Source: Candidatus Nanoarchaeia archaeon (GTDB lineage Archaea; Nanobdellota; Nanobdellia; Woesearchaeales; ARS49). Taken from it: a DNA stretch of 64,000 bases. Shown here piece by piece: positions 1 to 64,000 of the stretch. The position numbers were made by a program, and so were the translations under genes. The DNA lies in assembly GCA_041488275.1 (NCBI GenBank), contig JBGPOY010000003.1, positions 78,092 to 142,091 on the forward strand, in the 5' to 3' direction. Position 1 is the stretch's first letter. The number at the start of each line of letters is the position of its first letter. Under the pieces are notes generated by a model. The model worked only from the letters and a program-made list of their open reading frames with translations. It was not told the DNA's origin and did not search any database.

Positions 1-2
1 AG

Positions 3-167
3 CTCATCAAAGCATATGGTGTCTGGGGCAAGAAAGTGTTTATGGGCAACAAGTACATGGGCATCCTGCGCACCACGTTCGTGATTGACGAACAAGGAAA
101 GATACTCAAGGTTTTCCAGAAAGTCAGTCCGAAAGGGCACGACGAGGAGATTCTTGCGTTGCTATGA
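3..167 (+). CDS. bcp: Peroxiredoxin (Bcp / thiol peroxidase family), C-terminal fragment; the 5' end lies outside the window
   Basis: Frame 3 reads [54 protein letters not shown] (stop TGA 165-167), which is typical of a Bcp C-terminus. It is absent from the ORF track because the window edge truncates it. Confidence 0.7.
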
Positions 168-1008
168 ATTTCTGAATCGTGCGCAAGTCCTCGAGCCGTT
201 TTTGTCCTGCGAGCGATGAGCGGAAGAAGGTCCAGAACACGTTCTGCGTCCACGCGACCCATTCGGGGTCGTAGAATTCGTAGAGGATGACGGTGTGCTT
301 GTCGAGCTCGCCTTTGCGGTATTTCGCGGGGTCGAGCTCTTCCTTGAGCCGCACAATTTTGTTGTCAACGACGAACCCGCGCAGCGGCTGTTCGCAATGC
401 CTCACTTCAATCAATTCTTTGCCTTGCTCGTAATTGATTGCAAACACTTTTTGCAGGTTGGTCACGGACGCGAGGTCGACGCGGCTGAGGACTTTGACGC
501 TGACGCCGCGCTGCACCAGTTCTTGGATGATGGACAGCAGGGGAACGCCGTTTTCCACGAGGTTGATGAATGAGCAGTTGCCGGTAAAGACCAGCACTTG
601 TTCTTGGGCGGACGCGAGCAGTGAGGCCGTGTCTTGCTGCTGAATTTCCTGCTTGTCGTTGTACGACGCTTTCCACGCCCGCCTGCGTTGTTCGGGAACG
701 TACGCGTACAGTTCAAAGGGAGAGAAGTCTTCTTTGCGGCGTCCGTGCTCGATTCGTCCGAACAGCCGCTGCTGGAATTCGCTGGAATGAATTTTTTCGG
801 CGTTGAGCCAGAACACGATTTTCAGGGCGCCGCGCGTGCCGCCGCGGAACGTACGCATGCCGAGCGAGCCGGATTCCTTGGCGATTTTTTCGACATACGT
901 GTCGGCCGTGCGCCAGTTGCGGTCGATGTGCTGCGCGATTTCCTGAATGCTGCGCGGCTGTTGGTAGACAAAGGACAGAATCTGCTTTTCGGTGTCTTTT
1001 TCCAGCAT
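124..1008 (-). CDS. Winged-helix DNA-binding protein with a C-terminal PLD-like/TrmB-C-like domain (putative transcriptional regulator)
   Basis: 294-aa ORF. The N-terminus ([33 protein letters not shown]) looks like a wHTH. A TATA-like CTTATTATAGCC (minus strand) lies about 25 nt upstream of the ATG. The function call is weak. Confidence 0.55.
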
Positions 1009-1081
1009 GAGAAAAACGCGGGCAACGGGCTATAATAAGATTTCGGGACTCTACAACACTCGATGACGAATGACTACAACG

Positions 1082-1492
1082 CTACTTCAGTGCTTTGCGG
1101 ATAACGTCGGCGTCGACTTGCAGTTCTTCAGGTGTCGAATCGCGGTGGCGCCAGTGCGTGAAGCCGTCGTTCGCGAAGCGCGGGATAAGGTGTAAGTGCG
1201 CGTGCATCACAACCTGTCCTGCCGCGGGACGGTTGTTCATGCCAAGGTTGACGCCGTCCGCCTTCATTGCTTTTTGAATGGCGACCGCGACGTGCTTCGC
1301 TCCCACGATGAGGTCTTTCAGGTCCTCTTCCGGCGTGTCAAAGATGTCCGCGTGGTGGTGCTTGTGAACCACGAGCGCGTGCCCCCGGTTCACGGGTTGA
1401 ATCGAGAGAAAGCAGTAGACGTTGTCGTTCTCAAACAGTTTTTGCGAGGGAATCTCGCCGGCAATGATTTTGCAGAAAAGGCATGACGCCAT
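1082..1492 (-). CDS. HIT-family (histidine triad) nucleotide hydrolase
   Basis: Starts CLFCKIIAGEIPS and carries the histidine-triad motif HAHLHLIPR. Confidence 0.9.
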   Translation of the reverse strand: MASCLFCKIIAGEIPSQKLFENDNVYCFLSIQPVNRGHALVVHKHHHADIFDTPEEDLKDLIVGAKHVAVAIQKAMKADGVNLGMNNRPAAGQVVMHAHLHLIPRFANDGFTHWRHRDSTPEELQVDADVIRKALK

Positions 1493-1493
1493 A

Positions 1494-2135
1494 TCAGTCG
1501 AGCATGCCTTCGATTTCGGTCAGCGACATGATTTTTTCAGGATACTCGCGCTTGTTCTTGCGGTCGATGAGCACGCCCTTGACGCCCGCGGCTTTCGCGC
1601 CCGCGAGGTCGGTCTCGACGCTGTCGCCCACGATGAGGGCTTCGGTTTTCTTGACCTTGAGTTCCTTGAGCGCGATTTCGTAGAGTTCGCCGTCTTGCTT
1701 GAGCTTGCCGTGCTGGTATGAGAGTACGACCGCGTCGAAGTATTTCGCGAGATCGTGCTTTGCCATGACTTCTTCAACGGCGTCCTTTTGCGTGTTGCTG
1801 ACAATCGCGAGCTTCAGTCCCTTGTCCTTCAAGGCCTGCAGGACTTCTGCGGTTTCAGGGTACGGCTGGGCGAACAGCTTGTTTTTGTTCCACAGGCCGA
1901 TGAGCTTGCTGATGACGATGGGTATCGGTCGGACGCGGAATTCTTCGCACAATGCGTTGAACGCGTCTTCTTGGCTCGGATATGTTTTCGTGAAAAAGAC
2001 GTTCTCGAACTTGACGATGAACTCCGTGTATTCCATCGGGATGCGGAGAATCTTGAGCGTGCCGCGCGTCGGCGAGTACGCGCCGTTCTCGGCCAGCGTG
2101 CCCCAAAAGTCGAACAAAATTGCCTTGATTGCCAT
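1494..2135 (-). CDS. HAD-superfamily hydrolase
   Basis: MAIKAILFDFWGTLAEN (motif I DxD-like) and IVGDSVETDLAGAKAAGVKGVLI (motif IV). I trimmed the 266-aa ORF to Met54 because the upstream part runs into the tRNA gene. Confidence 0.85.
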   Translation of the reverse strand: MAIKAILFDFWGTLAENGAYSPTRGTLKILRIPMEYTEFIVKFENVFFTKTYPSQEDAFNALCEEFRVRPIPIVISKLIGLWNKNKLFAQPYPETAEVLQALKDKGLKLAIVSNTQKDAVEEVMAKHDLAKYFDAVVLSYQHGKLKQDGELYEIALKELKVKKTEALIVGDSVETDLAGAKAAGVKGVLIDRKNKREYPEKIMSLTEIEGMLD

Positions 2136-2261
2136 GGTGTTTGTCTTACTCGTTTGTTTTATAATACTACCGCTCTCGTCCAACGTCCCTGGGCAGCACG
2201 TGCATGAGCATCGCGTTTCTCCCCCGGCAGGTTTGACGTTCGTCGTTACCCCAACTGCGAA

Positions 2262-2335
2262 TGGACTGGCGGGGATTTGAACCCCGAGCCTCACCGCTGC
2301 CAGCGGCGCGTTATACCGGGTTTAACTACCAGCCC
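2262..2335 (-). tRNA. tRNA-Ala (anticodon GGC)
   Basis: Manual cloverleaf: acceptor GGGCTGG/CCAGTCC with G3:U70, D stem GTTA/TAAC, anticodon stem CGCCG/CGGTG with loop CTGGCAG, T arm CGGGG-TTCAAAT-CCCCG, discriminator A. No encoded CCA. Confidence 0.85.
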
Positions 2336-2358
2336 AATAAGCAAGCTTTCGCTCGCGA

Positions 2359-2430
2359 TGGACGCGCCGGGAGTTGAACCCGGAGCCTCATCCTTGCGAA
2401 GGATGCGTCATGCCATTAGACCACGCGCCC
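2359..2430 (-). tRNA. tRNA-Ala (anticodon CGC)
   Basis: Manual cloverleaf: acceptor GGGCGCG/CGCGTCC with G3:U70, anticodon stem CATCC/GGATG with loop TTCGCAA, T arm CCGGG-TTCAACT-CCCGG. A TATA-like CTTTAAATAC (minus strand) lies about 25-30 nt upstream. Confidence 0.9.
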
Positions 2431-2464
2431 GTGAGTGAACGATGCTGAAGAAGGGTATTTAAAG

Positions 2465-2683
2465 CTACTGCTTCGCCGCAACGTGCAAATCCGCGCCCGT
2501 GACGGTCTTTCTGCCGGCGTGTTTTGCGATGGCGGCGGCGTGCGTGCCGAGCTTGTGCGCTTTCTCGGAAAGAAGCTGTTCCATCGCGTCGAGCGCATCC
2601 TGCGCGACGCGACCTGCGCCGGCACGGAGCATGAGCCGCGCGAGCGGCGCTTTCGGAATCGTGGTTTGCCGGATGACTGCCAT
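2465..2683 (-). CDS. Archaeal histone (HMf family, single histone fold)
   Basis: 72 aa: IPKAPLARLMLRAGAGRVAQDALDAMEQLLSEKAHKLGTHAAAIAKHAGRKTVTGADL matches the archaeal histone pattern, including KHAGRKTV. Confidence 0.9.
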   Translation of the reverse strand: MAVIRQTTIPKAPLARLMLRAGAGRVAQDALDAMEQLLSEKAHKLGTHAAAIAKHAGRKTVTGADLHVAAKQ

Positions 2684-2839
2684 GAGAAAAATAAGGCGGG
2701 ACCAAACACAGAAAAGGGCCCCTTTGGTCGATGTTGTGTTAACTGACCGTAACGGGATTCTGTTTATATAGTTTTCGATTGTCGAGTTTTCGGCAGAAAT
2801 TTAAGCGCGCGCTGTTTTACGCAGGCGAGAGGTGACTGT

Positions 2840-3232
2840 ATGCAAATCGTAAACCCGCCGATTCTTCCGGCAATTGTCGCGACCGTCGTGAACATCGCGC
2901 TGTCCGCGCTCCTGCACGGAATGTTATTCAAGCATATTCCTGTCGGACGAGCGAAGAGCGACGGCAAGATGGAGCCGAGCACGATTCTGATAGCGGTCGT
3001 CGCGACGTTCTTGATGATGTACACGCTGTCGCACGTCCTCGCCTACGCTGAAGCTTCCGGCTTCGTCGAAGGAATGCAGGGTGGATTCTGGATGTGGCTC
3101 GGATTCGTCATGCCTATTCAGATAGCGACGAAGTACACCAACGACCAGCAGTGGAAGACATTCTTCACGAACACATTCTGCACGCTCGTCTCGCTGCTCG
3201 TGACGGGCGGCCTGCTCGCTGCGTGGCACTGA
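2840..3232 (+). CDS. Small polytopic membrane protein (DUF1761-like)
   Basis: 130 aa with 4 predicted TM helices. The family call is from memory of the GFWMWLGF-type motif. Confidence 0.6.
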   Translation: MQIVNPPILPAIVATVVNIALSALLHGMLFKHIPVGRAKSDGKMEPSTILIAVVATFLMMYTLSHVLAYAEASGFVEGMQGGFWMWLGFVMPIQIATKYTNDQQWKTFFTNTFCTLVSLLVTGGLLAAWH

Positions 3233-3253
3233 TTTCTTTTATTTTCTTAGAAT

Positions 3254-4249
3254 TTACGCGCCGGTCTTCTTCCAGCCGGTCGGCGCGACGTCCTTGTTGA
3301 CGAGCGCGGGCGGCGTTTCGCCGTTCAGCACCGCAAGAATGTTCTTCGCGGCGAGAATGCTCATTTCGTTGCGCGCTTCTTCGGTCGCGGAGGCGATGTG
3401 CGGCGTGACGACGACGTTCTTGAGCTTCGCCAGTCCGGGCGCGAGCTTTGGTTCAAACTCTAAGACGTCAAGCCCTGCTCCGCGAATCTGTCCTTTTTTG
3501 AGCGCAACGACAAGCGCTTTCTCGTCGATGACCGGTCCTCGAGAGGTGTTGATGAGGAACGCGGTTTTCTTCATGAGCTTCAGCTTGTCCGCGTTAATCA
3601 AATGCCGCGTCGTGGGCAGCAGTGGCACGTGAATAGAAATCACGTCCGACCGTTTCAGCAGCTCGTCAAGGGAAAGATATTGCGCGCCGTACTTTTCTTC
3701 AATTTCCGGCGTGCGGTTGACGTCCGTATAAACGATTTTCATGTTGAGCGCGTTGGCAAACTTGCAGAACACGCTGCCGATGCGTCCGACGCCGACGATT
3801 CCGGCGGTTTTGCCGTCGAATTCCGTTCCCAACAACAGGAACGGGTCCCAGGATTTGTACTTACCCGCTCGAAGAAACGCATCGGCTTCCACAACGCGCT
3901 TGCCGACGGCAAGCATCAATGCGACGGCGTGTTCGGCGACGGATTCCGTCAGCACGCCAGGCGTATTTGTGACGGGAATGCCGCGCTTCGTCGCTTCGGG
4001 AACGGCGATGTTGTCGAACCCGACCGCGTAGTTGGCGATGATTTTGAGATTCGGATTGGCGTCCATCACTTCGGCGTCAATCTTGTTGGTGAGCAAGGAC
4101 AGCAGCGCGTCCGCCCACTTGACTCCTTTGATGAGTTCTTTGCGCGAAATCGGTCCTTTTTGGGGCGCGACGCGGACGTCGCACGTCTTGCGGAGCATGT
4201 CGACTCCGACTCCGGGGATGTTTTGCGTGACAAAGACTTTCGGTTTCAT
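3254..4249 (-). CDS. gyaR: Glyoxylate/hydroxypyruvate reductase (D-isomer-specific 2-hydroxyacid dehydrogenase)
   Basis: MKPKVFVTQNIPGVGVDMLRK..., NAD motif GIVGVGRIGS, and RGPVIDEKAL...GAGLDV. It appears collinear with Pyrococcus-type GyaR. Confidence 0.9.
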   Translation of the reverse strand: MKPKVFVTQNIPGVGVDMLRKTCDVRVAPQKGPISRKELIKGVKWADALLSLLTNKIDAEVMDANPNLKIIANYAVGFDNIAVPEATKRGIPVTNTPGVLTESVAEHAVALMLAVGKRVVEADAFLRAGKYKSWDPFLLLGTEFDGKTAGIVGVGRIGSVFCKFANALNMKIVYTDVNRTPEIEEKYGAQYLSLDELLKRSDVISIHVPLLPTTRHLINADKLKLMKKTAFLINTSRGPVIDEKALVVALKKGQIRGAGLDVLEFEPKLAPGLAKLKNVVVTPHIASATEEARNEMSILAAKNILAVLNGETPPALVNKDVAPTGWKKTGA

Positions 4250-4585
4250 TTATCCACTTCCCGCCCAGTCCCTGAGCGTATCGTAATCGGTTTCGCCGCA
4301 AATCCATTTCTTGGATTTCGTGTTCCAGAAGAACGGCACGCCGCCGCACATTCCGCGGTCGATGCTTTCGAGCAATTCCGCGTTCTTTGCGTTATGCCAG
4401 ACTTCGAGTTTGGTGACTTTGACGTGCAGCTCGCGCTCGGCTTGTTCGACGAGCGGGTCCATGTTGCGGCAGTGCGGACATTCGGTGCCGTGGAACATGA
4501 CGAGATGGTCCGCCTTGTGCGGCGTTACGTGCGCGGGCGCGGGATGGTTGCCGGGTTTGTGTTTTGCCGTGTGCTTGGCGGGCAT
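4250..4585 (-). CDS. Thioredoxin-fold protein (CPHC) with a His-rich N-terminal tail
   Basis: FHGTECPHCRNM active-site motif. The N-terminus is MPAKHTAKHKPGNHPAPAHVTPHKADH. Confidence 0.8.
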   Translation of the reverse strand: MPAKHTAKHKPGNHPAPAHVTPHKADHLVMFHGTECPHCRNMDPLVEQAERELHVKVTKLEVWHNAKNAELLESIDRGMCGGVPFFWNTKSKKWICGETDYDTLRDWAGSG

Positions 4586-4855
4586 TTACTCGCCCTCACG
4601 GCAGTTGCAGTGCATCAGGCGCTTGTCGCAGCCTGCGCAGACTTTGCACATCGGGCATTTCGGCAGGCGCTTGAGAATGACGTGACAGTACCCGCATTCG
4701 GGACATCGGGCGGCGGCGGGTTTGTGGCGCGCGGCGGAAACGTGAACGTGCTTCGCTTTCGCGTGATGCGTCTTCGGGTGATGCGTCTTCGCGTGCGTCT
4801 TGACGTGTTTCTTGGCGTGCTTCTTCGCATGCGAGGATTTTTTGGAGTGTTTCAC
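4586..4855 (-). CDS. Small His/Lys-rich plus Cys-rich protein (putative metal-binding)
   Basis: 89 aa. The N-terminal half is a K/H repeat (HAKKHAKKHVKTHAKTHHPKTHHAKAKH). The C-terminal half has about 10 Cys (CPECGYC...CPMCKVCAGC...HCNC). It abuts the next gene with no gap. Confidence 0.65.
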   Translation of the reverse strand: MKHSKKSSHAKKHAKKHVKTHAKTHHPKTHHAKAKHVHVSAARHKPAAARCPECGYCHVILKRLPKCPMCKVCAGCDKRLMHCNCREGE

Positions 4856-6183
4856 GCGGTCTTCACCTGATGCAGTTGTCCGATGCGCGAGCCGAGGATG
4901 CGCGTCACGGCTGCTTTCGTCATTGCCGCGCGAAGAACGTGCGCGAGCTCTTGGTCTTTCTGGATGTCCTCAATCCATTGCGCAAAGTCGTTGCGCCCGG
5001 AGTTGACGTGATAGCGGAAGGTCTTGTCGTCCATAACGAGAATCGCCCGGTGGAGTTCGGGAATGCTGCGAATGACGACGCCATTGTTGGTGCGGAACGC
5101 GACGTCGGCGGGCACTTGTCCGAGCACGCGGTCGGCGACTTGTTTCGCAGCAGGACCGCGCGGCGGAGTCGTCACTCGCGACGTGACGTGCGTGGCGTGC
5201 GCGAACTTCATGCGCATCGCTTCTTTCGCCGCCTGCACGATGTCGTTGGACTTGAGATGGTAGAGTTTCATTAATTCGTCGGGTTGTCCGGACTGTCCGT
5301 AGAGGGTTTGCACGCCGATGCGGAGCACGGGCACGGGGTATTCCTGCGCAATCGCTTCGCAGACCGCGCTGCCTAATCCGCCGATGACTTGGTGCTCTTC
5401 CGCAGTTACAACGCATCCGCACCTGCGCGCCCATTCGGTGACCGTCTGGGCGTCGAACGGTTTCACGGTGTGGCTGTTGATGACTGCCGCGCTGACGCCT
5501 TCCTTTTCGAGCTCGCGGGCTGCCATCAATGCTTCGTAGACCATCGTGCCCATCGCGACAATGAGGACATCCGCGCCTTCGACATAGACTTCAGCCTTGC
5601 CGATTTTGAACGGCGAAGCGTCCGTCGTAACGACCGGAGTTTTCTCGCGCGCGAAGCGCAGGTAGACCGGACCGTTGAGTTCGGCGGCTGCAACCGTCGC
5701 CTTGCGGGCTTCAATCGCGTCAGCGGGAACGATGATGGTCATGTTGGCGATAGCGCGCAGGATGTTGACGTCCTCGACCGCCTGGTGCGTTGCGCCGTCA
5801 GGTCCGACCGAAATGCCTGCGTGCGCGCCGCCAATCTTGACGGGCTGGTTGTTGTATCCGATGGTCGTGCGAATCTGCTCCCAGTTTCTGCCGGGAGAGA
5901 ACATCGCGTAGGAAGAAATGAACGGAATTTTGCCTGCCGCGGCCATGCCTGACGCGACGGCCGCCATGTTTTGTTCGGCGACGCCCATTTCGACAAAGCG
6001 GTCGGGGAATTTTTGCTGGAACGCGAGCGAGCGCGTGCTGTCGGTGAGGTCTGCGCAGAGCACGACGACGTTCTTGTTCTTGTCGCCCGCGAGAACCAAT
6101 CCTTCGCCATAACCGTTGCGAATGGGCAGCAGCTTGATTTCGCCGTTCAAGTCGGCGAGTCTTTCGTTTGAGTTGATATTCAT
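4852..6183 (-). CDS. tkt: Transketolase, C-terminal (pyrimidine-binding) subunit, with a roughly 110-aa C-terminal extension
   Basis: FVEMGVAEQNM, GPDGATHQAVED and HTVKPFD motifs, followed by an extra domain (VPADVAFRTNNG...RYHVNSGRNDFAQWIEDIQKDQELAHVL). Overlaps the upstream subunit gene by 4 nt. Confidence 0.9.
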   Translation of the reverse strand: MNINSNERLADLNGEIKLLPIRNGYGEGLVLAGDKNKNVVVLCADLTDSTRSLAFQQKFPDRFVEMGVAEQNMAAVASGMAAAGKIPFISSYAMFSPGRNWEQIRTTIGYNNQPVKIGGAHAGISVGPDGATHQAVEDVNILRAIANMTIIVPADAIEARKATVAAAELNGPVYLRFAREKTPVVTTDASPFKIGKAEVYVEGADVLIVAMGTMVYEALMAARELEKEGVSAAVINSHTVKPFDAQTVTEWARRCGCVVTAEEHQVIGGLGSAVCEAIAQEYPVPVLRIGVQTLYGQSGQPDELMKLYHLKSNDIVQAAKEAMRMKFAHATHVTSRVTTPPRGPAAKQVADRVLGQVPADVAFRTNNGVVIRSIPELHRAILVMDDKTFRYHVNSGRNDFAQWIEDIQKDQELAHVLRAAMTKAAVTRILGSRIGQLHQVKTA

Positions 6184-7052
6184 CCGTCAACCCCTTGCTC
6201 GATTTGTTCGCGCCAGTGCTGGAGTTCCGCGAGCGCGACGTCTCCCTGTTCTTTCGTCGGGGGCTTGCCGTGCCACTCGTGGTCGTTTTCCATGTAGCTG
6301 ACGCCCTTGCCCGGAATCACGTGAGCGATAATGCACGTCGGCTTTTCGTAGACCGCCTTTGCCTCGTTAAACGCAGCGATGAGATGCTCGTGATTGTGAC
6401 CGTCCACTTCAATGACGTGCCAGCCGAACGCCTCGTACTTGTCGCGAAGGGATTCGAGCGGCATGATGTCTTCGGTGTGACCGTCGATTTGGATGTTGTT
6501 GCGGTCGATGACGGCCGTGAGATTACGGAGCTTGTATTTTGCCGCGAACAGTACGGCTTCCCAAACGTTGCCCGCGTCCTGCTCGCCGTCGCTCATCATG
6601 CAGTACACGCGCCACTTTTTCTTGTCCATCATCGCGGCGAGCGCCATGCCCGCAGACTGGCTCAATCCCGAGCCCAGCGGTCCGGACGTGGTTTCGATGC
6701 CGGGGAGCGCGCCGCGGTGCGGGTGTCCTTGCAAACGGGTGCCGAGCTTGCGCAGCGTGAGGAGTTCTTCGCGCGGTAAATAGCCCGCGTTTGCCATCGT
6801 CGCATACAATACCGGACAGATGTGCCCGTTGCTCAGCACGAACCGGTCGCGGTCGTCCCAGTCAGGATTTGCCGGATCGTGGTTCATCAAGTTGAAGTAC
6901 AGAACCGTGAAGACGTCCGCCATCCCGAGCGGTCCGCCCGAGTGCCCGGAACCCGCGGAAACGAGCGAACGGATAAGGTCCTGACGGATGGTATTGGAAA
7001 GAAGCTTGAGCTGCTTGATATCAGTAACCTTCTGGATACGTGCCATCATCAC
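6180..7052 (-). CDS. tkt: Transketolase, N-terminal (TPP-binding) subunit
   Basis: GSGHSGGPLGMAD, LSNGH and MSDGEQDAGNVWEA motifs. This is the split-gene arrangement. Confidence 0.95.
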   Translation of the reverse strand: MMMARIQKVTDIKQLKLLSNTIRQDLIRSLVSAGSGHSGGPLGMADVFTVLYFNLMNHDPANPDWDDRDRFVLSNGHICPVLYATMANAGYLPREELLTLRKLGTRLQGHPHRGALPGIETTSGPLGSGLSQSAGMALAAMMDKKKWRVYCMMSDGEQDAGNVWEAVLFAAKYKLRNLTAVIDRNNIQIDGHTEDIMPLESLRDKYEAFGWHVIEVDGHNHEHLIAAFNEAKAVYEKPTCIIAHVIPGKGVSYMENDHEWHGKPPTKEQGDVALAELQHWREQIEQGVDG

Positions 7053-7113
7053 CCTCTTTTATGAAGCGAATGTCAGGGATTTTGTTTATAAATGTTGTGA
7101 TTGAGAAAATCGG

Positions 7114-7761
7114 CTAGCGAACGTCCCTTTTCAGCTCTCGGTACGCCTGTTTGATGTTCTTTGCTTTGAACAGCGCGCGTCCCGCGACAAAGAGGTTGGC
7201 GCCTGCCGTGCGGCACGCGCGGGCGGTTCCGGCATGGATGCCGCCGTCCACTTCGATGTCGATGGTTTTACTCCAACTGCGCAGTTGGCGGATTTTGCGC
7301 GATTGGTCGAGATACTTTTGCCCCATGAATCCGGGGTGTACGGTCATCACAAGAACTTGGTCGATGAGTTTGAGGTACGGCTTCACTTTTGCGGCAGGCG
7401 TTGCGGGATTGAGCGCGATGCCGACCTTCAGCCGATGAAAGCGAGCATGTTCAATCAGCCCGAGCGCGTGCGCTTTCGAGTGGATTGATTCGGCGTGGAA
7501 AATCAGCAGCTTTGCCTGCGCGACGCGCGCGACGTCGTGAAGGTACGCTTCTGGATGCTTGACCATCAAGTGAAACTCGAGCGTGAGAGGAGTTTTCGTG
7601 CCGGCGAGAGCCGAAGGCAAAATTGTTTTGTTTTTCGCGAACATGCCGTCAATGATGTCGATTTGCGCTCGCCGCGCGAAGGTTTGCGCGCGTTTCAGCC
7701 GGAGCAGTGCTTCCTTGCGGGACTTTGCAAGAATGGCGGGAATGACTTCAGCGCGCTTCAC
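7114..7761 (-). CDS. rpe: Ribulose-phosphate 3-epimerase
   Basis: IDIIDGMF, HLMV, MTVHPGFMGQ and EVDGGI motifs. I placed the start at the GTG at 7761 (215 aa); the longest ORF extends to 7842 and would overlap rpiB by 95 nt. Confidence 0.8.
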   Translation of the reverse strand: MKRAEVIPAILAKSRKEALLRLKRAQTFARRAQIDIIDGMFAKNKTILPSALAGTKTPLTLEFHLMVKHPEAYLHDVARVAQAKLLIFHAESIHSKAHALGLIEHARFHRLKVGIALNPATPAAKVKPYLKLIDQVLVMTVHPGFMGQKYLDQSRKIRQLRSWSKTIDIEVDGGIHAGTARACRTAGANLFVAGRALFKAKNIKQAYRELKRDVR

Positions 7762-8230
7762 GTTCGTACCGTTCGATTTTTTTGATGCGTCTGACGTGAC
7801 GGGCTTCTCCCGAGAACGGCGTGGCGAGCCACGTGTCGACAATCCGCTTCGCTTGTGCTAGAGACAGCCCGAGCCCGTGCGTTTTCTCAACCGTTTTCCC
7901 GCCCGCGAGGCAGAGGATGTTTGCGTCGTTGTGTTTGCGGCTCAACGCGGCGTTCTTGAGGCTCCACACCGGCACGGCGCGCGCACCTTTGACTTTGTTG
8001 GCGGCGATGCAGATGCCTTCGGCGCTGCCGCACACGAGAATTCCCTGCCCGCCGGTCTTGACGACCAGTTTCGCGACAGGAATCGCGTAATCAGGATAGT
8101 CGTCGCTCTTGACGTACCGCCACGCGCCCAAGTCCTTGACGATGTAGCCGGATTTTTTGAGGTAGTGCTTGAGATGCTCTTTCATCTCAAAACCGGCGTG
8201 GTCGGCGCCGAGATAAAGGACGTCACTCAC
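7748..8230 (-). CDS. rpiB: Ribose-5-phosphate isomerase B (RpiB/LacAB family)
   Basis: LYLGADHAGFEMKEHL and GILVCGSAEGICIAANK motifs. I placed the start at the GTG at 8230; the longest ORF (to 8335) would overlap the glutaredoxin gene. Confidence 0.8.
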   Translation of the reverse strand: MSDVLYLGADHAGFEMKEHLKHYLKKSGYIVKDLGAWRYVKSDDYPDYAIPVAKLVVKTGGQGILVCGSAEGICIAANKVKGARAVPVWSLKNAALSRKHNDANILCLAGGKTVEKTHGLGLSLAQAKRIVDTWLATPFSGEARHVRRIKKIERYEREAR

Positions 8231-8252
8231 AACCGCACGCTCGCGAGAAACA

Positions 8253-8507
8253 TTATGCCGCGGCCTTCTCGAGGCCGAGCGCCTTTTTGAGCGCGCCCTT
8301 GTCAAAGCCGACAATGATTTGTCCGTCGATGTCAATCACGGGAACGCCCATCTGGCCGGACTTTTCAATCATTTCTTCCGCCTTTTTCTCATCGTTGGCG
8401 ACGTCGACTTCGGTGTATTTGACGTTGTTGAGCTTGAAGAAATCCTTGGCCTGCTTGCAGTACGGGCACGTGGGCGTGCTGTAGATGAGGACCTTGTGTT
8501 CTGACAT
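8253..8507 (-). CDS. Glutaredoxin-like protein (CPYC)
   Basis: 84 aa with VLIYSTPTCPYCKQAK and GVPVIDIDGQIIVGFD. Confidence 0.9.
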   Translation of the reverse strand: MSEHKVLIYSTPTCPYCKQAKDFFKLNNVKYTEVDVANDEKKAEEMIEKSGQMGVPVIDIDGQIIVGFDKGALKKALGLEKAAA

Positions 8508-8552
8508 ATCGCACCTCGTTTTGTGTTTTGAGCGCGCGGGGCTTAATAAATC

Positions 8553-9545
8553 TTACAGTTCTCGGGAACGTTGCCATTGCCGAATCACAATCCACGCGAG
8601 CGTTCCCAGAATGACAAAGCCGAGCAGGAAGCCGAGGAACTGCCCCAGTCCCGAACTCAGAAATCCGCCCGCGGTAAGCGAGTCGTTCGCGATGTAGAAG
8701 AAGTCCATGCTCCACGGAATCAGCCGGGGAACGTAGATTTCGAAGAACGTTGTGCCCTGCCACCAAATCATGATGACGCCGATGAAGATGAGGATGATGG
8801 CGCTTGCGATGTTGTACGTGTGCGTGACGATTTCTTTGCCGAAGAGCTTGAACGTGATGACTTTTCCCTGAATCCATTTCTTGTGGGCGAGGTCGAACTT
8901 GTCGCTCAGCATCGCCACCAGCAGGAGCGGAAGCGAAACGCCGAGGGCGTAAAAGACGAGATACGCGGTGCCCGTCAGAACCGTGCCGGCGTTTGCCGCC
9001 AGCAACAGGATGCCGCCGAGGACCGGTCCGACGCACGGCGTCCAGCCGAGCGCGAAGAAAAATCCGAACAGCGTCATCGTGAACGCGCTCTTGGCTTTGT
9101 GGTGGTCGAGCTTGAACTGGAACCACGTGAAGCCCTTGTTGAGCAATGTCATGATGCCGAACGCGATGAAGATGAATCCGGAAACGACCGCGAACGGTTT
9201 TTTGAACTCGTTGATGAATACGCCGAGAATCGCTGCGCTCAATCCGAGCGTGGTGAACGCGAGTATGAGCCCGGCGCAGAAGAACGCGGTCATCAGCACG
9301 GCGCGCTTGCGTTCTTTGAACAGGAAACTGAAGAAGGTGGGCAGCAGGACAAACCCGCACGGGCTGGTGAAGCTGATGATGCCCGCGATGAACGCGATGA
9401 GGAACGTGATGCTCGCCGCGAGCTGTTCCCGATACTGAAGAATCTTGAGGACGCCGGGCGGAAACTGGGACGGCGCGACGGTCTGCGCTGCAACGATGGG
9501 CAGGGCAAGCAGGAACACCAGGAGCAGAACGCCCGTGAATTTCAT
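8553..9545 (-). CDS. ccdA: CcdA/DsbD-family transmembrane thiol-disulfide electron transporter
   Basis: Two membrane-embedded Cys motifs (FTSPCGFVLLP and GWTPCVGPVLG) in a polytopic protein. The start was trimmed to MKFTGVLLL (signal-like). Confidence 0.85.
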   Translation of the reverse strand: MKFTGVLLLVFLLALPIVAAQTVAPSQFPPGVLKILQYREQLAASITFLIAFIAGIISFTSPCGFVLLPTFFSFLFKERKRAVLMTAFFCAGLILAFTTLGLSAAILGVFINEFKKPFAVVSGFIFIAFGIMTLLNKGFTWFQFKLDHHKAKSAFTMTLFGFFFALGWTPCVGPVLGGILLLAANAGTVLTGTAYLVFYALGVSLPLLLVAMLSDKFDLAHKKWIQGKVITFKLFGKEIVTHTYNIASAIILIFIGVIMIWWQGTTFFEIYVPRLIPWSMDFFYIANDSLTAGGFLSSGLGQFLGFLLGFVILGTLAWIVIRQWQRSREL

Positions 9546-9585
9546 AGCATTACGAATCCTGTAACGGTTTATAAGCTTTATGGAC

Positions 9586-9879
9586 TCACGAAACGAACAA
9601 GAACTTCTTCGCAAGAGAGAGCAATCCCGCAATCGCGTACGCCGTGACCATCGCGGCTTCAACGGGCTGTTCTATCTGGTCCATCAGCGTCGGATAAATG
9701 TTCAGCCATTCCGCCGCAACCATCGCCGCCCAAAAGAATCCTATGACCGAAGCGACGAGAAACACCATCCAGAACAGCGAGAGATCCTTGGTCTTGGCAT
9801 AGTTGCCTCCGGCGACCAATGCAGCAAGCAGGAAGCACGCCGCGCCGATGACGTCCAGCGTCGCAATCAGTCCCGCCAT
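9586..9879 (-). CDS. Hypothetical membrane protein
   Basis: 97 aa with 3 hydrophobic helices. Start/stop is coupled with the upstream gene (shared position 9879). Confidence 0.55.
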   Translation of the reverse strand: MAGLIATLDVIGAACFLLAALVAGGNYAKTKDLSLFWMVFLVASVIGFFWAAMVAAEWLNIYPTLMDQIEQPVEAAMVTAYAIAGLLSLAKKFLFVS

Positions 9880-10250
9880 TATTTGCCGCCCTTCATTGCC
9901 TTGTTTAACTGCGCAAGATGCTCTTCACGCTGATGCTCGGGCACGGCCGCTTCCTGAACGACGGGCTTGCCCAGCGCTTGCAGTTTCAGGAAGTGCATGT
10001 ATGCGCCCAACAGGAACAGCACTCCCGCCAGCGCGACGCCAACAAGGTGCTCCACGAGATTGAATTGGTCGGGATACCAAAAACCTTCCACGACGGTCGC
10101 GATGCCGCCGATGAGCAGTGCAGTGTACGCGAAGAAAAACCAGCGCGTGAATTCCCTGCGGCGCACGGACGCGACTAACGGGACGTATCCGATAAGCAGC
10201 AGCACCAGCACGATGACTTCGTTCGGCTCAAGCGCGCTCATGACATCCAT
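9879..10250 (-). CDS. Hypothetical membrane protein
   Basis: 123 aa with 3-4 TM helices and a charged C-terminal tail. Confidence 0.6.
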   Translation of the reverse strand: MDVMSALEPNEVIVLVLLLIGYVPLVASVRRREFTRWFFFAYTALLIGGIATVVEGFWYPDQFNLVEHLVGVALAGVLFLLGAYMHFLKLQALGKPVVQEAAVPEHQREEHLAQLNKAMKGGK

Positions 10251-10308
10251 TTCCCCTCTGTCGCTTCGCCGTCTTAAATTCTTATATCACTATTAAGAAA
10301 TAGCAACA

Positions 10309-10989
10309 CTACGGCGATTCGAGCCAGTCGAGGATGTCCTGCCCGACGCCGGGCGAGGAATACAGCGCGACGCCGTGCCCGCCGGAAGGATAGACCTTGA
10401 CCGTGACGCGGGGATTCTGTTTCGCGAGCGCGCGGACGCTTTGCGCAGAGTAGACGTCGTCTTCCGCGGCAAGCAACAGCGTCGTGTTCGGCGCGCCGCC
10501 GATGCCTTGCTCGGGCGTGATGCCCCGAAAATCGAGTCCGGGAGAAATCCCGATGAGCGCCGTGACGTTTTTGTCGGTCGCGGCGTAGTTGATGGCTGCG
10601 TTGGCAGTGAAGCTCGCGCCGACGAGCAGAAGGTGCTTGGTGTCCGCCCCTTGAGCCGCGAGAAAGTCTTTTGCGGCGCGGATATCGAGAGGGAGTTTCG
10701 TGAAATCCGCGTCCGTCATGGTTTGCCAGTTGCCGGAGCTCTGTCCGTGCCCGCGCACGTCAATCGCGATGACGCTGTAGCCCGCGTCCTGCAGCTGCGG
10801 CGCGAACGCGTCGTAATCGTGCCGGTCTCGGCGGAACTGGTGCAGAAGTATCGCGCCGGGCGCTCTGCCGGGAGCGGGATAATAGGTGTACGCAATGGAC
10901 GCTCCGTCGGACGCAGTGAGTTTCGGCATGGTCTGAACAGGCGCGCACGCGGCAAGCACAATGAGCAACGCAAGCGCGTACGCACGCAT
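10309..10989 (-). CDS. Alpha/beta-hydrolase lipoprotein candidate
   Basis: MRAYALALLIVLAAC (lipobox-like LAAC), an HGQSSG-region nucleophile-elbow-like GASFTA, and a C-terminal GGHG. The 459-aa ORF was trimmed; Met at 11022 is an alternative start. Confidence 0.75.
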   Translation of the reverse strand: MRAYALALLIVLAACAPVQTMPKLTASDGASIAYTYYPAPGRAPGAILLHQFRRDRHDYDAFAPQLQDAGYSVIAIDVRGHGQSSGNWQTMTDADFTKLPLDIRAAKDFLAAQGADTKHLLLVGASFTANAAINYAATDKNVTALIGISPGLDFRGITPEQGIGGAPNTTLLLAAEDDVYSAQSVRALAKQNPRVTVKVYPSGGHGVALYSSPGVGQDILDWLESP

Positions 10990-11076
10990 ACGCTCGACAA
11001 GCGGGCGCGGGCTTTTAATCATTTCGCGTGCGAAGCTATAAATACGGGGCGGAGCTTCAACCCTCGAGAGGTACTG

Positions 11077-12027
11077 ATGGCATTTGCTCCCGAATTTCAA
11101 GGCGTTGTTGCTTGGCTGAACACCAAGCCGCTCACGCTCAAGCAGCTGGAAGGCAAGGTTGTCGTCGTTGATTTCTGGACGTATTCCTGCGTGAACTGTG
11201 TCCGCACGCTGCCCCATCTTATCGCGACGTACGAGAAGTACGCGAAGTACGGTCTCGTGATTGTCGGCGTGCACACGCCCGAATTCGATTTCGAGAAACA
11301 GATCGAGAACGTCACGGCCGCCGTCAAAAAGTTCAAGATTCCGTATCCCGTCGCGGTCGACAGCAACTGGACCGTGTGGAGCGCGTACGGAAACTCCTAC
11401 TGGCCGCGGCAGTATCTGCTGAACGGCAACGGCGAAATCGTGTGGGACCACATCGGCGAGGGCGGGTACGACGAGATTGAACAGCACATCCGCAAGGAAT
11501 TGGAAAAGCTCGGCGCGAAACTTCCTCCGGTAAACGTGGGCAAGCCCGAACACCGCGCGGGATTCCTCGCGCAGCTGCGCACCACGCGCGAAACGTATCT
11601 GGGCAGCGAGCGCAACGAGGGTTTTGGCTCCGGACGCGTCTGCGTCAAGGAAGGATGCGACCGCCACGTTGACCAAGTGCAGAACCACGACCCGGACGTG
11701 CTGTATCTCGGCGGCGACTGGAAGCAGACCGGCGAATCAGTCGAGCACGACGGCGCGAACGAAGGCCACATTCTCCAGAAATACACCGCAAAGGAAGTCA
11801 ATCTCGTGATGGACTGCGCCAAGAAACCGTGTACTGTCAAGGTGCTGCTGGACGGCAAACCGATTCCGAAGGACATGAAGGGCGATGACGTCGACGCGAA
11901 AGGCATGGTCACGATTGACGGTCCGTGGATGTACCGCCTCGTCAGCGGAAAAGCAACAGAACAGCACGAGCTCAAGCTCGTGACAAAGTCTCCCGGACTG
12001 AAGGCGTTCGCGTTTACGTACGGGTAA
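11077..12027 (+). CDS. Thioredoxin-like (TlpA/redoxin) protein with a C-terminal beta-rich domain (DipZ C-terminal-like)
   Basis: VVVDFWTYSCVNCVRTLPHL (CxxC) and GVHTPEFDFEK, followed by a roughly 150-aa second domain. The start was trimmed to MAFAPEF. A TATA (CTATAAATA) lies about 40 nt upstream. Confidence 0.85.
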   Translation: MAFAPEFQGVVAWLNTKPLTLKQLEGKVVVVDFWTYSCVNCVRTLPHLIATYEKYAKYGLVIVGVHTPEFDFEKQIENVTAAVKKFKIPYPVAVDSNWTVWSAYGNSYWPRQYLLNGNGEIVWDHIGEGGYDEIEQHIRKELEKLGAKLPPVNVGKPEHRAGFLAQLRTTRETYLGSERNEGFGSGRVCVKEGCDRHVDQVQNHDPDVLYLGGDWKQTGESVEHDGANEGHILQKYTAKEVNLVMDCAKKPCTVKVLLDGKPIPKDMKGDDVDAKGMVTIDGPWMYRLVSGKATEQHELKLVTKSPGLKAFAFTYG

Positions 12028-12050
12028 TTCTGAGAAGCATCAGTACAGTT

Positions 12051-12968
12051 CTACGCCTTTCCTTTACTTCCGAACAATTCCATCCTGTGTTCGACGACTT
12101 TCTGCATTTGGTCGCGCGCCGCTCCGAGCAGATGGCGGGGATCGAACTCTTCGGGATGCGCCGCGATGAATTCGCGCAGCCCTGCCGTGAACGCGAGCCG
12201 CAAGTCCGTGTCCGTGTTGATTTTGCACACGCCGTGCTTGATGGCGCGCACGACCTGCTCCTCGGGAACGCCCTCGGGAGCGCCGAACTTTGCGCCGAAT
12301 TTCTGCGCTTTCTGGACCAACCAATGAGGAACGGCTGACGCGCCGTGCAGTACGAGAGGAATGCCGACGGTTTCGCGGATGACCTGCAGACGCCCGATGT
12401 CGAGCGACGCTGTGCCGGAGAACTTGTACGCGCCGTGCGACGTTCCAATCGCAACAGCGAGTGAATCACAGCAGGTTTTCTTGACAAACTCAGCGGCAGC
12501 GGAAGGGTCGGTGTAAATGATGTGGCGCGCGCTCACCAAATCCTCGGCGCCGCCGATGGTGCCGAGTTCTGCCTCGACGGAAATGCCTTTCTTGTGCGCC
12601 CACTCCACGACTTGCTTCGTATTTTTGATGTTCTCCTCAAAAGGCAGGTGGCTGCCGTCGTACATAATCGACGTGTAACCGACATCAATGCATTTCTTGA
12701 CGAGCGTGAGGTCGCGTCCGTGGTCAAGGTGGAGCGCAAACGGCATCTTGGACTCGGTCGCGGCTTCGCGGACGAGCAGAAAGAGGCTGTGCAGCCCCGC
12801 ATACTGAATCGCGCCTTCGGACGTCTGGAGTATCGCGGGCGATTTCTGTTGTTCGGCGGCGCGCACGATGGCTTGGAGAATTTCGAGGTTGTTGACGTTG
12901 AAAGCCCCGACCGCGTAACCGCGCTTCTGCGCGTCCGCAAGGAGCGTCGCTCCCGTCACGAGCGTCAT
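12051..12968 (-). CDS. fba: Class II fructose-bisphosphate aldolase family
   Basis: GYAVGAFNVNNLE, LHLDHG and VLHGAS motifs. Confidence 0.9.
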   Translation of the reverse strand: MTLVTGATLLADAQKRGYAVGAFNVNNLEILQAIVRAAEQQKSPAILQTSEGAIQYAGLHSLFLLVREAATESKMPFALHLDHGRDLTLVKKCIDVGYTSIMYDGSHLPFEENIKNTKQVVEWAHKKGISVEAELGTIGGAEDLVSARHIIYTDPSAAAEFVKKTCCDSLAVAIGTSHGAYKFSGTASLDIGRLQVIRETVGIPLVLHGASAVPHWLVQKAQKFGAKFGAPEGVPEEQVVRAIKHGVCKINTDTDLRLAFTAGLREFIAAHPEEFDPRHLLGAARDQMQKVVEHRMELFGSKGKA

Positions 12969-13939
12969 GGGAGTTCCGAAACCTTGACCGCGTGCGGGCG
13001 CCGGAGCTGCGCGAACGCTTCCTTGCGCGTCGCGAGGTCGTTTTTCGCGCCCACTGCGCGGAGCGTGCTTTCCGCCTGAATCTGCCCCAAACGCAGCGAG
13101 GTCGGAATGTCTTTCTTCATCATCTGCCCCGCGACGAATCCCGAAGCGAACGCGTCGCCCGCGCCGGTCGTTTCCACGACGCGGATGGTGCGCGGCATAA
13201 TCATGTACACTTTTTTGCCGTCGGTAGCGTACGCGCCGCGGTGGCCGTCCGTGATGACGGGAATCTTGACGTAGAGCGCGAGGTCGCAGAGCATTTCGGC
13301 AATGGATTTCTCGGTCGTGCCGAGCAATGCCTGCGCTTCTTCCTTGTTGAACACGAGCACATCAAGTCCTCGGAGAACGGGCATCAGTTCCGCAAGCCCG
13401 CGGCTGGCGAGATAGAGGCTTGGGTTGAACGCGATTTTGGTTCCGTGTTTGCGCGCCTGCTTGACGATGCCGAGGAACGTGTTCCAGCTTTTGCCGAGCA
13501 TTGAACTGCAGTACAGCCATTTCGCGTGCAGTTTCGGAACGTCGCGCGGCAGGAGCTGGTCATTGACGCCTTTGAACGTGAGAATGGTGCGGTCATGTTC
13601 CAATCCGACAAGAATCACCGAATAACCGGTGCGTCCGGGCTTGTGCGCGCCGAGGAACGCTACTTTGTCCTTTTTGACGGCGTCAAGCACCGTGCGCGCG
13701 TTCGGGTCGCTGCCGACCACGCCGAGCCAGCCGGTCCTGAAACCGAGCCGCGAGAACGAAACCGCGGCATTCGTGCCGCCGCCGCCCGTGTCGAACACCA
13801 AGTCATCAATCAAGACTTTTGCGCCGAGATGGAGGCAGACGTCGTGGTGGTGCGCGTGCCGGAGAATTTCGCGCGAGGACGCTTTCGTAGTCACGAACAC
13901 GTCAACGGTTGCGCTTCCTATCGTGATAATGTCAAACAC
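12965..13939 (-). CDS. PfkB-family carbohydrate kinase (ribokinase-like)
   Basis: GGGGTNAAVSFSRLG and TGAGDAFASGF motifs. GTG start with the SD-like AAGAGGTGA upstream. Overlaps fba by 4 nt. Confidence 0.9.
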   Translation of the reverse strand: MFDIITIGSATVDVFVTTKASSREILRHAHHHDVCLHLGAKVLIDDLVFDTGGGGTNAAVSFSRLGFRTGWLGVVGSDPNARTVLDAVKKDKVAFLGAHKPGRTGYSVILVGLEHDRTILTFKGVNDQLLPRDVPKLHAKWLYCSSMLGKSWNTFLGIVKQARKHGTKIAFNPSLYLASRGLAELMPVLRGLDVLVFNKEEAQALLGTTEKSIAEMLCDLALYVKIPVITDGHRGAYATDGKKVYMIMPRTIRVVETTGAGDAFASGFVAGQMMKKDIPTSLRLGQIQAESTLRAVGAKNDLATRKEAFAQLRRPHAVKVSELP

Positions 13940-14078
13940 GCGGTCACCTCTTTAGTCATGAGGGGTTGCGGTGCTTTTTAAAGCTTGCCCAGCCGAAGGG
14001 AAAAACGTGCTGCCCAGGAGCGTTGGCAACGTCGTCTCGAACGAACCAAACTGCTGGAGAGTCTGCCACGACGTGCCG

Positions 14079-14852
14079 TTACTTGAACAGCTTGTTCCAC
14101 AAAGGCACAGACGCATTTGCAATTGCGAGCGCCACGTTGAAGTCGCCGAAATGCACTACTGCCGAAAACAGCGCCACGAGAACTCCTGCCAAAAGACCGT
14201 ACGCCAGCTGGGGAATTCTGCGCAACGGACTGGTTTTGGGCTCGATGACCATGATGGTTGCGAAGAAGAACAGTGCCGAGCTGTTGAGGAATTCCGCCAG
14301 CACGTCTCCGGGGCTGAGCGCGGCGCGGATTCCGAAATACGCGAGCAGGAAAGGAATGACAATCCACCCGCGCCGCATTCTCGTCACGACAAATATGCCG
14401 CCCAGAATAATGACGAGCAAGCCGATGGGGCCGAGCGCGCCGCCGGACACTCCCCACCACGTGGCGTGCGTGCCAAGCAAATACGTTCCAAGAAGGATGC
14501 CGAAGTTCGCGGGGTTGAAGTAATGCTTGCCGTGCCACGCGATGACGACCTTGGACAGAATCGCGATGAGCGCGACAGCGGCGACGAGCCAGAGCGCGGT
14601 TTGATAACTGAGCACCAGTCCGACGATGCTGCCCGTCACGAGCCCGGAACTCGGGAACGCCCAGCCGCCTTTCTGGAAGCGGATAATCAGCAGGTCAACG
14701 ACGCCTGCGACAAGGATGGCGGTAAAGAAAGGAATGAGTGTCGCGGCATAGCCGTACTGCGCGCCTGCAACGAGCGCGTAGACGAGGAACAGCAGTCCCA
14801 TCGGATGGCGGGTGTCGTTCCACCACCACGCAAACAACTCTTTCGGGCTCAT
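14079..14852 (-). CDS. Polytopic membrane protein (RnfD/NqrB-like, tentative)
   Basis: 257 aa with about 8 TM helices. The GKHYFNPANFG motif is reminiscent of the NqrB/RnfD family; this is a weak family call. Confidence 0.7.
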   Translation of the reverse strand: MSPKELFAWWWNDTRHPMGLLFLVYALVAGAQYGYAATLIPFFTAILVAGVVDLLIIRFQKGGWAFPSSGLVTGSIVGLVLSYQTALWLVAAVALIAILSKVVIAWHGKHYFNPANFGILLGTYLLGTHATWWGVSGGALGPIGLLVIILGGIFVVTRMRRGWIVIPFLLAYFGIRAALSPGDVLAEFLNSSALFFFATIMVIEPKTSPLRRIPQLAYGLLAGVLVALFSAVVHFGDFNVALAIANASVPLWNKLFK

Positions 14853-15298
14853 GCCGAGGCGTTGGGAGTTTGTGCTATTTGAACGTTGCTATCGCTCGCG
14901 TTCTCAGCCGGAAGGACCGTGATGTTGCCTTCCATGTCCTGCTGGTACTGGTCGCGGTACTTGTAGAATCCCGGCTTGGTGAAGATGACGCTCCACGTCG
15001 TGCCCGGCTTGAACGCAGGCGAGGGCGCCTCACCCCACATCCAGATGGATTTGATGAACGGCATCTTGTTGTCCCAGCGCACGCGGTCGCCGACGTGAAC
15101 GGTGATGTTTGCAGGCAGGAACATCCAGTCTTTGATGACGATGTCAACGATGCCGCCGTTCACGATGCCTGTTTCGACGGACGTGTCGGGGTTTTCCTGT
15201 GCAGGAGGCGTCGTCTGCGGCGGCTGCGCAGCGGGAGACGTGCACGCTGCGAGCAGCAGCAGCAGCAGACAGGCGAGCAATGCTGTGATCGTTTTCAT
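14849..15298 (-). CDS. Cupredoxin-like lipoprotein candidate (copper ligands not evident)
   Basis: MKTITALLACLLLLLLAACTSP (lipobox). It has the cupredoxin-like pattern ITVHVGDRVRWDN...GFYKYRDQYQQDMEGNITV, but the Cys/His ligand positions are substituted. Confidence 0.75.
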   Translation of the reverse strand: MKTITALLACLLLLLLAACTSPAAQPPQTTPPAQENPDTSVETGIVNGGIVDIVIKDWMFLPANITVHVGDRVRWDNKMPFIKSIWMWGEAPSPAFKPGTTWSVIFTKPGFYKYRDQYQQDMEGNITVLPAENASDSNVQIAQTPNASA

Positions 15299-15933
15299 GG
15301 TGCAACTCCGGACATCGCCGTCTGCGCGAATTTGCGCTCGCGCCGGGCAATGACGTACCCGACTGCGGTGAGGACGATGCCCACGCCGAGGATGATGGCG
15401 TAATAAAAGGTGAATGTGCTGAAGACGGTGTTCAGCAGGGGTGTAACAAAGGGGACGCTGTCCGGAGGCAGTCCGTTCATGATGGCGGTCTGCGTGACGG
15501 GCTTGAGCGCGATGTTCAGCCCCGAGATAATCGCAGGAACGCCGACCGCCCGAAGTCTGCTGCCCCACGTTTCTGCGGCGAGCAGGATGGCCACGATTGC
15601 GAGCAGCGCGACGACAATGGTATAGCCGGTCATCTGCGCGAAAAAGTCGTGCCCCGTCTTGCTGACCAAGACGACGCCAAGCCCTTCCTTGGGCGGGCTC
15701 CTGACGCAGCCGAGGATGCCGCCGCACGGATACTGCGCGAGGTAAATGCGGTCGAACTCGGCGTTCGCCGTTTCTTGGCTCGCGCCCTGACTGGCGGCGA
15801 TGGTGCCGACAAACGGGCGCAGCGTTTCCTCTGAAGTGAGCTTGCTGAATGCCAGCGAAAGCACGCTGAATCCGAGCGCGAAGGTCAGGATAAGCGTGGC
15901 GACGCTGAGCAGGAGTGTTCTCCACCAGGCCAT
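15295..15933 (-). CDS. Hypothetical membrane protein
   Basis: The start was trimmed to MAWWRTLLL. A TATA (minus strand CTTTAAATAC) lies about 24 nt upstream, so the transcript is probably leaderless. 4-5 TM helices. Confidence 0.65.
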   Translation of the reverse strand: MAWWRTLLLSVATLILTFALGFSVLSLAFSKLTSEETLRPFVGTIAASQGASQETANAEFDRIYLAQYPCGGILGCVRSPPKEGLGVVLVSKTGHDFFAQMTGYTIVVALLAIVAILLAAETWGSRLRAVGVPAIISGLNIALKPVTQTAIMNGLPPDSVPFVTPLLNTVFSTFTFYYAIILGVGIVLTAVGYVIARRERKFAQTAMSGVAP

Positions 15934-16027
15934 AGTCGCATCTGCCGAAGCGGGGTATTTAAAGATTGTGAAGCACGGTTTCGACGGAAATTCATATATA
16001 CCTCCGCCGTGCGCACGGAAACGGGGT

Positions 16028-17308
16028 ATGGCATACATTCACGATACGCTCAAGGAAGAACAGACCGCAGGCGCGAGCCCGGCGGACGTGCGCGCGCACG
16101 CCGAGCGCTGGATTCAGCACGCGGCAAACCCGATGACGTACCAGCTGCCGCACGGCTATTGGTCGCCGGGAACCTGGTGGCCGTCCTCCCAAGAAGTGCT
16201 CAGCAATCTCAACGAGATGAAGAAATTTTATGACGCGTTCCGGCCGTTTCTCGGCGAGGCGCCTTCCCTGATTCTGCAGGAAGCCGAAGCTCGTCTGCAC
16301 ACCGAAGCAGGCGCGATGTTTCGGCTCGCGGACATGGATGAACAGGCGCGCATGAAGCTGCCCGCCCACGAGTTTCCTCCGTACTGTTTCGATTTCAACA
16401 ACGCGGTGCACGAGAGCGACGATTGGGAGTCGCTCAAGCTCGTCACGTTTTTGCCGCAGCGCGTGGGCGGCGGCGGGTTCGCGGACATCTACAAAGCGAC
16501 GGGAAAAGACGGAGCGTCACTCGCGCTCAAGCTGTTCCATCTCGACCACCAGCGCTCGCGGGCGGAACGCGCCGACCGCTCGTGGTATCACGAAGTGCAG
16601 TTCATCATCCGCAATGTTTGGGAGCACCGCGAGGTCGTCCAGCAGGAACCGTTCGCAAAGTACCGGTTCGGCAGCAGCAAAGGAGGCTGGTATCTGCGCG
16701 AATTCGCCGAGGGCAAGCCCGTCGAGAGCATGCTCGAAGCGGGCTGCTCGGTGCGCGACAAGGAACTCGCGGGAAAGATTTTGCTGACGTACGCGGGGAT
16801 GCTCAAGTCACTCCACAGCAAGGGGCTTGCGTTCGCGGACAACGGGTGGAGCAACGTCGTCTTCAGCCCCGAACGCGTCACGGTCGTGGATTATGACCTT
16901 GTGTTCCCGTTCGCGCGCATCAACGAAGTGGAGAAGGACGGCGACCGCGTCTATGCGACTCACGTCCCCCGCCGCGCGGCGCACCGGATGTACGCTTCGC
17001 GCGAACAGTTCATCATGGAGGAACCGCTCACGCCGCACAGCGAGCTCGAAAGTTTCGCGCGGATGCTGGACGTGTTCTGCGTCGGCGGCCCGCTGAAGCC
17101 GTTCAAGTGGGATGAGAGCGACGCGCGCCACTCGACGGAGCTGAAAGAACGCGCCCACGCCAACAAGTCTCGATATCCGCCGAACCGCAAAGGACTTCTG
17201 CCCCGACATCTTCGCGACGTCGTGCCGCGGCTCATCACGTATCCGCGCGATGACTCCATCACGATTGATAACATCATCGACGCAATCAAGGCGGATTACA
17301 AAGTCTGA
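16028..17308 (+). CDS. Protein-kinase-like fold protein (divergent catalytic motifs)
   Basis: Gly-rich loop GGGGFADIYKA plus LALKLF (VAIK-like Lys). The catalytic-loop region is LAFADNGWSNVVF and DYD replaces DFG. The start was trimmed to MAYIHD, with the TATA CATATATAC about 30 nt upstream. Confidence 0.7.
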   Translation: MAYIHDTLKEEQTAGASPADVRAHAERWIQHAANPMTYQLPHGYWSPGTWWPSSQEVLSNLNEMKKFYDAFRPFLGEAPSLILQEAEARLHTEAGAMFRLADMDEQARMKLPAHEFPPYCFDFNNAVHESDDWESLKLVTFLPQRVGGGGFADIYKATGKDGASLALKLFHLDHQRSRAERADRSWYHEVQFIIRNVWEHREVVQQEPFAKYRFGSSKGGWYLREFAEGKPVESMLEAGCSVRDKELAGKILLTYAGMLKSLHSKGLAFADNGWSNVVFSPERVTVVDYDLVFPFARINEVEKDGDRVYATHVPRRAAHRMYASREQFIMEEPLTPHSELESFARMLDVFCVGGPLKPFKWDESDARHSTELKERAHANKSRYPPNRKGLLPRHLRDVVPRLITYPRDDSITIDNIIDAIKADYKV

Positions 17309-18069
17309 GCAGGCTGCGCGCGGCGCAGATAGAACCACAACCCTGTGCCGATGGCAATCTGCAGCAGGCTCAGCCATTGCCCGAGTTCCAGCCCCGCGAG
17401 CAGGACTTCCGGCACCTTGAAGAATTCTGAGACGAACCGGAACGCGCCGTAGAGCATCAGGAACAGCGCGAATATGCTTCCCGTGGGGAGCTGCTTCTTG
17501 CGCTGCGAGTACAGTATCGCGAAGAGCAGGATGTTGTAGAAAATTTCGTACAGCTGCACGGGATGGCGCGGCACTTCGTCGACGTGCGCGTAGATGACCG
17601 CCCACGGTCCGTTCCAGGGCGTACCGACGAGTTCTGAATTGAAAAAGTTGCCCAGTCTTCCGAACGCCTGCGCGAGCGTCGCCGGCACGATGAGTACGTC
17701 GCAAAAATGCAGGAACTCGACCTGATGCCGTTTGCACCAGAACCACACCGCGAGGATGACCCCGATGAGCCCGCCGTAAAAGCTCAGTCCTCCCTCCCAA
17801 ATCGCGATGATTTTGAGCGGATTGGCAAAATAATAGGCGGGCTCGTAGAACAGGACTTCGAACAGGCGCGCGCCGAGCACCATGGAGATGACAATCCAGA
17901 CGAACGCCGTGTCAAAGTGGTCAAGTGTGGTCTTGAACCGCCCCGCCTTGATTTCGCGCCGGCAATACCCATACGCAAACAGCACGCCGAGCGCGTAGAG
18001 AATTCCGTACCACCGAATCGTCAGGAGCCCGACCGAAAGCGCAATAGGATTGAGGTTGTTAACGAACAC
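17296..18069 (-). CDS. lgt: Prolipoprotein diacylglyceryl transferase homologue
   Basis: Lgt signatures: IRWYGILYALG, GRLGNFFNSELVGTPW and HPVQLYE. I placed the start at the GTG at 18069; the longest ORF reaches 18138. Confidence 0.85.
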   Translation of the reverse strand: MFVNNLNPIALSVGLLTIRWYGILYALGVLFAYGYCRREIKAGRFKTTLDHFDTAFVWIVISMVLGARLFEVLFYEPAYYFANPLKIIAIWEGGLSFYGGLIGVILAVWFWCKRHQVEFLHFCDVLIVPATLAQAFGRLGNFFNSELVGTPWNGPWAVIYAHVDEVPRHPVQLYEIFYNILLFAILYSQRKKQLPTGSIFALFLMLYGAFRFVSEFFKVPEVLLAGLELGQWLSLLQIAIGTGLWFYLRRAQPAQTL

Positions 18070-18922
18070 GGTCGTCACCCTGCAGCGAGCGCGAGACAAA
18101 CACGCGGCACGCGAACGCGAGCGGGCCGAGGACGACAATGGTAAGGATAAGTCCCAGCGCTTCGTTCGCAGCGACGAGAGGATTCAGGATAAATCGCGCA
18201 ATCGCGTACACTGCTACAAACGCCACTGCCAGCACGGCAGCGGAGGGAATAAACGCAAGAATCCGCTCAACGCCGAATGCCCGCTTAAAGGCGTTCACGC
18301 CGCGATGCCCCGACAACAGAGCGTACGACAAGAGAACGAAAAAAGCAAAGATGCAGAGGAAAGCAAAGCGCGCCCACGCAGGAACAACCCATCCGGCGAC
18401 ACGCGTGATGGACTGCACAAGTGCCGAGCGCAGGTCGAGGACGTCAACCGCGGATTTCGCGACAACAAAAATCAGTCCCCACCACGCGTTCAGCACGCCG
18501 AATTCCCAGAGATACGTTCCGGCGCCGCGTTTCTCGCCCGCGGTTCCTGCCGCGATGCGCCAGACGCCTCCTTGCACAAGCGCCCACAAGACGTACGCAA
18601 TAAGACCCCACACGACCATCCAGAACACCGTGCCCCAGAAATACGGGCTCGCGTCCGGGGCGAAGAGGAGACTGAATATGCTGGGCGTTTCGTAGCGCTG
18701 GCCCGCCTGCTGCAGCGCCTGCCCGAGAACGCTCGCGAGGTTCGTGAAGTCGATGGTGAGCACGTCGCGTATCGGCTGCGTCAGGAAACCATAGACGAAG
18801 AGAAACGCGACGTCGAGCAGCGTCGAGAGCAGCACGAGCCAAGGCTGTCGGACAATGGCGCGAACAGACGCAAACGCGTTGCGGAGAGCAGTATTCCAGC
18901 GGTTCATTCCATCCTCTTTCAC
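18059..18922 (-). CDS. Hypothetical polytopic membrane protein
   Basis: 287 aa with about 6 TM helices, located immediately upstream of lgt with an overlapping junction. Confidence 0.7.
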   Translation of the reverse strand: MKEDGMNRWNTALRNAFASVRAIVRQPWLVLLSTLLDVAFLFVYGFLTQPIRDVLTIDFTNLASVLGQALQQAGQRYETPSIFSLLFAPDASPYFWGTVFWMVVWGLIAYVLWALVQGGVWRIAAGTAGEKRGAGTYLWEFGVLNAWWGLIFVVAKSAVDVLDLRSALVQSITRVAGWVVPAWARFAFLCIFAFFVLLSYALLSGHRGVNAFKRAFGVERILAFIPSAAVLAVAFVAVYAIARFILNPLVAANEALGLILTIVVLGPLAFACRVFVSRSLQGDDRVR

Positions 18923-18955
18923 GCTCGAGAAAAGCGCTCGCGTGCTATATAATGG

Positions 18956-19450
18956 TTATGACTTGTACTCGATGATGAGCGTGCCTGCCTTGCTGCCGTC
19001 GCGCTCGGTCCACGTGAATTCGCCCTGCGTGAGCGGCGTGAAGTCAATCGTGACGGTGTTGCCTGCGCTGATGACGGTGTTGAGGCTCAGTTCGGAAATG
19101 ATGAACGAGTGGTCTTTGGTGTCGTCGTTGGAAATCGTGAACTTTTCGCGGTCGCCGGGCGTGATGGTCAGAATCGAGGGGTTGTAACCGCTGCGGTCGA
19201 CGCTGAAAACGTAATTGCGCGTGACGCCGGTGGGCTGGATGCCCGGCTGTGAGGCAGGTCCGCCGATGCGTCCGGAAATGCCTTGCGATTCGGGAGCAGG
19301 CGCGGGCGTTTCGGGAGCGGGAGCTCCAACGATAACCTGCTGCTGTCCGGCAGCGGACGACGCAGGAGCGGAAGACGCGGCAGGCGAGGACGGTGACGTG
19401 CACGCGGCAAGCAAAAGCACGGCAAGGATTGCGACAAAGACTCGTTTCAT
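18956..19450 (-). CDS. Lipoprotein candidate with a cupredoxin-like domain (no obvious Cu ligands)
   Basis: MKRVFVAILAVLLLAACTSP (lipobox), a Pro/Ala/Ser linker, then ILTITPGDREKFTISNDD...GEFTWTERDGSKAGTLIIE. Confidence 0.75.
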   Translation of the reverse strand: MKRVFVAILAVLLLAACTSPSSPAASSAPASSAAGQQQVIVGAPAPETPAPAPESQGISGRIGGPASQPGIQPTGVTRNYVFSVDRSGYNPSILTITPGDREKFTISNDDTKDHSFIISELSLNTVISAGNTVTIDFTPLTQGEFTWTERDGSKAGTLIIEYKS

Positions 19451-19824
19451 GGGGTTACCTCTTTGACTTGAACGGCGCCAATCATATCTGAGTGTCCGTC
19501 GCCGCAGAAGACGCTGCAGCGGAACTGGAACAGTCCGACCTTGGTCGCGTCGAACTCGACAATGGATGTGTGCCCGAGCTGCAGCGGGGCGTTGACGTGG
19601 AATTCGGGAATGCTGATGCCGTGCATCACGTCCGCGCTGGTGATGTGCAGTTTGACGTGATCGCCTTTGTTGACCGTGATGAGCGCGGGCTCGAACGCGA
19701 ACTGCTTCGCAGTCATGTCAAATTCCTTCAGCGGACCCTGCACGAACGGCTCGCTCGGAGCGGCGGAAGACGCGCAGCCGGTCAGGAACAGCGCAAGAAC
19801 CGCCACCGGAATCACCCATCGCAT
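19447..19824 (-). CDS. Cupredoxin-domain lipoprotein candidate with a CuA/type-1-like ligand set
   Basis: MRWVIPVAVLALFLTGCASS (lipobox), VMHGISIPEF and FRCSVFCGDGHSDM (C-x3-C-x3-H-x2-M, as in CoxB-type sites). The start was trimmed to Met15, with a TATA about 25 nt upstream. Confidence 0.8.
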   Translation of the reverse strand: MRWVIPVAVLALFLTGCASSAAPSEPFVQGPLKEFDMTAKQFAFEPALITVNKGDHVKLHITSADVMHGISIPEFHVNAPLQLGHTSIVEFDATKVGLFQFRCSVFCGDGHSDMIGAVQVKEVTP

Positions 19825-19911
19825 ACGTGCACTGCTGAGGTCGCGGTATAAAAAACTTGTGAACACAAAAATTTTTATATCACCTGCGCTCTTAAGGAAA
19901 CGGTGACTTCA

Positions 19912-20079
19912 ATGACTGACGGTAAAATCAAGTTCTGGTGTTCGAGCTGCAAGTACAAGTTTCAGCGCAAGGCAAAGCCGAATATGTGCCCGTATTGCAG
20001 CAAGCCGACCGTTGAAGATGACCGTTCGCGCGGCGCAGAAGATTTGCTCCGTGAAGTGAGCGAGATTGGGCGCGAGTAG
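19912..20079 (+). CDS. Small zinc-ribbon protein (55 aa)
   Basis: MTDGKIKFWCSSCKYKF...CPYCSKPT (CxxC-x13-CxxC). TATA ATTTTTATAT lies about 35 nt upstream. It is below the ORF-track length cut-off. Confidence 0.6.
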   Translation: MTDGKIKFWCSSCKYKFQRKAKPNMCPYCSKPTVEDDRSRGAEDLLREVSEIGRE

Positions 20080-20082
20080 CGC

Positions 20083-20466
20083 CTAAATCGCGTCAATAAC
20101 TTTTCTCAGGCGTTTTTCAACGCTTGCGGTGATTGCGTCGAGCTCGTCGTTGCTCAGCAATCCGGCGATTTTGGTGGGTTCCTGCACGGCGACGATGATG
20201 TTCTTTTCCTCTCGGTAAACGGCGAGGTTGAACGGCTGGAACAGCCCTGCGGTTCGGTCGAGGTGCAGCATTTCGTGCGTGACGCGCGGGTCGCACACGC
20301 CCAAGAGCAGGTACTCGGGATGGTCCTGATGGATTTTCTGCTTCAGCAGTTTTGAGAGGTCGGTTTCGGTGATGATGGCGAAGCCGCCCGCGGACAGCTC
20401 CTCGCGGACTTTCTTGACCGCATCAACAAAGGAAAGTTTGACCGAGCGCCGGATGCCATAGACCAT
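20083..20466 (-). CDS. DUF302-domain protein
   Basis: 127 aa: SFVDAVKKVREELSAGGFAIITETDLSKLLK...LLGVCDP fits the DUF302 pattern. The 283-aa ORF was trimmed. Confidence 0.8.
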   Translation of the reverse strand: MVYGIRRSVKLSFVDAVKKVREELSAGGFAIITETDLSKLLKQKIHQDHPEYLLLGVCDPRVTHEMLHLDRTAGLFQPFNLAVYREEKNIIVAVQEPTKIAGLLSNDELDAITASVEKRLRKVIDAI

Positions 20467-20471
20467 GGTGC

Positions 20472-21689
20472 TCACGCCGTCCCGCTTGCGGGCGCGGCGG
20501 TGGAAAGGATTTTGCCGTTGGTCAGGTTCTTGTAGTTCACGCCTTGCAGCAGGTTGACCTTGCGGAAGACGTACGCGCCGTCCTTCTCGACCGTGCCGAC
20601 GCTCGGCCACACGGCGACGAGCGCGGGATACGTCGCGGGGTCGCCGGTCACGATAATCGTCGGAACGAGCGAGAGGTTGTACTGCGCGAGCAGGTTCTTG
20701 CCTTCGGGCGAGCTGACATCGACTACTCGGTCGGTGGAGAACTGCGCTCCGAAATTGGACAGGAAGATTTCTTTGTGAATGCTCGCGTTGTAGCACGTCG
20801 TGCACGAGGCGTCCGTGAGTTCGAGCAGATTGAGCAGTCCGCGGACCTTGCCTGACGTGAGGTCGTAGTATGGCGGCTCGACTTGGCGCAGGACATAGCT
20901 TCCGTCGGGCGCGACGTCGCCGACTTGGTCCCATTGCCCCGCGATGAAGTCGTAGTCTTTCGCTGCAGGGCTCAGCACGACCGCGGGAAGTTTGGTGATG
21001 GAGTACGCGTTAATCAGGCGTTTGCCCTCTTCGCTGGATGCGGAAAACGATTTTTCAGACGTCAGCGCGACGCCTGACTGTTTCAGCTGGTCACCGAGCG
21101 TGCTGAGGTTGCTGCACTGCGGGCAGAGGGCGGGATCTGCGGTGACTTCCTCCAGCGAGAGGAGTCCGCCGACGCTGCCGGACTTGACGTCATAGAACGG
21201 CGCGGGCGATTCAAGCGAGAGCGCGTCGCCGATTTTGAAGAATCCCTGGAGCTGGACTTTGTCGACATCACCCTGCACGATGATGACGGGCAGGCGCGAG
21301 ACGTTGTAATCGTTCATCAATTTCTTGGAGTGCGGGTCGCTCATCGCGAGCGTGAGCGAATCAACGGCGTACTCTTTGCTGGCTGCAAGTTGTTTTGCGA
21401 CGGCCGCGAGGTCGTAGCATTCCTTGCAGTCGGCGGTGATGAGCGTCATCTTGATGCTGGGCTTTACGGGAGTCGCGGAGGCGGGTCCGGCAAGCAATTT
21501 CTGGACGCCGAGGATTTGGACGGCGTTGACAATCAGCACGACGCCGATGAGCACGGCGAGAATCAGGTGGATGGGCGCAAAGGTTTTCTTGGGCGCGTGG
21601 TGAACGGCGTGATGCACCGGATGGGCGGGGTGCAGCGCGTGGTGAGGTTCCTGGTGTTCTGCAGCATGTTCCGGTTTTTTGTCTTCCAC
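20472..21689 (-). CDS. Membrane-anchored protein with three tandem thioredoxin-like CxxC repeats and a His-rich cytoplasmic tail
   Basis: N-terminus EHAAEHQEPHHALHPAHPVHHAVHHAPKK, one TM helix, then three roughly 105-aa repeats with CKEC, CPQC and CTTC. Confidence 0.85.
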   Translation of the reverse strand: MEDKKPEHAAEHQEPHHALHPAHPVHHAVHHAPKKTFAPIHLILAVLIGVVLIVNAVQILGVQKLLAGPASATPVKPSIKMTLITADCKECYDLAAVAKQLAASKEYAVDSLTLAMSDPHSKKLMNDYNVSRLPVIIVQGDVDKVQLQGFFKIGDALSLESPAPFYDVKSGSVGGLLSLEEVTADPALCPQCSNLSTLGDQLKQSGVALTSEKSFSASSEEGKRLINAYSITKLPAVVLSPAAKDYDFIAGQWDQVGDVAPDGSYVLRQVEPPYYDLTSGKVRGLLNLLELTDASCTTCYNASIHKEIFLSNFGAQFSTDRVVDVSSPEGKNLLAQYNLSLVPTIIVTGDPATYPALVAVWPSVGTVEKDGAYVFRKVNLLQGVNYKNLTNGKILSTAAPASGTA

Positions 21690-21702
21690 GGGGTTCCCTC
21701 AG

Positions 21703-22134
21703 TTATAATGAGCAGCCGGTCAATGCGGACAGGCGCTCAAGCGATTGGACGTCCTCATACATCTCCCCGTCAATCACCCACGTCGGGGTTTTCTTGATGG
21801 GCTCGGGCGAGTCGCGATAGTCGCGGTAATCAAGATATTTGAATGACTTGCCGAACATGCCCGCCTGTTCCTGCGTGAAGTGGCACCACTCGATGGCGCC
21901 GTACATGATGGCGTTGTGGTCGTGCAGGCATTGGGCGAACGCGTCGTACTTGCCGGGAAGCGCGAACGCGACGCCGACAATGAGCAAGACGAGCAGAAGA
22001 GCTCCGCCGACGGAGAAATAAACGAACCGCTTGCGCTTCGACTGCGACTGCTGCTTTTCCTGAAGCGCAACATCACGTTCCTGATTGCGCTGCTCCTGCT
22101 TCAGCCGGAGCTTTTCGTGCCGGTCAACGTTCAT
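21703..22134 (-). CDS. Membrane-anchored thioredoxin-like domain protein (VKOR-associated Trx type) with a degenerate CxxC (CHFT)
   Basis: One TM helix, then FAQCL..MYGAIEWCHFTQEQAGMFG...TPTWVIDG...LTGC. Confidence 0.75.
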   Translation of the reverse strand: MNVDRHEKLRLKQEQRNQERDVALQEKQQSQSKRKRFVYFSVGGALLLVLLIVGVAFALPGKYDAFAQCLHDHNAIMYGAIEWCHFTQEQAGMFGKSFKYLDYRDYRDSPEPIKKTPTWVIDGEMYEDVQSLERLSALTGCSL

Positions 22135-22150
22135 AGTTCATCACGCTGGC

Positions 22151-22345
22151 TTAGAGTCCGGTCGTGACGGGCGTTGCCGCGTCCGAGCACGGGTCTTCGA
22201 TGGCGTGCGCGGGAGCGCCGACGCCGCAGCCGCCGCCGACGGGTCCTGACGGAGGCGTGTACGATGCCTGACCGGTCGCGCAGCCGGCAACAAAGAGCAG
22301 ACCGATGATGGTCAGCGCGAGAATCGCGATGGTTGTTGCTTTCAT
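22151..22345 (-). CDS. Small lipoprotein candidate
   Basis: MKATTIAILALTIIGLLFVAGCATG (lipobox VAGC). 64 aa, Gly/Pro-rich, with 2 further Cys. Confidence 0.55.
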   Translation of the reverse strand: MKATTIAILALTIIGLLFVAGCATGQASYTPPSGPVGGGCGVGAPAHAIEDPCSDAATPVTTGL

Positions 22346-22366
22346 TTCATTTCCCCCATTTAGCGC

Positions 22367-22570
22367 TTAACAGCCGCCCACCATATTGGGCAGGTTCTGC
22401 AGGCTTGCCGGCACGCTGCCGCCGCCTGCGCTCGGAGCCGCTCCGCCCGCTGCAACGGCAACGCCGCCCGTGGCGAGCTTCTCCTTAATCGTGTTGACTT
22501 GGAACGCCTGCACCACGCTCAGGAGGAGCAGGATGCCCAGCACGATCGCGATAATCAGGTTCTTGTTCAT
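22367..22570 (-). CDS. Small type-II membrane protein ending in LPNMVGGC
   Basis: MNKNLIIAIVLGILLLLSVVQAFQV...LQNLPNMVGGC*. It is paralogous to the N- and C-termini of the upstream gene product. The 90-aa ORF was trimmed. Confidence 0.6.
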   Translation of the reverse strand: MNKNLIIAIVLGILLLLSVVQAFQVNTIKEKLATGGVAVAAGGAAPSAGGGSVPASLQNLPNMVGGC

Positions 22571-22571
22571 G

Positions 22572-23435
22572 TTAGCATCCTCCGACCATATCGGGCAGGC
22601 TTCCGATGTCCGCCGTCTTGCCCGACTGCAGTTTTGCAAGCAGTTGGGCGTCGTTCAGTTTCGCAGGGTCGAGGTCGAGCCCGTTTTGCACGAGCGCGAC
22701 GCCCTTTTGAACCATGTTCTTGGGATAAAAGAGCGACTTCCAGCGCGTGAGGTCCCAGTAAATCTGGTCGTCAGTCCACGTGGTGGGGTGCGTCTTGATA
22801 ATGTACTTGGTGAGCCCGCGGAACGCCGCGGAGTGGGCGCAACCGCACAAGTCGCGGCCTTGGTTGTCCGTGACGGCAGGTGCGCTGCAGCAGAACTCGC
22901 AGGAAATTTTGGTCGTGATGCCGACGTAGCGCTTAAACTCGTCGGGGGTAAGCGTCTTGGTTGGGATGGCTTGGTCGAGTCGCGCAAGCGTTTGGAGACC
23001 GGGGACGGGGTTGTCGAACGAGACGCCGAGCTCCTTGCCATAATCCTTCGGTGTTCCGGTCGGAATGAGCGCCTTGATGACGCTGTTGACGACGTCGCCC
23101 GATGCATCGAGCTTGATGGTACCCGAGGTTTGGCCTGCGGTCGGTCCCGAAGGCGCGAGCGCGCTGCCGCCCGAGACGAGCAGCCCCGAGACTTGCGTAA
23201 TCTGGAATTGGTTGAAGAGAATCATCAAAGAAACGAGCGCGATAAGCAGGAACGAGAGTTTTTCGCCGGCGCTTACGGGTGTGTGCGCGTCGTGAGGCGC
23301 GTGCACTTCGTGAGATGCAGGGTGCGCAACCGGAACCGCGAGAGGTTTTGATTCGACCTTGGGTTCCGCTTTGACTGCCTTTTCTTTTTTTGGTTCTGCC
23401 ACAGGATGCTCCTGCGCTCCCCCGATTTTCACCAT
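22572..23435 (-). CDS. Membrane-anchored Cys-motif protein (CxxCC...CGCxH) with a His-rich tail, ending in LPDMVGGC
   Basis: His-rich N-terminus (HPASHEVHAPHDAHTP), one TM helix, the motif KISCEFCCSAPAVTDNQGRDLCGCAHS, and the C-terminus GSLPDMVGGC*. A TATA lies about 25 nt upstream of the ATG. Confidence 0.8.
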   Translation of the reverse strand: MVKIGGAQEHPVAEPKKEKAVKAEPKVESKPLAVPVAHPASHEVHAPHDAHTPVSAGEKLSFLLIALVSLMILFNQFQITQVSGLLVSGGSALAPSGPTAGQTSGTIKLDASGDVVNSVIKALIPTGTPKDYGKELGVSFDNPVPGLQTLARLDQAIPTKTLTPDEFKRYVGITTKISCEFCCSAPAVTDNQGRDLCGCAHSAAFRGLTKYIIKTHPTTWTDDQIYWDLTRWKSLFYPKNMVQKGVALVQNGLDLDPAKLNDAQLLAKLQSGKTADIGSLPDMVGGC

Positions 23436-23492
23436 GGGTTTGCGCCTTGTTGGAATCTATATAAAGATTGTGATTCACGAAACGCCACAACC

Positions 23493-23509
23493 GTTACATC
23501 TAGCGTAAC
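23493..23509. promoter_or_regulatory. Inverted repeat GTTAC-N7-GTAAC (candidate BlaI-family operator)
   Basis: Read directly from the sequence. It lies in the divergent promoter region between 23435 (-) and 23586 (+). Confidence 0.45.
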
Positions 23510-23537
23510 ATAACTGCTATTTAAGCGTTGTGAATGA

Positions 23538-23554
23538 TTTACAAGATGCGTAAA
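23538..23554. promoter_or_regulatory. Inverted repeat TTTAC-N7-GTAAA (candidate BlaI-family operator) abutting the TATA box CTATTTATAG (23555-23564)
   Basis: It has the same TTAC-N7-GTAA architecture as 23493-23509. The TATA lies about 25 nt upstream of the blaI-like ATG. Confidence 0.45.
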
Positions 23555-23585
23555 CTATTTATAGACGCTCGTCTCGTGCAACCGC

Positions 23586-23942
23586 ATGAAAGAAGTGATG
23601 GGGCGGTTTGATGAACTGCTGAGCCCGCTCGAAGCCGACGTTCTTCGCGTCCTCTGGCCCGACAAAAAAATGAAAGTGCGCCAGATGTACGACCTGCTGA
23701 AGCACAAGCGCAAGGTCGCGCTCAGCTCCGTGGCCGTGATTCTCGACCGATTGCACGCGCGCGGAATTGTCAACCGCACCGTCGAGACCGCGCGAGGAGG
23801 AATGCGCTACACGTACTTCCCGCGGCAGGACAAAAAACAGTTCGAACAAAACGTTGTCGAAACCGCCGTCAACAAACTGATTGACGCGTTCGGTCCGACC
23901 GCGGTCAGTTATTTCAACGAGCGCTTTGGGAGGAAGAAGTGA
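23586..23942 (+). CDS. BlaI/MecI/CopY-family winged-helix repressor
   Basis: LSPLEADVLRVLW...VALSSVAVILDRLHARGIVNR...YTYFP. There is no C-terminal CopY-type Cys motif. Confidence 0.9.
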   Translation: MKEVMGRFDELLSPLEADVLRVLWPDKKMKVRQMYDLLKHKRKVALSSVAVILDRLHARGIVNRTVETARGGMRYTYFPRQDKKQFEQNVVETAVNKLIDAFGPTAVSYFNERFGRKK

Positions 23943-24691
23943 GCATTCTCCAAGTGATGCTGCTGACCCTCCTCAATCCGACGTATCTGACGATTTCCGC
24001 CGGCGCGGTGTTGCTTGCGCTGCTCGTGCTTGCCGCCTCGAGAAACGCGCAACTCACGGTTGCCGCCCGCGTGTTTCTGATTTACGTCCACATCGCATTG
24101 CTGCTCGTGCCGATTGCCGCGTTATCGTACACGAGCGGATGCGCGTTGCCCGGCGTGCAGTGTACGACGCGCACGTTATTGTTTGCGCTGCCGCTCATCC
24201 TCGCGGGCATCATCACGACGACGGGCGTTGCGGGTTATTATTTACTCCCGCGTCTCTACCGCAGAAAGCTCGGCGCCCGACCGATGCACGACGCGCGCAT
24301 GCAGACGATGGTTGACCGCGTTGCGAAGAAATTCGGCATTCTCCCTCCTGCGATGTTCGCGCTCGACACCGCGGCGCCGATGGCGTTCAGCTTCTCATCG
24401 TTCAAGCCCGCGATTTTCGTCTCGATTGGCATGCTGGACATTCTCTCGCGCAAGGAACTCGAAGCGGTTGTTTTGCACGAACTCGGACATCTCTGCCAGC
24501 GTTCTTCACTGTTGAAGTTCACGAGCCAGTTGGTGCGCTTTGTCAGCCCCGTCGCGGCGTTCGCGACACGCCCGCACGACATCGACGCGGAAGAACGCGC
24601 GGCTGACGCGTTCGCGATACGCCTGCAGAAAACGTCCTTGCACGTGGGCCGTGCGCGCAGGAACGTCGAAGCATTCTTTCAATCAGCATGA
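23939..24691 (+). CDS. BlaR1-like M56-family membrane metalloprotease (no extracellular sensor domain)
   Basis: About 4 TM helices and the HExxH motif VLHELGHL. Overlaps the repressor gene by 4 nt. Confidence 0.85.
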   Translation: MSILQVMLLTLLNPTYLTISAGAVLLALLVLAASRNAQLTVAARVFLIYVHIALLLVPIAALSYTSGCALPGVQCTTRTLLFALPLILAGIITTTGVAGYYLLPRLYRRKLGARPMHDARMQTMVDRVAKKFGILPPAMFALDTAAPMAFSFSSFKPAIFVSIGMLDILSRKELEAVVLHELGHLCQRSSLLKFTSQLVRFVSPVAAFATRPHDIDAEERAADAFAIRLQKTSLHVGRARRNVEAFFQSA

Positions 24692-25077
24692 AAAGGGACG
24701 CGATTCTCGGGAGCGTCGGCGGAGTTTCCGGCGCGGCAAGCATTATCAGTTCTGCGCAGACGTGCAACACGATTTGTGTCAGCGGGTTTAGCACGCTCTC
24801 GGTCGCGGGAACAGCGATGGCGGGGCTTCCGCTTGTGTTCAGTTATCTCGCGCTGCCCGCGTGGTGGCTCGGTGTTGGACTGTTCGCGCTTCTTGCCGGA
24901 CTGTTCGTCTTCGAGAAAGGTGTTAAACCCGCATTCCTGCTGTTGAACGGCGGCATTTTGCTGGCGGGAACGCCGTTTCTCGCTGTGCACGGCAATCTCG
25001 TATTCTTTTGGATTGCAGGCGGACTGCTCGCAGTCGCGGGAGCGGGCATGCTGCTCTGGGCGCGGTTCGCGCGCTAG
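24688..25077 (+). CDS. Hypothetical membrane protein (CxxxC near the N-terminus)
   Basis: 129 aa with SAQTCNTICVSG followed by 3 TM helices. Has an ATGA overlap with the M56 gene. Confidence 0.65.
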   Translation: MKRDAILGSVGGVSGAASIISSAQTCNTICVSGFSTLSVAGTAMAGLPLVFSYLALPAWWLGVGLFALLAGLFVFEKGVKPAFLLLNGGILLAGTPFLAVHGNLVFFWIAGGLLAVAGAGMLLWARFAR

Positions 25078-25112
25078 CAACGTTTATATAGCATCTTCTT
25101 TCGGATTCCCGT

Positions 25113-26807
25113 ATGGATTTGAAGTTCGAAATTCGCAAGCAGGCCCTGCACAACGCCGTGAAGTACGGCGGCAAGGCAAATCCGGGCGCGCTTATCGGCA
25201 AACTCATCGCCGCAGACCCTGCACTGAAGGACAAGATGAAAGAGGTGTCGAAAGACATCGCCGCGATTGTCAAGGAAGTCAACGCAATGAAGCCTGCAGC
25301 GCAGCTTGCCGAATTGCAGAAAATCGCTCCTGAATTGCTCGAAGAAAAGAAAGTTGAGGAAAAGCCTCGCGAGCTTCCGGAACTTCCGAACGCCGTGCAG
25401 GGCAAAGTCGTCACTCGTATGCCTCCTGAGCCGAGTAAGTTCATGCATCTGGGTCACGCCATCGCGTTCCTGGTGAGTACTCTTTTTGCGAAGAAGTACG
25501 CGGGCAAGTGCATTTTGCGTTTTGAAGACACCAATCCCGAGAAAAGCACGCAGGAATTCCTCGACGCGATGCGCGAAGACTTGAGTTGGCTCGGGTTGAA
25601 GGGCGACGAAGAATACGTGATGTCGCAGCACATGGACAAGTTCTACGAAGCAGGCGAACGATTGATTCGCGCGGGGCACGCGTACGCGTGCACGTGCGTG
25701 CAGGACGTGATGCGCGACCTGCGCTTCAAAGGAGTTGCGTGCGCGCACCGCGACATCAATCCTCCGGATAATCTTGCGTCGTGGAAGCAGATGCTCGCCC
25801 GAAAATTTAAGGAAGGCGAGATTTCGATTCGCGTCAAGGGAGACATGGCGTCGAAGAACGGCGTCCTGCGCGACCCGGTCTTGTTCCGCATGGACTATCA
25901 CAAGCATTTCCTGCAGGGAGAAAAATACTGCGTGTGGCCGCTCTACGACTTAGCGAGCGTCGTTGCCGAGCAGGAAAATAACGTCACGCACGTGATGCGC
26001 TCCGCCGAATTTGTCCTGCGCGCGGAACTTCACGACATGCTCCGCAGGATGCTCGCGTTCCGCACCTTGACGATTTTTGAGTTCGGACGCTTCAACGTCA
26101 TTGGCTCAACGACGCAAGGCCGCGAAATCCGCCAGCTGATTGAGTCAGGGAAAATGTTGGGCTGGGACGACCCTCGCTTAGTGACAATCAAAGCGCTTCG
26201 ACGGCGCGGGATTTTGCCGCAAGCGATTCACGAAATCGTGCACGAAGTGGGACTGAAGCGCGACCAGGCAAACATTGACTGGACGATGATTGCGAGCATC
26301 AACCGTAAATTGATTGACCCGGTCGCGAACCGGTATTTCTTTGTCGAGCATCCTGTTGAGCTTTCGATTCCGGACGCGCCTGAACGCGTCGTAAAACTGA
26401 ACTCGCACCCCGACCATCCGGAGCGCGGCACGCGCACGCTCGTCGCGCGGCAGAAATACTTTGTCGCGAAGAAGGATTTCGAGGAATTGCAGATGCAGAA
26501 GCTCTACCGCCTGATGGATTGTTTGAATTTCACGAAAGCGCCGAAAGGATATTCCTTCCATTCGCAGGACGTCGAAACGTACCGCGAGAAAGGCGAGCGC
26601 ACGATGCACTGGCTTCCCGCCGAGCATCCCGCCGAATTGATTGACGTCACGGTGCTGATGCCCGACGCAACCACGGTGAAAGGATTCGGCGAGCCGTCGC
26701 TGAAGAACGTCAAGGTCGATGAAGTCATCCAGTTCGAGCGCTTCGGATTCTGCCGCCTGGACAAGAAAGACGGCAACAAGATGTCGTTCTGGTACACGCA
26801 TAAGTAA
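25113..26807 (+). CDS. gltX: Glutamyl-tRNA synthetase, archaeal type
   Basis: N-terminal YqeY/GatB-like helix bundle (ALHNAVKYGGKANPGALIGK) and a HIGH-type motif (PSKFMHLGHA). 564 aa, as in archaeal GluRS. Confidence 0.95.
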   Translation: MDLKFEIRKQALHNAVKYGGKANPGALIGKLIAADPALKDKMKEVSKDIAAIVKEVNAMKPAAQLAELQKIAPELLEEKKVEEKPRELPELPNAVQGKVVTRMPPEPSKFMHLGHAIAFLVSTLFAKKYAGKCILRFEDTNPEKSTQEFLDAMREDLSWLGLKGDEEYVMSQHMDKFYEAGERLIRAGHAYACTCVQDVMRDLRFKGVACAHRDINPPDNLASWKQMLARKFKEGEISIRVKGDMASKNGVLRDPVLFRMDYHKHFLQGEKYCVWPLYDLASVVAEQENNVTHVMRSAEFVLRAELHDMLRRMLAFRTLTIFEFGRFNVIGSTTQGREIRQLIESGKMLGWDDPRLVTIKALRRRGILPQAIHEIVHEVGLKRDQANIDWTMIASINRKLIDPVANRYFFVEHPVELSIPDAPERVVKLNSHPDHPERGTRTLVARQKYFVAKKDFEELQMQKLYRLMDCLNFTKAPKGYSFHSQDVETYREKGERTMHWLPAEHPAELIDVTVLMPDATTVKGFGEPSLKNVKVDEVIQFERFGFCRLDKKDGNKMSFWYTHK

Positions 26808-26857
26808 GCAAAGACTTTTAATCTCACAACGCTTTAAACGACGGAGAGGTGAATCGC

Positions 26858-27019
26858 ATGTTGATTGTCAAGTCAAAGGTCAAGGAACTGTGCGGAGAGA
26901 TTAATGTCGGCGGCGATTTCATCGACGCGCTGGACAAGCACACCGAACACGTCGTCAAGGAAGCCATTCGCAGGGCGAAAGAGAACAACCGGCGCACGGT
27001 TCTGGCGAGAGACGTTTAG
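26858..27019 (+). CDS. Small histone-fold-like protein (DUF1931-like)
   Basis: 53 aa: MLIVKSKVKELCGEINVGGDFIDALDKHTEHVVKEAIRRAKENNRRTVLARDV*. The SD-like GGAGAGGTGA lies 7 nt upstream. Below the ORF-track cut-off. Confidence 0.6.
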   Translation: MLIVKSKVKELCGEINVGGDFIDALDKHTEHVVKEAIRRAKENNRRTVLARDV

Positions 27020-27543
27020 GAAGAAGCGTTCAATTCCTTTAATTTTTCTTTCATCGCGTGCAACCGCTCATCGAGATGCTGCAGTTTTGTCTTGAACTTG
27101 CCGACTTTTTCGAGTTCAGAATGCATCTTCTCGAGTTTTTGGATGTCGTCGCGCACCATCGTGAGCTTCTGCGTCTTGGTGGAGAGGCGGCTGATAATCT
27201 TGCTTTCAAGTTCCTGAATGCGCGTCGCGCGCGCCTGACGTGAGGCGAGGAACGCGCCGAGCCGTCCTTCGAGCGCGTCAATCTTGTCGCGCAGCTTGCG
27301 GTGGAAGATGTCCTCGTCCGACTGGTGTCCGGCGATGCGCTGCTCCATCGCGACTGCCGCGGAAATCCTGCGTTCGAGTTCCGCGATTTGTCCTTGGAAG
27401 TCCTTGCTGCCGATTTTGCGCAGCTTGACGATTTGTTCTTCCAGCGCCTTGCGGACGTAGTCGCGCTCAATGAGTCTGCGCGTCGCGCGCCCGCAGTAAT
27501 GGTACAGCGTCTGCGCCTTCATCGAGTCGACGCTGGGAAACAT
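27016..27543 (-). CDS. Coiled-coil protein, function unknown
   Basis: 175 aa with heptad-rich sequence (LEEQIVKLRK...ELERRI...IQELESKI...LHAMKEKLKEL). Confidence 0.7.
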   Translation of the reverse strand: MFPSVDSMKAQTLYHYCGRATRRLIERDYVRKALEEQIVKLRKIGSKDFQGQIAELERRISAAVAMEQRIAGHQSDEDIFHRKLRDKIDALEGRLGAFLASRQARATRIQELESKIISRLSTKTQKLTMVRDDIQKLEKMHSELEKVGKFKTKLQHLDERLHAMKEKLKELNASS

Positions 27544-27546
27544 GGT

Positions 27547-28068
27547 TTAGAAGAATCCCCCCTTGCGCTTCGGCGGAGGCAGCGGCGCTCCGGGACCGCC
27601 CATCGGAGGCGCCATCATTCGCGGAGGAGGCATGAACGGTCGCATTCCCGGCTCGGGCGTCATATGCTCGCCGCCGGGCATCGACTCTTCCTTCTTCACG
27701 ACAAAACCTTCATCGAGGCGCGACTTCAGTTCGTTGATGAGGTCGGCGACCGCGACGATGCCTTTCGCGATTTCGGAGTTCTGCTCGAGCACCTTGTTCA
27801 TCTTTTCGAACAGGGGCTTCATCTTTTCCTGGAACGTAAGCCCGCCTTCTTCGGTCTTGATTTCGTGGCCTGCTTCCTCGAAAATCGCGGTCATGCGGTC
27901 AATCTTGGAAGCGAGGTCGTCCATCGAGACCTGCAGTTTCTTAGAAGACGGAATCGGGACGTCCTTGAGCTTCTTCAGTTCCTCTTTCAGGTCCTGAATT
28001 TCCTTGTAGGGAACCAGCTCGTACTCGTCGCCTTCAGTATGATTAGGAGTCGCGTCGTCTGCCATCAC
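27547..28068 (-). CDS. Coiled-coil protein with a Pro/Met/Gly-rich C-terminal tail, function unknown
   Basis: 173 aa. Tail: PEPGMRPFMPPPRMMAPPMGGPGAPLPPPKRKGGFF. A TATA (minus strand CCTTTATAAAC) lies about 45 nt upstream. Confidence 0.7.
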   Translation of the reverse strand: MMADDATPNHTEGDEYELVPYKEIQDLKEELKKLKDVPIPSSKKLQVSMDDLASKIDRMTAIFEEAGHEIKTEEGGLTFQEKMKPLFEKMNKVLEQNSEIAKGIVAVADLINELKSRLDEGFVVKKEESMPGGEHMTPEPGMRPFMPPPRMMAPPMGGPGAPLPPPKRKGGFF

Positions 28069-28158
28069 ATCACCCTTTTTGTATCTACTCCCGACTATGC
28101 GTTAGAGAGTTTATAAAGGTTTCGTGACGGGCGAATTCACAAACTTCTCGTGAGCTCC

Positions 28159-29790
28159 TCAGTACTCCCCATTCATGCCGTTCATTCCGGGCGGCGGTCC
28201 TTGTGAGGACGACTTGCCGCTCGCGATGACGTCGTCGATGCGGAGAATCATCTGCGCGACTTCGGATGCGGAACTGATGGCTTGCGTCTTAATCTTCAAC
28301 GGTTCGATGACGCCTGCTTTCCACGCGTCCATGACTTTGCCCGCGTTGACGTCGACGCCTGCCCAGCGCTGTTTCTTGTCGTGGGCGGCTTTCAACTCAG
28401 TGATAATATCAATCGGGTCCATGCCCGCGTTTTCCGCGAGGGTGCGAGGAATCACTTCAAGCGATTCCGCGAACGCAAGCACCGCAAGCTGTTCGCGTCC
28501 CGAAAGACTGTCGGCGAACTTGCGCAGTTCGCGCGCGACTTCGACTTCAGGGGCGCCCGCGCCGGCAACGACTTTGCCGACCTTGATGGCGGCGGCGACG
28601 TCGCCGATGGCGTCGGTCATCGCGCGCCGGACTTCGTCAACGATGTGCGTGGTTCCGCCGCGCACCAAGACCGTAACGCTCTTAGGGTTTTTGCAGCCCG
28701 TGACGTACGTGAGTTCTTCGTTGCCGATTTTTTGTTCTTCGACTTTGCCCGCGTGACCCAGGTCTTTCGCAGTCAAATCGTCGAGGTTTGTGATAATGCT
28801 CGCTCCCGTCGCGCGCGAAAGCGCTTCCATGTCGGATTTCTTGACGCGTCGGGCGGCGTAGACTCCTTTCTTTGCGAGGAAGTGCTGCGCTGAATCATCA
28901 ATGCCTTTCTGGCAGAAGACGACGTTTGCGCCGGCGTTGACAATCTTGTCGACCATCGTGCGGAGCATCCTCTCCTCTTGGTCGAGGAACGCCTGCATCT
29001 GGGACGGGTCGGTGATTTCGATTTTGGCGTCGATTTCGGTGTCCTTGATTTCAATCGCGCTGTCAATCAGCGCAATCTTTGCCGCCTGAATCAGTTTCGG
29101 CATCTGCGGGTGCACGGCTTCCTTTTCGAGCACGACGCCGTCAATCAGTTCCGTGTCTTCGACAGAGCCGCCGACTTTCTTTTCGAGCTTGATGTGCTCT
29201 TTATCAAAATGAACGATTCCTGCAGCGTCGCGGCTGAGGACTCTTTTGACTGCCTTGACGCCGATGTCGCTCAGCTTTTCTTTTGCGGTCTCGGCGCCCT
29301 TGCCGGTCAATGCGGTCATGGCGATTTTCTTGAGCAGCGAGTCGTCTTTTTCGGTGACGGGTTCTGCGATGGAGTTGAGAATCTCGAGCGCTTTCTCGTG
29401 CGCGATGCGGTAGCCGCGCGCGATAACCGTCGGATGGACCTCTTGGTCGAGCAGTTCTTCCGCGCGTCTCAAAAGCTCGCCCGCGATGACGACTGCCGTT
29501 GTGGTTCCGTCGCCGACTTCTTCTTCCTGCGTCTTGGCGACCTCGACAATCATCTTCGCCGCCGGGTGCTCAATCTGCATTTCTTGGAGAATCGTGACGC
29601 CGTCGTTCGTGACGGTGATGTCGCCGAGCGCGTCGACCAGCATTTTGTCCATGCCTTTCGGACCGAGCGTCGTGCGCACCGTTTCGGCGACGAGCTTGGC
29701 CGCCATGATGTTGTTGCGCTGGGCATTCTTGCCCGTCGTGCGTTGCGTGCCTTCAGGCAGGATGAAGATAGGTTGTACGTTGTTTGACAT
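28159..29790 (-). CDS. ths: Thermosome subunit (group II chaperonin)
   Basis: [22 protein letters not shown] and [10 protein letters not shown] motifs, with a C-terminal GMNGMNGEY-type tail. Confidence 0.97.
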
Positions 29791-29867
29791 TGGAACCCCC
29801 GATATGATGCGTATCGCGTGTCGTGCTGATTTTGCTCCCGAATCACTATATAAAGGTTATGAAGAAG

Positions 29868-30668
29868 TTATGCGTTCTTGGTCGCGCCGAGCGCTTCCAT
29901 GACTTTTGCCGTTTCGACGAACGCGATTGTCGCTTCCACCGTGTACAACGCGAACCCTTCGCGGGAAATGACCGCTTTCGGTGTGTACCAGACGGCTCCG
30001 CGGCGTTCCACGGGCCGGACATCCCTGCAGTTGGTCTCGATGAGGATGCTATCGCCGTCGCGCAGCGGCGGATGCTCCGTGCGGCTCACGGTCTGGCGCA
30101 TATAGACGGGCTGGCGGTCCCGCGCGCGCTGTTCGTCGACGGCTTTGGCACCGTCCTTGTAAAACGCAGACGAGACCAATCCGACCGCAAGGGCGTCCCA
30201 CGCGGGAACGTCGGCGGAGATGCCCTTGCCCGCTTGACGGGCGACGGCTTCGGAAAGTGTATAGGAGTGCAACACTCCGTCGTGCCGCGGCACGAACGTG
30301 GTGGGTTGCGACAGCGAACGGTAGGAGAATTTCGACGTGACGGCGGGCTTGTCCAAGCCGGGCAGGTACATACGCGCCTCGACGCCTTCGGGAATGGAGC
30401 GCGAGGTGCACCAAGCGTTGACGCCGATAGGCACGGCGTTGCTGAAGGTGGTCTCCTGCGTGGCGGGAACGGCAGGTTTGCACTTCATAGAAACGAGATA
30501 GGCGAGCACGAACTTGCTTTGGAATCCGAGCGTGGCGCCTTTTTCGTGCCCGTGAATCTCGTTCGGGTCCTGCGTGGCAAAACGGAAGGCATCTACCTTC
30601 TCGCGCGTCATCGGAACTTCTCCCAGGATGCGCTCTTCCAATCGTGTCGTATCGTTACCCATCTCCAC
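29868..30668 (-). CDS. Hypothetical protein, possibly hot-dog (MaoC-like) fold
   Basis: 266 aa. [22 protein letters not shown] resembles the MaoC dehydratase motif. Weak call. Confidence 0.6.
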
Positions 30669-30733
30669 TCTCCTCGTGAGAACAGAGGTGGATTTTTAAA
30701 GCTTGCCGTCTCCTGAAGGGGAAAAGAGGCGCA

Positions 30734-31315
30734 ATGATTATCACCATCGGCGGGGACGCCGGCTCGGGCAAAAGCACAGTCGGGAGGCTTGTGGCTGACA
30801 AGATTGGGTTCAAATTCTACTCCGTGGGCGGCATTATGCGCCAGCTCGCGGTCGCGGCAGGCATGAAAGTGGAGGAGTTCGAGCATCAGGCGGAGACGCA
30901 TCCTCAAACGGACCGCCAATTGGACGTCGCGCAGCAGCGTATCGGGCGCCTGCAGGACAATGTGGTCATGGAAGGCCGCCTTTCGTGGAAGTTCGTCCCT
31001 CATTCGTTCAAAGTGTTCCTGAAAGTGTCCGACGATGTCGCCGCAAAACGCATTTTTGCCGACCATCAGGCGGGCAAGCGCGGCTCGGAAAACGCGTTCA
31101 AGACGGTAAAAGACGCGCTCGCCGACGTGCGTTCGCGGAGAATGAGCGACCTCGCGCGGTACAAGAAGTTATACAACGTCGACCCTTTTGACCCGAAGCA
31201 TTACGACCTCATCGTTGACACGTCCAACAAGTCGCTCACGAACGTCGTGGACACCATTCTCGCGGAATTCCGCCGTCGCCAGCTGGACGCGCTGCCCCAC
31301 TCGCGCAAATCTTAA
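30734..31315 (+). CDS. cmk: Cytidylate kinase, archaeal type
   Basis: MIITIGGDAGSGKSTVGRLVADKIG (P-loop). It appears collinear with archaeal Cmk. Confidence 0.85.
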   Translation: MIITIGGDAGSGKSTVGRLVADKIGFKFYSVGGIMRQLAVAAGMKVEEFEHQAETHPQTDRQLDVAQQRIGRLQDNVVMEGRLSWKFVPHSFKVFLKVSDDVAAKRIFADHQAGKRGSENAFKTVKDALADVRSRRMSDLARYKKLYNVDPFDPKHYDLIVDTSNKSLTNVVDTILAEFRRRQLDALPHSRKS

Positions 31316-31340
31316 ATACGGAGCGCCTTCGCTCACGCGT

Positions 31341-31973
31341 ATGCCACTGCACGAGAACGAGTTTATCGAACTGGACTACACCGGCAGGGTGAAGGACGAC
31401 AACTCCATCTTCGACACGACGGAAGAAAAAATCGCGAAAGAAAACGCGCTGCGCGGCGACTTCAAACCGGTCACGATTTGCCTCGGCAAGGGACACCTTC
31501 TGCACGGTCTTGAAAAGAAACTCGTCGGCAAGGAGCTGGGCGCGCACCGCATCGAGCTGAAAGCAGAGGAAGCGTTCGGCAAGAAGGACGCGAAATTGAT
31601 GGTGCTGGTTCCGACGCAGAACTTCATCCGCGAGGGCATCCAGCCGCAGGCCGGACTTCCCGTCAACATCGACGGGCGCACCGGAACGATTCGCGCCGTG
31701 ACCGGCGGACGCACCATCGTTGACTTCAACCACCCTCTCGCGGGCAAGGAAGTCATCTACGACGTGAACGTGCGAAGAATCGTCACCGACCCGTCGCACA
31801 AGGTCGCCGCGCTGGTCAAAGTCATCCTCAATGTCGATTCTCAAGTAACTGTTGCGAAAGACGACGCGACCGTGACGCTCAAGGAAGAACTGCCGAAGCC
31901 AATTGCCGACGGCATGGTCAAGGAAATCACGCAATTGACCGGTTTGAAGCACGTCACGTTCCTGAAAGCGTAA
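31341..31973 (+). CDS. FKBP-type peptidyl-prolyl cis-trans isomerase (SlyD-like, with IF insert)
   Basis: IELDYTGRVKDDNSIFDTT and FNHPLAGKEVIYDVNV motifs. The start was trimmed to MPLHENE. Confidence 0.85.
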   Translation: MPLHENEFIELDYTGRVKDDNSIFDTTEEKIAKENALRGDFKPVTICLGKGHLLHGLEKKLVGKELGAHRIELKAEEAFGKKDAKLMVLVPTQNFIREGIQPQAGLPVNIDGRTGTIRAVTGGRTIVDFNHPLAGKEVIYDVNVRRIVTDPSHKVAALVKVILNVDSQVTVAKDDATVTLKEELPKPIADGMVKEITQLTGLKHVTFLKA

Positions 31974-32059
31974 TCACGCTAGTCCGTCACCTAAAACCTT
32001 ATAAATTCTTGAAATCCGACACTATTCTAGAAAAGTAACAAAGGGGGCGATGGGAAATC

Positions 32060-33259
32060 GTGGACTATCAACAGCCAAATGCCGCACAGCAAAGTTATCC
32101 GCAACCCTATCCTCAGCCTACGTTTGTTCCGGCGCAACCCGCTCCTTCCTACGCTCCTGCTCAACCGCAATTCTCGAACGAACCGAAAGTGACGAACGCA
32201 AGAAAACCCGCGAGCGCCGTCGACACGGAACTCGAGGAACTGCTCTCGCGCCAGCGCGCGACCATCAAGGTCGTCGGGTGCGGCGGCGGCGGCAACAACA
32301 CGATTAACCGCATCACCGAAGTCGGCGTGCAGGGCGCGGAAACCATCGCGGTCAACACCGACGCGCAGGACTTGCTCTACACGTCCGCTGACAAAAAAAT
32401 TCTGATTGGACGCGAAGTCACGCGCGGACTCGGCGCGGGCTCAGACCCGAAGCAAGGCGAAGCCGCCGCCCGCGAACAGGAACACGACCTCAAGAACTCC
32501 CTGTCCGGTGCGGACATGGTCTTTATCACGTGCGGTCTCGGCGGAGGCACGGGCACCGGCTCGGCTCCGGTCATTGCCGATCTCGCAAAGAAAATGGGCG
32601 CGCTCACCGTCGCAGTGGTCACGATGCCGTTCACGATGGAAGGCAACCGCCGCTACGAAAACGCGCTCGTCGGGCTGGAACGCCTCGAACAGCTCGTTGA
32701 CACACTCATCGTCATCCCGAACGACAAGCTCTTGGAACTCGCTCCCGACTTGCCGCTGCACACCGCATTCAAAGTTGCGGACGAAATTCTCACCAACGCG
32801 GTCAAGGGCATCGCGGAACTCGTCACCAAGGCGGGACTTGTCAACCTCGACTTCGCGGACATACGCGCCGTGATGTCGAACGGCGGTGTCGCATTGATTG
32901 GCGTCGGCGAATCCGACTCCGAGAACCGCGCCAACGAAGCCGTCGAGAAAGCCATTCACAACCCGCTGCTGGACGTCGACATCGAAGGTGCGACAGGCGC
33001 GCTCATCAACGTCGCGGGCAGCAAAGACCTTACGTTGAACGAAGCGCGCAAGGTCGTCGAATCCGTTTCTTCAAAACTCTCGCCCGAAGCCAAAATCATC
33101 TGGGGCGCCCAAATCTACGAGGACTTGGGCAACACGCTCCGCGTGATGCTCATCGTGACGGGCGTGAAGTCGCCGCAGATTTTCGGCAAGACCCACCGCG
33201 CAACCGACATCGCGAAGAAAGAAATCGAGAACGAACTGGGCATTGAATTCGTTGATTGA
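32060..33259 (+). CDS. ftsZ: Cell division protein FtsZ
   Basis: GCGGGGNN and [13 protein letters not shown] tubulin signature. GTG start with the SD-like AAGGGGG 13 nt upstream. Confidence 0.95.
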
Positions 33260-33275
33260 TTCTGACGTAAGCCGA

Positions 33276-33321
33276 GCCCAGGCAGTATTGTCATAGGTAG
33301 TCATTTCTGAACTGCGCAACC
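33276..33321 (-). repeat. Copy A of a conserved roughly 46-nt intergenic element (inverted relative to copies B and C)
   Basis: The reverse complement GGTTGCGCAGTTCAGAAATGACTACCTATGACAATACTGCCTGGGC matches 37958-38003 at all but about 3 positions. It lies 40 nt 3' of the Yip1 gene in sense orientation. Confidence 0.8.
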
Positions 33322-33360
33322 TTCGTCCAATTCCTCTGAGCAGAAATTCTGAGAGTCTTT

Positions 33361-33960
33361 TTACTGAGTAAGGGCAGGCATCACGACTTTCGACGCAATT
33401 AATGCTGCCGCGATGATGCTGATGAGCAGCGCCGCTAGAAATGCGATGATGATGCCGGGAATCAGGTAAAGCAGCGCCGCTTTCAGACGAGACATCTTGT
33501 GGATTTCCGCCGTGCCGATGACGAGCAGGGCAAAGCTCCAGATGCCGGTGACGACGCTGACGAGCGGAATCCAGCCGAGCAGGAACGTGGGCGTGTACGC
33601 GTACACGGCAAGCTGGTACGTCTGAGAGTAGCTTGCCTTGCCGCCGAAGATGAGCAGATAGAGATAGAGGATTCCCGCGCCGACAAAGCTCAGGAGCAGC
33701 GAAAACGGATACCCGATGAGCGCGAACAGCAGGCGAAGCCCCATTGACGGGCTGGCCATCATGCTCGAGCCGAAGTACGACTGCATGACGCCCATCAATA
33801 CCGAAGTGGTGTAGACTGAAATCAAGACCGTGAGCGCGAGGAAGACGAGGTAGAACAGCGCAAGATACCGGAACGCGTCGCCGACGCCTTTCTCGTTGAG
33901 CTTGCGGAAGAACGTCGTCGGCTTGGTCAGAATCGCGGAAACTTTGTCGCTGAGCGTCAT
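33361..33960 (-). CDS. Yip1-domain membrane protein
   Basis: 199 aa. The N-terminus ILTKPTTFFRKL is followed by 5 TM helices, as is typical of the Yip1 family. Confidence 0.75.
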   Translation of the reverse strand: MTLSDKVSAILTKPTTFFRKLNEKGVGDAFRYLALFYLVFLALTVLISVYTTSVLMGVMQSYFGSSMMASPSMGLRLLFALIGYPFSLLLSFVGAGILYLYLLIFGGKASYSQTYQLAVYAYTPTFLLGWIPLVSVVTGIWSFALLVIGTAEIHKMSRLKAALLYLIPGIIIAFLAALLISIIAAALIASKVVMPALTQ

Positions 33961-34039
33961 GCCATTTTCTGAAGCAGGTTGCCTAATTAAAGGTTGCGAT
34001 TCCGCAACGCTTAAAAGTAACCGTCAAGCACCGAGGAGT

Positions 34040-34651
34040 ATGGACGAAATACCGCAGCAGGAACAGGCGCCGCAGATTGCGGCACAGGAACCCGCGCCGC
34101 AAATCACGCAGGAACCGCACGCGCAGATGGCCGCCGCGCCGCATCCTGCCAAGCACCACCGCACGCGCCGGCACATCGGCCTGACGCTGTTCGTCGTTGC
34201 CGCAGCCTTCCTCATCTATTTTGTCTACCGCATGACCTCGACCGGCCGCTATGACGCGTGGTCGGTGGCCATCATCGCGTTCACGTTCATCATCTGCGCG
34301 TACGCGGGCGGCTACGCCATCAGTCAGCACCGCAAAATGCTGCGCGTTTCGAACCTCGCGAAGACGGTCGAACGCATCGGCACGGACCTGGCGCAGGAAG
34401 TGCAGTCCGTTCAGAGAGTCGCGAAAGCTGCAGTCGCCGACGCCACCAATCAGGGCAAATGGTCGCGGCGCTGGTCGCAGTTGAAGGAATTCATCCGCGA
34501 GTGCAAGCGTGTCTTTTCAATTACCAAGAAACCGAACCGCGAGGAATTCAAGACCATCGTCAAAATCGCAGGTATTGGAATTGGACTGATCGGTCTGATT
34601 GGGTTCCTCGTGCAGCTGCTCCGCGAAGGGCTGCGCGGTCTCGGCTTCTAA
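34040..34651 (+). CDS. secE: Preprotein translocase SecE (Sec61-gamma) with a roughly 140-aa N-terminal extension
   Basis: The C-terminus WSQLKEFIRECKRVFSITKKPNREEFKTIVKIAGIGIGLIGLIGFLVQL matches archaeal SecE. The N-terminus adds a Gln/Pro/His-rich tail and 2 TM helices. Confidence 0.7.
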   Translation: MDEIPQQEQAPQIAAQEPAPQITQEPHAQMAAAPHPAKHHRTRRHIGLTLFVVAAAFLIYFVYRMTSTGRYDAWSVAIIAFTFIICAYAGGYAISQHRKMLRVSNLAKTVERIGTDLAQEVQSVQRVAKAAVADATNQGKWSRRWSQLKEFIRECKRVFSITKKPNREEFKTIVKIAGIGIGLIGLIGFLVQLLREGLRGLGF

Positions 34652-34670
34652 ACTTCAGCGGGGGATACAT

Positions 34671-35618
34671 ATGGGGAAGATTGTCGTTACGGGCGGAGCG
34701 GGCTTTATCGGCAGGCACTTGATTGAACACCTTGCCTTGGCGCACAACGTCATTGTTCTCGATGACGCCAAGAAAGACCGCATGCTTTCGGTGCCCGTCC
34801 GCAGGGAAAATCTGAAGCAGTACAACATTCTTGACACATCAGCGCTGTCCTATCATTTCACGGGCGCAGATACCGTCTATCACCTTGCTGCGTTCACGTC
34901 CGTGCCGCGCTCGGTCGAAGAGCCGCTCGAATGTTACCGCCAAAATCTGGTGGGCACGCACAACGTCTTGGACGCGGCAGTCAAGGCGAGAGTCAAACGC
35001 GTCATTTTCGCGAGCTCGGCGGCAGTCTACGGCGACGCGTCCTCCCCGAACCGCGAAGGACGTGAGGGAAAAATCACGGCGCCGTACGCCATTTCAAAAA
35101 AGGCAGCGGAAGAGTTGATGCGCGGATATTCCTCGCGGCTCGAAACTATCTCGCTGCGGTTCTTCAACGTGTACGGTCCGCGCCAGCGCGAGGACGACGC
35201 GTACGCGGCGGTCATTCCGAAGTTCCGCGCAAAAATCCTTGAGGGAAAACCCGTCACGATTTACGGTGACGGCGAGCAGACGCGCGACTTCATCCACGTT
35301 TCCGATGTCGTGCGCGCATTGACGCTCGCGAACGACACGCTGAACGTCAGCCCCAACCATGATGACCCGCTGAGCGGCAAGGTGTTCAACATCGCGAGCG
35401 GGAAAACAATCACTGTCAACCGGCTCGCCCTGCTCATGCACGAGATTGCGGGCAGGGAACCGAACATCGAGAACAAACCGGAGCGCGCGGGCGACCTTCG
35501 GCACAGTTATGCTGACGTGGAACAGGCGCGCGTAAGGCTGGGATTCAAGGCAGGAATCACGCTGGAGCAAGGGCTGGAAACACTGCTCGGCCCGCCCCGG
35601 CAGCAGCAACTCGCCTAA
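34671..35618 (+). CDS. NAD-dependent sugar-nucleotide epimerase/dehydratase (GalE-like)
   Basis: VVTGGAGFIGRHL and the YAISK catalytic YxxxK. The start was trimmed to MGKIVV. Confidence 0.9.
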   Translation: MGKIVVTGGAGFIGRHLIEHLALAHNVIVLDDAKKDRMLSVPVRRENLKQYNILDTSALSYHFTGADTVYHLAAFTSVPRSVEEPLECYRQNLVGTHNVLDAAVKARVKRVIFASSAAVYGDASSPNREGREGKITAPYAISKKAAEELMRGYSSRLETISLRFFNVYGPRQREDDAYAAVIPKFRAKILEGKPVTIYGDGEQTRDFIHVSDVVRALTLANDTLNVSPNHDDPLSGKVFNIASGKTITVNRLALLMHEIAGREPNIENKPERAGDLRHSYADVEQARVRLGFKAGITLEQGLETLLGPPRQQQLA

Positions 35619-36397
35619 CGCGCGTCGTCGTCGAACGCGTGGTAGACCGCAATCGTGCCCGCCGCGCCGAGAAGTATCCAGAATAGGAATTCTTCAACAG
35701 GAAAACTCACGCCGAGAATGGTGATAAACCCGATGACTTGTCCGAGCGCAGGCCAACGCCAGTGTCCGAGGGTCACTGCCGTCAGTTCGTAGAGCAGCGT
35801 GAACCCGAAGAAGTACACGGTCGCGAGCAGCATCCTGCGCGTCAGGCGCGGCCACTTCACCACGACGAAGGATACAGGAATCACGGAAATGAGCAGGCCT
35901 ATCTTGAGGAAAAAGTAATTGATAAGCAGGATTTTGGGTGCGGTGAAGTACAGCGTGACAAAGAGCGTGAGCGACGCCGCGCCCAGCAGGCACAAATATT
36001 TCAGGTGCGGGTCAACAATCCGCAGGCGTTTGTGCGCGTCAAGGAACGTCTCGTAGAAAATTACGACGAAAAAGAAGTACAGGAACGTCCAAATGATTTG
36101 GTCAATGACGACCACGCCAAACAGCCGGTACGCGCCAAAAATGGAGTTCGGAAACACCCACCCGCCGGTGGATTCCATGACGTAATCAATCACGACCGCG
36201 AATGGCGCGCACGTGACCGCGGCAAACAATGCGGTCTTGGGCACGGCGCGCGGGTTCCGCAGCGCGAGGAATAGCGAAGGAACCGCCAAGAAGAGCAGCA
36301 TTCCGACAAAGAAATTGACGTGGAATGCGAAAGAAACGACGGCTGCCGCAATCGGCCACGCAAACAGGAAAGCAAGGTCACCCTTTTTCGCGAGCAT
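35615..36397 (-). CDS. Lycopene-cyclase-domain-like polytopic membrane protein
   Basis: 260 aa with about 7 TM helices, a SFPVEEFLFW (PxEE-type) motif and an internal duplication. The 589-aa ORF was trimmed. A TATA lies about 25 nt upstream. Confidence 0.65.
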   Translation of the reverse strand: MLAKKGDLAFLFAWPIAAAVVSFAFHVNFFVGMLLFLAVPSLFLALRNPRAVPKTALFAAVTCAPFAVVIDYVMESTGGWVFPNSIFGAYRLFGVVVIDQIIWTFLYFFFVVIFYETFLDAHKRLRIVDPHLKYLCLLGAASLTLFVTLYFTAPKILLINYFFLKIGLLISVIPVSFVVVKWPRLTRRMLLATVYFFGFTLLYELTAVTLGHWRWPALGQVIGFITILGVSFPVEEFLFWILLGAAGTIAVYHAFDDDAR

Positions 36398-36520
36398 GCC
36401 TGAACAGGCCGGCCGTGCTATATAAAGCCTGCGTGCCACCGCAACCTTTATAAACAACCCTGTGGGTTCATAGTTATTCTTCTGCATCTCAAAACACGAG
36501 CACAGAGGGGTTTCAAGACT

Positions 36521-37045
36521 ATGGCTGATGAAAAAGCTGCACCGCCGGGCATTACCACTCACATCTTTGCAGTCCGCACAACCGCGAACCGCGAAGACCA
36601 GGTGATGGACTTCCTCAGCAGCAACATCAAGAAAAAGAAGCTTGGCGTCTTCGCAATCGTCCGCCCGCACGGCATGCGCGGCTACATCTTTATCGAAGCA
36701 GTGGACCACCAAGCAGCCGAACAAGCGATTTTCGGAGTTCCCTACGCTCGCGGCATCCTTCCGAAGGAAGTCGAGTACCGCGAAATCGAGCACATGCTCG
36801 AACAGGTGAAGCACGAAGTCGACATCCGCAAGAACGACATCGTCGAAATCATCGGCGGCGCGTTCAAGCGCGAACAGGCGAAGGTCACCCGCGTCGACAA
36901 GGCGAAGGAGGAAGTCGTCGTCGAACTCCTCGAAGCCGCGGTGCCCATCCCCATCACCCTCAAGATTGACATGGTCAAGGTCATCCGCCGCGAGACTGCC
37001 GGCGAAGACGGCATCGGCCGTTCGGATGACGAGGATTCGGAGTAA
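36521..37045 (+). CDS. spt5: Transcription elongation factor Spt5 (NusG homologue)
   Basis: An NGN domain (IFAVRTTANREDQV...GYIFIEA) plus a KOW domain (DIVEIIGGAFKREQAKVTRVD). Confidence 0.9.
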   Translation: MADEKAAPPGITTHIFAVRTTANREDQVMDFLSSNIKKKKLGVFAIVRPHGMRGYIFIEAVDHQAAEQAIFGVPYARGILPKEVEYREIEHMLEQVKHEVDIRKNDIVEIIGGAFKREQAKVTRVDKAKEEVVVELLEAAVPIPITLKIDMVKVIRRETAGEDGIGRSDDEDSE

Positions 37046-37081
37046 CGTTTTTAAAGGGTTCACGTTCCCGCACAAATACAC

Positions 37082-37864
37082 ATGGCAAAGCAGACAATTG
37101 AAGCGTTGGTGGAAGGCGGCAAGGCGACGGCAGCTCCGCCGCTCGGTCCGGCTCTCGGTCCTGCCGGTGTCAACATCGGGATGGTCATTGCGGAAATCAA
37201 CAAGAAGACCGCCGACTTCAAAGGAATGCAAGTTCCCATCAAAATCAACGTCGCCGACGACAAGAGCTTCACGGTCACCGTCGGCACGCCTCCTGTTTCT
37301 GCGCTCGTCAAGAAGGAAGCCGGCATCGAGAAGGGCTCCGGCAACCCCTTGATGGACAAGGTCGCCGACATCAAGATTGAGCAAATCATCAAAATCGCGA
37401 AGATGAAGTCCGACAGCCTCTTGGGCAAGGACATGTTCAAGCGCGTCAAGGAAGTCATCGGTTCCTGCAACTCTATGGGCGTCATGGTCGAGGGCAAGCC
37501 CGCCAAGGACGTCATCAAGGACATCGACGCCGGCGCGTTCGCCGCGGAAATCAAGGCCGAGAAGACCGAGCTGTCCGCAGAGGAGCTCAAGCAGCTCGAC
37601 GAGGAGCGCAAGCGCCTCCAGGCAGAGATCGAGAAGCGCCGCACCGAATTCACGACGCTCGCGAAGAGCATCATCGAATCGATGGCAGGCAAAGCTCGAG
37701 GTCTCATCAAGGCAAAGCTCGTCGAAGCCAAGATCCCCGCCCTCATTATCGAGGAATTGCTGCCGGTCGAAGGCGCAGCGGGCGGAGCAGCAGGCGAGAA
37801 GGGCGCCGCGCCGGGCGCAGCCCCTGCCGCAGGCGCTGCTCCCAAGGCAGAAGCGAAGAAGTAA
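37082..37864 (+). CDS. rpl11: Ribosomal protein uL11 with a roughly 100-aa C-terminal extension
   Basis: GGKATAAPPLGPALGPAGVNI and TPPVSALVKKEAGIEKGSG motifs, then a coiled-coil segment and an Ala/Gly/Pro-rich tail ending KAEAKK. Confidence 0.9.
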   Translation: MAKQTIEALVEGGKATAAPPLGPALGPAGVNIGMVIAEINKKTADFKGMQVPIKINVADDKSFTVTVGTPPVSALVKKEAGIEKGSGNPLMDKVADIKIEQIIKIAKMKSDSLLGKDMFKRVKEVIGSCNSMGVMVEGKPAKDVIKDIDAGAFAAEIKAEKTELSAEELKQLDEERKRLQAEIEKRRTEFTTLAKSIIESMAGKARGLIKAKLVEAKIPALIIEELLPVEGAAGGAAGEKGAAPGAAPAAGAAPKAEAKK

Positions 37865-37870
37865 TTTTTT
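37865..37870 (+). terminator. Oligo-T tract directly after the uL11 stop codon
   Basis: TAATTTTTTG. Archaeal terminators are typically oligo-T. Confidence 0.4.
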
Positions 37871-37957
37871 GTTGCAACTTTATTCTCAGATTTTACGCAC
37901 GCCAACGACTGCTTGAGTTCAGTTTCGTAACCATGAGGCACCGGCCGTTGGGAAGTT

Positions 37958-38003
37958 GGTTGTGCAATTCAGAAATGACTACCTACGACAATACTGCCTG
38001 GGC
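37958..38003 (+). repeat. Copy B of the conserved roughly 46-nt intergenic element
   Basis: GGTTGTGCAATTCAGAAATGACTACCTACGACAATACTGCCTGGGC, located 94 nt 3' of rpl11 in sense orientation. Confidence 0.8.
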
Positions 38004-38071
38004 GCGGCGAGCCTAACTGCTGGGAAAGAAGTGTGGAGAGCCTGTTACTCACTAGGAGAACTGCTTACGAA

Positions 38072-38533
38072 CTAACTGTCGGGCTCAATCTTCGTGATGA
38101 GTTCGCCGCTGCGGATGCGCGGAACGTTCTCTTCATCGGTGTACGAAACTTGAATCGTGCCCTTGAATTTCTTCCCGACCGTGCCGGTGCTGCAGGACGT
38201 GAGCGTGAAAGTGTTCTTGTCGCCGTTGATGAGCTCGCCGGCGCCGCCGCTGTAGTCCGCGGAGCAAATGGATGAACCGCTGGGCGTGAGCAGGTCAATC
38301 TTGGTAACGGAGATGTCCTGCCCGAGGTTGTTCTGGATGACAAACACCGCGGACGTCGCGGTGGCCTTGCTGCTCAGGCACGAAAGTCCGGTCGGCAGCG
38401 CGCACCGGTCCGGGAGGAACCGGTCTGCGTTGAGGATGCCGAAATAGACGAGCGCGGAGATGGCGACGAGAATGATGAGCAAAGCCCATCCGTAGGTCAT
38501 CAGGAATTCGAGCGCGGCTTGTCCTTTCTTCAT
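38072..38533 (-). CDS. Archaeal type IV pilin-like protein (class III signal peptide)
   Basis: MKKGQAALEFLMTYGWALLIILVAISALV (a KG|Q cleavage-type motif plus a hydrophobic helix). Confidence 0.8.
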   Translation of the reverse strand: MKKGQAALEFLMTYGWALLIILVAISALVYFGILNADRFLPDRCALPTGLSCLSSKATATSAVFVIQNNLGQDISVTKIDLLTPSGSSICSADYSGGAGELINGDKNTFTLTSCSTGTVGKKFKGTIQVSYTDEENVPRIRSGELITKIEPDS

Positions 38534-38579
38534 AGCTCCTCTTTGTACGTCTCCGTTGCGGTTGCTTCCTATTTAAATC

Positions 38580-38978
38580 TTACCCTGCGAGTTCGACGAC
38601 GCCCGAGTCAAGCGCGGTTGCCTTAATGCGGTACGTTCCGCGCGAGGACTGCAGGCTGCCGGTCAGGTTCGCGAGCGAACGTCCGGGAAAATCCGTGACC
38701 TTGCCGTTCAGGTGCAGGCGCAGGTTGACGGAGCGCCCCTGAACCGTGAGCGTTGGAGACCCGCCCGGAATCGTGACGGTGGCGTACTGCACCGAGCCCG
38801 GCCCGAGAGTGTACGCGGCGTCCGCCGCCGCGACAATCCCCCGCACGGCGTCGTCCGCCTGATGGTACGCGATGTCCTGCGAGGACACGTGCGAGGCGTA
38901 CACGAGCACCACGCCGAGCGCGAGCAGGAACAATCCAGAGAACACCAGCACTTCTAACGCGACTTGACCTCGTTTCAT
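38580..38978 (-). CDS. Archaeal type IV pilin-like protein (class III signal peptide)
   Basis: MKRGQVALEVLVFSGLFLLALGVVLV. The start was trimmed to Met6. Confidence 0.75.
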   Translation of the reverse strand: MKRGQVALEVLVFSGLFLLALGVVLVYASHVSSQDIAYHQADDAVRGIVAAADAAYTLGPGSVQYATVTIPGGSPTLTVQGRSVNLRLHLNGKVTDFPGRSLANLTGSLQSSRGTYRIKATALDSGVVELAG

Positions 38979-38997
38979 GAGACAAAGATGCAATCAG

Positions 38998-39711
38998 CTA
39001 AAACTTCGTGGGCTTGAGAACTTCCATGCCCTTATCGGTCACTTTGAGCGGCACCGGTCCTTTCTCGTGCTTGGTGCGGCGCATCTTGAGCACGCGGATC
39101 GCGCGATCGCTTTCGCCGCCGATGCCGGCGTTGTGCATCGTGATGACGCTGTCGGCGATGAATTCGACGATGCCGTCCCGTGAAAGCTTGCCGCCGCCGG
39201 AGATGTCGAGCGGCGCCTCGCCCTCGATTTCCGCCGTGAACAGCGTGGTGACGCCGAGTTTCTTGAGCGTGTCGGCGAGAATGTACAATTCCTTGCGCAT
39301 CTTGAAGTAGTTGTACTCGTACATCATCGCAAGTACTGAGATAGAGTCGACGACGAGCACGTCAATCTGTTTTTCCTGAATGAGGTGGACGAACTCCGCC
39401 TGCAAGCCGGGTCCGGTGATGGGTTGGAACGTGATGAACCAGCACTTGCCGTCCTTCTGAAGCTTGCCGAAGTCCCAGCCGAATTCCATGGCGTCGCCGA
39501 CAAGCGCGTCGAGGTTTTCCTCGAATGAGACATAGAGCCCTTTTTTGCCGCGCGCGATGGCGCTGTGCATGAACTGCAGGCAATAAATCGTCTTTCCCGT
39601 TCCGGTGCCTCCCGTGACGAGGTTGACGCTGCCTTCGACAAACCCGCCGTTGCACAGGGCGTCAAAGCCGGGAATGCCGGTCGGGAACCTGTCGTGCTTC
39701 GGTTTGGGCAT
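38998..39711 (-). CDS. Single-domain KaiC-like (RecA-superfamily) ATPase, intact Walker A
   Basis: FPTGIPGFDALCNGGFVEGSVNLVTGGTGTGKT and LVVDSIS (Walker B-like). The start was trimmed to MPKPKHD. Confidence 0.85.
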   Translation of the reverse strand: MPKPKHDRFPTGIPGFDALCNGGFVEGSVNLVTGGTGTGKTIYCLQFMHSAIARGKKGLYVSFEENLDALVGDAMEFGWDFGKLQKDGKCWFITFQPITGPGLQAEFVHLIQEKQIDVLVVDSISVLAMMYEYNYFKMRKELYILADTLKKLGVTTLFTAEIEGEAPLDISGGGKLSRDGIVEFIADSVITMHNAGIGGESDRAIRVLKMRRTKHEKGPVPLKVTDKGMEVLKPTKF

Positions 39712-39773
39712 ACCTCGCTCTCGTTTTGTTTCGTATTTAAGTATGCGTAACTCCTCAATCGTGGAGAACACGT

Positions 39774-39911
39774 GAGCGAAGGTCACCGCTCGCTCGGCCC
39801 GTCGCCCAGAAACGCAAGCTGCCCAAGCCGTTTGGTTCGTCGCAGCGACGGAGAAGCGCCGAGTTCTTGGCCGTCACTGCTGCCTCGCTCGCAGATTGGT
39901 GACCTTCGCTC
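39774..39911. repeat. Perfect 14-nt inverted repeat (GAGCGAAGGTCACC ... GGTGACCTTCGCTC) enclosing 110 nt
   Basis: Arms at 39774-39787 and 39898-39911, in the 268-nt divergent intergenic region. Confidence 0.7.
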
Positions 39912-39931
39912 TCTTGGCTTTGTTCGCAACA

Positions 39932-39940
39932 TTTATATAA
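39932..39940 (+). promoter_or_regulatory. TATA box (TTTATATAA) for the V4R-FIST-KaiC operon
   Basis: It lies about 40-48 nt upstream of the ATG at 39980. Confidence 0.5.
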
Positions 39941-39979
39941 GTCGCAAACGAAAACCTGCCTTGTGCAAAAAGAGGTTGT

Positions 39980-40465
39980 ATGCTCTCGGCGTTCCTGAAG
40001 AAACTCTTGTTCGCGCGCCAATTGTTCATGACGGACGGCACCATCGAGATTCTGGGAAAAAAGCAGATTATGCTTCCTTCTGACATCATCGTCGCGCTCC
40101 AGAGCCTTGACGAGAAACGCTACTACACGCTCATCAAAGAAGGTGTGAAGACCAGTCTCGGCGATTACGCCCACAAAATCGGCTCCACGAATGAGGGCAT
40201 GATGCGCATCACCGAAGACATTTTCGAGACGTTCGGGATGGGCAAGCCCGAAATCGCGGTGCTCGACCAAAAAAAGCGTTCGGCCGTTGTCCGGTTCCAT
40301 AACCCTCCGGTCGCCGAAGCGTGCGCGGACAACAAGTTCAAGGACTGCGTCCTGCTTCCCGCCGCGCTCGCGGGCATGTTTTCATTCCTGTTTGCAAAAG
40401 ACGTGAACTGCGACCTGACTCAGTGCAACATCAAAGGCGCGGTTTGCGAGTACGTGGTGAAATGA
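39980..40465 (+). CDS. V4R-domain (4-vinyl reductase-type) small-ligand-binding protein
   Basis: LFARQLFMTDGTIEILGKKQIMLPSDIIVAL, with the C-terminal Cys pattern C...CNIKGAVCEYVV typical of V4R. Confidence 0.75.
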   Translation: MLSAFLKKLLFARQLFMTDGTIEILGKKQIMLPSDIIVALQSLDEKRYYTLIKEGVKTSLGDYAHKIGSTNEGMMRITEDIFETFGMGKPEIAVLDQKKRSAVVRFHNPPVAEACADNKFKDCVLLPAALAGMFSFLFAKDVNCDLTQCNIKGAVCEYVVK

Positions 40466-41764
40466 ATGGCAAAAAACATCAATGTGAGCGTCGGCGTGAG
40501 CACCAAAACGGATCCGTACGCCGCGGGCGTCGAAGCCGCGACAGCGTCCTTGAAAGGGCTGCCGAAAACGCCCACGATTTCATACGTCTTTTACGCGGGC
40601 GAGTATGACCCGTATCAATTGAGCAAAGGGCTCTCCGCGGTCCTGCCGAAATCGGAATACGTCGGCGGCAGCGCGGACAGCGTGTTCTTCAACGACCAAA
40701 TCTACAGCACCGGCGTCGTCGTTGTCAGCGTGCAGTCGGATTACCTGCACGTCGGCGTCGCGTCGGCGGACAACGTCAGCAAAGCGCCTCGCAAGCTCGC
40801 GAAGGAAGTCATCAAGCAGGCGCTCCAGAAAGTTCCCATCGACAAATACGTCGACCCGTACCTGATGTTCACGCGCATGAAGGAATCGCCCGTGCACTGG
40901 ATGGTCAAGCTGCCGAGTTTCTTCATCGTCCTGTTCACGCGCGGCATCAAGCTGCCCGTGATGGGCGACGAAAAAGAAATCATCAAGGGCATCAGCGACG
41001 TCACCGGACTGCAAGTTCCGATTTGGGGCGGCAGTTTCGGCACCGACGGCATGAAAGTGCTCCGCGGCGAGAAGTACAACATCACGATGCTGCACTCCGG
41101 CAAGGTCATGCAGGACGGGCTCATCACGCTGTTCAACTCGAGCGCGCTGCTGTACAGCCAAAGCATGGAGAACGGCTGCGTTCCCACCGCGAAAACGGGC
41201 TTCGTCAGCAAAGTCTCCAGCGGCGGTTTTGTCGTCGAGGAAATCTCGAACCAGAACGTCATCGACTGGTACGCGCAGCAGCTGAACCTGCCGCGCGACA
41301 AGTTCCTCAAGGACGTTCGTTTTCTTTCGCAGCTGAACCCGCTCGGAGTTCCCGACCTGTTCGGCGGATTCATCATCCGCGGCGGCGGCATTCCCGCGGG
41401 CAACGGGCTCGCGTACGTCGCTCCTCTGACCGAAGGCTGGCCCGTGTACGTGATGCAGGGCGACGCGAAACACCTGATGAACGCGTCCGACCAAATCAAG
41501 GACGACATCCAGAACTACGTGCAGACCAAGGAAGGGCCGGAGCTCGCGCTCACCACGCTGTGCGTCACGCGCAAGCTCGTCTACCAAAAGGACACCATCA
41601 AGGAAATCAAGAAGCTGCGCAAGAATCTGGGCGCGAAAAACGTGGCGGGATTTGTCTGCTTCGGGGAAACCGGCTCGCGTCCGGGACAGCAGGCGATGTT
41701 CGAGCACGTCACCCTGAACGTGCTGACGCTGTATGACAAACTGATGACCAAGATGAACCAATGA
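40466..41764 (+). CDS. FIST-domain sensor protein (FIST_N + FIST_C)
   Basis: SVGVSTKTDPYAAGVEAA...ISYVFYAGEYDPYQLSKGLSAVLPKSEYVGGSA matches the FIST N-domain pattern. 432 aa. Confidence 0.8.
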   Translation: MAKNINVSVGVSTKTDPYAAGVEAATASLKGLPKTPTISYVFYAGEYDPYQLSKGLSAVLPKSEYVGGSADSVFFNDQIYSTGVVVVSVQSDYLHVGVASADNVSKAPRKLAKEVIKQALQKVPIDKYVDPYLMFTRMKESPVHWMVKLPSFFIVLFTRGIKLPVMGDEKEIIKGISDVTGLQVPIWGGSFGTDGMKVLRGEKYNITMLHSGKVMQDGLITLFNSSALLYSQSMENGCVPTAKTGFVSKVSSGGFVVEEISNQNVIDWYAQQLNLPRDKFLKDVRFLSQLNPLGVPDLFGGFIIRGGGIPAGNGLAYVAPLTEGWPVYVMQGDAKHLMNASDQIKDDIQNYVQTKEGPELALTTLCVTRKLVYQKDTIKEIKKLRKNLGAKNVAGFVCFGETGSRPGQQAMFEHVTLNVLTLYDKLMTKMNQ

Positions 41765-42990
41765 GCACCCTCATCGAGAAAAGGCGCTTTGCGTCGGACT
41801 TCGAGAAGTTCGTGTACGATTGCGAGAGCAAATTCTACCTCAAAGCGGTTGACGTGCCATCGGCGGTTTTCAGTCTTCCCGACTGGAACAACCTGACGCG
41901 CGCCGAAGGCGAACAGTTGATGCTGCCGTACATCCGCAAGAATATCGACCGCGCGATGCGCACGATGCCGGACGTCTACGCCTCGTACGCCCGTCTGGGC
42001 ATCACCGGCGACTCCATCAAAACAATCGAAGATTTTTGGAACCTTCCCGTACTTCCGAAGGACCCGAGCTCCGGCACCAACCTCTCCTTGCGCAACAAGT
42101 TTGAAAAAAACCCGCGCGTCCTGCTGCCGTCCGACCTTTCCGGAGCCGTGGACGCGTATTTTTCCGGCGGCACCAAGGGCAAGCCCGCGCCGACGTGGGT
42201 GACTGAGCACGACCTCGACGTGGAAAGCACGGCGTTCTCGCGCGCGATGGTGACCGGCGGCATCAAACCCTCCAGCACCATCATCAATTGCTACAACCCG
42301 TCGCACAAAGGCGGCGAAGAAGTCCACCGCGCGCTCAAGAGACTGGGCTGCACGTACATCAATGTCAAAACGACCGACAAAGCGCCGGAAATTTTGGGCT
42401 ACATTCAGGATTACAAGGACAAAAACCCGGAACGCGAACTCGTCTTCATCGGCGCGCAGCCGCCCATCAACGACGGCGACAAGCTCCACAAAGGCGGCGG
42501 CCGCACGCTGCTGGACATCGTCAACACCGACGCGGCGACGTTCGAAGACAACGTCGATGTCGTCCTGCTGGGAGGATTCCGCATCATTCCCGAAGTCGAG
42601 CGCTGGGCGCAGGCGTCCGGCAAGCCCGTGTTCACGATTTACGGCGCGACCGAAATCCTGCCCGCGTTTCTCGGCACGGCGCGCGGTCCCGAGAATCGGC
42701 TGTGCACGTACAACAACCTGCACGTGATGCACGGTCCCCACTACGCCGAACTCCTCAAGAACAATGGCGGGCGCTGGATTCCCGCAGAACCCGGCGAGCA
42801 GGGTATTGTCGCGTTCACGAGCGTCTTCCGAGAGGGAACGCTCTACCACCGGTATATCATCGGCGACCAAGCCGTGCTCAAGCACCCTGAAGGCGCGTGC
42901 CCGTGCGGTGTGAAGAGCGAAATTTGGAGCGACATCAAACGCATCGACAACCTCGCAGACCTCATCAAGAGCGGCTGCTGCGCAGACTGA
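41761..42990 (+). CDS. Adenylate-forming enzyme (PaaK / F390-synthetase / LuxE-like)
   Basis: P-loop-like FSGGTKGKP (compare SSGTTGKP). Size and layout are as in PaaK-like ligases. ATGA overlap with the FIST gene. Confidence 0.8.
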   Translation: MSTLIEKRRFASDFEKFVYDCESKFYLKAVDVPSAVFSLPDWNNLTRAEGEQLMLPYIRKNIDRAMRTMPDVYASYARLGITGDSIKTIEDFWNLPVLPKDPSSGTNLSLRNKFEKNPRVLLPSDLSGAVDAYFSGGTKGKPAPTWVTEHDLDVESTAFSRAMVTGGIKPSSTIINCYNPSHKGGEEVHRALKRLGCTYINVKTTDKAPEILGYIQDYKDKNPERELVFIGAQPPINDGDKLHKGGGRTLLDIVNTDAATFEDNVDVVLLGGFRIIPEVERWAQASGKPVFTIYGATEILPAFLGTARGPENRLCTYNNLHVMHGPHYAELLKNNGGRWIPAEPGEQGIVAFTSVFREGTLYHRYIIGDQAVLKHPEGACPCGVKSEIWSDIKRIDNLADLIKSGCCAD

Positions 42991-42991
42991 C

Positions 42992-44518
42992 ATGACCATC
43001 GCAACCCTTCCCGCATTCCAGAACCTCATTCGAGGCAAGTCCGTCTCGATGAGCGGCAGGCAGTTTGAAGCGCGCAGCGCGTTCTTCCCTGACTACGCCG
43101 TGCTTGCGACGGATTCGGATGAGCGCGACCTCGAGCGCGCAATCTCCATGACCAAGCGGGGACAGCAGGAACTCGCAAAGCTCACGTTCGAGGACCGCGA
43201 GCGCATCCTGAAGGACGCAAGTACGCGCCTGAAGTTCGACGACGCGGACATCGCGCACTGCGTGCAGATGATGGGCATGCCGTGGAATTCCGTCAAGGAC
43301 TACATCAAGATGATTCCCTTCCTGATGGACGGGATGCCCGGCACCGTGCGCACCATGATGGATATTATCGACGGCGTTCCCGGGTACACGCACCCCGCCA
43401 TTCCGGGCGTTGAGCTGAAAGTGCCGCACGACGGATTCGTGTACGGCGTGATTCCGAGCAACGACCCGCGCGCGACGCTGTTCGTTTTCTCTTTCCTCGC
43501 CGTTGCGGGCGTTCCCGCGGTTCTCAAGGTCAGCAAAAATGAGCTGCCGGTCGCGTACAAGGTCGTGCAAGCCGCCCTCGACGCGGGCTACCCGAAGGAA
43601 GCCGTCAGCGTTCTCACGTGGGATACACGCGATACCGACCGAGCAACCGCATTGCACTTCAAACTCGCCAAAGAAGCCGCTCGCACGGTCGCGTTCGGTT
43701 CCGACGACACGATTGACAACCTGCTCCGCTATGAGCGAAAAAACGTCATCGACCCTACGAGACTCGCGCAGTACCAAGGACAGCAGGTGAACCAAACGCT
43801 GATTGATTCGCTGACGGAAAACATCGTCGTTACCGACCTCGAAGGGCGGCTGATGCGGCACACGTCCGGCAACTGCGCGATGATTGTCACCGAAAGTGCC
43901 GACCCTCTCAAGGCGGCAGAACTCATCATGCAGTCTGCGTATCATTATCCCATCAGCTGCAAGTCGCTGAAAGCGCTCTACGCTGTCGGCGCGGCGCACG
44001 ACGTCCTGCTGAAAGTGCTTCCTGACCGCGTGAAGGGTTTGCTCGTCGGCAATCCGATGACGCCCGGCGTTGAAGTCGGCTACGTCGACAAGGAACTCCT
44101 CGACCAGACGCTGCCGCGCATGCAGGAACTCAAAGGGCTCGGACACGCGGACATCCTCGCGGGCGGCGACCGCGCGGGACCGTATCTGGCAAGCCCGCTC
44201 CTCGTCGCGGCGCACAACCCGACGTCCGACGGACTGCTCAACGAGCACTCAATGTACTTGTGCACGATGCGCCGCTGCGATTCGCTTGCGCAGGCAGTCG
44301 ACGAATGCAATCTCGCGGCGACAAAACAGCCGCGCCTGTCCGTCAGCGTCGTGACCGGCGACTCGCCCCAAGCGCGCGCCGAAGCGCGGCAGTACGAAAC
44401 GCGCATCAAGGCGGACCTCGTCCACGTCAACCAAGTCACGAATTTCCTGCACGGCGCCATTCATCAGGGCTATAACTACGTGCACGCTCTGTGCCGGACG
44501 CGGAGCGTACGGCGATGA
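42992..44518 (+). CDS. Aldehyde-dehydrogenase-superfamily protein (LuxC-like acyl-CoA/acyl-enzyme reductase candidate)
   Basis: 508 aa with ALDH-like segments (AGVPAVLKVS; candidate catalytic Cys in HTSGNCAMIV). It is paired with the adenylate-forming enzyme. Confidence 0.7.
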   Translation: MTIATLPAFQNLIRGKSVSMSGRQFEARSAFFPDYAVLATDSDERDLERAISMTKRGQQELAKLTFEDRERILKDASTRLKFDDADIAHCVQMMGMPWNSVKDYIKMIPFLMDGMPGTVRTMMDIIDGVPGYTHPAIPGVELKVPHDGFVYGVIPSNDPRATLFVFSFLAVAGVPAVLKVSKNELPVAYKVVQAALDAGYPKEAVSVLTWDTRDTDRATALHFKLAKEAARTVAFGSDDTIDNLLRYERKNVIDPTRLAQYQGQQVNQTLIDSLTENIVVTDLEGRLMRHTSGNCAMIVTESADPLKAAELIMQSAYHYPISCKSLKALYAVGAAHDVLLKVLPDRVKGLLVGNPMTPGVEVGYVDKELLDQTLPRMQELKGLGHADILAGGDRAGPYLASPLLVAAHNPTSDGLLNEHSMYLCTMRRCDSLAQAVDECNLAATKQPRLSVSVVTGDSPQARAEARQYETRIKADLVHVNQVTNFLHGAIHQGYNYVHALCRTRSVRR

Positions 44519-44979
44519 AGACCAAGCACCTCTTCGTCCCGCTGCTGGACGTCGGCGAAGTGCTGCCGTTCGCGGTGCGCAAGACCGAAACGCTGCAGGA
44601 AAGTTTCACCGAACAGGACCGCGCCAAACAGGCGCTCGTCAAGTTCGTGGACCAGCTGGAGCGCAAGCTCAAACAAAAAGTGTATTATATGGGTCTCGAC
44701 GTTATCGGTGAAAAAGCCTATGAACGGTTCATTTTTGACAAAGGAGGGTTCCTCGAAGTGATGGTGGAGAGTCCGGTCGCGCTGAACGCGCATTTCGTGC
44801 ATGAACTGCAGGCAAAAGCGTTTGCCAAGGCGCTGAAACTCGCGCTCACGGGCGCGCTGCCGAAGAGTCCGACCTCACAGCTGCTCATCGACAGCGTCGA
44901 AGTCCAGAACCAGGACGACACGAGTCTCACGGTCGAGAAATGGCACAAGCTCAAGGACATCCGCGAGGGAACCGCATGA
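44515..44979 (+). CDS. Hypothetical protein (154 aa)
   Basis: ATGA overlaps at both ends (44515 and 44976). No recognisable motif. Confidence 0.7.
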   Translation: MKTKHLFVPLLDVGEVLPFAVRKTETLQESFTEQDRAKQALVKFVDQLERKLKQKVYYMGLDVIGEKAYERFIFDKGGFLEVMVESPVALNAHFVHELQAKAFAKALKLALTGALPKSPTSQLLIDSVEVQNQDDTSLTVEKWHKLKDIREGTA

Positions 44980-45773
44980 ACATCACCCGCGTCAAGTCAG
45001 GCATCAGGGGTTTCGACGAGCTTGTCCAAGGCGGCATCCCGCAGGGCAGCAGCGTCGTCGTGTGCGGCACGCCCGGCACGGGTAAGACCATCTTCGCGCT
45101 CGAATTCCTGTTCCGCGGCGCCACCGAGTTCAACGACAAGTGCCTCTACGTCACGTTCGAGCAGACCGTCGACGCGCTCAAACAGCAGGCGTCGATGTTC
45201 GGCTGGAACCTCGAGCCGCTGCTGAAGAGCAAGAAGCTCGAAATCTGGAGCATCCCGATTGACGACCTCGACCACACGGTCGGCGACACGATTCTCGGCT
45301 ACGTCAAGACGAAGAACATCAAGCGCCTCGTCGTCGACTCGCTTTCGACGCTGGCCATCAACGCGCCGATTTACCAGCCGGTCAAGGACATCGCGCTGGT
45401 CGACATCATGAAGCAGAAGTCGTTCTTCTCGCCGCCGATTCTCGGCGACATCATCGTCCGCAGGTACATTTATTCGCTCGTCAACGAACTGCAGCACGTG
45501 AAACACTGCACGACCCTGCTCATCTCGGAGGGGACGAACGGCGGCGAATACCTGACCCGCGATACGGTCTCGGAATTCGCGAGCGACGGCATCGTCCACC
45601 TCGCGTTCGAGAGCGTCGCGTCAGGATACGCGAGAAGCATCACCGTGCGCAAACTGCGCGAAACGAAAAACGATCCCAACACGCACCCGCTGGAAATCGC
45701 AAAGACGGGAGTCGTGGTGCACAGCATCGTGCGCCAATACGGCGAACCCGACCGTGACGGCGTGTACCGCTAG
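44976..45773 (+). CDS. Single-domain KaiC-like ATPase, intact Walker A
   Basis: VKSGIRGFDELVQGGIPQGSSVVVCGTPGTGKT and LVVDSLS motifs. Confidence 0.9.
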   Translation: MNITRVKSGIRGFDELVQGGIPQGSSVVVCGTPGTGKTIFALEFLFRGATEFNDKCLYVTFEQTVDALKQQASMFGWNLEPLLKSKKLEIWSIPIDDLDHTVGDTILGYVKTKNIKRLVVDSLSTLAINAPIYQPVKDIALVDIMKQKSFFSPPILGDIIVRRYIYSLVNELQHVKHCTTLLISEGTNGGEYLTRDTVSEFASDGIVHLAFESVASGYARSITVRKLRETKNDPNTHPLEIAKTGVVVHSIVRQYGEPDRDGVYR

Positions 45774-45782
45774 GAGGAAACA

Positions 45783-46220
45783 ATGGCAACATTTACCGAA
45801 TTTTTCCGTGACCTGCACCAAGAAATGCAGTACCAACCCAGTAACGCAGTGTTCCTGTACGTCGTGGGCAAGAATCTCGCAAAGCGCAACAAAAACACCC
45901 TGCTGCAGGGCATCCGCCAAGTGGAGACGAACCGCGACATCGCGAAATTCATCTCGCACTTCAAGAAAAGCGGCATCGGCACGCTGAAACTCGTCTCTGC
46001 GGACCCGCGCAAGAAGGAATTCTACTTCGAGCTCAAGAACTCCGTGTTCAAGACCGGACTGAAGCGCCCGAGCTGCAGCGTCGTCGGGGGAATGCTCGCC
46101 AGTCTCGTCGAAGAAACGTACGGGTTCTACGCCGGCGCTCTCGAGACGGCGTGCGTCAGTCAAGGCGACCGGCAGTGCGAATTCAAGGTCAAGATTGTCG
46201 GCAAGGAGCCGCTGAGGTGA
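45783..46220 (+). CDS. V4R-domain protein (second copy)
   Basis: The C-terminus SCSVVGGMLASLVEETYG...ETACVSQGDRQCEFKV is a V4R hallmark. Confidence 0.75.
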   Translation: MATFTEFFRDLHQEMQYQPSNAVFLYVVGKNLAKRNKNTLLQGIRQVETNRDIAKFISHFKKSGIGTLKLVSADPRKKEFYFELKNSVFKTGLKRPSCSVVGGMLASLVEETYGFYAGALETACVSQGDRQCEFKVKIVGKEPLR

Positions 46221-46224
46221 ACCG

Positions 46225-46890
46225 ATGACCATCAAGACCGGCTGCGCGGCCGTCGACCGCATTCTCAACGGCAAACTGCCCGACAAGACCGTCGTGCTCA
46301 TCGAGCGCGACACCGGCATGAAGGACAGCCTCGAGCGTTTGTTCCTCCACAACAGCGTGAAGGCGAAAAACGGCGTCGGGTATTACGCGTTCTTCAACCA
46401 AACGAACAAGGATATCGAGAGCGCGTTCAAGGACCAGGGGCTGGACGTCACGCGCGAGATGAACGAGAAGCGCCTGTACTGGATTGACGAGAGCAACCAT
46501 TCCGAGGGCGAGAACGCCATCAACTGCAAGATTGACGAGCTGTTCACGGTCGAACTGGCGATGCTCCAGCTGCTCGAGAGCAACAAGGACAAGAAAATCC
46601 GCGGCGTCGTGCACCTGCTGACGCCGGCGCTCATCGCGAACGAGCCCGTATTGATTTACCAGTTCTTCTCGTACTTAGTCTCGACGCTGAAGAAGTACAA
46701 CACGCTGACCATCTTTCTCATCGAGCAGAATTTGCACGATGCAACCACCCTCAAGGCGATTGAGGGGCTGTGCGACGTCGTGCTGGAGACCAAGCTCGCG
46801 CAGGAAGACTTTGTCGTCAAGACGCTCGTGCGCGTCAAGAAGATGAAAGGCAACTCCGACACCAAGTTCCACGCGCTCCACGTTGCGTGA
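46225..46890 (+). CDS. KaiC-fold paralogue lacking the P-loop (predicted inactive)
   Basis: IKTGCAAVDRILNGKLPDKTVVLIERDTGMKDS aligns with the KaiC N-terminus, but GxxGxGKT is replaced by ERDTGMKD. Confidence 0.7.
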   Translation: MTIKTGCAAVDRILNGKLPDKTVVLIERDTGMKDSLERLFLHNSVKAKNGVGYYAFFNQTNKDIESAFKDQGLDVTREMNEKRLYWIDESNHSEGENAINCKIDELFTVELAMLQLLESNKDKKIRGVVHLLTPALIANEPVLIYQFFSYLVSTLKKYNTLTIFLIEQNLHDATTLKAIEGLCDVVLETKLAQEDFVVKTLVRVKKMKGNSDTKFHALHVA

Positions 46891-46893
46891 GCC

Positions 46894-47475
46894 ATGGCCG
46901 TAAGTCTCCGCGCCGAACTGAGAAGTCTTCCCGAGAACTACATGGTTCTGCTGATTCTCAATGTCAAGCAGTACTTTGAAGGCGTCATTGAAGTGCTCCG
47001 AATGCTGTGCAACGAGGAAAACCTTCCGGGAATCTACATCACGGTGAACAAGCCGTACGGCACGATGAAGGAACTGCTGCGCGACCGGGGCGTCAACACC
47101 TCCCGCATCTTTTTCATCGACGCCATCAGCCAGACCGTGACGCAGCCGAAGCTCACGAACCATCAGGTCATTTATCTCCCGAACCCGCAATCGCTCACGG
47201 ACCTATCGCTCGCGCTCAATGCCGCCGCGACCGCGCTCGAAGGCAGCAAGAAATTCCTGTTCATGGACTCGCTGTCGACGCTGCTGATTTACAACGAGAC
47301 CGAAAGCGTCGCCAAGTTCGCGCACTTTCTCACCATCAAGATGCGCTCGCTGAACATCAAGGGAGTGCTCATCGCGCTCCGCCAGATGCTGGACGAAGAG
47401 CTGATTTTTGAGGTTGCGCAATACTGCGACCGCGTCATCGACCTTTCTTCCGAAGTTATTGAGCTTGACCGCTAG
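46894..47475 (+). CDS. P-loop-less RecA/KaiC-like paralogue (family shared with 53951 and 54547)
   Basis: GIYITVNKPY...RIFFIDAIS...LTDLSLAL...FLFMDSLSTLLIYN are shared with the two downstream paralogues. Confidence 0.7.
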   Translation: MAVSLRAELRSLPENYMVLLILNVKQYFEGVIEVLRMLCNEENLPGIYITVNKPYGTMKELLRDRGVNTSRIFFIDAISQTVTQPKLTNHQVIYLPNPQSLTDLSLALNAAATALEGSKKFLFMDSLSTLLIYNETESVAKFAHFLTIKMRSLNIKGVLIALRQMLDEELIFEVAQYCDRVIDLSSEVIELDR

Positions 47476-47513
47476 ACGGCAAGGTTTATGAACGCCGGCG
47501 CTTCCCTACGGCT

Positions 47514-47888
47514 ATGAAAAAAGGAGGGCAGGTCTCGGTCGAAGCGCTGTTCTCTCTCGGATTTATCGCGCTGATGTTCGGCACGATGCTGCTGTACTCG
47601 TACGAACGCCAGCAAGACCTTCGCACGGCGCGCACGGCAGCCGTGCGGCTGAACGACTGCCTCTCGGTCACGACCGCAATCATCGGACTGCTCGTAAATA
47701 GAGGCGGCACGGCGAACGTCACCGTGACGAACCGCATCGCCGTCAAGTCCGCTGCGCAGGTCGTCGAAGCGGGCGACGATGTTCCGTGCCGGCTTGCTAC
47801 GTCCGCAGTCACGAGCGGCGTCTTTGAGCCGGGCAGGCTTGTCTTCACGTCGCTTCCGAACGGCACCGTCGAGGTGTCGCATGCGTAA
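47514..47888 (+). CDS. Prepilin-like protein (class III signal peptide)
   Basis: MKKGGQVSVEALFSLGFIALMFGTMLLY. Confidence 0.7.
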   Translation: MKKGGQVSVEALFSLGFIALMFGTMLLYSYERQQDLRTARTAAVRLNDCLSVTTAIIGLLVNRGGTANVTVTNRIAVKSAAQVVEAGDDVPCRLATSAVTSGVFEPGRLVFTSLPNGTVEVSHA

Positions 47889-48357
47889 AGGGCAGATATT
47901 CAGCACCGACTTGCTGGTCGCGCTCGCAATCACTGCGCTGCTTTGGGGCTCGCTCGTCTTGGAGTTCCACTCATTCGAGCGCAGAAGTCAGGACGCGGAA
48001 ACCACGCACGCGCTCGAACTGCAGGCGATGCAAATTGTGGACCAGCTTACGCTCTCTCCCGGCGTTCCGTCGGCATGGGAAACGACCGGCGGCGCGCAGG
48101 CGCTCGGACTTGCGCAGACGCCGAACGTGCTTTCCAACGAAAAACTTGCCGCGTTCTTCGCGCTTGCTCCCGACGAGATTCGAAACCAGCTCAATATTCC
48201 TCCGCACCGCTTCCGATTCCGGATTCTTGCTTCCGACGGAACGCCGCTCGCGTCCGTCGGAGACCTTGATTCAACGAGAAAGACTCCCGTCATCGCGCTG
48301 CGGCGCCCGGCAGTAACCAATGCAACAACGACTATCGTGGAATTTACCCTGCAATAG
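47881..48357 (+). CDS. Prepilin-like protein (class III signal peptide)
   Basis: MRKGQIFSTDLLVALAITALLWGSLVL. Overlaps the upstream gene by 8 nt. Confidence 0.75.
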   Translation: MRKGQIFSTDLLVALAITALLWGSLVLEFHSFERRSQDAETTHALELQAMQIVDQLTLSPGVPSAWETTGGAQALGLAQTPNVLSNEKLAAFFALAPDEIRNQLNIPPHRFRFRILASDGTPLASVGDLDSTRKTPVIALRRPAVTNATTTIVEFTLQ

Positions 48358-48373
48358 AAACCGGCGCGGCGTG

Positions 48374-48760
48374 ATGCTGAGCCTCGACGCCACGCTCGGC
48401 GTCATTCTGGTTATCACCCTGCTCATCGCAGCAGACGTACAGATGCGCCACGCGAGCGAGGACTCATTGAGCTCCCTAAGCGTCGCGCAGTTCGGCGGCG
48501 CGGCAACCGCGACGCTCGACAAAACAGGCGTCCTCGCAACTCGGGACGCAGGAAGTATTGAAGCCGCGTTAACTCCTCTTCTCCAAGCAAATGTCGCGAT
48601 GCGGATTGCAGTGATGTGCGACGGCGGAACTAATCTCGCGACGAGCGCAACGATTCCTTCCAAACAATTCATCGCATCAGGAAAACGATACTTCGTGGTG
48701 ACCTCGGGAAATTCCATCGATGACCGGTGTGCCGCGACGTGGTGGGCGTGGACGCGATGA
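48374..48760 (+). CDS. Pilin-like accessory protein with an N-terminal hydrophobic helix (atypical signal)
   Basis: MLSLDATLGVILVITLLIAA. It lacks a basic-Gly cleavage motif if the ATG at 48374 is used. Confidence 0.55.
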   Translation: MLSLDATLGVILVITLLIAADVQMRHASEDSLSSLSVAQFGGAATATLDKTGVLATRDAGSIEAALTPLLQANVAMRIAVMCDGGTNLATSATIPSKQFIASGKRYFVVTSGNSIDDRCAATWWAWTR

Positions 48761-49554
48761 AACGCGGCGTGCTGCTTGCGTTGGGAAGTTTCTTTGTCGT
48801 TACTGCACTTTTCGCGTTTGCACTATTCATCGCGTCCCAGCAGAATGCGCACGACAAGCACGCAGTCCAGCTCGCCGCGCTCGAGCGCACTGCCGCGGTT
48901 GAGGATTCCGTGCTGAGTTCGCTTGGCGCGGTCTGGAACGCGACCGCGGGAATGAGCGTCGATGGCGGCGCAGACGACGTGACCGTGCACGATTCGCTTC
49001 CCGCCTCCGGAGTTTTGTCGTCGGAAATCAGCAATCTCAACACCTTCATCACGGCGCAGGATACCAACGTGCACATCGACATGAATGGAAACGCCGGCAC
49101 GCTCGCCCTGCCCGACGGCGTCACGTACGCGCGCACCGCCGACCGCCAAGTGACGGTCAACGCCGCGCCTCTGCCCGGCAATCGCTATGCGGTCACCGTC
49201 ACGGTCGGCGCGAACATCACGTCCTGCGCCGAAAGCGTGACCGCGGGAGCGTTCGAGCTCGCCGTGCGCGTGGACGGCGCGGGCGGAAGCGACTGCGTGA
49301 AAGAGCTCGGCGTCGACTCCGCCGCAAACAACCGCGTCGCCATTGGCACGGACGCGGGAACGATTGATGTGGACTTGAATGCAACCACGCTCATCATCAG
49401 CAGCGCGCCGGACATCGAACTCGCGACCCAGCTGCGGTACAACCGCACCTCTGGCCAGCGAGGCGAGGCGCGGCTCATGAACGTGCAAGCGACTGTCGCG
49501 ATTCCGAATCTGAAATTGGTGCGAACGGATACGCCAATTGTGGCAGTGTGGTGA
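48757..49554 (+). CDS. Prepilin-like protein (class III signal peptide), larger subunit
   Basis: MKRGVLLALGSFFVVTALFAFALFI. ATGA overlap with the upstream gene. Confidence 0.7.
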   Translation: MKRGVLLALGSFFVVTALFAFALFIASQQNAHDKHAVQLAALERTAAVEDSVLSSLGAVWNATAGMSVDGGADDVTVHDSLPASGVLSSEISNLNTFITAQDTNVHIDMNGNAGTLALPDGVTYARTADRQVTVNAAPLPGNRYAVTVTVGANITSCAESVTAGAFELAVRVDGAGGSDCVKELGVDSAANNRVAIGTDAGTIDVDLNATTLIISSAPDIELATQLRYNRTSGQRGEARLMNVQATVAIPNLKLVRTDTPIVAVW

Positions 49555-49582
49555 CGTGAACAGCTGAAGCCGTTTGGTCGTT

Positions 49583-49627
49583 CGTTGTGCAGTTCAGAAT
49601 TACGACGTACGACAATACTGCCTGGGC
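49583..49627 (+). repeat. Copy C of the conserved roughly 46-nt intergenic element
   Basis: CGTTGTGCAGTTCAGAATTACGACGTACGACAATACTGCCTGGGC, located 29 nt 3' of the pilin operon. It carries a 1-nt deletion relative to copies A and B. Confidence 0.8.
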
Positions 49628-49653
49628 AGAGCGATAAGAGCGCGCGTTTCCTC

Positions 49654-49660
49654 TTTTTTT
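49654..49660 (+). terminator. Oligo-T tract (T7) after the pilin operon and repeat copy C
   Basis: CCTCTTTTTTTGCG. Confidence 0.45.
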
Positions 49661-49722
49661 GCGTAACTACCATTCTTGAATGGTGACGAATGCTTTTAAG
49701 TATTCTTAGGGAAGGTCTGACT

Positions 49723-50277
49723 ATGTTAGACAAACGGCTCATGAGGGACGTCAGCGACCTTCTTGAGCTGAACGTAGGGGATGAGAAGATTGTCCGCATC
49801 ATGATGGTGCGGGGCTTCACGACCGAGCAGGTGAAGCGGGTCATCAAGGACATCCGCTCCAAGTCCGGCACCAAACACGAGCCGGTGGCGCATCACAAGA
49901 GCGCGCCGGTCACGGAAACCATCGAGAACAGCCCGAGCAAGCGGTTCGGCATTCTGGGCAAATTGTTCGGCAAGCAATCTGATGAAGAAATGATTGCGGA
50001 AGAGACCGCCAAGCTCGTGAAGCAGGAACAGCACTTGAAGAACGAGGAGGCGAGAGTCCACGCCGAAGTCCAGCAGCTGGTGCAAAAGGCAAAGTCGTTG
50101 GAAGGCCAAGAGCCGAAACACGCGCGCTCGCCCGCGGGCATTCCTGACGACGTCAAGGACGTCCTGCATATTGTCGACGGTTTGTTGGAAAAACTTCCCG
50201 ATACTGAAATCGAACGGTTCACGCAGTCACCGCAGTTCGAACGCTACAAAGCGGTGATGAAGAAATACCTCGGCTGA
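49723..50277 (+). CDS. Hypothetical coiled-coil protein
   Basis: The start was set at MLDKRLM, about 25 nt downstream of the TATA-like CTTTTAAGTATT. The longest ORF starts at 49690. Confidence 0.6.
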   Translation: MLDKRLMRDVSDLLELNVGDEKIVRIMMVRGFTTEQVKRVIKDIRSKSGTKHEPVAHHKSAPVTETIENSPSKRFGILGKLFGKQSDEEMIAEETAKLVKQEQHLKNEEARVHAEVQQLVQKAKSLEGQEPKHARSPAGIPDDVKDVLHIVDGLLEKLPDTEIERFTQSPQFERYKAVMKKYLG

Positions 50278-50296
50278 CGCGGCCGCGGGGGGAAAT

Positions 50297-50560
50297 ATGG
50301 GTCTGCTGAAGAAAGCTGAACTGCAAAGTACGAAGGGTGCGGGAGTACGAGACGACCGCGTTGAGACCGACATCGACCGGCTGTACGCGCTCGTGCTCGA
50401 GAAAGCGCCGCTGAAGCTCGGAGCCGCCGCCGTGTTGCTCGGCAAGCGCCGCGAACTCGTCGAGGACTGGGCGCGCACGCTCGAAGCCGCGTCGCTCATC
50501 AAAATCCACTACCCCGCCGTCGGGGAGCCTGAGCTGGAGCATCCGAATGGACGTCGTTGA
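50297..50560 (+). CDS. Small hypothetical protein (possible wHTH), N-terminal GLLKKAE motif
   Basis: 87 aa. Overlaps the ATPase gene by 14 nt. Confidence 0.55.
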   Translation: MGLLKKAELQSTKGAGVRDDRVETDIDRLYALVLEKAPLKLGAAAVLLGKRRELVEDWARTLEAASLIKIHYPAVGEPELEHPNGRR

Positions 50561-52043
50561 GGAATATCTCGTTTCCGCCGAGGGCGCGACCGCGAACGTC
50601 ACGATTCGCGGAGAAGGAACCACCGCGCGCACGTACGACGTCTCCATTCCGCGCATCGCCGCGGGAACGCAGGCATTGCTGGAGGACATCAAGCGCCAGC
50701 TCGCCGCGACGCTGAGCGTCAGTCCGGCGGAACTGCTCGACAACAACGCGGTCGCCTCGCTCAAACAGAAAGTCGCGATGGACGCGCGCACCATGCTCAC
50801 GGCGCGATTGCCCGAAACGCAGGAGCAGCTGCGCGATTTGCTCGTTACTTCAATTCTCAACAGCACGCTCGGCTTGGGCGACATCGAATACCTGCTCAAC
50901 GACCCCGTGCTGGAAGAAATCGTCATCCCCTCGGCAAACGCCCGCGTGCGCGTCTACCACAAAAAGCACGGCTGGCTGGAAACCAATGTTGTCGTCTCGA
51001 GCGAGCAGCAGGTGCAGAACTACGCGAGCATCATCGCCCGAAGAGTAGGCAAGCAAGTCACGACGCTCACGCCGCTGCTTGACGCTGCGCTCACGACCGG
51101 AGACCGCGCGAACGCCGTGCTCTATCCCATCTCGAGCAAGGGCAACACCATTACCATCAGAAAGTTCGCGCGCGAGCCGTGGACGATTGTCGACCTCGTC
51201 ACCAACGGCACGATTTCGTCCGGCGTCGCCGCCCTCCTGTGGACCGCGATTCAGTACGAAATGAACATTCTTGTCTCGGGCGGCACGGCGTCGGGAAAAA
51301 CGTCGCTGCTCAACGTCATGCTCGCGTTCATGCCGCCCAACCACCGTATCCTGAGCATCGAGGACACGCGCGAACTGCAGCTGCCCGACCATCTGTTCTG
51401 GGCGCCGCTCACGACACGCGCGCCCGGTCCGGAAGGCGAGGGCGAAGTCACGATGCTCGACCTGCTCGTCAACGCGCTGCGTATGCGCCCCGACCGCATT
51501 GTCCTCGGAGAAGTGCGCCGCCAGCGCGACGCGGAAGTGATGTTCGAGGCGATGCATACCGGCCACTCGGTATACGCGACCGTCCACGCGGACTCGGCGC
51601 AGGAGACCATTCGCCGGCTCGTGTTCCCGCCCATCAGCGTGCCGCCGAACCTCCTGCAGGCGGTGAACCTCAACGTCGTGATGTTCCGCGACCGCCGCAG
51701 GGGAATCCGCCGCGTCTCGCAGGTCGCCGAATTCGTGACGGCGGAAGAAGGCGAACGCGTCACGGTCAAGCCGAACGTCATTTACCGCTGGCTTCCGGAC
51801 GAGGACACCATCGTTCCGTTCAACAACAGCCTCCGCTTCTTCGAAGACCTGTCGCGGCACACCGGACTCACGCAGGACGACATCACCGCCAACGTGATGG
51901 ACCGCAAGGCGGTGCTTGACTGGCTCGTGCAGACGAAACAGCGCGACCTCGCGTCCGTCGGGAGAATCATGCAGGAATTCGCGCTCGACCCCGCCAAGGT
52001 CATCAGGCAGGCGCGCACCGCGCTGAAGCGTTCCGAGGGATAA
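50547..52043 (+). CDS. Type IV pilus/archaellum-type assembly ATPase (FlaI/ArlI/PilB, GspE-VirB11 superfamily)
   Basis: Walker A VSGGTASGKTS, SIEDTRELQL, RPDRIVLGEVR and HTGHSVYATVHA motifs. Confidence 0.95.
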   Translation: MDVVEEYLVSAEGATANVTIRGEGTTARTYDVSIPRIAAGTQALLEDIKRQLAATLSVSPAELLDNNAVASLKQKVAMDARTMLTARLPETQEQLRDLLVTSILNSTLGLGDIEYLLNDPVLEEIVIPSANARVRVYHKKHGWLETNVVVSSEQQVQNYASIIARRVGKQVTTLTPLLDAALTTGDRANAVLYPISSKGNTITIRKFAREPWTIVDLVTNGTISSGVAALLWTAIQYEMNILVSGGTASGKTSLLNVMLAFMPPNHRILSIEDTRELQLPDHLFWAPLTTRAPGPEGEGEVTMLDLLVNALRMRPDRIVLGEVRRQRDAEVMFEAMHTGHSVYATVHADSAQETIRRLVFPPISVPPNLLQAVNLNVVMFRDRRRGIRRVSQVAEFVTAEEGERVTVKPNVIYRWLPDEDTIVPFNNSLRFFEDLSRHTGLTQDDITANVMDRKAVLDWLVQTKQRDLASVGRIMQEFALDPAKVIRQARTALKRSEG

Positions 52044-52925
52044 ATGCGGCTTCCCGTGACGCTGCTCCCGGGGCTGGCGCTCCACCGCATTACCACCCCG
52101 CTCACGGGCGTCGCGAGCGGTCTTGAAATCGCGTTTCCTTTTCTGAAGCTGCATTTGCGGCACGCGGACATCAAAATGAGTTCCGCGGAATATCTCGCGG
52201 CAAACATCGTGTCCAGCGCGGTTTTCGGCGCTGCGGTATTCGCAATCGCGCTGTTCGTCACCTTGACTGCAGGTCTCACTCCGCCCCTGCTCATTTCCCT
52301 CGGCGCGGGGTTGATTATCGCGGTGCTGGTCTGGTTCCAGAATCTGCTCGTTCCGAAAGCGCTCATCGCGAAGAAAGTTTCGAGCCTCGAACGCAACCTG
52401 ATTCCCGCGCTGAGCGACATGCTCGTGCAGCTGCACTCCGGCATTCCGCTGTTCGACATTCTCGTCAACATCGCGAACGGCGATTACGGCGCGGTGTCCA
52501 CGGAGTTCAAGCGCGCCGTGCGCCGCATCTCGTCGGGAGAAAGCCAGGTGTCCGTGCTTGAAGAACTCGCTACGGGAAACCCGAGCGTGTTTTTCCGACG
52601 CCTCCTTTCCCAAGTCGTCAACGCGCTGAAAACAGGAGCAAGCATCAGTTCCGTCCTGACGGACGGCATCACGCGGCTGAGCGATGAACAGGTCATTCAA
52701 ATCCAGAAGTACGGCGGCTACCTCAACAGTCTGACGATGTTTTACCTGATGACCGCGGTCATCGCGCCCGCGCTGCTGATGACCGGCGCGGTTGTCCTGT
52801 CGTTCTTCTTTTCCGTGACGCCGTTCTGGACCGCCATCGGATTTGTCGTCATTTACTTCATGGTCGTCTTCATCCAGGTCGCGTTCCTCGGCATGCTGCG
52901 CACGCGGAGGCCGAACCTGCTGTGA
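52044..52925 (+). CDS. T2SS-F-domain platform protein, first half (TadB/FlaJ-like)
   Basis: 293 aa with 3-4 TM helices flanking a cytoplasmic helical domain (LIPALSDMLVQLHSGIPLFDIL). Confidence 0.85.
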   Translation: MRLPVTLLPGLALHRITTPLTGVASGLEIAFPFLKLHLRHADIKMSSAEYLAANIVSSAVFGAAVFAIALFVTLTAGLTPPLLISLGAGLIIAVLVWFQNLLVPKALIAKKVSSLERNLIPALSDMLVQLHSGIPLFDILVNIANGDYGAVSTEFKRAVRRISSGESQVSVLEELATGNPSVFFRRLLSQVVNALKTGASISSVLTDGITRLSDEQVIQIQKYGGYLNSLTMFYLMTAVIAPALLMTGAVVLSFFFSVTPFWTAIGFVVIYFMVVFIQVAFLGMLRTRRPNLL

Positions 52926-53863
52926 GACCGCACGGACTCCGCGCACGGTTTGCGATGGCGTTAGATCACGCAGGGTTGCGCGTGCGCGTCGGAAGGTTCC
53001 TCGGCACCACCGCGATGCTGTCGCTGGTCGCGGGAATTATCGTCGGGATGGTTGCAGCGCTGCTCGGGCAGAGCGGCTGGCTGTTTGGGGTGGGCGCGTT
53101 TGTGCTCGGGGAAATCGGCTGGGCGTTCTGGCTCGTGCTCCGCGCGGACGCGAAATCCCAGTTCATTGAAAGCGTGCTTCCCGACGCGATGGACCTGATG
53201 GCCGCGAATTTGCGCGCCGGACTGACGACCGACCGCGCGTTGCTGCTCGCCTCCCGGCCGGAATTCGGACCGCTACAGGAAGAGCTCGACCGCGCCGGGC
53301 GCGAAATCGCGCTGGGGAGAAGCGTTCCGGACGCGCTCGCCGCCCTCGGCGCGCGCATTTCCTCGGAGCGCGTGCGCAAGACGCTCGCCCTCATCATTTC
53401 CGGGCTGCGCTCGGGCGGCAGGCTCGCGGAACTGCTGTCGCAGGCGTCGCTCGCGCTCAAACAGCAGACGGTCGTGGAGCGCAAAGTCGCGAGTACCGTG
53501 ACCGTCTACGTGATTTTCATTTTCACCGCGGTCGTGCTGGGCGCGCCGTTTTTGTTTGCCGTGAGCGCGTTCCTGACCGAAACGCTTTCGGGAATTATCG
53601 GGAACATTGACATCAGCGACGTGCCTACGGGATTTCTTCCCGGAGTGACGCCCGGCGCGGGGCTTCCGCTCGAAGCGGTCACGATTCTTGCGGTCGCGCT
53701 GCTGCTCACCATCGGACTGGTCTCCTGCTTGGTCGCCGGACAAATCGGGACGGGCAGAATGCGATCCGGTGTCAAATACGCGCCGTTGGTGCTGCTCAAT
53801 GTCGCGCTGTTCTTCCTCATTCGCTGGGGGCTGAAGGCGGGATTGGGCGTCCTTTTCGGGTAA
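52922..53863 (+). CDS. T2SS-F-domain platform protein, second half (TadC/FlaJ-like)
   Basis: 313 aa with LPDAMDLMAANLRAGLTTDRAL. GTG start overlapping the upstream stop. Confidence 0.85.
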   Translation: MRPHGLRARFAMALDHAGLRVRVGRFLGTTAMLSLVAGIIVGMVAALLGQSGWLFGVGAFVLGEIGWAFWLVLRADAKSQFIESVLPDAMDLMAANLRAGLTTDRALLLASRPEFGPLQEELDRAGREIALGRSVPDALAALGARISSERVRKTLALIISGLRSGGRLAELLSQASLALKQQTVVERKVASTVTVYVIFIFTAVVLGAPFLFAVSAFLTETLSGIIGNIDISDVPTGFLPGVTPGAGLPLEAVTILAVALLLTIGLVSCLVAGQIGTGRMRSGVKYAPLVLLNVALFFLIRWGLKAGLGVLFG

Positions 53864-53950
53864 GCAAGATTTATAAAGCGCCCGTGCATTAAGCACGGTA
53901 AAAAGGGTGTAGTATGAACGTCACGAACCAAGTGCGTTCCTGGGGGAGTT

Positions 53951-54520
53951 ATGGCTGAGAACATCCTAAAGACCCTGCAGGACAACAAGATTGTGTTGTT
54001 TATTTCTTCGCAGAACTCTCACGCGGATACGCTGGCCGAAGTCGCCCGTCAGGCACAGCGCGTGTATGCCGCTCTGGCCATCATCAGTTACCGCACGACA
54101 TCAGGGGCGCTTGAAGCCGCGCTTTCCAAAGCGGGCGTCAAGACCAAGAACTGTTTCTTTCTTGACCCGCTGACGGGCAACGCAAAAAAAGCGTCGGCAA
54201 ACACCCTGCTCACGTCATCACCCGCAGACTTCACTGAAATGGGACTGAGCATCAGCGAACTGCTCAAGACGGGAAACTTTCCCTTTGTATTGTTTGACAG
54301 CCCCGCGGCAATGCTGCTGTACCAAGACCACGAAACCGTGCTGCAATTTATGCACAGCATCATCACCAAATGCCGCGTCGCGGGCATCCAGCTCGCGTTC
54401 GTTGCCGTCGAATCCGCCGCAAGCCAGGAATTAATCAAGGACCTGCACTTGTTCGTCGACGACGTGCTGAACCTTGAGGAAGGAACGACCGGCGCCCGCC
54501 TTGTCGAGGCGTTCAAATGA
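53951..54520 (+). CDS. P-loop-less RecA/KaiC-like paralogue
   Basis: ALAIISYRTT...CFFLDPLT...FTEMGLSI...FVLFDSPAAMLLYQ. Same family as 46894 and 54547. Confidence 0.7.
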   Translation: MAENILKTLQDNKIVLFISSQNSHADTLAEVARQAQRVYAALAIISYRTTSGALEAALSKAGVKTKNCFFLDPLTGNAKKASANTLLTSSPADFTEMGLSISELLKTGNFPFVLFDSPAAMLLYQDHETVLQFMHSIITKCRVAGIQLAFVAVESAASQELIKDLHLFVDDVLNLEEGTTGARLVEAFK

Positions 54521-54546
54521 GCCTGCTGCAGGTCAGGTGAGCGAGC

Positions 54547-55092
54547 GTGGCGGGGATGGAGCTCAGCAAGGAACTGCAAGGACTCGCGTCCGCGTTCAGC
54601 ATGCTCGTTATCACGTCCACCCGTAAACTGGGCGACGCCACGACGGAAGTAATCGACTATTTCACGCGCCAAGGAACGCCCGGCGTGCTGGTGACGTTCA
54701 GCAAGCCCCATCAGGCGCTGGTGGAACAGCTGCACCGCCAGCATATCGAAACGTCCCGTCTTTTTTTTGTCGATACCATTCCCGGAACAGGCCGCGAGCG
54801 CGAGGACAACGCGCTGCACGTGCAGAGTCCGAGCGCGCTGACCGACATCAGCATCGCAATCTCGCAGTTCGCCCACAGCGTCCCGGGCGATCGCTTTGTG
54901 TTCGTGGACGCCATCAACGCGCTGCGCGCGTACAACGATGACGCGGACATTGAGCGGTTCGTCGGAGCCATCGCGGCAAAAAGCGCAACGCTCGGATTGA
55001 AAGTCGTTCTCATGTATATCCGAGACCCCGCGCTCGAGAGTTTGGAGCGCACCGTCTATCAATTTTTTGAGAAGGTGGTCGAACTTGGCTAA
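54547..55092 (+). CDS. P-loop-less RecA/KaiC-like paralogue
   Basis: GVLVTFSKPH...LFFVDTIP...LTDISIAI...FVFVDAINALRAYN. GTG at 54547, with the ATG at 54556 as an alternative. Confidence 0.7.
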   Translation: MAGMELSKELQGLASAFSMLVITSTRKLGDATTEVIDYFTRQGTPGVLVTFSKPHQALVEQLHRQHIETSRLFFVDTIPGTGREREDNALHVQSPSALTDISIAISQFAHSVPGDRFVFVDAINALRAYNDDADIERFVGAIAAKSATLGLKVVLMYIRDPALESLERTVYQFFEKVVELG

Positions 55093-55381
55093 CACGCTCA
55101 CCGCCGCCGTGCTGATTGCGGTCCTGCTGCTGCAGGCCGCGACCGTGCTCTTTGCGTACCGCGCGTGGCGCAGGACCGCGGGCGGACTGCGCACGTTCGT
55201 CGTGCTGCTGCTCATCGCGGGATTCCTGCTGATGCTCCGCACCGTCGTGCATTCCGCACGTTATTTGCTGGGGCTGAACTACATCGCGCACGTGTTGGAG
55301 CACATCATCATTTTCGCCGCATTCGTCGTGATGACCGCGGGCGCGCTGCTCATGCACCGGCTCGCAAAGGGGATGACCTGA
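55067..55381 (+). CDS. Small membrane protein (3 TM helices)
   Basis: Uses a TTG start (55067 or 55085). It overlaps the preceding gene. Confidence 0.5.
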   Translation: MRRWSNLANTLTAAVLIAVLLLQAATVLFAYRAWRRTAGGLRTFVVLLLIAGFLLMLRTVVHSARYLLGLNYIAHVLEHIIIFAAFVVMTAGALLMHRLAKGMT

Positions 55382-55932
55382 TGATTGACGCAGCGCTTGC
55401 CGGAACGTTGATTTTCAATTTGACGTACGCGACTATCGCGCTCATCATTGTCATTCTCGCAGGAAAAACAATGCTGTACTTCCGCGTCAGGAAGTCGCGG
55501 TTCGGCACGATTCTCCTGCTGTTAATGCTGATGATGTTCTTGTTCCTGATCGCGGAACTGTTCCATTTGGCCGACATGCGGGGCGCGCTTGCGCAATCAG
55601 AACTGTATTACAGCATCACGTCCGTCGCGGGGTTCATTGTATTTGCGCTGCTGATGCAGCGCATCCAGGCATTCAGCCAGAGCGTCGGCTTTGCGCAAAG
55701 CGATTTTGCGATGGCGCTGAAAGTGCAGAACCAGCTGTGCACGGTTTGCCGCCGAGTCTCGCTCAAGGTTCCCGTGTCGACGCTGCTGAAAGAAAACATC
55801 ATCACGCCCGACGGCACGCTGAAAGAGGGCGTGACGGTCGAGCAGCTCGTTGACCGCGGCATGGCGGTGCATCCTCCGCACACCGCTCCGGCAAAAACCG
55901 CTTCCGCCAGAAAAAAGAGGCGCAGCAAGTGA
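55381..55932 (+). CDS. Membrane protein (4 TM helices) with a basic C-terminal tail
   Basis: The start was trimmed to MIDAALAG (TGATG junction). Contains the CTVC pair. Confidence 0.65.
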   Translation: MIDAALAGTLIFNLTYATIALIIVILAGKTMLYFRVRKSRFGTILLLLMLMMFLFLIAELFHLADMRGALAQSELYYSITSVAGFIVFALLMQRIQAFSQSVGFAQSDFAMALKVQNQLCTVCRRVSLKVPVSTLLKENIITPDGTLKEGVTVEQLVDRGMAVHPPHTAPAKTASARKKRRSK

Positions 55933-56957
55933 CCGACAGCGAGGAAGCGGTCCAAGGCGTTGAAGTTCCTTCCTTTGACAAGCCGCGCAAGAAAGGGCTG
56001 CTGAAAAAAGCGGAGGGCGTCAAGAAAGGTCAGGACGCCGCGGCGGATGACATCGTGAAAGCGCGCGCCGCGGAACTGACCATCGAAACTCCGCAAGAGG
56101 CGCGCGAAGAACGTTCTGAAGTTCCCGCCGCGTTTGACATGGCCGCAATCAAGGAAGCGATTGAGTCACGGCTGAAACGCAGGGAAGGACCTTCCGAAAT
56201 CTCGCTGGAGACCGGCAACGTCATCCCGGGAACCGAAACCGGCGAAGCTCGGCGCAAGGATTCAGTAATCGAACGCGTTCCCTCGGGCATTCCCGGTCTT
56301 GATAGTCAAACCGAGGGCGGCTTCGTGAAGCGGAGCATCAATCTCGTGACGGGAAGCCCGGGCGCGGGCAAAACCATCTTCGCCGCGCAGTTTATTATTT
56401 CGGGCATCGAACAGCATCAGGAGCCGGGTCTCTACATTTCTTTTGAGGAGAAAAAAGAGAATTTTCTCAAGTACATGAAACAGTTCGGCTGGGATTTTGA
56501 GAAGCACGAAAAAACAAACAAGTTCGCGTTTCTCCGCTACAGCCCCGAGCAAGTGCACAAGCTGCTCACCGAAGGCGGAGGCCTGGTCGACACGCTCGTG
56601 CGCAAGCTGGGCGTGAAGCGCATCTGCATCGACAGCATCAGCGCGTTCACCCTGCTCTTCAAAGACGAGCTTTCGGCGCGCGAATCTCTGCTGGGACTGT
56701 TCGAGATGATCGAGGGATGGGGCGCAACGACGCTCCTGACCGCGGAGCAGGAAGCGGAGCCCGAACGCCACGAACCCAGCGTCGTTGAGTTCGAGGTCGA
56801 TTCCGTCATTTCCCTGTACAACTTCCGCAAGAAGAACATCCGCCAGCGCGTCGCCGAAATTATCAAGATGCGCGGCACCCGCTTTGCGCAGAAGGTCTTT
56901 CCCATCAAGATCGGGGACGACGGGATGGTCTTCTATCCGGAAGAAGCGGCGTTTTAA
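55929..56957 (+). CDS. KaiC-like ATPase, intact Walker A, with a roughly 110-aa charged N-terminal extension
   Basis: VPSGIPGLDSQTEGGFVKRSINLVTGSPGAGKT and ICIDSIS motifs. The extension contains KKGLLKKAEG. GTG start (GTGA overlap). Confidence 0.9.
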   Translation: MTDSEEAVQGVEVPSFDKPRKKGLLKKAEGVKKGQDAAADDIVKARAAELTIETPQEAREERSEVPAAFDMAAIKEAIESRLKRREGPSEISLETGNVIPGTETGEARRKDSVIERVPSGIPGLDSQTEGGFVKRSINLVTGSPGAGKTIFAAQFIISGIEQHQEPGLYISFEEKKENFLKYMKQFGWDFEKHEKTNKFAFLRYSPEQVHKLLTEGGGLVDTLVRKLGVKRICIDSISAFTLLFKDELSARESLLGLFEMIEGWGATTLLTAEQEAEPERHEPSVVEFEVDSVISLYNFRKKNIRQRVAEIIKMRGTRFAQKVFPIKIGDDGMVFYPEEAAF

Positions 56958-57059
56958 CTCATAAGACATTCATACTCACATAGTAAGTAAATAGAATCAA
57001 GGGGTGGAGGATGTAGCTTCTCAAGAAGCCAGTTCTCGCTCCTAGAAAAGAAAGTAGGA

Positions 57060-57080
57060 AATACTTACAAGATAAGTATT
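57060..57080. promoter_or_regulatory. Inverted repeat AATACTTA-CAAGA-TAAGTATT
   Basis: Perfect 8-nt arms, read directly from the sequence. Confidence 0.6.
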
Positions 57081-57112
57081 CTCAACTCATTCAATATCAA
57101 AGTAAGAAAATA

Positions 57113-57131
57113 ATACTTACAAAGTAAGTAT
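57113..57131. promoter_or_regulatory. Inverted repeat ATACTTAC-AAA-GTAAGTAT
   Basis: Perfect 8-nt arms with a 3-nt spacer. Confidence 0.6.
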
Positions 57132-57207
57132 CATCTCCCTACAACTCCGTTCTCAGACCTGCTGAAAACTTACATAATGTGTATACTGGTTCACTAAAAT
57201 GAAAATC

Positions 57208-57239
57208 TTTATATAAGGGAATACTTACAGAGTAGGTAA
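57208..57239 (+). promoter_or_regulatory. TATA box TTTATATAA (57208-57216) followed by the imperfect inverted repeat ATACTTAC-AGA-GTAGGTAA (57221-57239)
   Basis: The repeat sits between the TATA box and the expected transcription start, which is a classical repressor position in archaea. Confidence 0.5.
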
Positions 57240-57270
57240 TTCGTTCGGCCGAAGAGAGTAGTGAGTAACG

Positions 57271-57852
57271 TTGAATAAAAAAGAGGGAGCTGCTAAGGTA
57301 CACCCTGCTCTGTCCAAAGAGCACGCTGACTTCTTACACAAGTATTACGCCAACGCCAGCAAGGAGGAACTCCTCGAAGCGTTCATCGCTCACCTCCAGA
57401 AAGAACACGCTCTCTCGAACGAAGAAGTCGACCACCTGCTGACCGAGGCAAAGCAGCACCAGGAAACCCTCCTCCCGGTGAATATCTTCCAGACCGAAGC
57501 TCTTTCTTCCCTTGAAGCCATCGTCAAGTACCTGAAGGAAAACAAGCACCTGTCCTTCCACGAGATCGCGGTCCTGCTGGCGCGCGACGACCGCACCATC
57601 TGGACGACGTACTCCAAGTCGCGCACCAAGATGATCGCGCCCTTCCATCTTCTGCCGAGCAAGCATGTCGTGCCTGCCGTGCTCTTCGCCGAACGAAGAC
57701 TGTCGGTTCTTGAGACGTTAGCTCACTACCTCAAGGACACGCTGCATCTGAGCCTGCACGACATCGCCACGCTGCTGAACCGGGATGACAGGACCATCTG
57801 GACCGTGTGCAGCCGCGCGCAGAAGAAACTCGCGAAGGGAGGTGCGCCATGA
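57271..57852 (+). CDS. Duplicated helix-turn-helix protein (two LuxR/sigma70-region-4-like HTH repeats), putative regulator
   Basis: LSSLEAIVKYLKENKHLSFHEIAVLLARDDRTIWTTYSKSRTKM and LSVLETLAHYLKDTLHLSLHDIATLLNRDDRTIWTVCSRAQKKL. TTG is the only start available after the in-frame stop at 57262. Confidence 0.65.
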   Translation: MNKKEGAAKVHPALSKEHADFLHKYYANASKEELLEAFIAHLQKEHALSNEEVDHLLTEAKQHQETLLPVNIFQTEALSSLEAIVKYLKENKHLSFHEIAVLLARDDRTIWTTYSKSRTKMIAPFHLLPSKHVVPAVLFAERRLSVLETLAHYLKDTLHLSLHDIATLLNRDDRTIWTVCSRAQKKLAKGGAP

Positions 57853-60800
57853 GACGCACCTTCCTCGTCGGGCTCTGTCTCCTGATTGCCCTGGCGGCCG
57901 CCTCGGCGGTCGCGGGACAGTCGTGGATCACGAGCGAGAGCGTGTCGGCGGGCATGCTCGTGTACGGCAGCAACAACACGAACGACACGGCCAAGTTCCG
58001 CCAGTGGAACGGAACCTCAGTTGCGGCCGTGACCAACGGAACCTTCGACCTCGAACAAAACGGAGCGGCATATGCGGGCGCGCCCATCTGGAGCATCGTG
58101 CGGGCATCGCCGACGCGCAACCAGAGGATATCGCTGATCGACTACAAGAACTCAACCAACGGCCTGGGAGTCATTTCCGCGGCAGTGTGGAACGGCTCGG
58201 TGTGGCGCGACAACATCAACCTGTCGCTGAACATCTCGACAAACAACACGGAGCTGCGCGGGTTCGACTTGCAGTACTTCTCGTCGCAGTACAACGGAAG
58301 CACCGGCAACTACAGCGCGATGGCGGTGTACAGCGTCAACACATCGAACGCGAACTTCACCATCTGGAACGGCACGAACTGGACCATGACGGGCACGATG
58401 CCGATTGACAACTGTACGAACGTCACGCGTTGGATTGAAATGTCCGCGGGACCGAACGGCACGATGTACGAGGCGGACATCGACGCGTCGGGCGACATCT
58501 GCGCCAATGTCTGGAATGGAACGCACTGGAACGCGACCGCGACCCTGTCCACCGCGACGACGGATTCCAGCAGGAAGTTCTTCACGGTCAACACGGAATC
58601 GCAGTCGGGCGACGGCGTGGTCGTGTTTGAAAGCTCGACCGCGGGCATCCTGCAAGTGTGCCAGTTCGACACCGGCAACACGACATTCCAGAACGGCTGG
58701 TGCAACGCGCTGCGCAGCACCGCGGGCGTCGGAAGCCAGAACACCTGGGTGACGTCAGGCGCCGACCCGAGCAACGACACGATTTTCATCGCCACGTTCG
58801 AAGCGACGCAGAACGACATTGACGCCATTGCCTGGAACGGCACGGCGCTCGGCAACGCGGGCACGCCTACCGCGGTTGACGCGACTGCGGGAACGGGCAG
58901 AGGACCGGTTGCAATCTCGGTCATCGGAGAAACACACACCGCGTTGCTCGTCTACGGCGACACCGGAGTGAACAACCCGAGCTTCTCGATTTGCACCACC
59001 CCTGCGAACTGCCAGGCAGGAACGTGGGCTGCGGGCGCGACGACCGGCATGACCAACTGCGGCGAAGCCTCAGCGGTTGACTTCCTCAGTCTCACCTCCG
59101 ACTCCTTCAGCAACGCTTCGATGATGGTTGAACAAAGCCAGGCAAACCACATCACCTGCACTCAGCCGTGGAACGGAACCGCGACAACCGTCGCGGGCTT
59201 CCAGAACGGCTCCGTGACGCTCGGCAACGGCACGATACTCAGCACCGCGTTCAGTGCGGATTTCGCCTTTGACCGCTACAAGGACCTGCTTGCTCCGACG
59301 GTCAACCTCATCGGACTGCCGAACAACAGCGTCACGACCAGCACGAACCTCAGCCTGTCGTACAACGTTTCCTCCTCGGCGCCGATTGTGGAATGCAACC
59401 TGACCATCAACGGAGTGGTCAATGAGACGCGCGGCGAAACGCCTTCCAACGTCACGGCAAACTTCAGTTCGAAGAACTTCACCGGAGGCCAATACTTGTG
59501 GAACGTCACGTGCCGCGACTTCTACAACTTGACCAACACGAGCGAGACGCGCAATTTCACGGTTGAAACGGCGGGCACCATCAACGCGACGATGCTCACG
59601 CCGACGCCGAATGCCGTGACCGAGCTCGTATCAAACTCCACGTTCCTGATGAGCACCAATGTGTCGTGCTCCGGCGCGGCGGGCGCGTACTGCGGCAACG
59701 TCACCGCTTACGCGCGTTACAACTTGACTTCAAACATGTCGAACATCAGCGGCGTCTTCGCAACGCCGTTCTGGACAAACTCGACGCAGCCGCAGTCCTG
59801 CATCCTGTACGCGAACCAGTCCTGCCAGTTCAACTGGACCATTAACGCGACGGGCACGTTCAACCAGACGTTCCTTGTCCAGACGAACACGTCCACAAAC
59901 CGCACGGGAGTGACGACCGTCATCAGCTCAAACGCGACCATCAAGGTCATCGCTCCACTCGGCGCTCCGAACATCTCCGTGAACGTGAGCCGCCCCGTCA
60001 CCGGCGGCACCATCACGAACGTTTCCGAGAACCAGACCTTCACGTTCAACGCGACGCTCACCTGCGTCGGTCTTCCGGGAACGTCGTGCGGGAATGTCAC
60101 GGCGACGGCGCGCTATAACTACAGCGCGGCCGGAATCCAAAACGTTCCCCACGGCGGCTCGACCATCGGCGGAGGAACGACGAACATTAACCTGCCGTCG
60201 ACGCTGGTCAACAACGCGTCCGCCGTGCTGTTCTTCAGCGGGCGGCAGAGCTCGAACTCACCGACGGAAGAGAGTGTCGGCGGGTTCATCATCAACAGCA
60301 CCACCATGCGGTTCGTCCACCAACCGGCTACAACGTCCCAGCTGAACTTCAGCTGGTATGTCCTGAACTTCAAGGACGGGGTCCGCGTCTTCAGCGAGAA
60401 CAGCCCCGCTCCCGGCGCGGGCGTGGAAAGCGCCGCGGCAATCGGAAGCCCGATTGACACGAACAAGTCGTTCGTGGTTCCGCTCACGTTCAACAACCAG
60501 GGAGCAATCACCGGCGTCGACGACTTCGCGCGTGTCAGGATTAATGACAGCAAGACGGTCGCCCTCCAACGCTTCGGCGTTGCCGACCCCGGCGACAACG
60601 TGAGCTGGCAGGTCGTGGAAATGCCGGGAGCATTTGTGCAGCGCGGCGTCATCACCAGCCCCATAGGCGAGAACTTCACGGTCATCAACCTGACCACTGC
60701 CGTGGACCTGACGCGCACGTTCGTGACGTCGTCCTTCACGTACCAAGCGGACAACCACAACGCGAGCAGCTACGGCTTCCGCGTGCAACTGCTCAACAGC

Positions 60801-63800
60801 ACCACGCTCATCTTCGCGCGCAACACGTCCGTCGGGGCGGCGAACCTGTCGTGGGAAGTGGTCCAGCTGCCGCTCGGCGAGAAGGTCTCGCAATTCGTGA
60901 CGCACTTCGCCAACGGCGAACTCGACAAGAACGTCTCCATCAACATCACCAGCGTCGATAACGTTGTCGCGTTCTCGGGCGTGGCCGGAATGGCGGGACT
61001 GTCGCTGGGCAGCACCGACTATAACTTTGACGACATCACCGGCGAATCGATGTTCTCATTCAACATCACCACGACGGCGAACGTGAACGTGCAGCGTGAA
61101 ATCGCCAACAGCACGTCGGACGTCGGCTGGTATCTCATCGAGTTCAACCCCGCGGGCATCGGCGACGGCTTCTCGGCCATCAACACGACGCCGGGCGCGC
61201 AGCCGGTCTGGAGCCAGACGCCGGTGACGCAGTCGTGCATCCTGCTCGCGGGCCAGAGCTGCATCGTGAACTGGACGCTCAACGGCACGGGGCTGCTGCA
61301 GACGTTCATGGTCGGCGTCAACTCCTCGGGCGGCGAAGTGAACATGAGTTCCTCTACGGACGGCAACGCGACCGTTTACGTCGCCGACAACACGACGCCG
61401 GTGGTCAAGAACATGAGCCCTGTTGCGGGCAGCCTGTTCTCCCCCGGAACGCTGATACAGATTTCCGCAAACGTCACGGATAACGTCGCAGTTGATGGCG
61501 TGTACGCCAACATCACGTTCCCGAACGGCACCATCCAGCCGCTCGTCCTCCTGATTGACGGAGGCGTTCGGTATAACGCGAGCTTCACCGCTCCCACGCT
61601 CGACGGCGTCTACAACGTCACGTTCGGCGCAAACGACACATCGCAGAACATGAATACCACCGAGCGAACGAATTTCACCATTGATGGTTTCGCGCCGGGC
61701 ATCACGCTCAATTTCCCGGGCAACGGCACGAACACCACGAGCGCGACCGTCACGTTCAACTGGAGCGCGATTGACAATCGCGCAGCGTCATTCAACTGCA
61801 CACTGACGGTCAACAACACGGAAACCAATGTCTCCGTGACGACCGCCAACAACACCAACACATCGGTAAACGTGGTCTTCACGTCCAACGGCACGCAATT
61901 CTGGAACGTCACGTGCACGGACAACGCAGGCAACCTCAACACGAGCGGCACGCGCAACTTCACGATTGACCAGATACCGCCGGCGTTCGCGAACAACATC
62001 AGCTTCCCAAGCTCGCCGGTGATTTACAGCGCGAGCGCGAGCTACCAGTTCAATGTGACGTGGAACGACAACGTCACCGCAGTCTCCTCCGTATCAATCA
62101 CGACGAACTTCACGGGCGCGAACACCTCAACGTTGCTGCCGGGAGTCAACAGCACCTATAACTACACCTTCGGACCGCTCGCCGTCGGCAACTACACCTG
62201 GAGCCAAAACGCGACCGACGCTGCGGGCAACACCAACAGAACGTTTACCTATAACTACGTGGTGCAGCAGGCAACGACGGGCTTGAACATCACGAGCCTG
62301 CCCAGCGACACAGTCAATTACGGAACGACCACCAACGTCACGTGCACGGCAAACACCAGCCAAGTGAACGTGTCGCTGTTCCGCAACGGAACACTGGTCA
62401 GCGTCTCGGACAAGCAAACGCTCGGCGCGGGACTCTATAACTACACGTGCCTGAGCAACGCCACGCAAAACTTCACGTCAGCAATCACCACCATCAACGT
62501 GACGGTCAACCCGATTGCCGCAATCATCAACCTCACCCTGAATGGAACTGCCGGAAACATCACCATCCCTGCGGGCCAGAGCATCAACCTCACCACGCAA
62601 ATCCAGAACGGCACCGGAAACCTCGACCTGTTCAGAAACGGAACACTACTCGTGTCCGGCGCATCTCCGCTGAGCACGAACAGCTCCTTCCTCTCGCCAG
62701 GACTCTATAATATCACCACGCGGCTGAACGCGACGCAGAATTTCACACTGCAGAACCTCACGTACTTCATCAACGTGCTTGACGTCGTGCCGCCCGGAGT
62801 CATCCTCGTGAGCCCCGCAGACAGTCTCAGCACGTCCAGCTTCACCCTCACGTTCAACTGGACAGTCATTGATGACTTCACGAACTCGAGCAACTGCACG
62901 GTCCGCGTCAACAACACGGAAACGAACGTTTCCGTGACGTCGCTCAACAACACGAACACGAGCGTCAACGTGCTCTTTGTCGGCACGGGAACCCGCTTCT
63001 GGAACGTCACGTGCACGGACAGCGCGGGCAACGTCAACACCAGCGCGACGCGCAGCTTTGTCATCCAGACGGCCAACACGATTCCCAACCTGACCCGCGC
63101 GGTGCTGAACTCGACCAATAATGCGCTGAACACGACGAATGAGAACTTGACGCTATTCCCCGTGAACGCGACGGATGTCGAGGGCGATGCGGTCATCAAC
63201 ATCAGCGACTGGCGCAGGAACGGCTCGTCCATCGCCCTCCTGAACCTGCCGTTCGTGACCAACACGACCGATGCAAGCATTGGAGCAATCCGCGACTACA
63301 GCCAGCTTCAGGCGAACGCGACGCTCGGCAACGGCTCGCTCGGTTCCGTGCCGACGTGGAACGCGTCGGGTCCGCTGAAGAGCTCCTATGAATTCGACGG
63401 CGTCAACGACTCCATCCAGACCGACAGCCAGACGCTGAAGGACTCGGGCAACTTCACCATCACGATGTGGTTTAAGACCAACACCACCATCTTCTCGACC
63501 ATGCTGCTCTGGGAGGGCGGAGCCGCCTCGAACGGATTCGGCAACGCGCTCCCCGCGAGCGACCCCGAAATGCACATCATGACGGGCTACATTCAGGGAG
63601 CGCCGCTGCCTGCGTTGAACGACACCATCGGCTTCTACCTCGGAGACACCGACCCGGCGTTCTCGAACGACACGCTGTTGCTCCTCACCAACTTCACGGA
63701 CAACCAGAACTGGACGTTCCTGACCATCACGGTCGGCGACATGAACGTGTCCCCGCACGCCGAGATGTACCTCAATGGGCGGTTCATCACGGCAGACAAC

Positions 63801-64000
63801 GGCAGCGTATTGCGCACCAACCGAACGGCGTGGAACACCAAGCTCCGCCTCGGCAGGCCGGGCGCAGTAACGCGCTTCTTCAACGGAAGCATGGGTGAAA
63901 CCATCATCTACAACCGCACGCTCACGCCGCAGCAAATCAGAATGGTGTACGAGGCGAACCTTGCGGGCAAGCACACGCCTGACTTGTTCGGCGGCGAGAC
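57849..64000 (+). CDS. Giant secreted surface protein of more than 2050 aa; the 3' end lies outside the window. It has a signal peptide, a WNG-repeat region, Ig-like repeats and a LamG/ConA-like domain, and is extremely rich in N-x-S/T sequons
   Basis: Manual translation starts MRRTFLVGLCLLIALAAASAVAGQSW. I checked the frame by hand at the N-terminus, across about 59.58-60.42 kb and at the window end. It is absent from the ORF track because it has no stop in the window. ATGA overlap with the HTH gene. The end region reads FNGSMGETIIYNRTLTPQQIRMVYEAN (LamG-type). Confidence 0.85.
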   Translation, partial: MRRTFLVGLCLLIALAAASAVAGQSWITSESVSAGMLVYGSNNTNDTAKFRQWNGTSVAAVTNGTFDLEQNGAAYAGAPIWSIVRASPTRNQRISLIDYKNSTNGLGVISAAVWNGSVWRDNINLSLNISTNNTELRGFDLQYFSSQYNGSTGNYSAMAVYSVNTSNANFTIWNGTNWTMTGTMPIDNCTNVTRWIEMSAGPNGTMYEADIDASGDICANVWNGTHWNATATLSTATTDSSRKFFTVNTESQSGDGVVVFESSTAGILQVCQFDTGNTTFQNGWCNALRSTAGVGSQNTWVTSGADPSNDTIFIATFEATQNDIDAIAWNGTALGNAGTPTAVDATAGTGRGPVAISVIGETHTALLVYGDTGVNNPSFSICTTPANCQAGTWAAGATTGMTNCGEASAVDFLSLTSDSFSNASMMVEQSQANHITCTQPWNGTATTVAGFQNGSVTLGNGTILSTAFSADFAFDRYKDLLAPTVNLIGLPNNSVTTSTNLSLSYNVSSSAPIVECNLTINGVVNETRGETPSNVTANFSSKNFTGGQYLWNVTCRDFYNLTNTSETRNFTVETAGTINATMLTPTPNAVTELVSNSTFLMSTNVSCSGAAGAYCGNVTAYARYNLTSNMSNISGVFATPFWTNSTQPQSCILYANQSCQFNWTINATGTFNQTFLVQTNTSTNRTGVTTVISSNATIKVIAPLGAPNISVNVSRPVTGGTITNVSENQTFTFNATLTCVGLPGTSCGNVTATARYNYSAAGIQNVPHGGSTIGGGTTNINLPSTLVNNASAVLFFSGRQSSNSPTEESVGGFIINSTTMRFVHQPATTSQLNFSWYVLNFKDGVRVFSENSPAPGAGVESAAAIGSPIDTNKSFVVPLTFNNQGAITGVDDFARVRINDSKTVALQRFGVADPGDNVSWQVVEMPGAFVQRGVITSPIGENFTVINLTTAVDLTRTFVTSSFTYQADNHNASSYGFRVQLLNSTTLIFARNTSVGAANLSWEVVQLPLGEKVSQFVTHFANGELDKNVSINITSVDNVVAFSGVAGMAGLSLGSTDYNFDDITGESMFSFNITTTANVNVQREIANSTSDVGWYLIEFNPAGIGDGFSAINTTPGAQPVWSQTPVTQSCILLAGQSCIVNWTLNGTGLLQTFMVGVNSSGGEVNMSSSTDGNATVYVADNTTPVVKNMSPVAGSLFSPGTLIQISANVTDNVAVDGVYANITFPNGTIQPLVLLIDGGVRYNASFTAPTLDGVYNVTFGANDTSQNMNTTERTNFTIDGFAPGITLNFPGNGTNTTSATVTFNWSAIDNRAASFNCTLTVNNTETNVSVTTANNTNTSVNVVFTSNGTQFWNVTCTDNAGNLNTSGTRNFTIDQIPPAFANNISFPSSPVIYSASASYQFNVTWNDNVTAVSSVSITTNFTGANTSTLLPGVNSTYNYTFGPLAVGNYTWSQNATDAAGNTNRTFTYNYVVQQATTGLNITSLPSDTVNYGTTTNVTCTANTSQVNVSLFRNGTLVSVSDKQTLGAGLYNYTCLSNATQNFTSAITTINVTVNPIAAIINLTLNGTAGNITIPAGQSINLTTQIQNGTGNLDLFRNGTLLVSGASPLSTNSSFLSPGLYNITTRLNATQNFTLQNLTYFINVLDVVPPGVILVSPADSLSTSSFTLTFNWTVIDDFTNSSNCTVRVNNTETNVSVTSLNNTNTSVNVLFVGTGTRFWNVTCTDSAGNVNTSATRSFVIQTANTIPNLTRAVLNSTNNALNTTNENLTLFPVNATDVEGDAVINISDWRRNGSSIALLNLPFVTNTTDASIGAIRDYSQLQANATLGNGSLGSVPTWNASGPLKSSYEFDGVNDSIQTDSQTLKDSGNFTITMWFKTNTTIFSTMLLWEGGAASNGFGNALPASDPEMHIMTGYIQGAPLPALNDTIGFYLGDTDPAFSNDTLLLLTNFTDNQNWTFLTITVGDMNVSPHAEMYLNGRFITADNGSVLRTNRTAWNTKLRLGRPGAVTRFFNGSMGETIIYNRTLTPQQIRMVYEANLAGKHTPDLFGGE
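61749..61970 (+). repeat. Internal 222-nt (74-aa) repeat unit I of the giant gene
   Basis: VTFNWSAIDNRAASFNCTLTVNNTETNVSVTTANNTNTSVNVVFTSNGTQFWNVTCTDNAGNLNTSGTRNFTID. Confidence 0.85.
62847..63068 (+). repeat. Internal 222-nt (74-aa) repeat unit II of the giant gene
   Basis: LTFNWTVIDDFTNSSNCTVRVNNTETNVSVTSLNNTNTSVNVLFVGTGTRFWNVTCTDSAGNVNTSATRSFVIQ. It shares long identical DNA runs with unit I (for example TTCTGGAACGTCACGTGCACGGAC). Confidence 0.85.

Follow-up and report, generated by a model that had tools for sequence, protein, structure and literature searches.

A full-length Lgt homologue encoded with lipobox proteins in a DPANN archaeon: a likely prolipoprotein glyceryl transferase of bacterial origin

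Does an archaeon encode a working prolipoprotein diacylglyceryl transferase (Lgt), and which lipid would such an enzyme use? The question is raised by a 64,000-nucleotide stretch of contig JBGPOY010000003.1 (the window, hereafter), in which an earlier note, made from the letters and their translations only, had pointed to an Lgt homologue surrounded by lipobox proteins. According to reviews and papers from 2018 to 2026, archaea lack Lgt, and this premise motivated the search that found AliA and AliB (arCOG02177/02178), the components by which the archaeon Haloferax volcanii lipidates its lipoproteins (PMC12462473). The note had called the pathway absent from cultivated archaea, which understates a literature that says absent from archaea outright; given that statement, the Lgt of the window is a real, unreported exception. 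Automatic annotation at NCBI already calls these archaeal genes lgt.

The gene in question is the following.

17296..18069, minus strand: lgt, prolipoprotein diacylglyceryl transferase homologue, 257 aa, final gene of its operon.

Two starts are possible, GTG at 18069 (257 aa, with GGTGA ahead; the NCBI call) and GTG at 18078 (260 aa; the JGI call). The product matches Pfam PF01790 over profile positions 1-240 of 240 with 249.1 bits (E=5e-74; GA cutoff 24.9 bits) and TIGR00544 with 190.4 bits (cutoff 118.9), and it aligns by sequence with E. coli Lgt (5azb) at E=5e-36. Its AF2 model is confident (pLDDT 94.6, pTM 0.89), and a Foldseek search of the PDB with this model returned 5azb as the sole significant match (E=2.7e-16, probability 1.00, TMq 0.85). 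Fold (TM 0.85), family and the signature GRLGNFxNxELxG are thus common to the window protein and bacterial Lgt (E. coli, PDB 5AZB/5AZC). The length class is that of short bacterial Lgts; the periplasmic head has about 20 residues as against 42 in the E. coli enzyme, and the nearest proteobacterial sequences are equally short.

All three hallmark motifs named by the earlier note (IRWYGILYALG, GRLGNFFNSELVGTPW and HPVQLYE) are present in the translation. The signature G142-R143-L-G145-N146-F-x-N-x-E151-L-x-G154 reads GRLGNFFNSELVG, and, like Y26, Y235, R239 and E243, it is unchanged between the window protein and almost all of the 120 homologues. Y26, R143, N146, E151, G154, H196, Y235, R239 and E243 of the bacterial enzyme are all retained, and accepted states are found at 18 of the 19 conserved positions checked, the window copy carrying Y at H103 and K at R246. 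H103 is essential in E. coli Lgt, and all 120 other aligned sequences have H here; the window copy alone has Y, so that its xGGL motif reads YGGL as against HGGL in 21/21 of the closest relatives. Natural variants are nevertheless reported at position 103, with Y in Firmicutes, W in Actinobacteria and F elsewhere (PMC13251419). Loss of essential residues, which the note had listed as a possible refutation, is not borne out, given that the R143 and R239 equivalents are present and only H103 is replaced. We conclude that the ORF is a full-length Lgt that keeps the essential residues except for H103Y. That it is catalytically intact remains an inference from sequence, as there is no biochemical or proteomic evidence and the data are metagenome-assembled only. 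Across 25 archaeal Lgt sequences at 47-70% identity, 38 columns are invariant, all residues required for catalysis being among them. The window's clade and the bacterial Lgts compared differ by fixed residues at about 28 positions. The archaeal host, H103Y, R246K, a translationally coupled, clade-specific membrane protein upstream and the failure to find Lsp nearby set the system apart from bacterial Lgt.

A referee may object that faulty assembly or binning placed a bacterial fragment in an archaeal contig. Contamination is frequent in DPANN metagenome-assembled genomes, and relatives carry conflicting public labels ("Binatia bacterium", "uncultured Methanosarcinales archaeon"). Against this stand six markers of the contig that exceed their NCBIfam cutoffs, namely thermosome_arch (773 > 671), gltX_arch (528 > 402), Spt5 (146 > 70), archaeal L11 (203 > 162), archaeal histone (62 > 50) and secE_euk_arch (68 > 36). 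The relatives of the contig's glutamyl-tRNA synthetase (GluRS) are all archaeal, the nearest named ones being labelled Woesearchaeota. On a single contig, some 7-20 kb separate lgt from the archaeal GluRS, thermosome and Spt5/L11 genes, and the locus is 100% identical across four assemblies (JGI, two NCBI contigs and Logan). Codon-position GC matches the host (GC3 of 0.78 for lgt vs 0.73 for housekeeping genes), and the same neighbours flank lgt in five other genomes. Archaeal lgt genes also occur on contigs of up to 969, 762 and 712 kb, namely CAZJXP010000001.1, JABIAG010000001.1 and JACJVV010000001.1 respectively, the 969-kb contig likewise carrying an archaeal GluRS. In locus L110 lgt overlaps a gene for Lit, and the Lit gene overlaps a FEN1 gene of archaeal/eukaryal type. 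As for the labels, the "Binatia" genome holds an archaeal GluRS (80% identity) on another contig, and it is therefore the label that is wrong, not the contig; the "Methanosarcinales" contig is listed as Nanoarchaeota in NCBI. The artefact reading is all but excluded: lgt sits on an archaeal chromosome, and the contig is neither bacterial nor chimeric, an outcome that would have refuted the note and that fails on the archaeal markers, the agreeing assemblies, the matching GC and the conserved synteny.

The gene is not confined to this genome. Among the best 80 Lgt loci from GTDB species representatives, 50 are archaeal-labelled; at least 50 archaeal species-level genomes carry it. The Lgt phylogeny that the note had suggested was built by neighbour-joining, and its outcome depends on the distance method: BLOSUM62 distances yielded a purely archaeal clade (53 sequences), and Kimura distances gave an archaeal clade with 18% bootstrap, intruded upon by a Tolumonas/Desulfomicrobium group. 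Owing to this, we neither claim proven monophyly nor name a donor. Firmicutes with lit-lgt pairs were considered as the source of archaeal lgt and rejected because their Lgt scores lie below those of Proteobacteria.

What surrounds the gene bears on its role. The operon that ends in lgt includes two cupredoxin genes, and three further lipobox proteins are encoded in the window.

19447..19824, minus strand: COX2-like cupredoxin lipoprotein precursor (PF00116 and PF13473); MRWVIPVAVLALFLTGC/A, lipobox LTGC/A; 4-nt overlap with the next gene.
18956..19450, minus strand: cupredoxin (plastocyanin-like) lipoprotein precursor (PF13473 and LPAM_1 lipid attachment site); signal peptide MKRVFVAILAVLLLAAC/T, lipobox LAAC/T.
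18059..18907, minus strand: the partner, an uncharacterised polytopic membrane protein of 282 aa, its stop 11-20 nt inside the lgt start.
22151..22345, minus strand: Cys-rich lipoprotein precursor of 64 aa, member of a conserved cluster; lipobox rule, VAGC/A.
14849..15298, minus strand: cupredoxin-like lipoprotein precursor (weak PF13473 match); lipobox LAAC/T.
10309..11022 (alternative start 10989), minus strand: alpha/beta-hydrolase lipoprotein precursor (PF12146 and PF00561); lipobox rule, LAAC/A.

Genes overlap at 19447/19450 and at 18059/18069, and on the basis of this overlap lgt is taken to be co-transcribed with the two cupredoxin genes and the partner. The five textbook lipoboxes that the earlier note had counted all hold, each being an N-terminal signal peptide with a lipobox, and they are of the canonical bacterial type [LVI][ASTVI][GAS]C. 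As to conservation, the Cys of the lipobox persists in 4/4 orthologs of the 18956..19450 cupredoxin, at 31-48% identity, as LVGC in 3/3 full-length orthologs of the 19447..19824 cupredoxin, in 4/4 orthologs of the 64-aa protein (VTGC, VTGC, VSGC and IAGC, including that of L015, whose Lgt is 49% identical) and in 3/3 orthologs of the 14849..15298 protein (LTAC, LVAC and LTAC), that is, in all 14 orthologs examined from four families. No ortholog of the hydrolase was found within the fetched loci. Strict lipoboxes occur in 5 of 79 window genes where shuffled N-termini or internal windows would give 0.1-0.4, and none of 2000 shuffles reached five. Lipobox ORFs are also about seven times denser near archaeal lgt than near bacterial lgt (0.082 vs 0.012 per kb). 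The frequency of lipoboxes, which the note had wished to see above background, is therefore far above it in the window and near archaeal lgt, this being a count over the window and the fetched loci and not genome-wide. That the lipobox proteins are substrates of Lgt is inferred, in the absence of lipoproteomics.

Next to the operon lie the upstream part of the conserved cluster and a divergent regulator pair.

20083..23435, minus strand: upstream part of the conserved cluster, encoding a 287-aa protein, a 67-aa secreted or anchored protein, the 64-aa lipoprotein, a 143-aa membrane protein, a 405-aa thioredoxin-like membrane-anchored protein and a DUF302 protein.
23586-23942, plus strand: BlaI/CopY-like repressor (PF03965), of the divergent regulator pair.
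23939-24691, plus strand: M48/M56 membrane peptidase (PF01435, PF05569), of the same pair (23586..24691).

Gene order round lgt is conserved among relatives with 49-70% Lgt identity, and that of 20083..23435 is identical in L013, L014 and L002 and partly so in L015. The regulator pair adjoins the cluster in L013 and L014 too; the top NCBIfam match of its repressor is CopY/TcrY, under the cutoff. L013 additionally has an inserted Cu P-type ATPase. Origin from a mobile element or plasmid was rejected because the housekeeping genes that bound the cluster are the same in the window and L013, FBA, PfkB and the BlaI/M48 pair flanking it in both.

The partner has no Pfam or NCBIfam match. An exhaustive homology search gathered about 115 representatives of its family, where a word-indexed search recovered the query only. 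Its AF2 model is all-helical (pLDDT 94.6), and Foldseek against the PDB gave nothing better than E=0.4. By hhalign it is unrelated to Lgt (probability 0.4%) and to Lit, and no pair of Asp or His residues is conserved in it. Its function is therefore left unassigned, and the idea that it is an analogue of Lsp or Lit was dropped for want of detectable similarity. All 6 close archaeal loci and 19 of the 50 archaeal GTDB loci have a family member immediately upstream of lgt, a twentieth (L093) having it downstream instead, as against none of 33 bacterial loci. The conserved partner likely works together with Lgt in a role that is unknown and for which no functional data exist.

The remaining enzymes of the pathway were sought next to lgt. 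As the earlier note had said of the window, no Lsp homologue is visible: a profile made from three LspA proteins (E. coli, P. aeruginosa, S. aureus) had no match under E=0.04 in the window plus the first 26 loci and none at E <= 1e-3 in the remaining 160, single-sequence searches were negative as well, and the precomputed Pfam calls, which span about 74 kb of the contig (the window and 10 kb beyond), do not include PF01252. The fetched DNA offered no positive control for the profile, and the rest of the genome is not covered. Neither a CN_hydrolase (Lnt) nor a Lit family member is among the Pfam calls for the same 74 kb, and jackhmmer with a Lit homologue found none in the window. At least five archaeal-labelled genomes of the window's Lgt clade nevertheless have, immediately next to lgt, a homologue of Lit, the lipoprotein intramolecular transacylase of Firmicutes (PF07314; B. 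cereus structure 7B0O), an adjacency also known from some Firmicutes; in the window's own sub-clade the unrelated 282-aa partner occupies the position of Lit. These archaeal homologues conserve the H85/H153 catalytic dyad together with V89, F149, F157 and W162, and they are divergent members, scoring 43 against an NCBIfam equivalog cutoff of 400.

Archaea also possess a system of their own for this step. AliA and AliB would do the same job as the window Lgt, namely thioether lipidation of the lipobox cysteine on Sec/Tat-exported archaeal proteins, and lipoprotein genes lie near the enzyme gene in Haloferax as they do here. AliA shows only marginal similarity to PF01790 (HHpred 29%) and is present in many DPANN, patchily and "with some gaps" (PMC12462473). 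The window ORF, unlike AliA, is a canonical PF01790 member and is thus not Ali-type, although no AliA sequence was compared directly. A rival reading could still hold that the homologue is decaying or is kept for a job unrelated to lipoproteins, such as lipid remodelling or action on host molecules, the lipobox proteins being lipidated by native Ali. It is favoured by H103Y in the window copy, by the presence of AliA in many DPANN and by the lack of Lsp in the window. Against it speak the full-length ORF with its invariant columns across archaeal sequences, the joint operons of lgt and lipobox proteins across the clade and their enrichment relative to bacterial lgt, the ameliorated codon usage of lgt and the adjacency, in other lineages, of Lit, a dedicated lipoprotein-modifying enzyme. 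We regard this rival as unlikely.

We contend instead that the gene likely (probability about 0.77) encodes a functional prolipoprotein (di-radyl)glyceryl transferase of bacterial origin, since inherited as an ordinary chromosomal gene, its activity being inferred from sequence. An ancestor of the Woesearchaeota/Nanoarchaeota-type DPANN lineage would probably have acquired lgt from bacteria long ago. Following Sec export of the substrates, Lgt would bind a phosphatidylglycerol-type lipid through the arginines equivalent to R143 and R239 and transfer its glyceryl moiety to the Cys+1 thiol of lipobox proteins, among them the cupredoxins, the 64-aa protein and the hydrolase. The resulting thioether link would anchor them to the outer face of the membrane; the peptidase that would remove the signal peptide is unidentified.

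Which lipid is donated is not established. The note had supposed that a bacterial-style first lipidation step may operate on ether-lipid membranes; the first part is supported, and the ether-lipid clause is untested, with Lit beside lgt in sister lineages pointing to ester-linked anchors there. According to the ether-lipid reading, Lgt moves the diphytanyl- or digeranylgeranyl-glyceryl (archaeol) group from archaetidylglycerol, yielding a thioether-archaeol anchor as made by AliA/AliB in Haloferax, and the clade-specific partner might possibly fit a bacterial enzyme to ether lipids based on G1P. This reading is supported by the archaeal nature of the host, the thioether-linked archaeol of Haloferax lipoproteins (PMC12462473), the patchiness of AliA in DPANN, which leaves room for a replacement, the translational coupling of an archaea-specific partner to lgt in 19/50 archaeal and 0/30 bacterial loci, and the differently fixed positions. 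On the other side, no Lgt is known to accept ether lipids or glycerol of the opposite stereochemistry, and the lipid-headgroup residues are all unchanged relative to bacterial Lgt. In related archaeal lineages lgt is accompanied by a Lit with intact catalytic residues, and the Lit reaction requires an sn-2 acyl chain in ester linkage (PMC8275575). Synthases for GGGP and DGGGP have been reported missing from Woesearchaeota (PMC8421398), which reportedly cannot make archaeal lipids, and therefore the membrane lipids open to Lgt are unknown; their murein-degrading proteins suggest bacterial partners (PMC8204110). Cultured DPANN contain archaeal ether lipids that come from their hosts, lipids that no Lgt is known to use. 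The ether-lipid reading thus falls slightly behind, and because sister lineages pair lgt with an intact Lit, which acts on ester-linked acyl chains only, we lean narrowly towards ester-linked, bacterial-type phosphatidylglycerol obtained from partner organisms. The Lit evidence comes from other sub-lineages and not from the window's genome.

The view that Lgt is missing from archaea does not hold for a large uncultivated group of DPANN, where the enzyme has long been kept in operons with its presumed substrates. The partner represents a new family of membrane proteins whose genetic link with Lgt is confined to archaea. A cloned gene makes it testable whether Lgt uses ether lipids and what Woesearchaeal membranes are composed of; whether Lgt fills the AliA gaps in DPANN and what cleaves archaeal lipoprotein signal peptides can be tested as well. 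A bolder reading, which we put forward tentatively and hold to be a little short of even odds, is that these DPANN anchor their surface proteins by ester-linked diacylglycerol through Lgt, remodelled by Lit in some lineages. If this were true, the patchy occurrence of AliA in DPANN would be explained, and their membranes would contain bacterial-type phospholipids, presumably from bacterial partners, a natural breach of the "lipid divide".

The minus-strand open reading frame whose stop codon lies at 17296 encodes a textbook Lgt. Its product covers the entire Pfam profile PF01790 (249 bits), scores 190 bits against TIGR00544 (cutoff 118.9) and aligns with the E. coli enzyme (5azb) at E=5e-36. 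An AlphaFold2 model built with 55 homologues as input reached a pLDDT of 94.6 and had E. coli Lgt as its sole significant match in the PDB (E=2.7e-16, TM 0.85). Two GTG codons are possible starts:

GTG at 18069 (-), with GGTGA just ahead, giving 257 aa (NCBI call)
GTG at 18078 (-), giving 260 aa (JGI call)

The three Lgt motifs quoted in the earlier note were all found in the translation. Conservation of the catalytic residues, which that note had proposed to check, was assessed in an alignment of E. coli Lgt, the window protein and 119 homologues: R143 and R239 are kept, as are Y26, R73, G98, G99, G104, D129, G142, G145, N146, E151, G154, H196, F211, Y235 and E243 (E. coli numbering). R246 is replaced by K throughout the clade to which the protein belongs, and H103 by Y in this protein alone, all other aligned sequences having H. 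Neither change disqualifies the enzyme, because both are reported as natural states, H103 being swapped for Y in Firmicutes, W in Actinobacteria and F elsewhere, and K standing in place of R246 in several Lgts (PMC13251419). The archaeal lineage thus has a genuine Lgt, and one that probably works, its function being inferred from sequence and model.

One rival explanation is that the gene stems from a bacterial contaminant or a chimeric contig, which the earlier note had named as a refutation. Six archaeal markers in the window exceed curated NCBIfam cutoffs:

Thermosome (TIGR02339), 773 bits, cutoff 671
Archaeal-type GluRS, 528 bits, cutoff 402
Spt5, 146 bits, cutoff 70
Archaeal L11, 203 bits, cutoff 162
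Archaeal histone, 62 bits, cutoff 50
Sec61γ-type SecE, 68 bits, cutoff 36

The window further encodes KaiC-like ATPases together with a FlaI-like one, and pilin-like proteins that bear class III signal peptides. Every relative that the GluRS has among GTDB species representatives is archaeal, save one remote bacterial match at 29%, the nearest being in a mislabelled 'Binatia' MAG (80%) and in a Woesearchaeota MAG and a 969-kb contig (both 69%). JGI (one contig of 103 kb), NCBI (two, of 116 and 148.8 kb) and Logan contigs all show the lgt locus with 100% identity, and GC at codon positions 1/2/3 of lgt (0.59/0.37/0.78) matches that of the thermosome (0.62/0.38/0.73) and GluRS (0.59/0.35/0.73) genes. 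A contaminating or chimeric source is all but excluded.

Several other features of the window were recorded. Tandem tRNA-Ala genes with GGC and CGC anticodons (2261-2336 and 2359-2430 (-), 22 nt between them) lie beside the histone gene. Ribosomal protein L11 (37082-37864 (+)) has 260 aa, including ~100 additional C-terminal residues; SecE/Sec61γ (34040-34651 (+)) has 203 aa, with its conserved domain confined to residues 146-200 and the long N-terminus before it rich in Q/P/H, and FtsZ likewise carries a Q/P-rich N-terminal extension. A locus resembling those for type IV pili or archaella (38072-38978 (-), 47514-48357 (+) and 50547-53863 (+)) encodes several small proteins with class III signal peptides (MKKGQ/MKRGQ/MRKGQ...), a FlaI-like ATPase (scoring under the equivalog threshold), a pair of T2SSF membrane proteins and multiple ATPases of KaiC/ArlH-like type. 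A secreted giant exceeding 2050 aa (57849-63998 (+), truncated by the window end) has a type I signal peptide and a very high GC3 of 0.85; similar giant ORFs occur near lgt in two related loci, L014 (1886 aa) and L015 (>2944 aa).

The nearest relatives of this Lgt (60-70% identity) are from Woesearchaeota where labelled; those at 45-49% carry Nanoarchaeota or Nanoarchaeia labels, and bacteria appear from about 40-45%. GTDB species representatives were scanned with a clade profile, and among the best 80 loci 50 have archaeal labels (Woesearchaeota, Nanoarchaeota, Nanoarchaeia, 'archaeon' and the ENA label 'uncultured Methanosarcinales'), several of them on contigs of 100-969 kb. The remaining 30 belong to bacteria, among them Syntrophobacteraceae, other Deltaproteobacteria, Tolumonas and Bdellovibrionales. 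One more distant archaeal Lgt (L028, 46%) lies among S-layer (PF05124) and TrmB genes, with DsbA-like and cupredoxin genes after it. The organism names given in public records are incorrect or mere placeholders for L001/L016/L029 (DATILO01), L002, L018, L033 and many loci of the GTDB scan: the 'Candidatus Binatia bacterium' MAG SMAG_U15746 holds both the Lgt cluster and a GluRS of the archaeal type (80%), and of the ENA MAGs with the title 'uncultured Methanosarcinales archaeon' many resemble Woesearchaeota/Nanoarchaeota, NCBI naming one such contig Nanoarchaeota.

The Lgt phylogeny suggested in the earlier note was approached by distance trees, and the archaeal clade proved to depend on the method. 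BLOSUM62 neighbour-joining places 53/53 archaeal sequences in one pure clade, within which carriers of the gene for the 282-aa partner protein described below form a sub-clade, but in a Kimura-distance tree bootstrap support for archaeal monophyly is merely 18%, with a Tolumonas/Desulfomicrobium group usually intruding. A single ancient transfer is thus the simplest reading, though not a demonstrated one. The intruding bacterial group (L066, L067, L072, L091 from Tolumonas and L086 from Desulfomicrobium) falls repeatedly inside or beside the archaeal clade, and it may reflect a secondary transfer or hint at the donor. Because Tolumonas belongs to the gammaproteobacteria, an E. coli-type Lgt would be expected there too.

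The gene is the final one of a minus-strand run:

19447-19824 (-), COX2-like cupredoxin, first of the run
18956-19450 (-), cupredoxin, overlapping the preceding gene by 4 nt
18059-18907 (-), 282-aa membrane protein (the partner), overlapping lgt by 11-20 nt

Upstream on the same strand are genes for a DUF302 protein, a thioredoxin-like protein of 405 aa and small proteins of membrane or secreted type, including a 64-aa lipobox protein, and the cluster ends at a divergent BlaI/CopY-like repressor and M48/M56 peptidase (23586-24691 (+)). The surroundings have a thiol-redox and copper flavour, with genes for DsbD/CcdA, glutaredoxin and peroxiredoxins and another, third cupredoxin gene. Gene order was compared in five other loci: it is kept in L001 (Lgt 70%), L002 (61%) and L014 (54%), kept in the Woesearchaeota MAG locus L013 (68%) with a copper-type P-ATPase bearing a heavy-metal-binding domain inserted between cupredoxins and partner gene (6968-9178), and kept in part in the Nanoarchaeota MAG locus L015 (49%). 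The repressor with its peptidase, the three cupredoxins and DUF302 give the cluster a copper-related look. Two adjacent cluster proteins of 67 and 287 aa (22367-22570 and 22572-23435 (-)) share a C-terminal LP(N/D)MVGGC followed by the stop, also kept in L014, which may be a signal for C-terminal processing, metal binding or anchoring. A 55-aa zinc-ribbon protein with two CxxC motifs (19912-20079 (+)) lies antisense within the cluster, and a same-size gene occupies the same place in L013 and L015.

The partner protein has no Pfam or NCBIfam match, and its family counts ~115 representatives in a library of 1.84 billion proteins. It is confidently modelled as an all-helical membrane protein (pLDDT 94.6) without a fold match in the PDB, and D32, F35, G40, Y108, W116, F136, W143, S194, Y195 and R268 are conserved. 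The family stands directly upstream of lgt in 6/6 close loci and occurs in 20 of the 50 archaeal GTDB lgt loci (19 directly upstream) against 0/33 bacterial ones. A distant member, P0141, is on a 3-kb contig on which no lgt is visible. Kinship of the partner with Lgt or Lit was ruled out by profile comparison.

Putative substrates were sought with a strict rule (n-region, h-region and [LVI][ASTVI][GAS]C), which 5/79 genes in the window satisfy. These are exactly the five that the earlier note had listed, and its proviso that lipobox frequency might not exceed background failed within the window: shuffled N-termini gave a mean of 0.41 (maximum 3, 2000 trials) and internal windows predicted 0.09. 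All five genes lie <12 kb from lgt and two belong to its operon. The lipobox cysteine is kept in 14/14 orthologs found in relatives (four protein families), while the surrounding signal peptide and mature N-terminus have diverged to 30-56% identity. Within ±4 kb of the 80 GTDB Lgt loci, 31 lipobox ORFs were counted in 380 kb of archaeal-labelled DNA, against only 3 across 244 kb from bacteria, often on the same strand and directly downstream of lgt.

An Lsp profile validated on PDB LspA entries detected no homologue in the window, as the earlier note had stated, nor in the 10 kb past its left end or ~190 fetched loci, a search without a positive control in that DNA. Any statement on the lipid donor rests on inference. 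Woesearchaeota reportedly lack GGGPS and DGGGPS (PMC8421398), and murein-lytic proteins reported in them suggest bacterial partners (PMC8204110).

No Lit was found in the window, but in no fewer than five genomes of the Lgt clade with archaeal labels a Lit-family protein is encoded beside lgt:

L087, 3337-4014, immediately upstream of lgt
L080, 3352-4017, immediately upstream of lgt
L055, 3338-3997, immediately upstream of lgt
L075, 1873-2679, 1.3 kb upstream of lgt
L028, 12921-13541, ~2 kb downstream of lgt
L110, 7117-9411, FEN1 (XPG-type, archaeal/eukaryal), Lit and Lgt, all overlapping on one strand

The first five pass Pfam PF07314 (5/5; best E 3.7e-31), and a profile built from them retrieves the B. 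cereus Lit structure (E=1e-20). All six residues that the structural paper singles out (H85, V89, F149, H153, F157 and W162) are invariant with identical spacing, leaving the catalytic His dyad intact. Lit shifts the ester-linked sn-2 acyl chain of diacylglyceryl-cysteine to the free α-amino group (PMC8275575), and its presence implies ester-linked anchors and signal-peptidase-II-like cleavage in those lineages. In some Firmicutes (Peptoniphilaceae and Bacillota MAGs; L122 8001-9231, L127 8001-9417) lgt likewise follows lit immediately, although their Lgt sequences are farther from the archaeal clade than proteobacterial Lgt.

The earlier note had described the pathway as generally reported absent from cultivated archaea; the literature goes further and denies archaea any Lgt homologue (FEMS Microbiol Rev 2018; Nat Commun 2025; mBio 2026, the last searching RefSeq genomes as of 2021), and no paper tying Lgt or Lsp to DPANN was found in the literature searched. 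NCBI and JGI pipelines already label these proteins Lgt, so annotation has recognised the gene while the field has not. A known family gains a member in a domain from which it was said to be absent, and two leads would raise the importance of this: the archaea-specific partner protein, and the pairing with Lit, whose requirement for ester-linked acyl chains bears on the lipids used by these archaea.

Follow-up and report, generated by a model that had tools for sequence, protein, structure and literature searches.

A C-terminal MVGGC tail shared by two adjacent membrane-anchored proteins of DPANN archaea and CPR bacteria: a candidate swinging-arm module

Atx1/CopZ chaperones and the HMA domains of P1B ATPases are donor and acceptor pairs that exchange Cu(I) through thiolates, and they are often encoded near copper ATPases. 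MerA is a cytoplasmic flavoprotein with a C-terminal Cys-Cys tail that acts between the subunits of one enzyme. The CcdA/DsbD–TlpA–ScoI/CoxB pathway, with PcuC, and the ScsABCD system are thiol systems for CuA assembly and copper tolerance. C-terminal swinging-arm cysteines occur in DsrC/TusE, in thioredoxin reductase (GCUG), in the CGC tail of Erv2, and in the R1 tail of ribonucleotide reductase (RNR). In thioredoxin reductase, Erv2, MsrA, and RNR, the C-terminal Cys is a resolving or shuttle residue. We know of no arm-only paralogue in the DsrC/TusE, thioredoxin reductase, Erv2, or RNR systems, where the arm belongs to a folded protein.

The locus described here encodes a large and a small membrane-anchored protein that end in the same pentapeptide, MVGGC. 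As with Atx1/CopZ, the presumed donor and acceptor carry the same short Cys-containing motif. The Atx1/CopZ partners, however, share a whole ferredoxin-like HMA fold with MxCxxC, whereas the motif here is a 5-residue, one-Cys tail without an HMA match; moreover, the location here is extracytoplasmic, and one of the partners lacks a folded domain altogether. The likeness to MerA lies in a flexible Cys arm that takes a thiophilic metal to buried active-site cysteines, and that to MerP and MerT in Cys-pair transmembrane (TM) proteins encoded in the same operons. Unlike in MerA, no flavoprotein or mer gene is present, and the arm is also separately encoded. In the CuA-assembly systems, too, a membrane electron transporter feeds anchored thioredoxin-like proteins that hold the cysteine ligands of copper proteins and their chaperones, outside the cytoplasm, in the reduced state, the chaperones have Met/His-rich extensions, and CuA cupredoxins are the clients; here, in contrast, there is no Sco, PCuAC, or DsbA/G-like match, and the predicted fold is all-helical, without a PDB relative. 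With the swinging-arm systems, the locus shares a Cys at or near the C-terminus that would shuttle between a partner and a buried active site, but those proteins have no sequence or fold similarity to the large protein.

The gene pair lies in the window, that is, the whole 64,000-nt stretch analyzed. The large gene (22572–23435, minus strand) encodes 287 aa ending in ...DIGSLPDMVGGC, in which the tail LPDMVGGC (22575–22598) is followed by a TAA stop (22572–22574). The small gene (22367–22570, minus strand) encodes 67 aa from its ATG, ends in LQNLPNMVGGC, and also stops with TAA. The large-gene stop and the small-gene ATG are 1 nt apart. Ninety homologues were collected for the large protein and 17 close homologues for the small one, whose ORF is also present in an independent JGI gene call. 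The large and the small ORF are genuine, tightly coupled genes that make up the core of an operon limited to DPANN archaea and to bacteria of the CPR (Patescibacteria). Of the five codons for MVGGC, four show synonymous differences between the large and the small gene (GTC/GTG, GGA/GGC, GGA/GGC, TGC/TGT); the shared sequence is therefore maintained at the protein level and does not reflect a recent DNA copy. Recoding of the stop codon, with Sec or Gly following the Cys, is ruled out, as both window genes end in TAA and all three stops are used across loci.

Conservation of the ending was followed in a first set of 81 loci, i.e., 80 relatives and the window, totaling 1.06 Mb. VGGC ends 167 of the 9030 stop-to-stop segments of at least 50 aa in this set; the next terminal 4-mer ends 11. 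Being 15-fold commoner than any other terminal 4-mer, VGGC cannot be a shared ending by chance. The common LP(N/D)MVGGC end of two adjacent proteins, which an earlier note on this DNA had reported, is thus borne out. A genome-wide DNA scan gave 153 P-x-MVGGC-TAA matches, comprising 62 large genes, 76 small genes, and fragments or chance matches, and no other tail-carrying family was found in the 1.06 Mb of flanks. Full-text searches of the literature returned nothing relevant on the MVGGC tail or on the CEFCC/CEYCC motifs described below. The motif appears to have been undescribed so far, in agreement with the earlier note, which did not recognize it from the literature.

The tail is strict at some positions and loose at others. 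Among 365 non-redundant core-containing sequences, 294 are Cys-final, and the other 71 are either truncated or end in a different residue. These 294 full-length relatives end in MVGGC in 236 cases and in QVGGC in 22. The terminal Cys and the Gly at −3 are kept in all 16 sequences of a divergent-tail alignment (A3). The Met at −5 is swapped for Gln, Trp, or Phe in some lineages; it is therefore not an obligatory Cu ligand. Asp or Glu is tolerated directly before the terminal Cys in several lineages (WVGDC, MVGEC, QQGEC), and LP is missing from many lineages, which end in ...SGGMVGGC.

From its cytoplasmic N-terminus, the large protein runs through a single TM helix and a linker into an all-helical ectodomain, which contains a Cys5-His knuckle; a second linker leads to the final LPDMVGGC. 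The TM anchor, LSFLLIALVSLMILFNQFQI (residues 60–79; 23199–23258, minus strand), has a near-invariant Asn75 and falls within an AF2 helix spanning residues 56–87. The earlier note placed a His-rich region in the tail. Such a region exists but is N-terminal: it is the stretch HPASHEVHAPHDAH (residues 38–51; 23283–23324, minus strand) on the predicted cytoplasmic side, and it is lineage-specific, with at least 5 His within the first 70 residues in 23 of 225 large-family members. Cytoplasmic N-termini are His-rich or Cys-rich in some members. Natural fusions ahead of the core bring in a signal peptide with an FKBP domain, or a lipobox, and place the core outside the cell. In a fused-domain scan of long family members, the exported FKBP fusion alone was informative.

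The dense Cys motif noticed earlier, SCEFCCSAPAVTDNQGRDLCGCAHS, is present at residues 178–202, and the homologues show no variation at its Cys, His, and Glu positions. The knuckle proper, CEFCCSAPAVTDNQGRDLCGCAH, covers residues 179–201 (22833–22901, minus strand) and is modeled with small β-bridges at residues 179/185/189/195. The family pattern is C-E-[FY]-C-C...C-G-C-x-H. Invariant in the homologues are C179, E180, C182, C183, C197, C199, and H201, together with V284, G285, G286, and C287 of the tail. The five Cys and the His are invariant in alignments A1, A3, and A6, and Glu180 in A1 and A6, with Gln or Arg in its place in a few divergent members. The AF2 model has pLDDT above 90 over residues ~110–270. 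It sets the tail coil confidently as well, with pLDDT 81 at the last residues of the window protein and 88–90 over the last 19 residues of a short-linker homologue.

As modeled, the large ectodomain is an all-helical domain without detectable relative. Neither Pfam (E ≤ 0.1 for the 287-aa protein) nor NCBIfam has a family for the large or the small protein, and a PDB sequence profile search and two Foldseek searches with the confident AF2 models gave no match for the large protein, the best values being E 1.6–2.1 with TM ≤ 0.2. No match to the known copper chaperones (HMA/CopZ, Sco, PCuAC, CopC, CusF) was found in Pfam, NCBIfam, PDB, or Foldseek, and none to DsbA/G-like proteins for either protein in Pfam or NCBIfam. 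A likeness to PCYCGC proteins (PF13798) had been suggested in the earlier note, and both groups do consist of small, exported or anchored proteins in which a His lies near a C-x-C-G-C-type cluster. This membership fails: there is no profile match, and hhalign gives a probability of 0.7% over the last 20 columns only, whereas a genuine PCYCGC neighbour scores E 8e-13 against PF13798 in the same test. The Cys spacing differs, and PCYCGC proteins lack the MVGGC tail; real PCYCGC proteins are separate genes in four of the same gene islands.

The family comprises 339 clusters among 1.84 billion representatives and is confined to DPANN archaea and CPR bacteria; all of its sequences come from metagenome bins. 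These two groups account for much of microbial diversity. The spread over two domains likely marks a gene set exchanged between episymbiotic archaea and bacteria of shared habitats. Whatever its cargo, the family merits a name and an entry in Pfam/NCBIfam.

An anchor of the same kind (residues 5–21; 22508–22558), a QAFQV juxtamembrane motif, a flexible Gly/Ala/Ser linker, and the same tail (LPNMVGGC, 22370–22393) make up the whole of the small protein. In its layout it resembles the large protein without the core, as had been proposed. A shared post-TM segment was also claimed for the two proteins; what they have in common there is a short aromatic-Gln-aliphatic motif, and the remainder is low-complexity linker. 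Among the small proteins, 58 of 84 show this motif in the form Q[AS][FVY][QE][LIV]; among the large ones, only 38 of 225 have it in the strict form N[QS][FYW]Q[ILVM].

Pairing of the two genes is close to a rule. One to three small genes adjoin each large gene in 145 of 161 related loci, nearly always directly downstream, with a median gap of 18.5 nt between the large-gene stop and the small-gene ATG. In total, these loci hold 169 small tail ORFs from several archaeal and bacterial phyla, and all retain anchor and tail. Of the 77 large genes with a tail in the first 81 loci, 75 are followed on their own strand by a small gene that ends no more than 1.3 kb downstream. Cores without a tail have an adjacent small tail protein in 5/5 cases, and large proteins ending in WVGDC in the loci examined lack a small partner in 3/3; each core thus has at least one arm. 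The partners also vary together. At position −5 the first locus set has 77 M/M pairs, 5 Q/Q pairs, and no mixed pair. Within the large protein, acidic residues behind the CC of the knuckle are associated with acidic residues at tail position −2 (7/12 vs. 6/282, in at least two clades). Both sets of co-variation counts come from few independent clades.

We propose, with a probability of roughly 0.4, that the terminal Cys provides the thiolate of a swinging arm, which docks at the Cys/His knuckle, from the large protein in cis and from the small protein in trans, and hands over Cu(I). Docking of the tail at the knuckle is predicted from the pLDDT values and the co-variation. The Gly-Gly pair would give the terminal Cys access to a narrow knuckle pocket. 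The arm of the large protein itself would dock in cis, and the small protein, as a free-standing arm, would enter the same pocket in trans, the cargo moving by thiolate ligand exchange. That cargo would most likely be Cu(I), captured by the small arm at the membrane surface, perhaps with the help of Met/His-rich inserts, and passed to the knuckle, to be either sequestered or delivered to cupredoxins. The CcdA and thioredoxin-repeat proteins encoded nearby would hold the exposed thiols reduced, and the Cys loop of a BlaR1-like protease would sense the same thiophilic stress and remove a BlaI-like repressor. For the arm itself we count the conservation of the tail, the pairing, the co-variation, the restriction of the tail to two families, and the confidently modeled tail.

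The metal theme is suggested by several features. Of 169 small proteins, 32 (about 19%) have Met/His-rich inserts (WTxxEKMxYEMHG, ETYExMMxRMHPDQ), and the His- or Cys-rich cytoplasmic N-termini point the same way. Two cupredoxin lipoproteins are encoded in the window at 18956–19866 on the minus strand (COX2, E 1e-8; Cupredoxin_1); the one at 19447–19866 has a CuA-type site (DVMHG...CSVFCGDGHSDM), and the CxxxCGxGHxxM motif of CuA cupredoxins is found in 22 loci. P1B ATPases (27 CPC, 6 CPH) are present within the flanks in 35 of 160 loci, and related loci include an HMA-DsbD_2-cupredoxin fusion. Several points count against Cu(I): the Met at −5 is replaceable, the window has no copper ATPase or HMA gene, ATPases being limited to ~22% of loci, and the CcdA, thioredoxin-repeat, FKBP-fusion, and CPVC-fusion proteins discussed below fit a thiol-disulfide role equally. 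A GMxCxxC pattern match in the window is an off-frame artefact, and no HMA protein is claimed. A literature search on DPANN cupredoxins, or on archaeal BlaR1 and copper, returned nothing relevant.

The module would combine a new fold with an invariant Cys5-His center, a new, strictly C-terminal pentapeptide, an arm-only partner, and its own regulator, operator, and reductant supply. Should the swinging-arm model be true, metal and redox trafficking would gain a new design principle, in which the arm has a gene of its own, and the model would show how copper might be loaded or detoxified outside the cell in organisms without classical copper chaperones. A wider proposal, on which we are more doubtful, is that the small protein is a ribosomally made, genetically separate, membrane-tethered one-Cys arm without a folded domain, which inserts its Gly-Gly-Cys end into the Cys5-His pocket of a partner of novel fold and is akin to a protein-borne cofactor for extracytoplasmic Cu(I) or electrons, and that ultra-small DPANN and CPR lineages invented and exchanged the module, as an envelope system of metal/thiol homeostasis, in place of Sco-, PCuAC-, or CopZ-type chaperones.

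The neighbouring genes are also those of a thiol system, and a tentative second reading is that no metal is carried at all. The ectodomain would then be a new extracytoplasmic oxidoreductase or folding catalyst in a pure thiol-disulfide relay. The knuckle would supply the redox-active cysteines, the terminal Cys would be a resolving or shuttle residue, and the small protein would be a mobile one-Cys carrier between the CcdA-fed thioredoxin-repeat protein and the knuckle. The commonest operon partners fit this well. They are the CcdA gene and the gene for the triple-CxxC thioredoxin-repeat protein (cluster c1), found in 49 and 56 of 81 loci, respectively; in loci with full flanks the figures are 18/30 for CcdA and 22/30 for c1. 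The window's c1 member (20472–21689, minus strand; Thioredoxin_3, E 1.2e-5) is 405 aa long and has a TM helix, a His-rich N-terminus, and, in threefold repetition, a thioredoxin-like unit; the CxxC pairs of the three repeats (CKEC, CPQC, CTTC) are all conserved. The CcdA/DsbD-type thiol-electron transporter is encoded at 8553–9545 (minus strand), in a cluster with a DsbD_TM member (PF02683, E 7e-17). Within the operon, at 21703–22134 (minus strand), lies the gene for a TM-anchored 143-aa protein of a cluster found in 20 loci. It has a monothiol W-C-x-x-T motif, a TPTW (cis-Pro-type) loop, and C69/C141, and C69, C84, P117, and C141 are conserved; a thioredoxin-like fold is suggested by these motifs, without a Pfam match. 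In addition, one large-family member is fused to the exported FKBP prolyl isomerase, and a tail-less paralogue of the core carries a fused polytopic membrane domain that contains CPVC. The dispensable Met at −5 and an extracytoplasmic Cys pair on the BlaR1-like sensor agree with a relay as well. On the other hand, a relay gives no role to the Met/His-rich inserts and leaves the His/Cys-rich N-termini and the enrichment of CuA cupredoxins, copper ATPases, and the HMA fusion unexplained. The large protein also lacks a thioredoxin fold with CxxC (the AF2 model is all-helical, and no thioredoxin family matches), and neither the model nor the fold searches reveal a flavin or quinone site in the ectodomain as an electron sink. 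Of the three functions offered in the earlier note, the metal ligand and the redox hand-off are both viable and favored by the context, copper being slightly ahead; the third, a processing or attachment signal, is disfavored (see below).

The genes diverging from the pair encode regulators. A BlaI/CopY-family winged-helix repressor of 118 aa, without Cys, is encoded at 23586–23942 on the plus strand (Penicillinase_R, PF03965, E 6e-15; cluster in 44/81 loci); its CopY_TcrY score (E 1e-8) is below the cutoff, and it lacks the CxCx4CxC copper site of CopY. Beside it, at 23939–24691 (plus strand), is the gene for a BlaR1-like M48/M56 membrane metalloprotease with HExxH, which matches Peptidase_M48 (PF01435) above the cutoff (E 4.6e-8) and M56 (PF05569) below it (E 1.2e-5). 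The segment 23586–24691 thus holds a BlaI/BlaR1-type pair, i.e., a Penicillinase_R repressor beside an M48/M56 HExxH protease. H174, E175, and H178 of the protease are kept in 42/42 sequences. Unlike BlaR1, the protein has no penicillin-binding sensor domain, being 244–250 aa long and ending after the protease domain. It has instead an extracytoplasmic Cys pair, C62 and C69 (24140–24163), conserved in 41/42 and 36/42 sequences, respectively; from the sequence, this pair in a short outer loop appears to take the place of the sensor domain. A further likeness to BlaI/BlaR1 (MecI/MecR1) may lie in the divergent promoter, which has TTAC...GTAA-type palindromes. Two TTAC-N7-GTAA palindromes, at 23494–23508 and 23539–23553, are putative BlaI-type operators in the divergent promoter region, and a third, at 9550–9564, is just upstream of the CcdA gene. 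The window has 4 matches to this pattern against 0.09 expected. The pattern was matched 81 times over 80 loci, compared with 22 times after shuffling, and at least 43 of the matches are no more than 200 nt upstream of the large gene. Scanning for sigma-70 promoters and for terminators gave nothing informative in this archaeon. The reductant and regulation steps of the Cu(I) model draw on this enrichment of putative operators, on the sensor-loop Cys pair, and on the presence of c1 and CcdA. In its usual arrangement, the operon lies behind such palindromes and the divergent BlaI and BlaR1-like genes and is followed by the thioredoxin-repeat and CcdA genes.

It is conceivable, if improbable, that the small protein is a regulatory ligand. 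The small or large tail would report to the Cys loop of the BlaR1-like protein, through a mixed disulfide or a shared metal, and feed back on BlaI cleavage. A BlaR1-like protein without a sensor domain yet with two extracytoplasmic Cys would suit such a role, as would the putative operators upstream of the large gene and the adjacency of the regulators, which directly adjoin the pair in ~60% of loci with enough flank. In many loci, however, the pair has no BlaI/BlaR1 within 2.5 kb. The invariant Cys5-His knuckle, the same tail on the large protein, and the constant small partner of tail-less cores would also be left unexplained.

A very unlikely reading takes MVGGC as a C-terminal processing, lipidation, or attachment signal that anchors or cross-links the C-terminus to lipid or envelope. 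V-G-G-C does resemble the lipobox [LVI][ASTVIG][GAS]C, and LP-x-M-V-G is loosely like LPXTG. The window encodes an Lgt homologue at a distance of 4.7 kb, and its family is represented in 13 of 81 clustered loci, but the presence of Lgt is explained by the adjoining cupredoxins with N-terminal lipoboxes. In a lipoprotein sense the Cys is misplaced, being C-terminal after a hydrophilic linker, preceded by Asp or Glu in several lineages; a signal peptidase II-type cut before it would discard the entire protein. The sortase LPXTG comparison is rejected on similar grounds: nothing follows the Cys, LP is often missing, and no transpeptidase-like or sortase-like gene is conserved near the pair. Archaeosortase, exosortase, and rhombosortase signals (PGF-, PEP-, GlyGly-, and CGP-CTERM) are excluded as well, in line with the earlier note, as both proteins end at Cys followed by TAA, with no TM helix or basic cluster after it, and no NCBIfam match. 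CaaX prenylation is excluded by the final position of the Cys in both window proteins and in 294/365 core-containing sequences. Finally, a sorting signal would be expected on varied cargo, whereas 138 of the 153 P-x-MVGGC-TAA matches lie in the large and small families only.

A sulfane-sulfur carrier, in which a terminal Cys-SSH is delivered to or from the knuckle in DsrC/TusE fashion, is highly improbable. Sulfur relays such as DsrC/TusE typically use a flexible C-terminal arm with one Cys, and a DUF302 gene (20083–20466, minus strand; PF03625, E 3.3e-13) is the last of the same-strand run and closes the window operon. Yet no rhodanese, TusA, DsrE, Sqr, or Hdr-like gene is among the conserved neighbours, the metal-related context would go unexplained, and the large protein has no Pfam or fold match to DsrC/TusE, with which it has only the idea of a C-terminal Cys arm in common.

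That the small ORF is a non-functional pseudo-duplicate, or its ending a coincidence, is suggested by nothing but its small size and low-complexity linker and is already refuted by conservation, namely by the intact small ORFs with anchor and tail across the 145 loci, the synonymous codon divergence, the short median gap, and the VGGC excess; the earlier note had named loss of the motif or of the small ORF in orthologues as what would refute its proposal, and both are conserved.

Pfam and NCBIfam were uninformative for neighbour clusters c6, c9, c10, c11, c12, c15, c26, and c62, as they were for the Met/His-rich and HHPD modules and the tail-less paralogues. Directly downstream of the pair is a JGI-called 64-aa lipobox ORF (LFVAGC) with an internal PVGGGC (22151–22345, minus strand; cluster c27, 5 loci), an operon member among close relatives only. 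Beyond the protease gene, at 24688–25077 (plus strand), a c10 member (16 loci) without a Pfam or NCBIfam match encodes a polytopic membrane protein of 129 aa. It has a GMPL motif and a C-x3-C in its first hydrophobic segment, the two cysteines of which, C26 and C30, are kept in 17/17 sequences.

The window encodes two adjacent membrane proteins that end in the same five residues, as the earlier note had claimed. The large protein (287 aa, 22572–23435, minus strand) ends in ...DIGSLPDMVGGC, and the small protein (67 aa, 22367–22570, minus strand) in ...LQNLPNMVGGC. Both genes stop with TAA, and the spacing from the TAA of the large gene to the start of the small ORF is 1 nt. The two genes use different synonymous codons for four of the five MVGGC residues; thus, the identity of the tail is kept at the protein level. 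Both ORFs were also called independently by the JGI pipeline on the source metagenome contig. The large protein consists of a Lys/Glu/His-rich N-terminus, one hydrophobic helix (residues 60–79), a linker, a domain with the Cys/His knuckle SCEFCCSAPAVTDNQGRDLCGCAHS, and the tail. Its small partner has only an anchor and the tail, connected by a Gly/Ala/Ser linker.

In the tail of the large gene, the codons for Val-Gly-Gly read GTCGGAGGA (22571–22590, minus strand) and include a Shine-Dalgarno-like GGAGGA, 8 nt ahead of the small gene's ATG. This is no general rule, as GGAGG is found in the tail codons of only 29 of 77 large and 25 of 89 small genes. A 64-aa lipobox ORF (LFVAGC; 22151–22345, minus strand), also called by the JGI pipeline and kept in five closely related loci only, resembles the tail in an internal stretch, ...SGPVGGGCGVGA..., and may have arisen from a third arm that degenerated and became a lipoprotein.

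A first homology search found 90 relatives of the large protein in Woese-, Aenigm-, Micr- and Nanoarchaea, in Diapherotrites archaea, and in Paceibacterota, almost all of them with an MVGGC end. When 1.84 billion cluster representatives were searched exhaustively with a profile, only 339 matched at E ≤ 1e-3, so the family is small and phyletically restricted. In the GTDB representative set, 365 species genomes encode a relative. Invariant in a 28-sequence alignment are C179, E180, C182, C183, G193, C197, C199, H201, W232, K233, P238, and V284-G285-G286-C287. The 16 most divergent members retain the five core Cys residues, the His, the Gly at −3, and the terminal Cys, with the tail loosened to [MQWF]-x-G-x-C. 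Among 294 non-redundant intact C-termini, MVGGC accounts for 236 and QVGGC for 22.

The small gene accompanies the large one. The first set of 81 loci comprised the window and 80 relatives. It has 77 large genes with a VGGC end, and for 75 of these, one to three small ORFs with this tail follow on the same strand, their ends no more than 1.3 kb downstream. The pairing is the same in another 80 loci that do not overlap with the first, and the two sets together have 169 anchor-plus-tail ORFs, spread over 145 of 161 loci. The small-gene ATG lies a median 18.5 nt from the large-gene stop. Terminal VGGC occurs in 167 of 9030 long stop-to-stop segments of the first set; the runner-up terminal 4-mer occurs 11 times. 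All five cores without a terminal Cys adjoin a small tail protein, and the three large proteins in examined loci that end in WVGDC are all without a small partner. At position −5, partner pairs in the first set are M/M (77) or Q/Q (5) and never mixed; in the second set, a few pairs are mixed. An acidic residue after the CC doublet goes together with an acidic residue at tail position −2 (7 of 12 vs. 6 of 282), in only two or so clades.

Paralogous tail-less cores (CDYCC...CGCAH or CC...CQCGHH) are found in relative loci L045 (2088–3326), L053 (16372–16641), and L079 (5769–6317). In L045 and L053, the core is followed by its own small MVGGC gene. One such paralogue forms a fusion with a CPVC-containing polytopic membrane domain.

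Neither protein has a match in Pfam or NCBIfam, and no sequence relative of the large family was found in the PDB. The AlphaFold2 model of the window's large protein has a mean pLDDT of 80.7 (above 90 for residues ~110–270) and that of a short-linker homologue 86.6. Both models have an all-helical ectodomain and a small beta-bridged Cys knuckle, and neither has a Foldseek match in the PDB (best E 1.6–2.1, TM ≤ 0.2). As no described family or solved structure matches, we regard the pair as new at the family and motif level. Its probable logic resembles that of known thiol-based relays. The resemblance to PCYCGC-type proteins suggested by the earlier note fails, with no PF13798 match and an hhalign probability of 0.7%; genuine PCYCGC proteins are separate genes in four islands. 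The tail is modelled as coil with a pLDDT of 81 in the window protein and 88–90 in the homologue, a confidence consistent with a defined docking site.

In natural variants, the core is preceded by a cleavable signal peptide and FKBP domain or by a lipobox, and the operon partners include membrane-anchored thioredoxin-like proteins and lipoprotein cupredoxins. From these variants and partners, we infer that the core and tails are on the external side of the membrane.

Clustering of all ORFs from the 81 loci gave a recurring gene order. A BlaI-like repressor (44 loci) and a BlaR1-like M48/M56 protease (47 loci) are divergently transcribed. Behind the large gene lie one or more small genes, in some loci a monothiol WCxxT thioredoxin-like protein, a TM-anchored triple-CxxC thioredoxin-repeat protein (56 loci), CcdA (a DsbD-type thiol-electron transporter; 49 loci), and then several uncharacterised Cys-bearing membrane proteins. 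The BlaR1-like protein keeps HExxH and is without the penicillin-binding domain. Two Cys residues in its short outer loop are kept in 41 of 42 and 36 of 42 cases; in the window's protease (23939–24691, plus strand), the loop reads SGC-ALPGVQ-C, with Cys codons at 24140–24142 and 24161–24163. This Cys pair is a candidate thiol- or metal-sensing element of the BlaI-type switch. The palindrome TTAC-N7-GTAA occurs four times in the window vs. 0.09 expected: twice between the BlaI-like and large genes (23494–23508 and 23539–23553), once directly upstream of a CcdA gene (9550–9564; gene 8553–9545), and once (57225–57239) 46 nt upstream of a 193-aa ORF (57271–57852). This placement suggests a small regulon. 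In 80 loci there are 81 copies vs. 22 in a shuffle, at least 43 of them no more than 200 nt upstream of the large gene.

The 193-aa ORF has two repeats of an HTH-like "...HEIA.LL.RDDRTIWT..." segment. The CcdA of 8553–9545 has an N-terminal signal and belongs to a second thiol-redox set (8253–12027) with a glutaredoxin (8253–8507) and an AhpC/TSA plus Thioredoxin_10 (DipZ-C-like) protein (11077–12027). A DUF302 gene (20083–20466, minus strand), 6 nt past the thioredoxin-repeat gene, is the last of the same-strand run; after it, on the opposite strand, lies a 58-aa CxxC...CxxC zinc-ribbon ORF (19903–20079, plus strand).

Several features of these loci concern metals. One of two conserved Met/His-rich inserts (WTxxEKMxYEMHG or ETYExMMxRMHPDQ) lies just before the tail in 32 of 169 small proteins, and some large proteins have WTxxEKMxYEMHG in their linker as well. 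In some members, the cytoplasmic N-terminus is rich in His or Cys. Twenty-two loci encode cupredoxins with the CuA motif (CxxxCGxGHxxM); the window is one of them, and there a lipoprotein cupredoxin (19447–19866, minus strand) has the complete CuA-type ligand set DVMHG ... CSVFCGDGHSDM. The flanks of 35 of 160 loci contain P1B-type ATPases (CPC or CPH plus an HMBD domain), with no ATPase gene within the window itself, and CPR loci have an HMA–DsbD_2–cupredoxin fusion.

The likeness to two known arrangements leads us to a docking and ligand-exchange proposal. A strictly terminal Cys after Gly-Gly on a flexible linker recalls the C-terminal swinging arms of MerA, thioredoxin reductase, and DsrC, and an arm-only partner with the identical tail brings to mind chaperone/target pairs that have one common metal motif. 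The terminal thiolate would dock at the Cys/His knuckle, in cis within the large protein and in trans from the small protein, and cargo would be handed on by ligand exchange. CcdA and the thioredoxin-repeat protein would keep the thiols reduced, and induction of the operon would fall to the Cys-loop protease/BlaI pair. Judged by context, the cargo is most likely Cu(I). Nearly as plausible is a metal-free thiol-disulfide relay, for which speak the FKBP and membrane-CPVC fusions and the dispensable Met at −5. The earlier note's reading holds in part: its motif is conserved and apparently new, and the metal and redox roles raised for it are both viable. Persulfide transfer and a tail that serves as a feedback ligand for the sensor are minor alternatives.

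So is a lipidation or sorting signal, the earlier note's processing/attachment idea. DNA encoding P-x-M-V-G-G-C-TAA was sought across 185,579 species genomes, giving at least 153 matches. Among the matches listed, 62 end large-family ORFs and 76 small anchor-plus-tail ORFs, the rest being mostly cut or frameshifted copies, with about nine short or non-coding chance matches in unrelated bacteria; no third carrier family is among them. This disfavours a sortase-, exosortase- or lipobox-type signal, as do the Asp/Glu variants adjoining the Cys and the lack of anything after it.

Further observations concern the metal-related genes and the islands. In this lineage only, the 405-aa thioredoxin-repeat protein (EHAAEHQEPHHALHPAHPVHHAVHHAP, 21540–21689, minus strand) and the 287-aa protein (23283–23324, minus strand) have His-rich cytoplasmic N-termini, which may bind metal. 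Proteins of ~125–140 aa like the CuA cupredoxin are found in 21 other loci; in the inspected part of the window, no gene for a haem-copper oxidase or an N2O reductase was apparent. This archaeal genome also encodes a prolipoprotein diacylglyceryl transferase (LGT, PF01790, E 8e-60; 17296–17883, minus strand), a family present in 13 related loci. The match begins at profile position 57, and the true start may lie upstream. Bacterial-type lipobox cupredoxins lie nearby (14849–15298, 18956–19450, and 19447–19866).

Uncharacterised families recur in the islands (ORF clusters c6, at L006 1142–1792 and in 26 other loci, c9, c10, c12, and c26), with no Pfam or NCBIfam match. Among them is an anchored protein of ~216 aa with DGxCDxCGMPxxxC, and further families are small polytopic membrane proteins whose TM segments contain HCPLC, CHNxC, CCAHH or GCLSCG. 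A small TM-anchored module, C...GY[ST][DE]xxW..HM.HHPD[RQ]Y..CL (L078 13799–14026, L079 9332–9556, L080 10020–10265, L041 11531–11833, L055 7713–8393, and others), has no Pfam match and forms separate genes in many islands. It also lies inside the linker of a tail-less large protein (P0071, in L055) and is joined to an exported FKBP domain in L036 and L037.

The same operon is found in CPR/Patescibacteria (L046, L049, L062, L066, L069, L073, L141, L146, L158, and others), with BlaI, a longer BlaR1-like protein of ~340–350 aa, the large and small proteins, the thioredoxin-repeat protein, and CcdA. These proteins are 35–40% identical to their archaeal counterparts, which implies transfer between the domains. 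Several MAGs have titles (Gammaproteobacteria, Methanosarcinales, Binatia, and Udaeobacter) that look like those of mislabelled bins.
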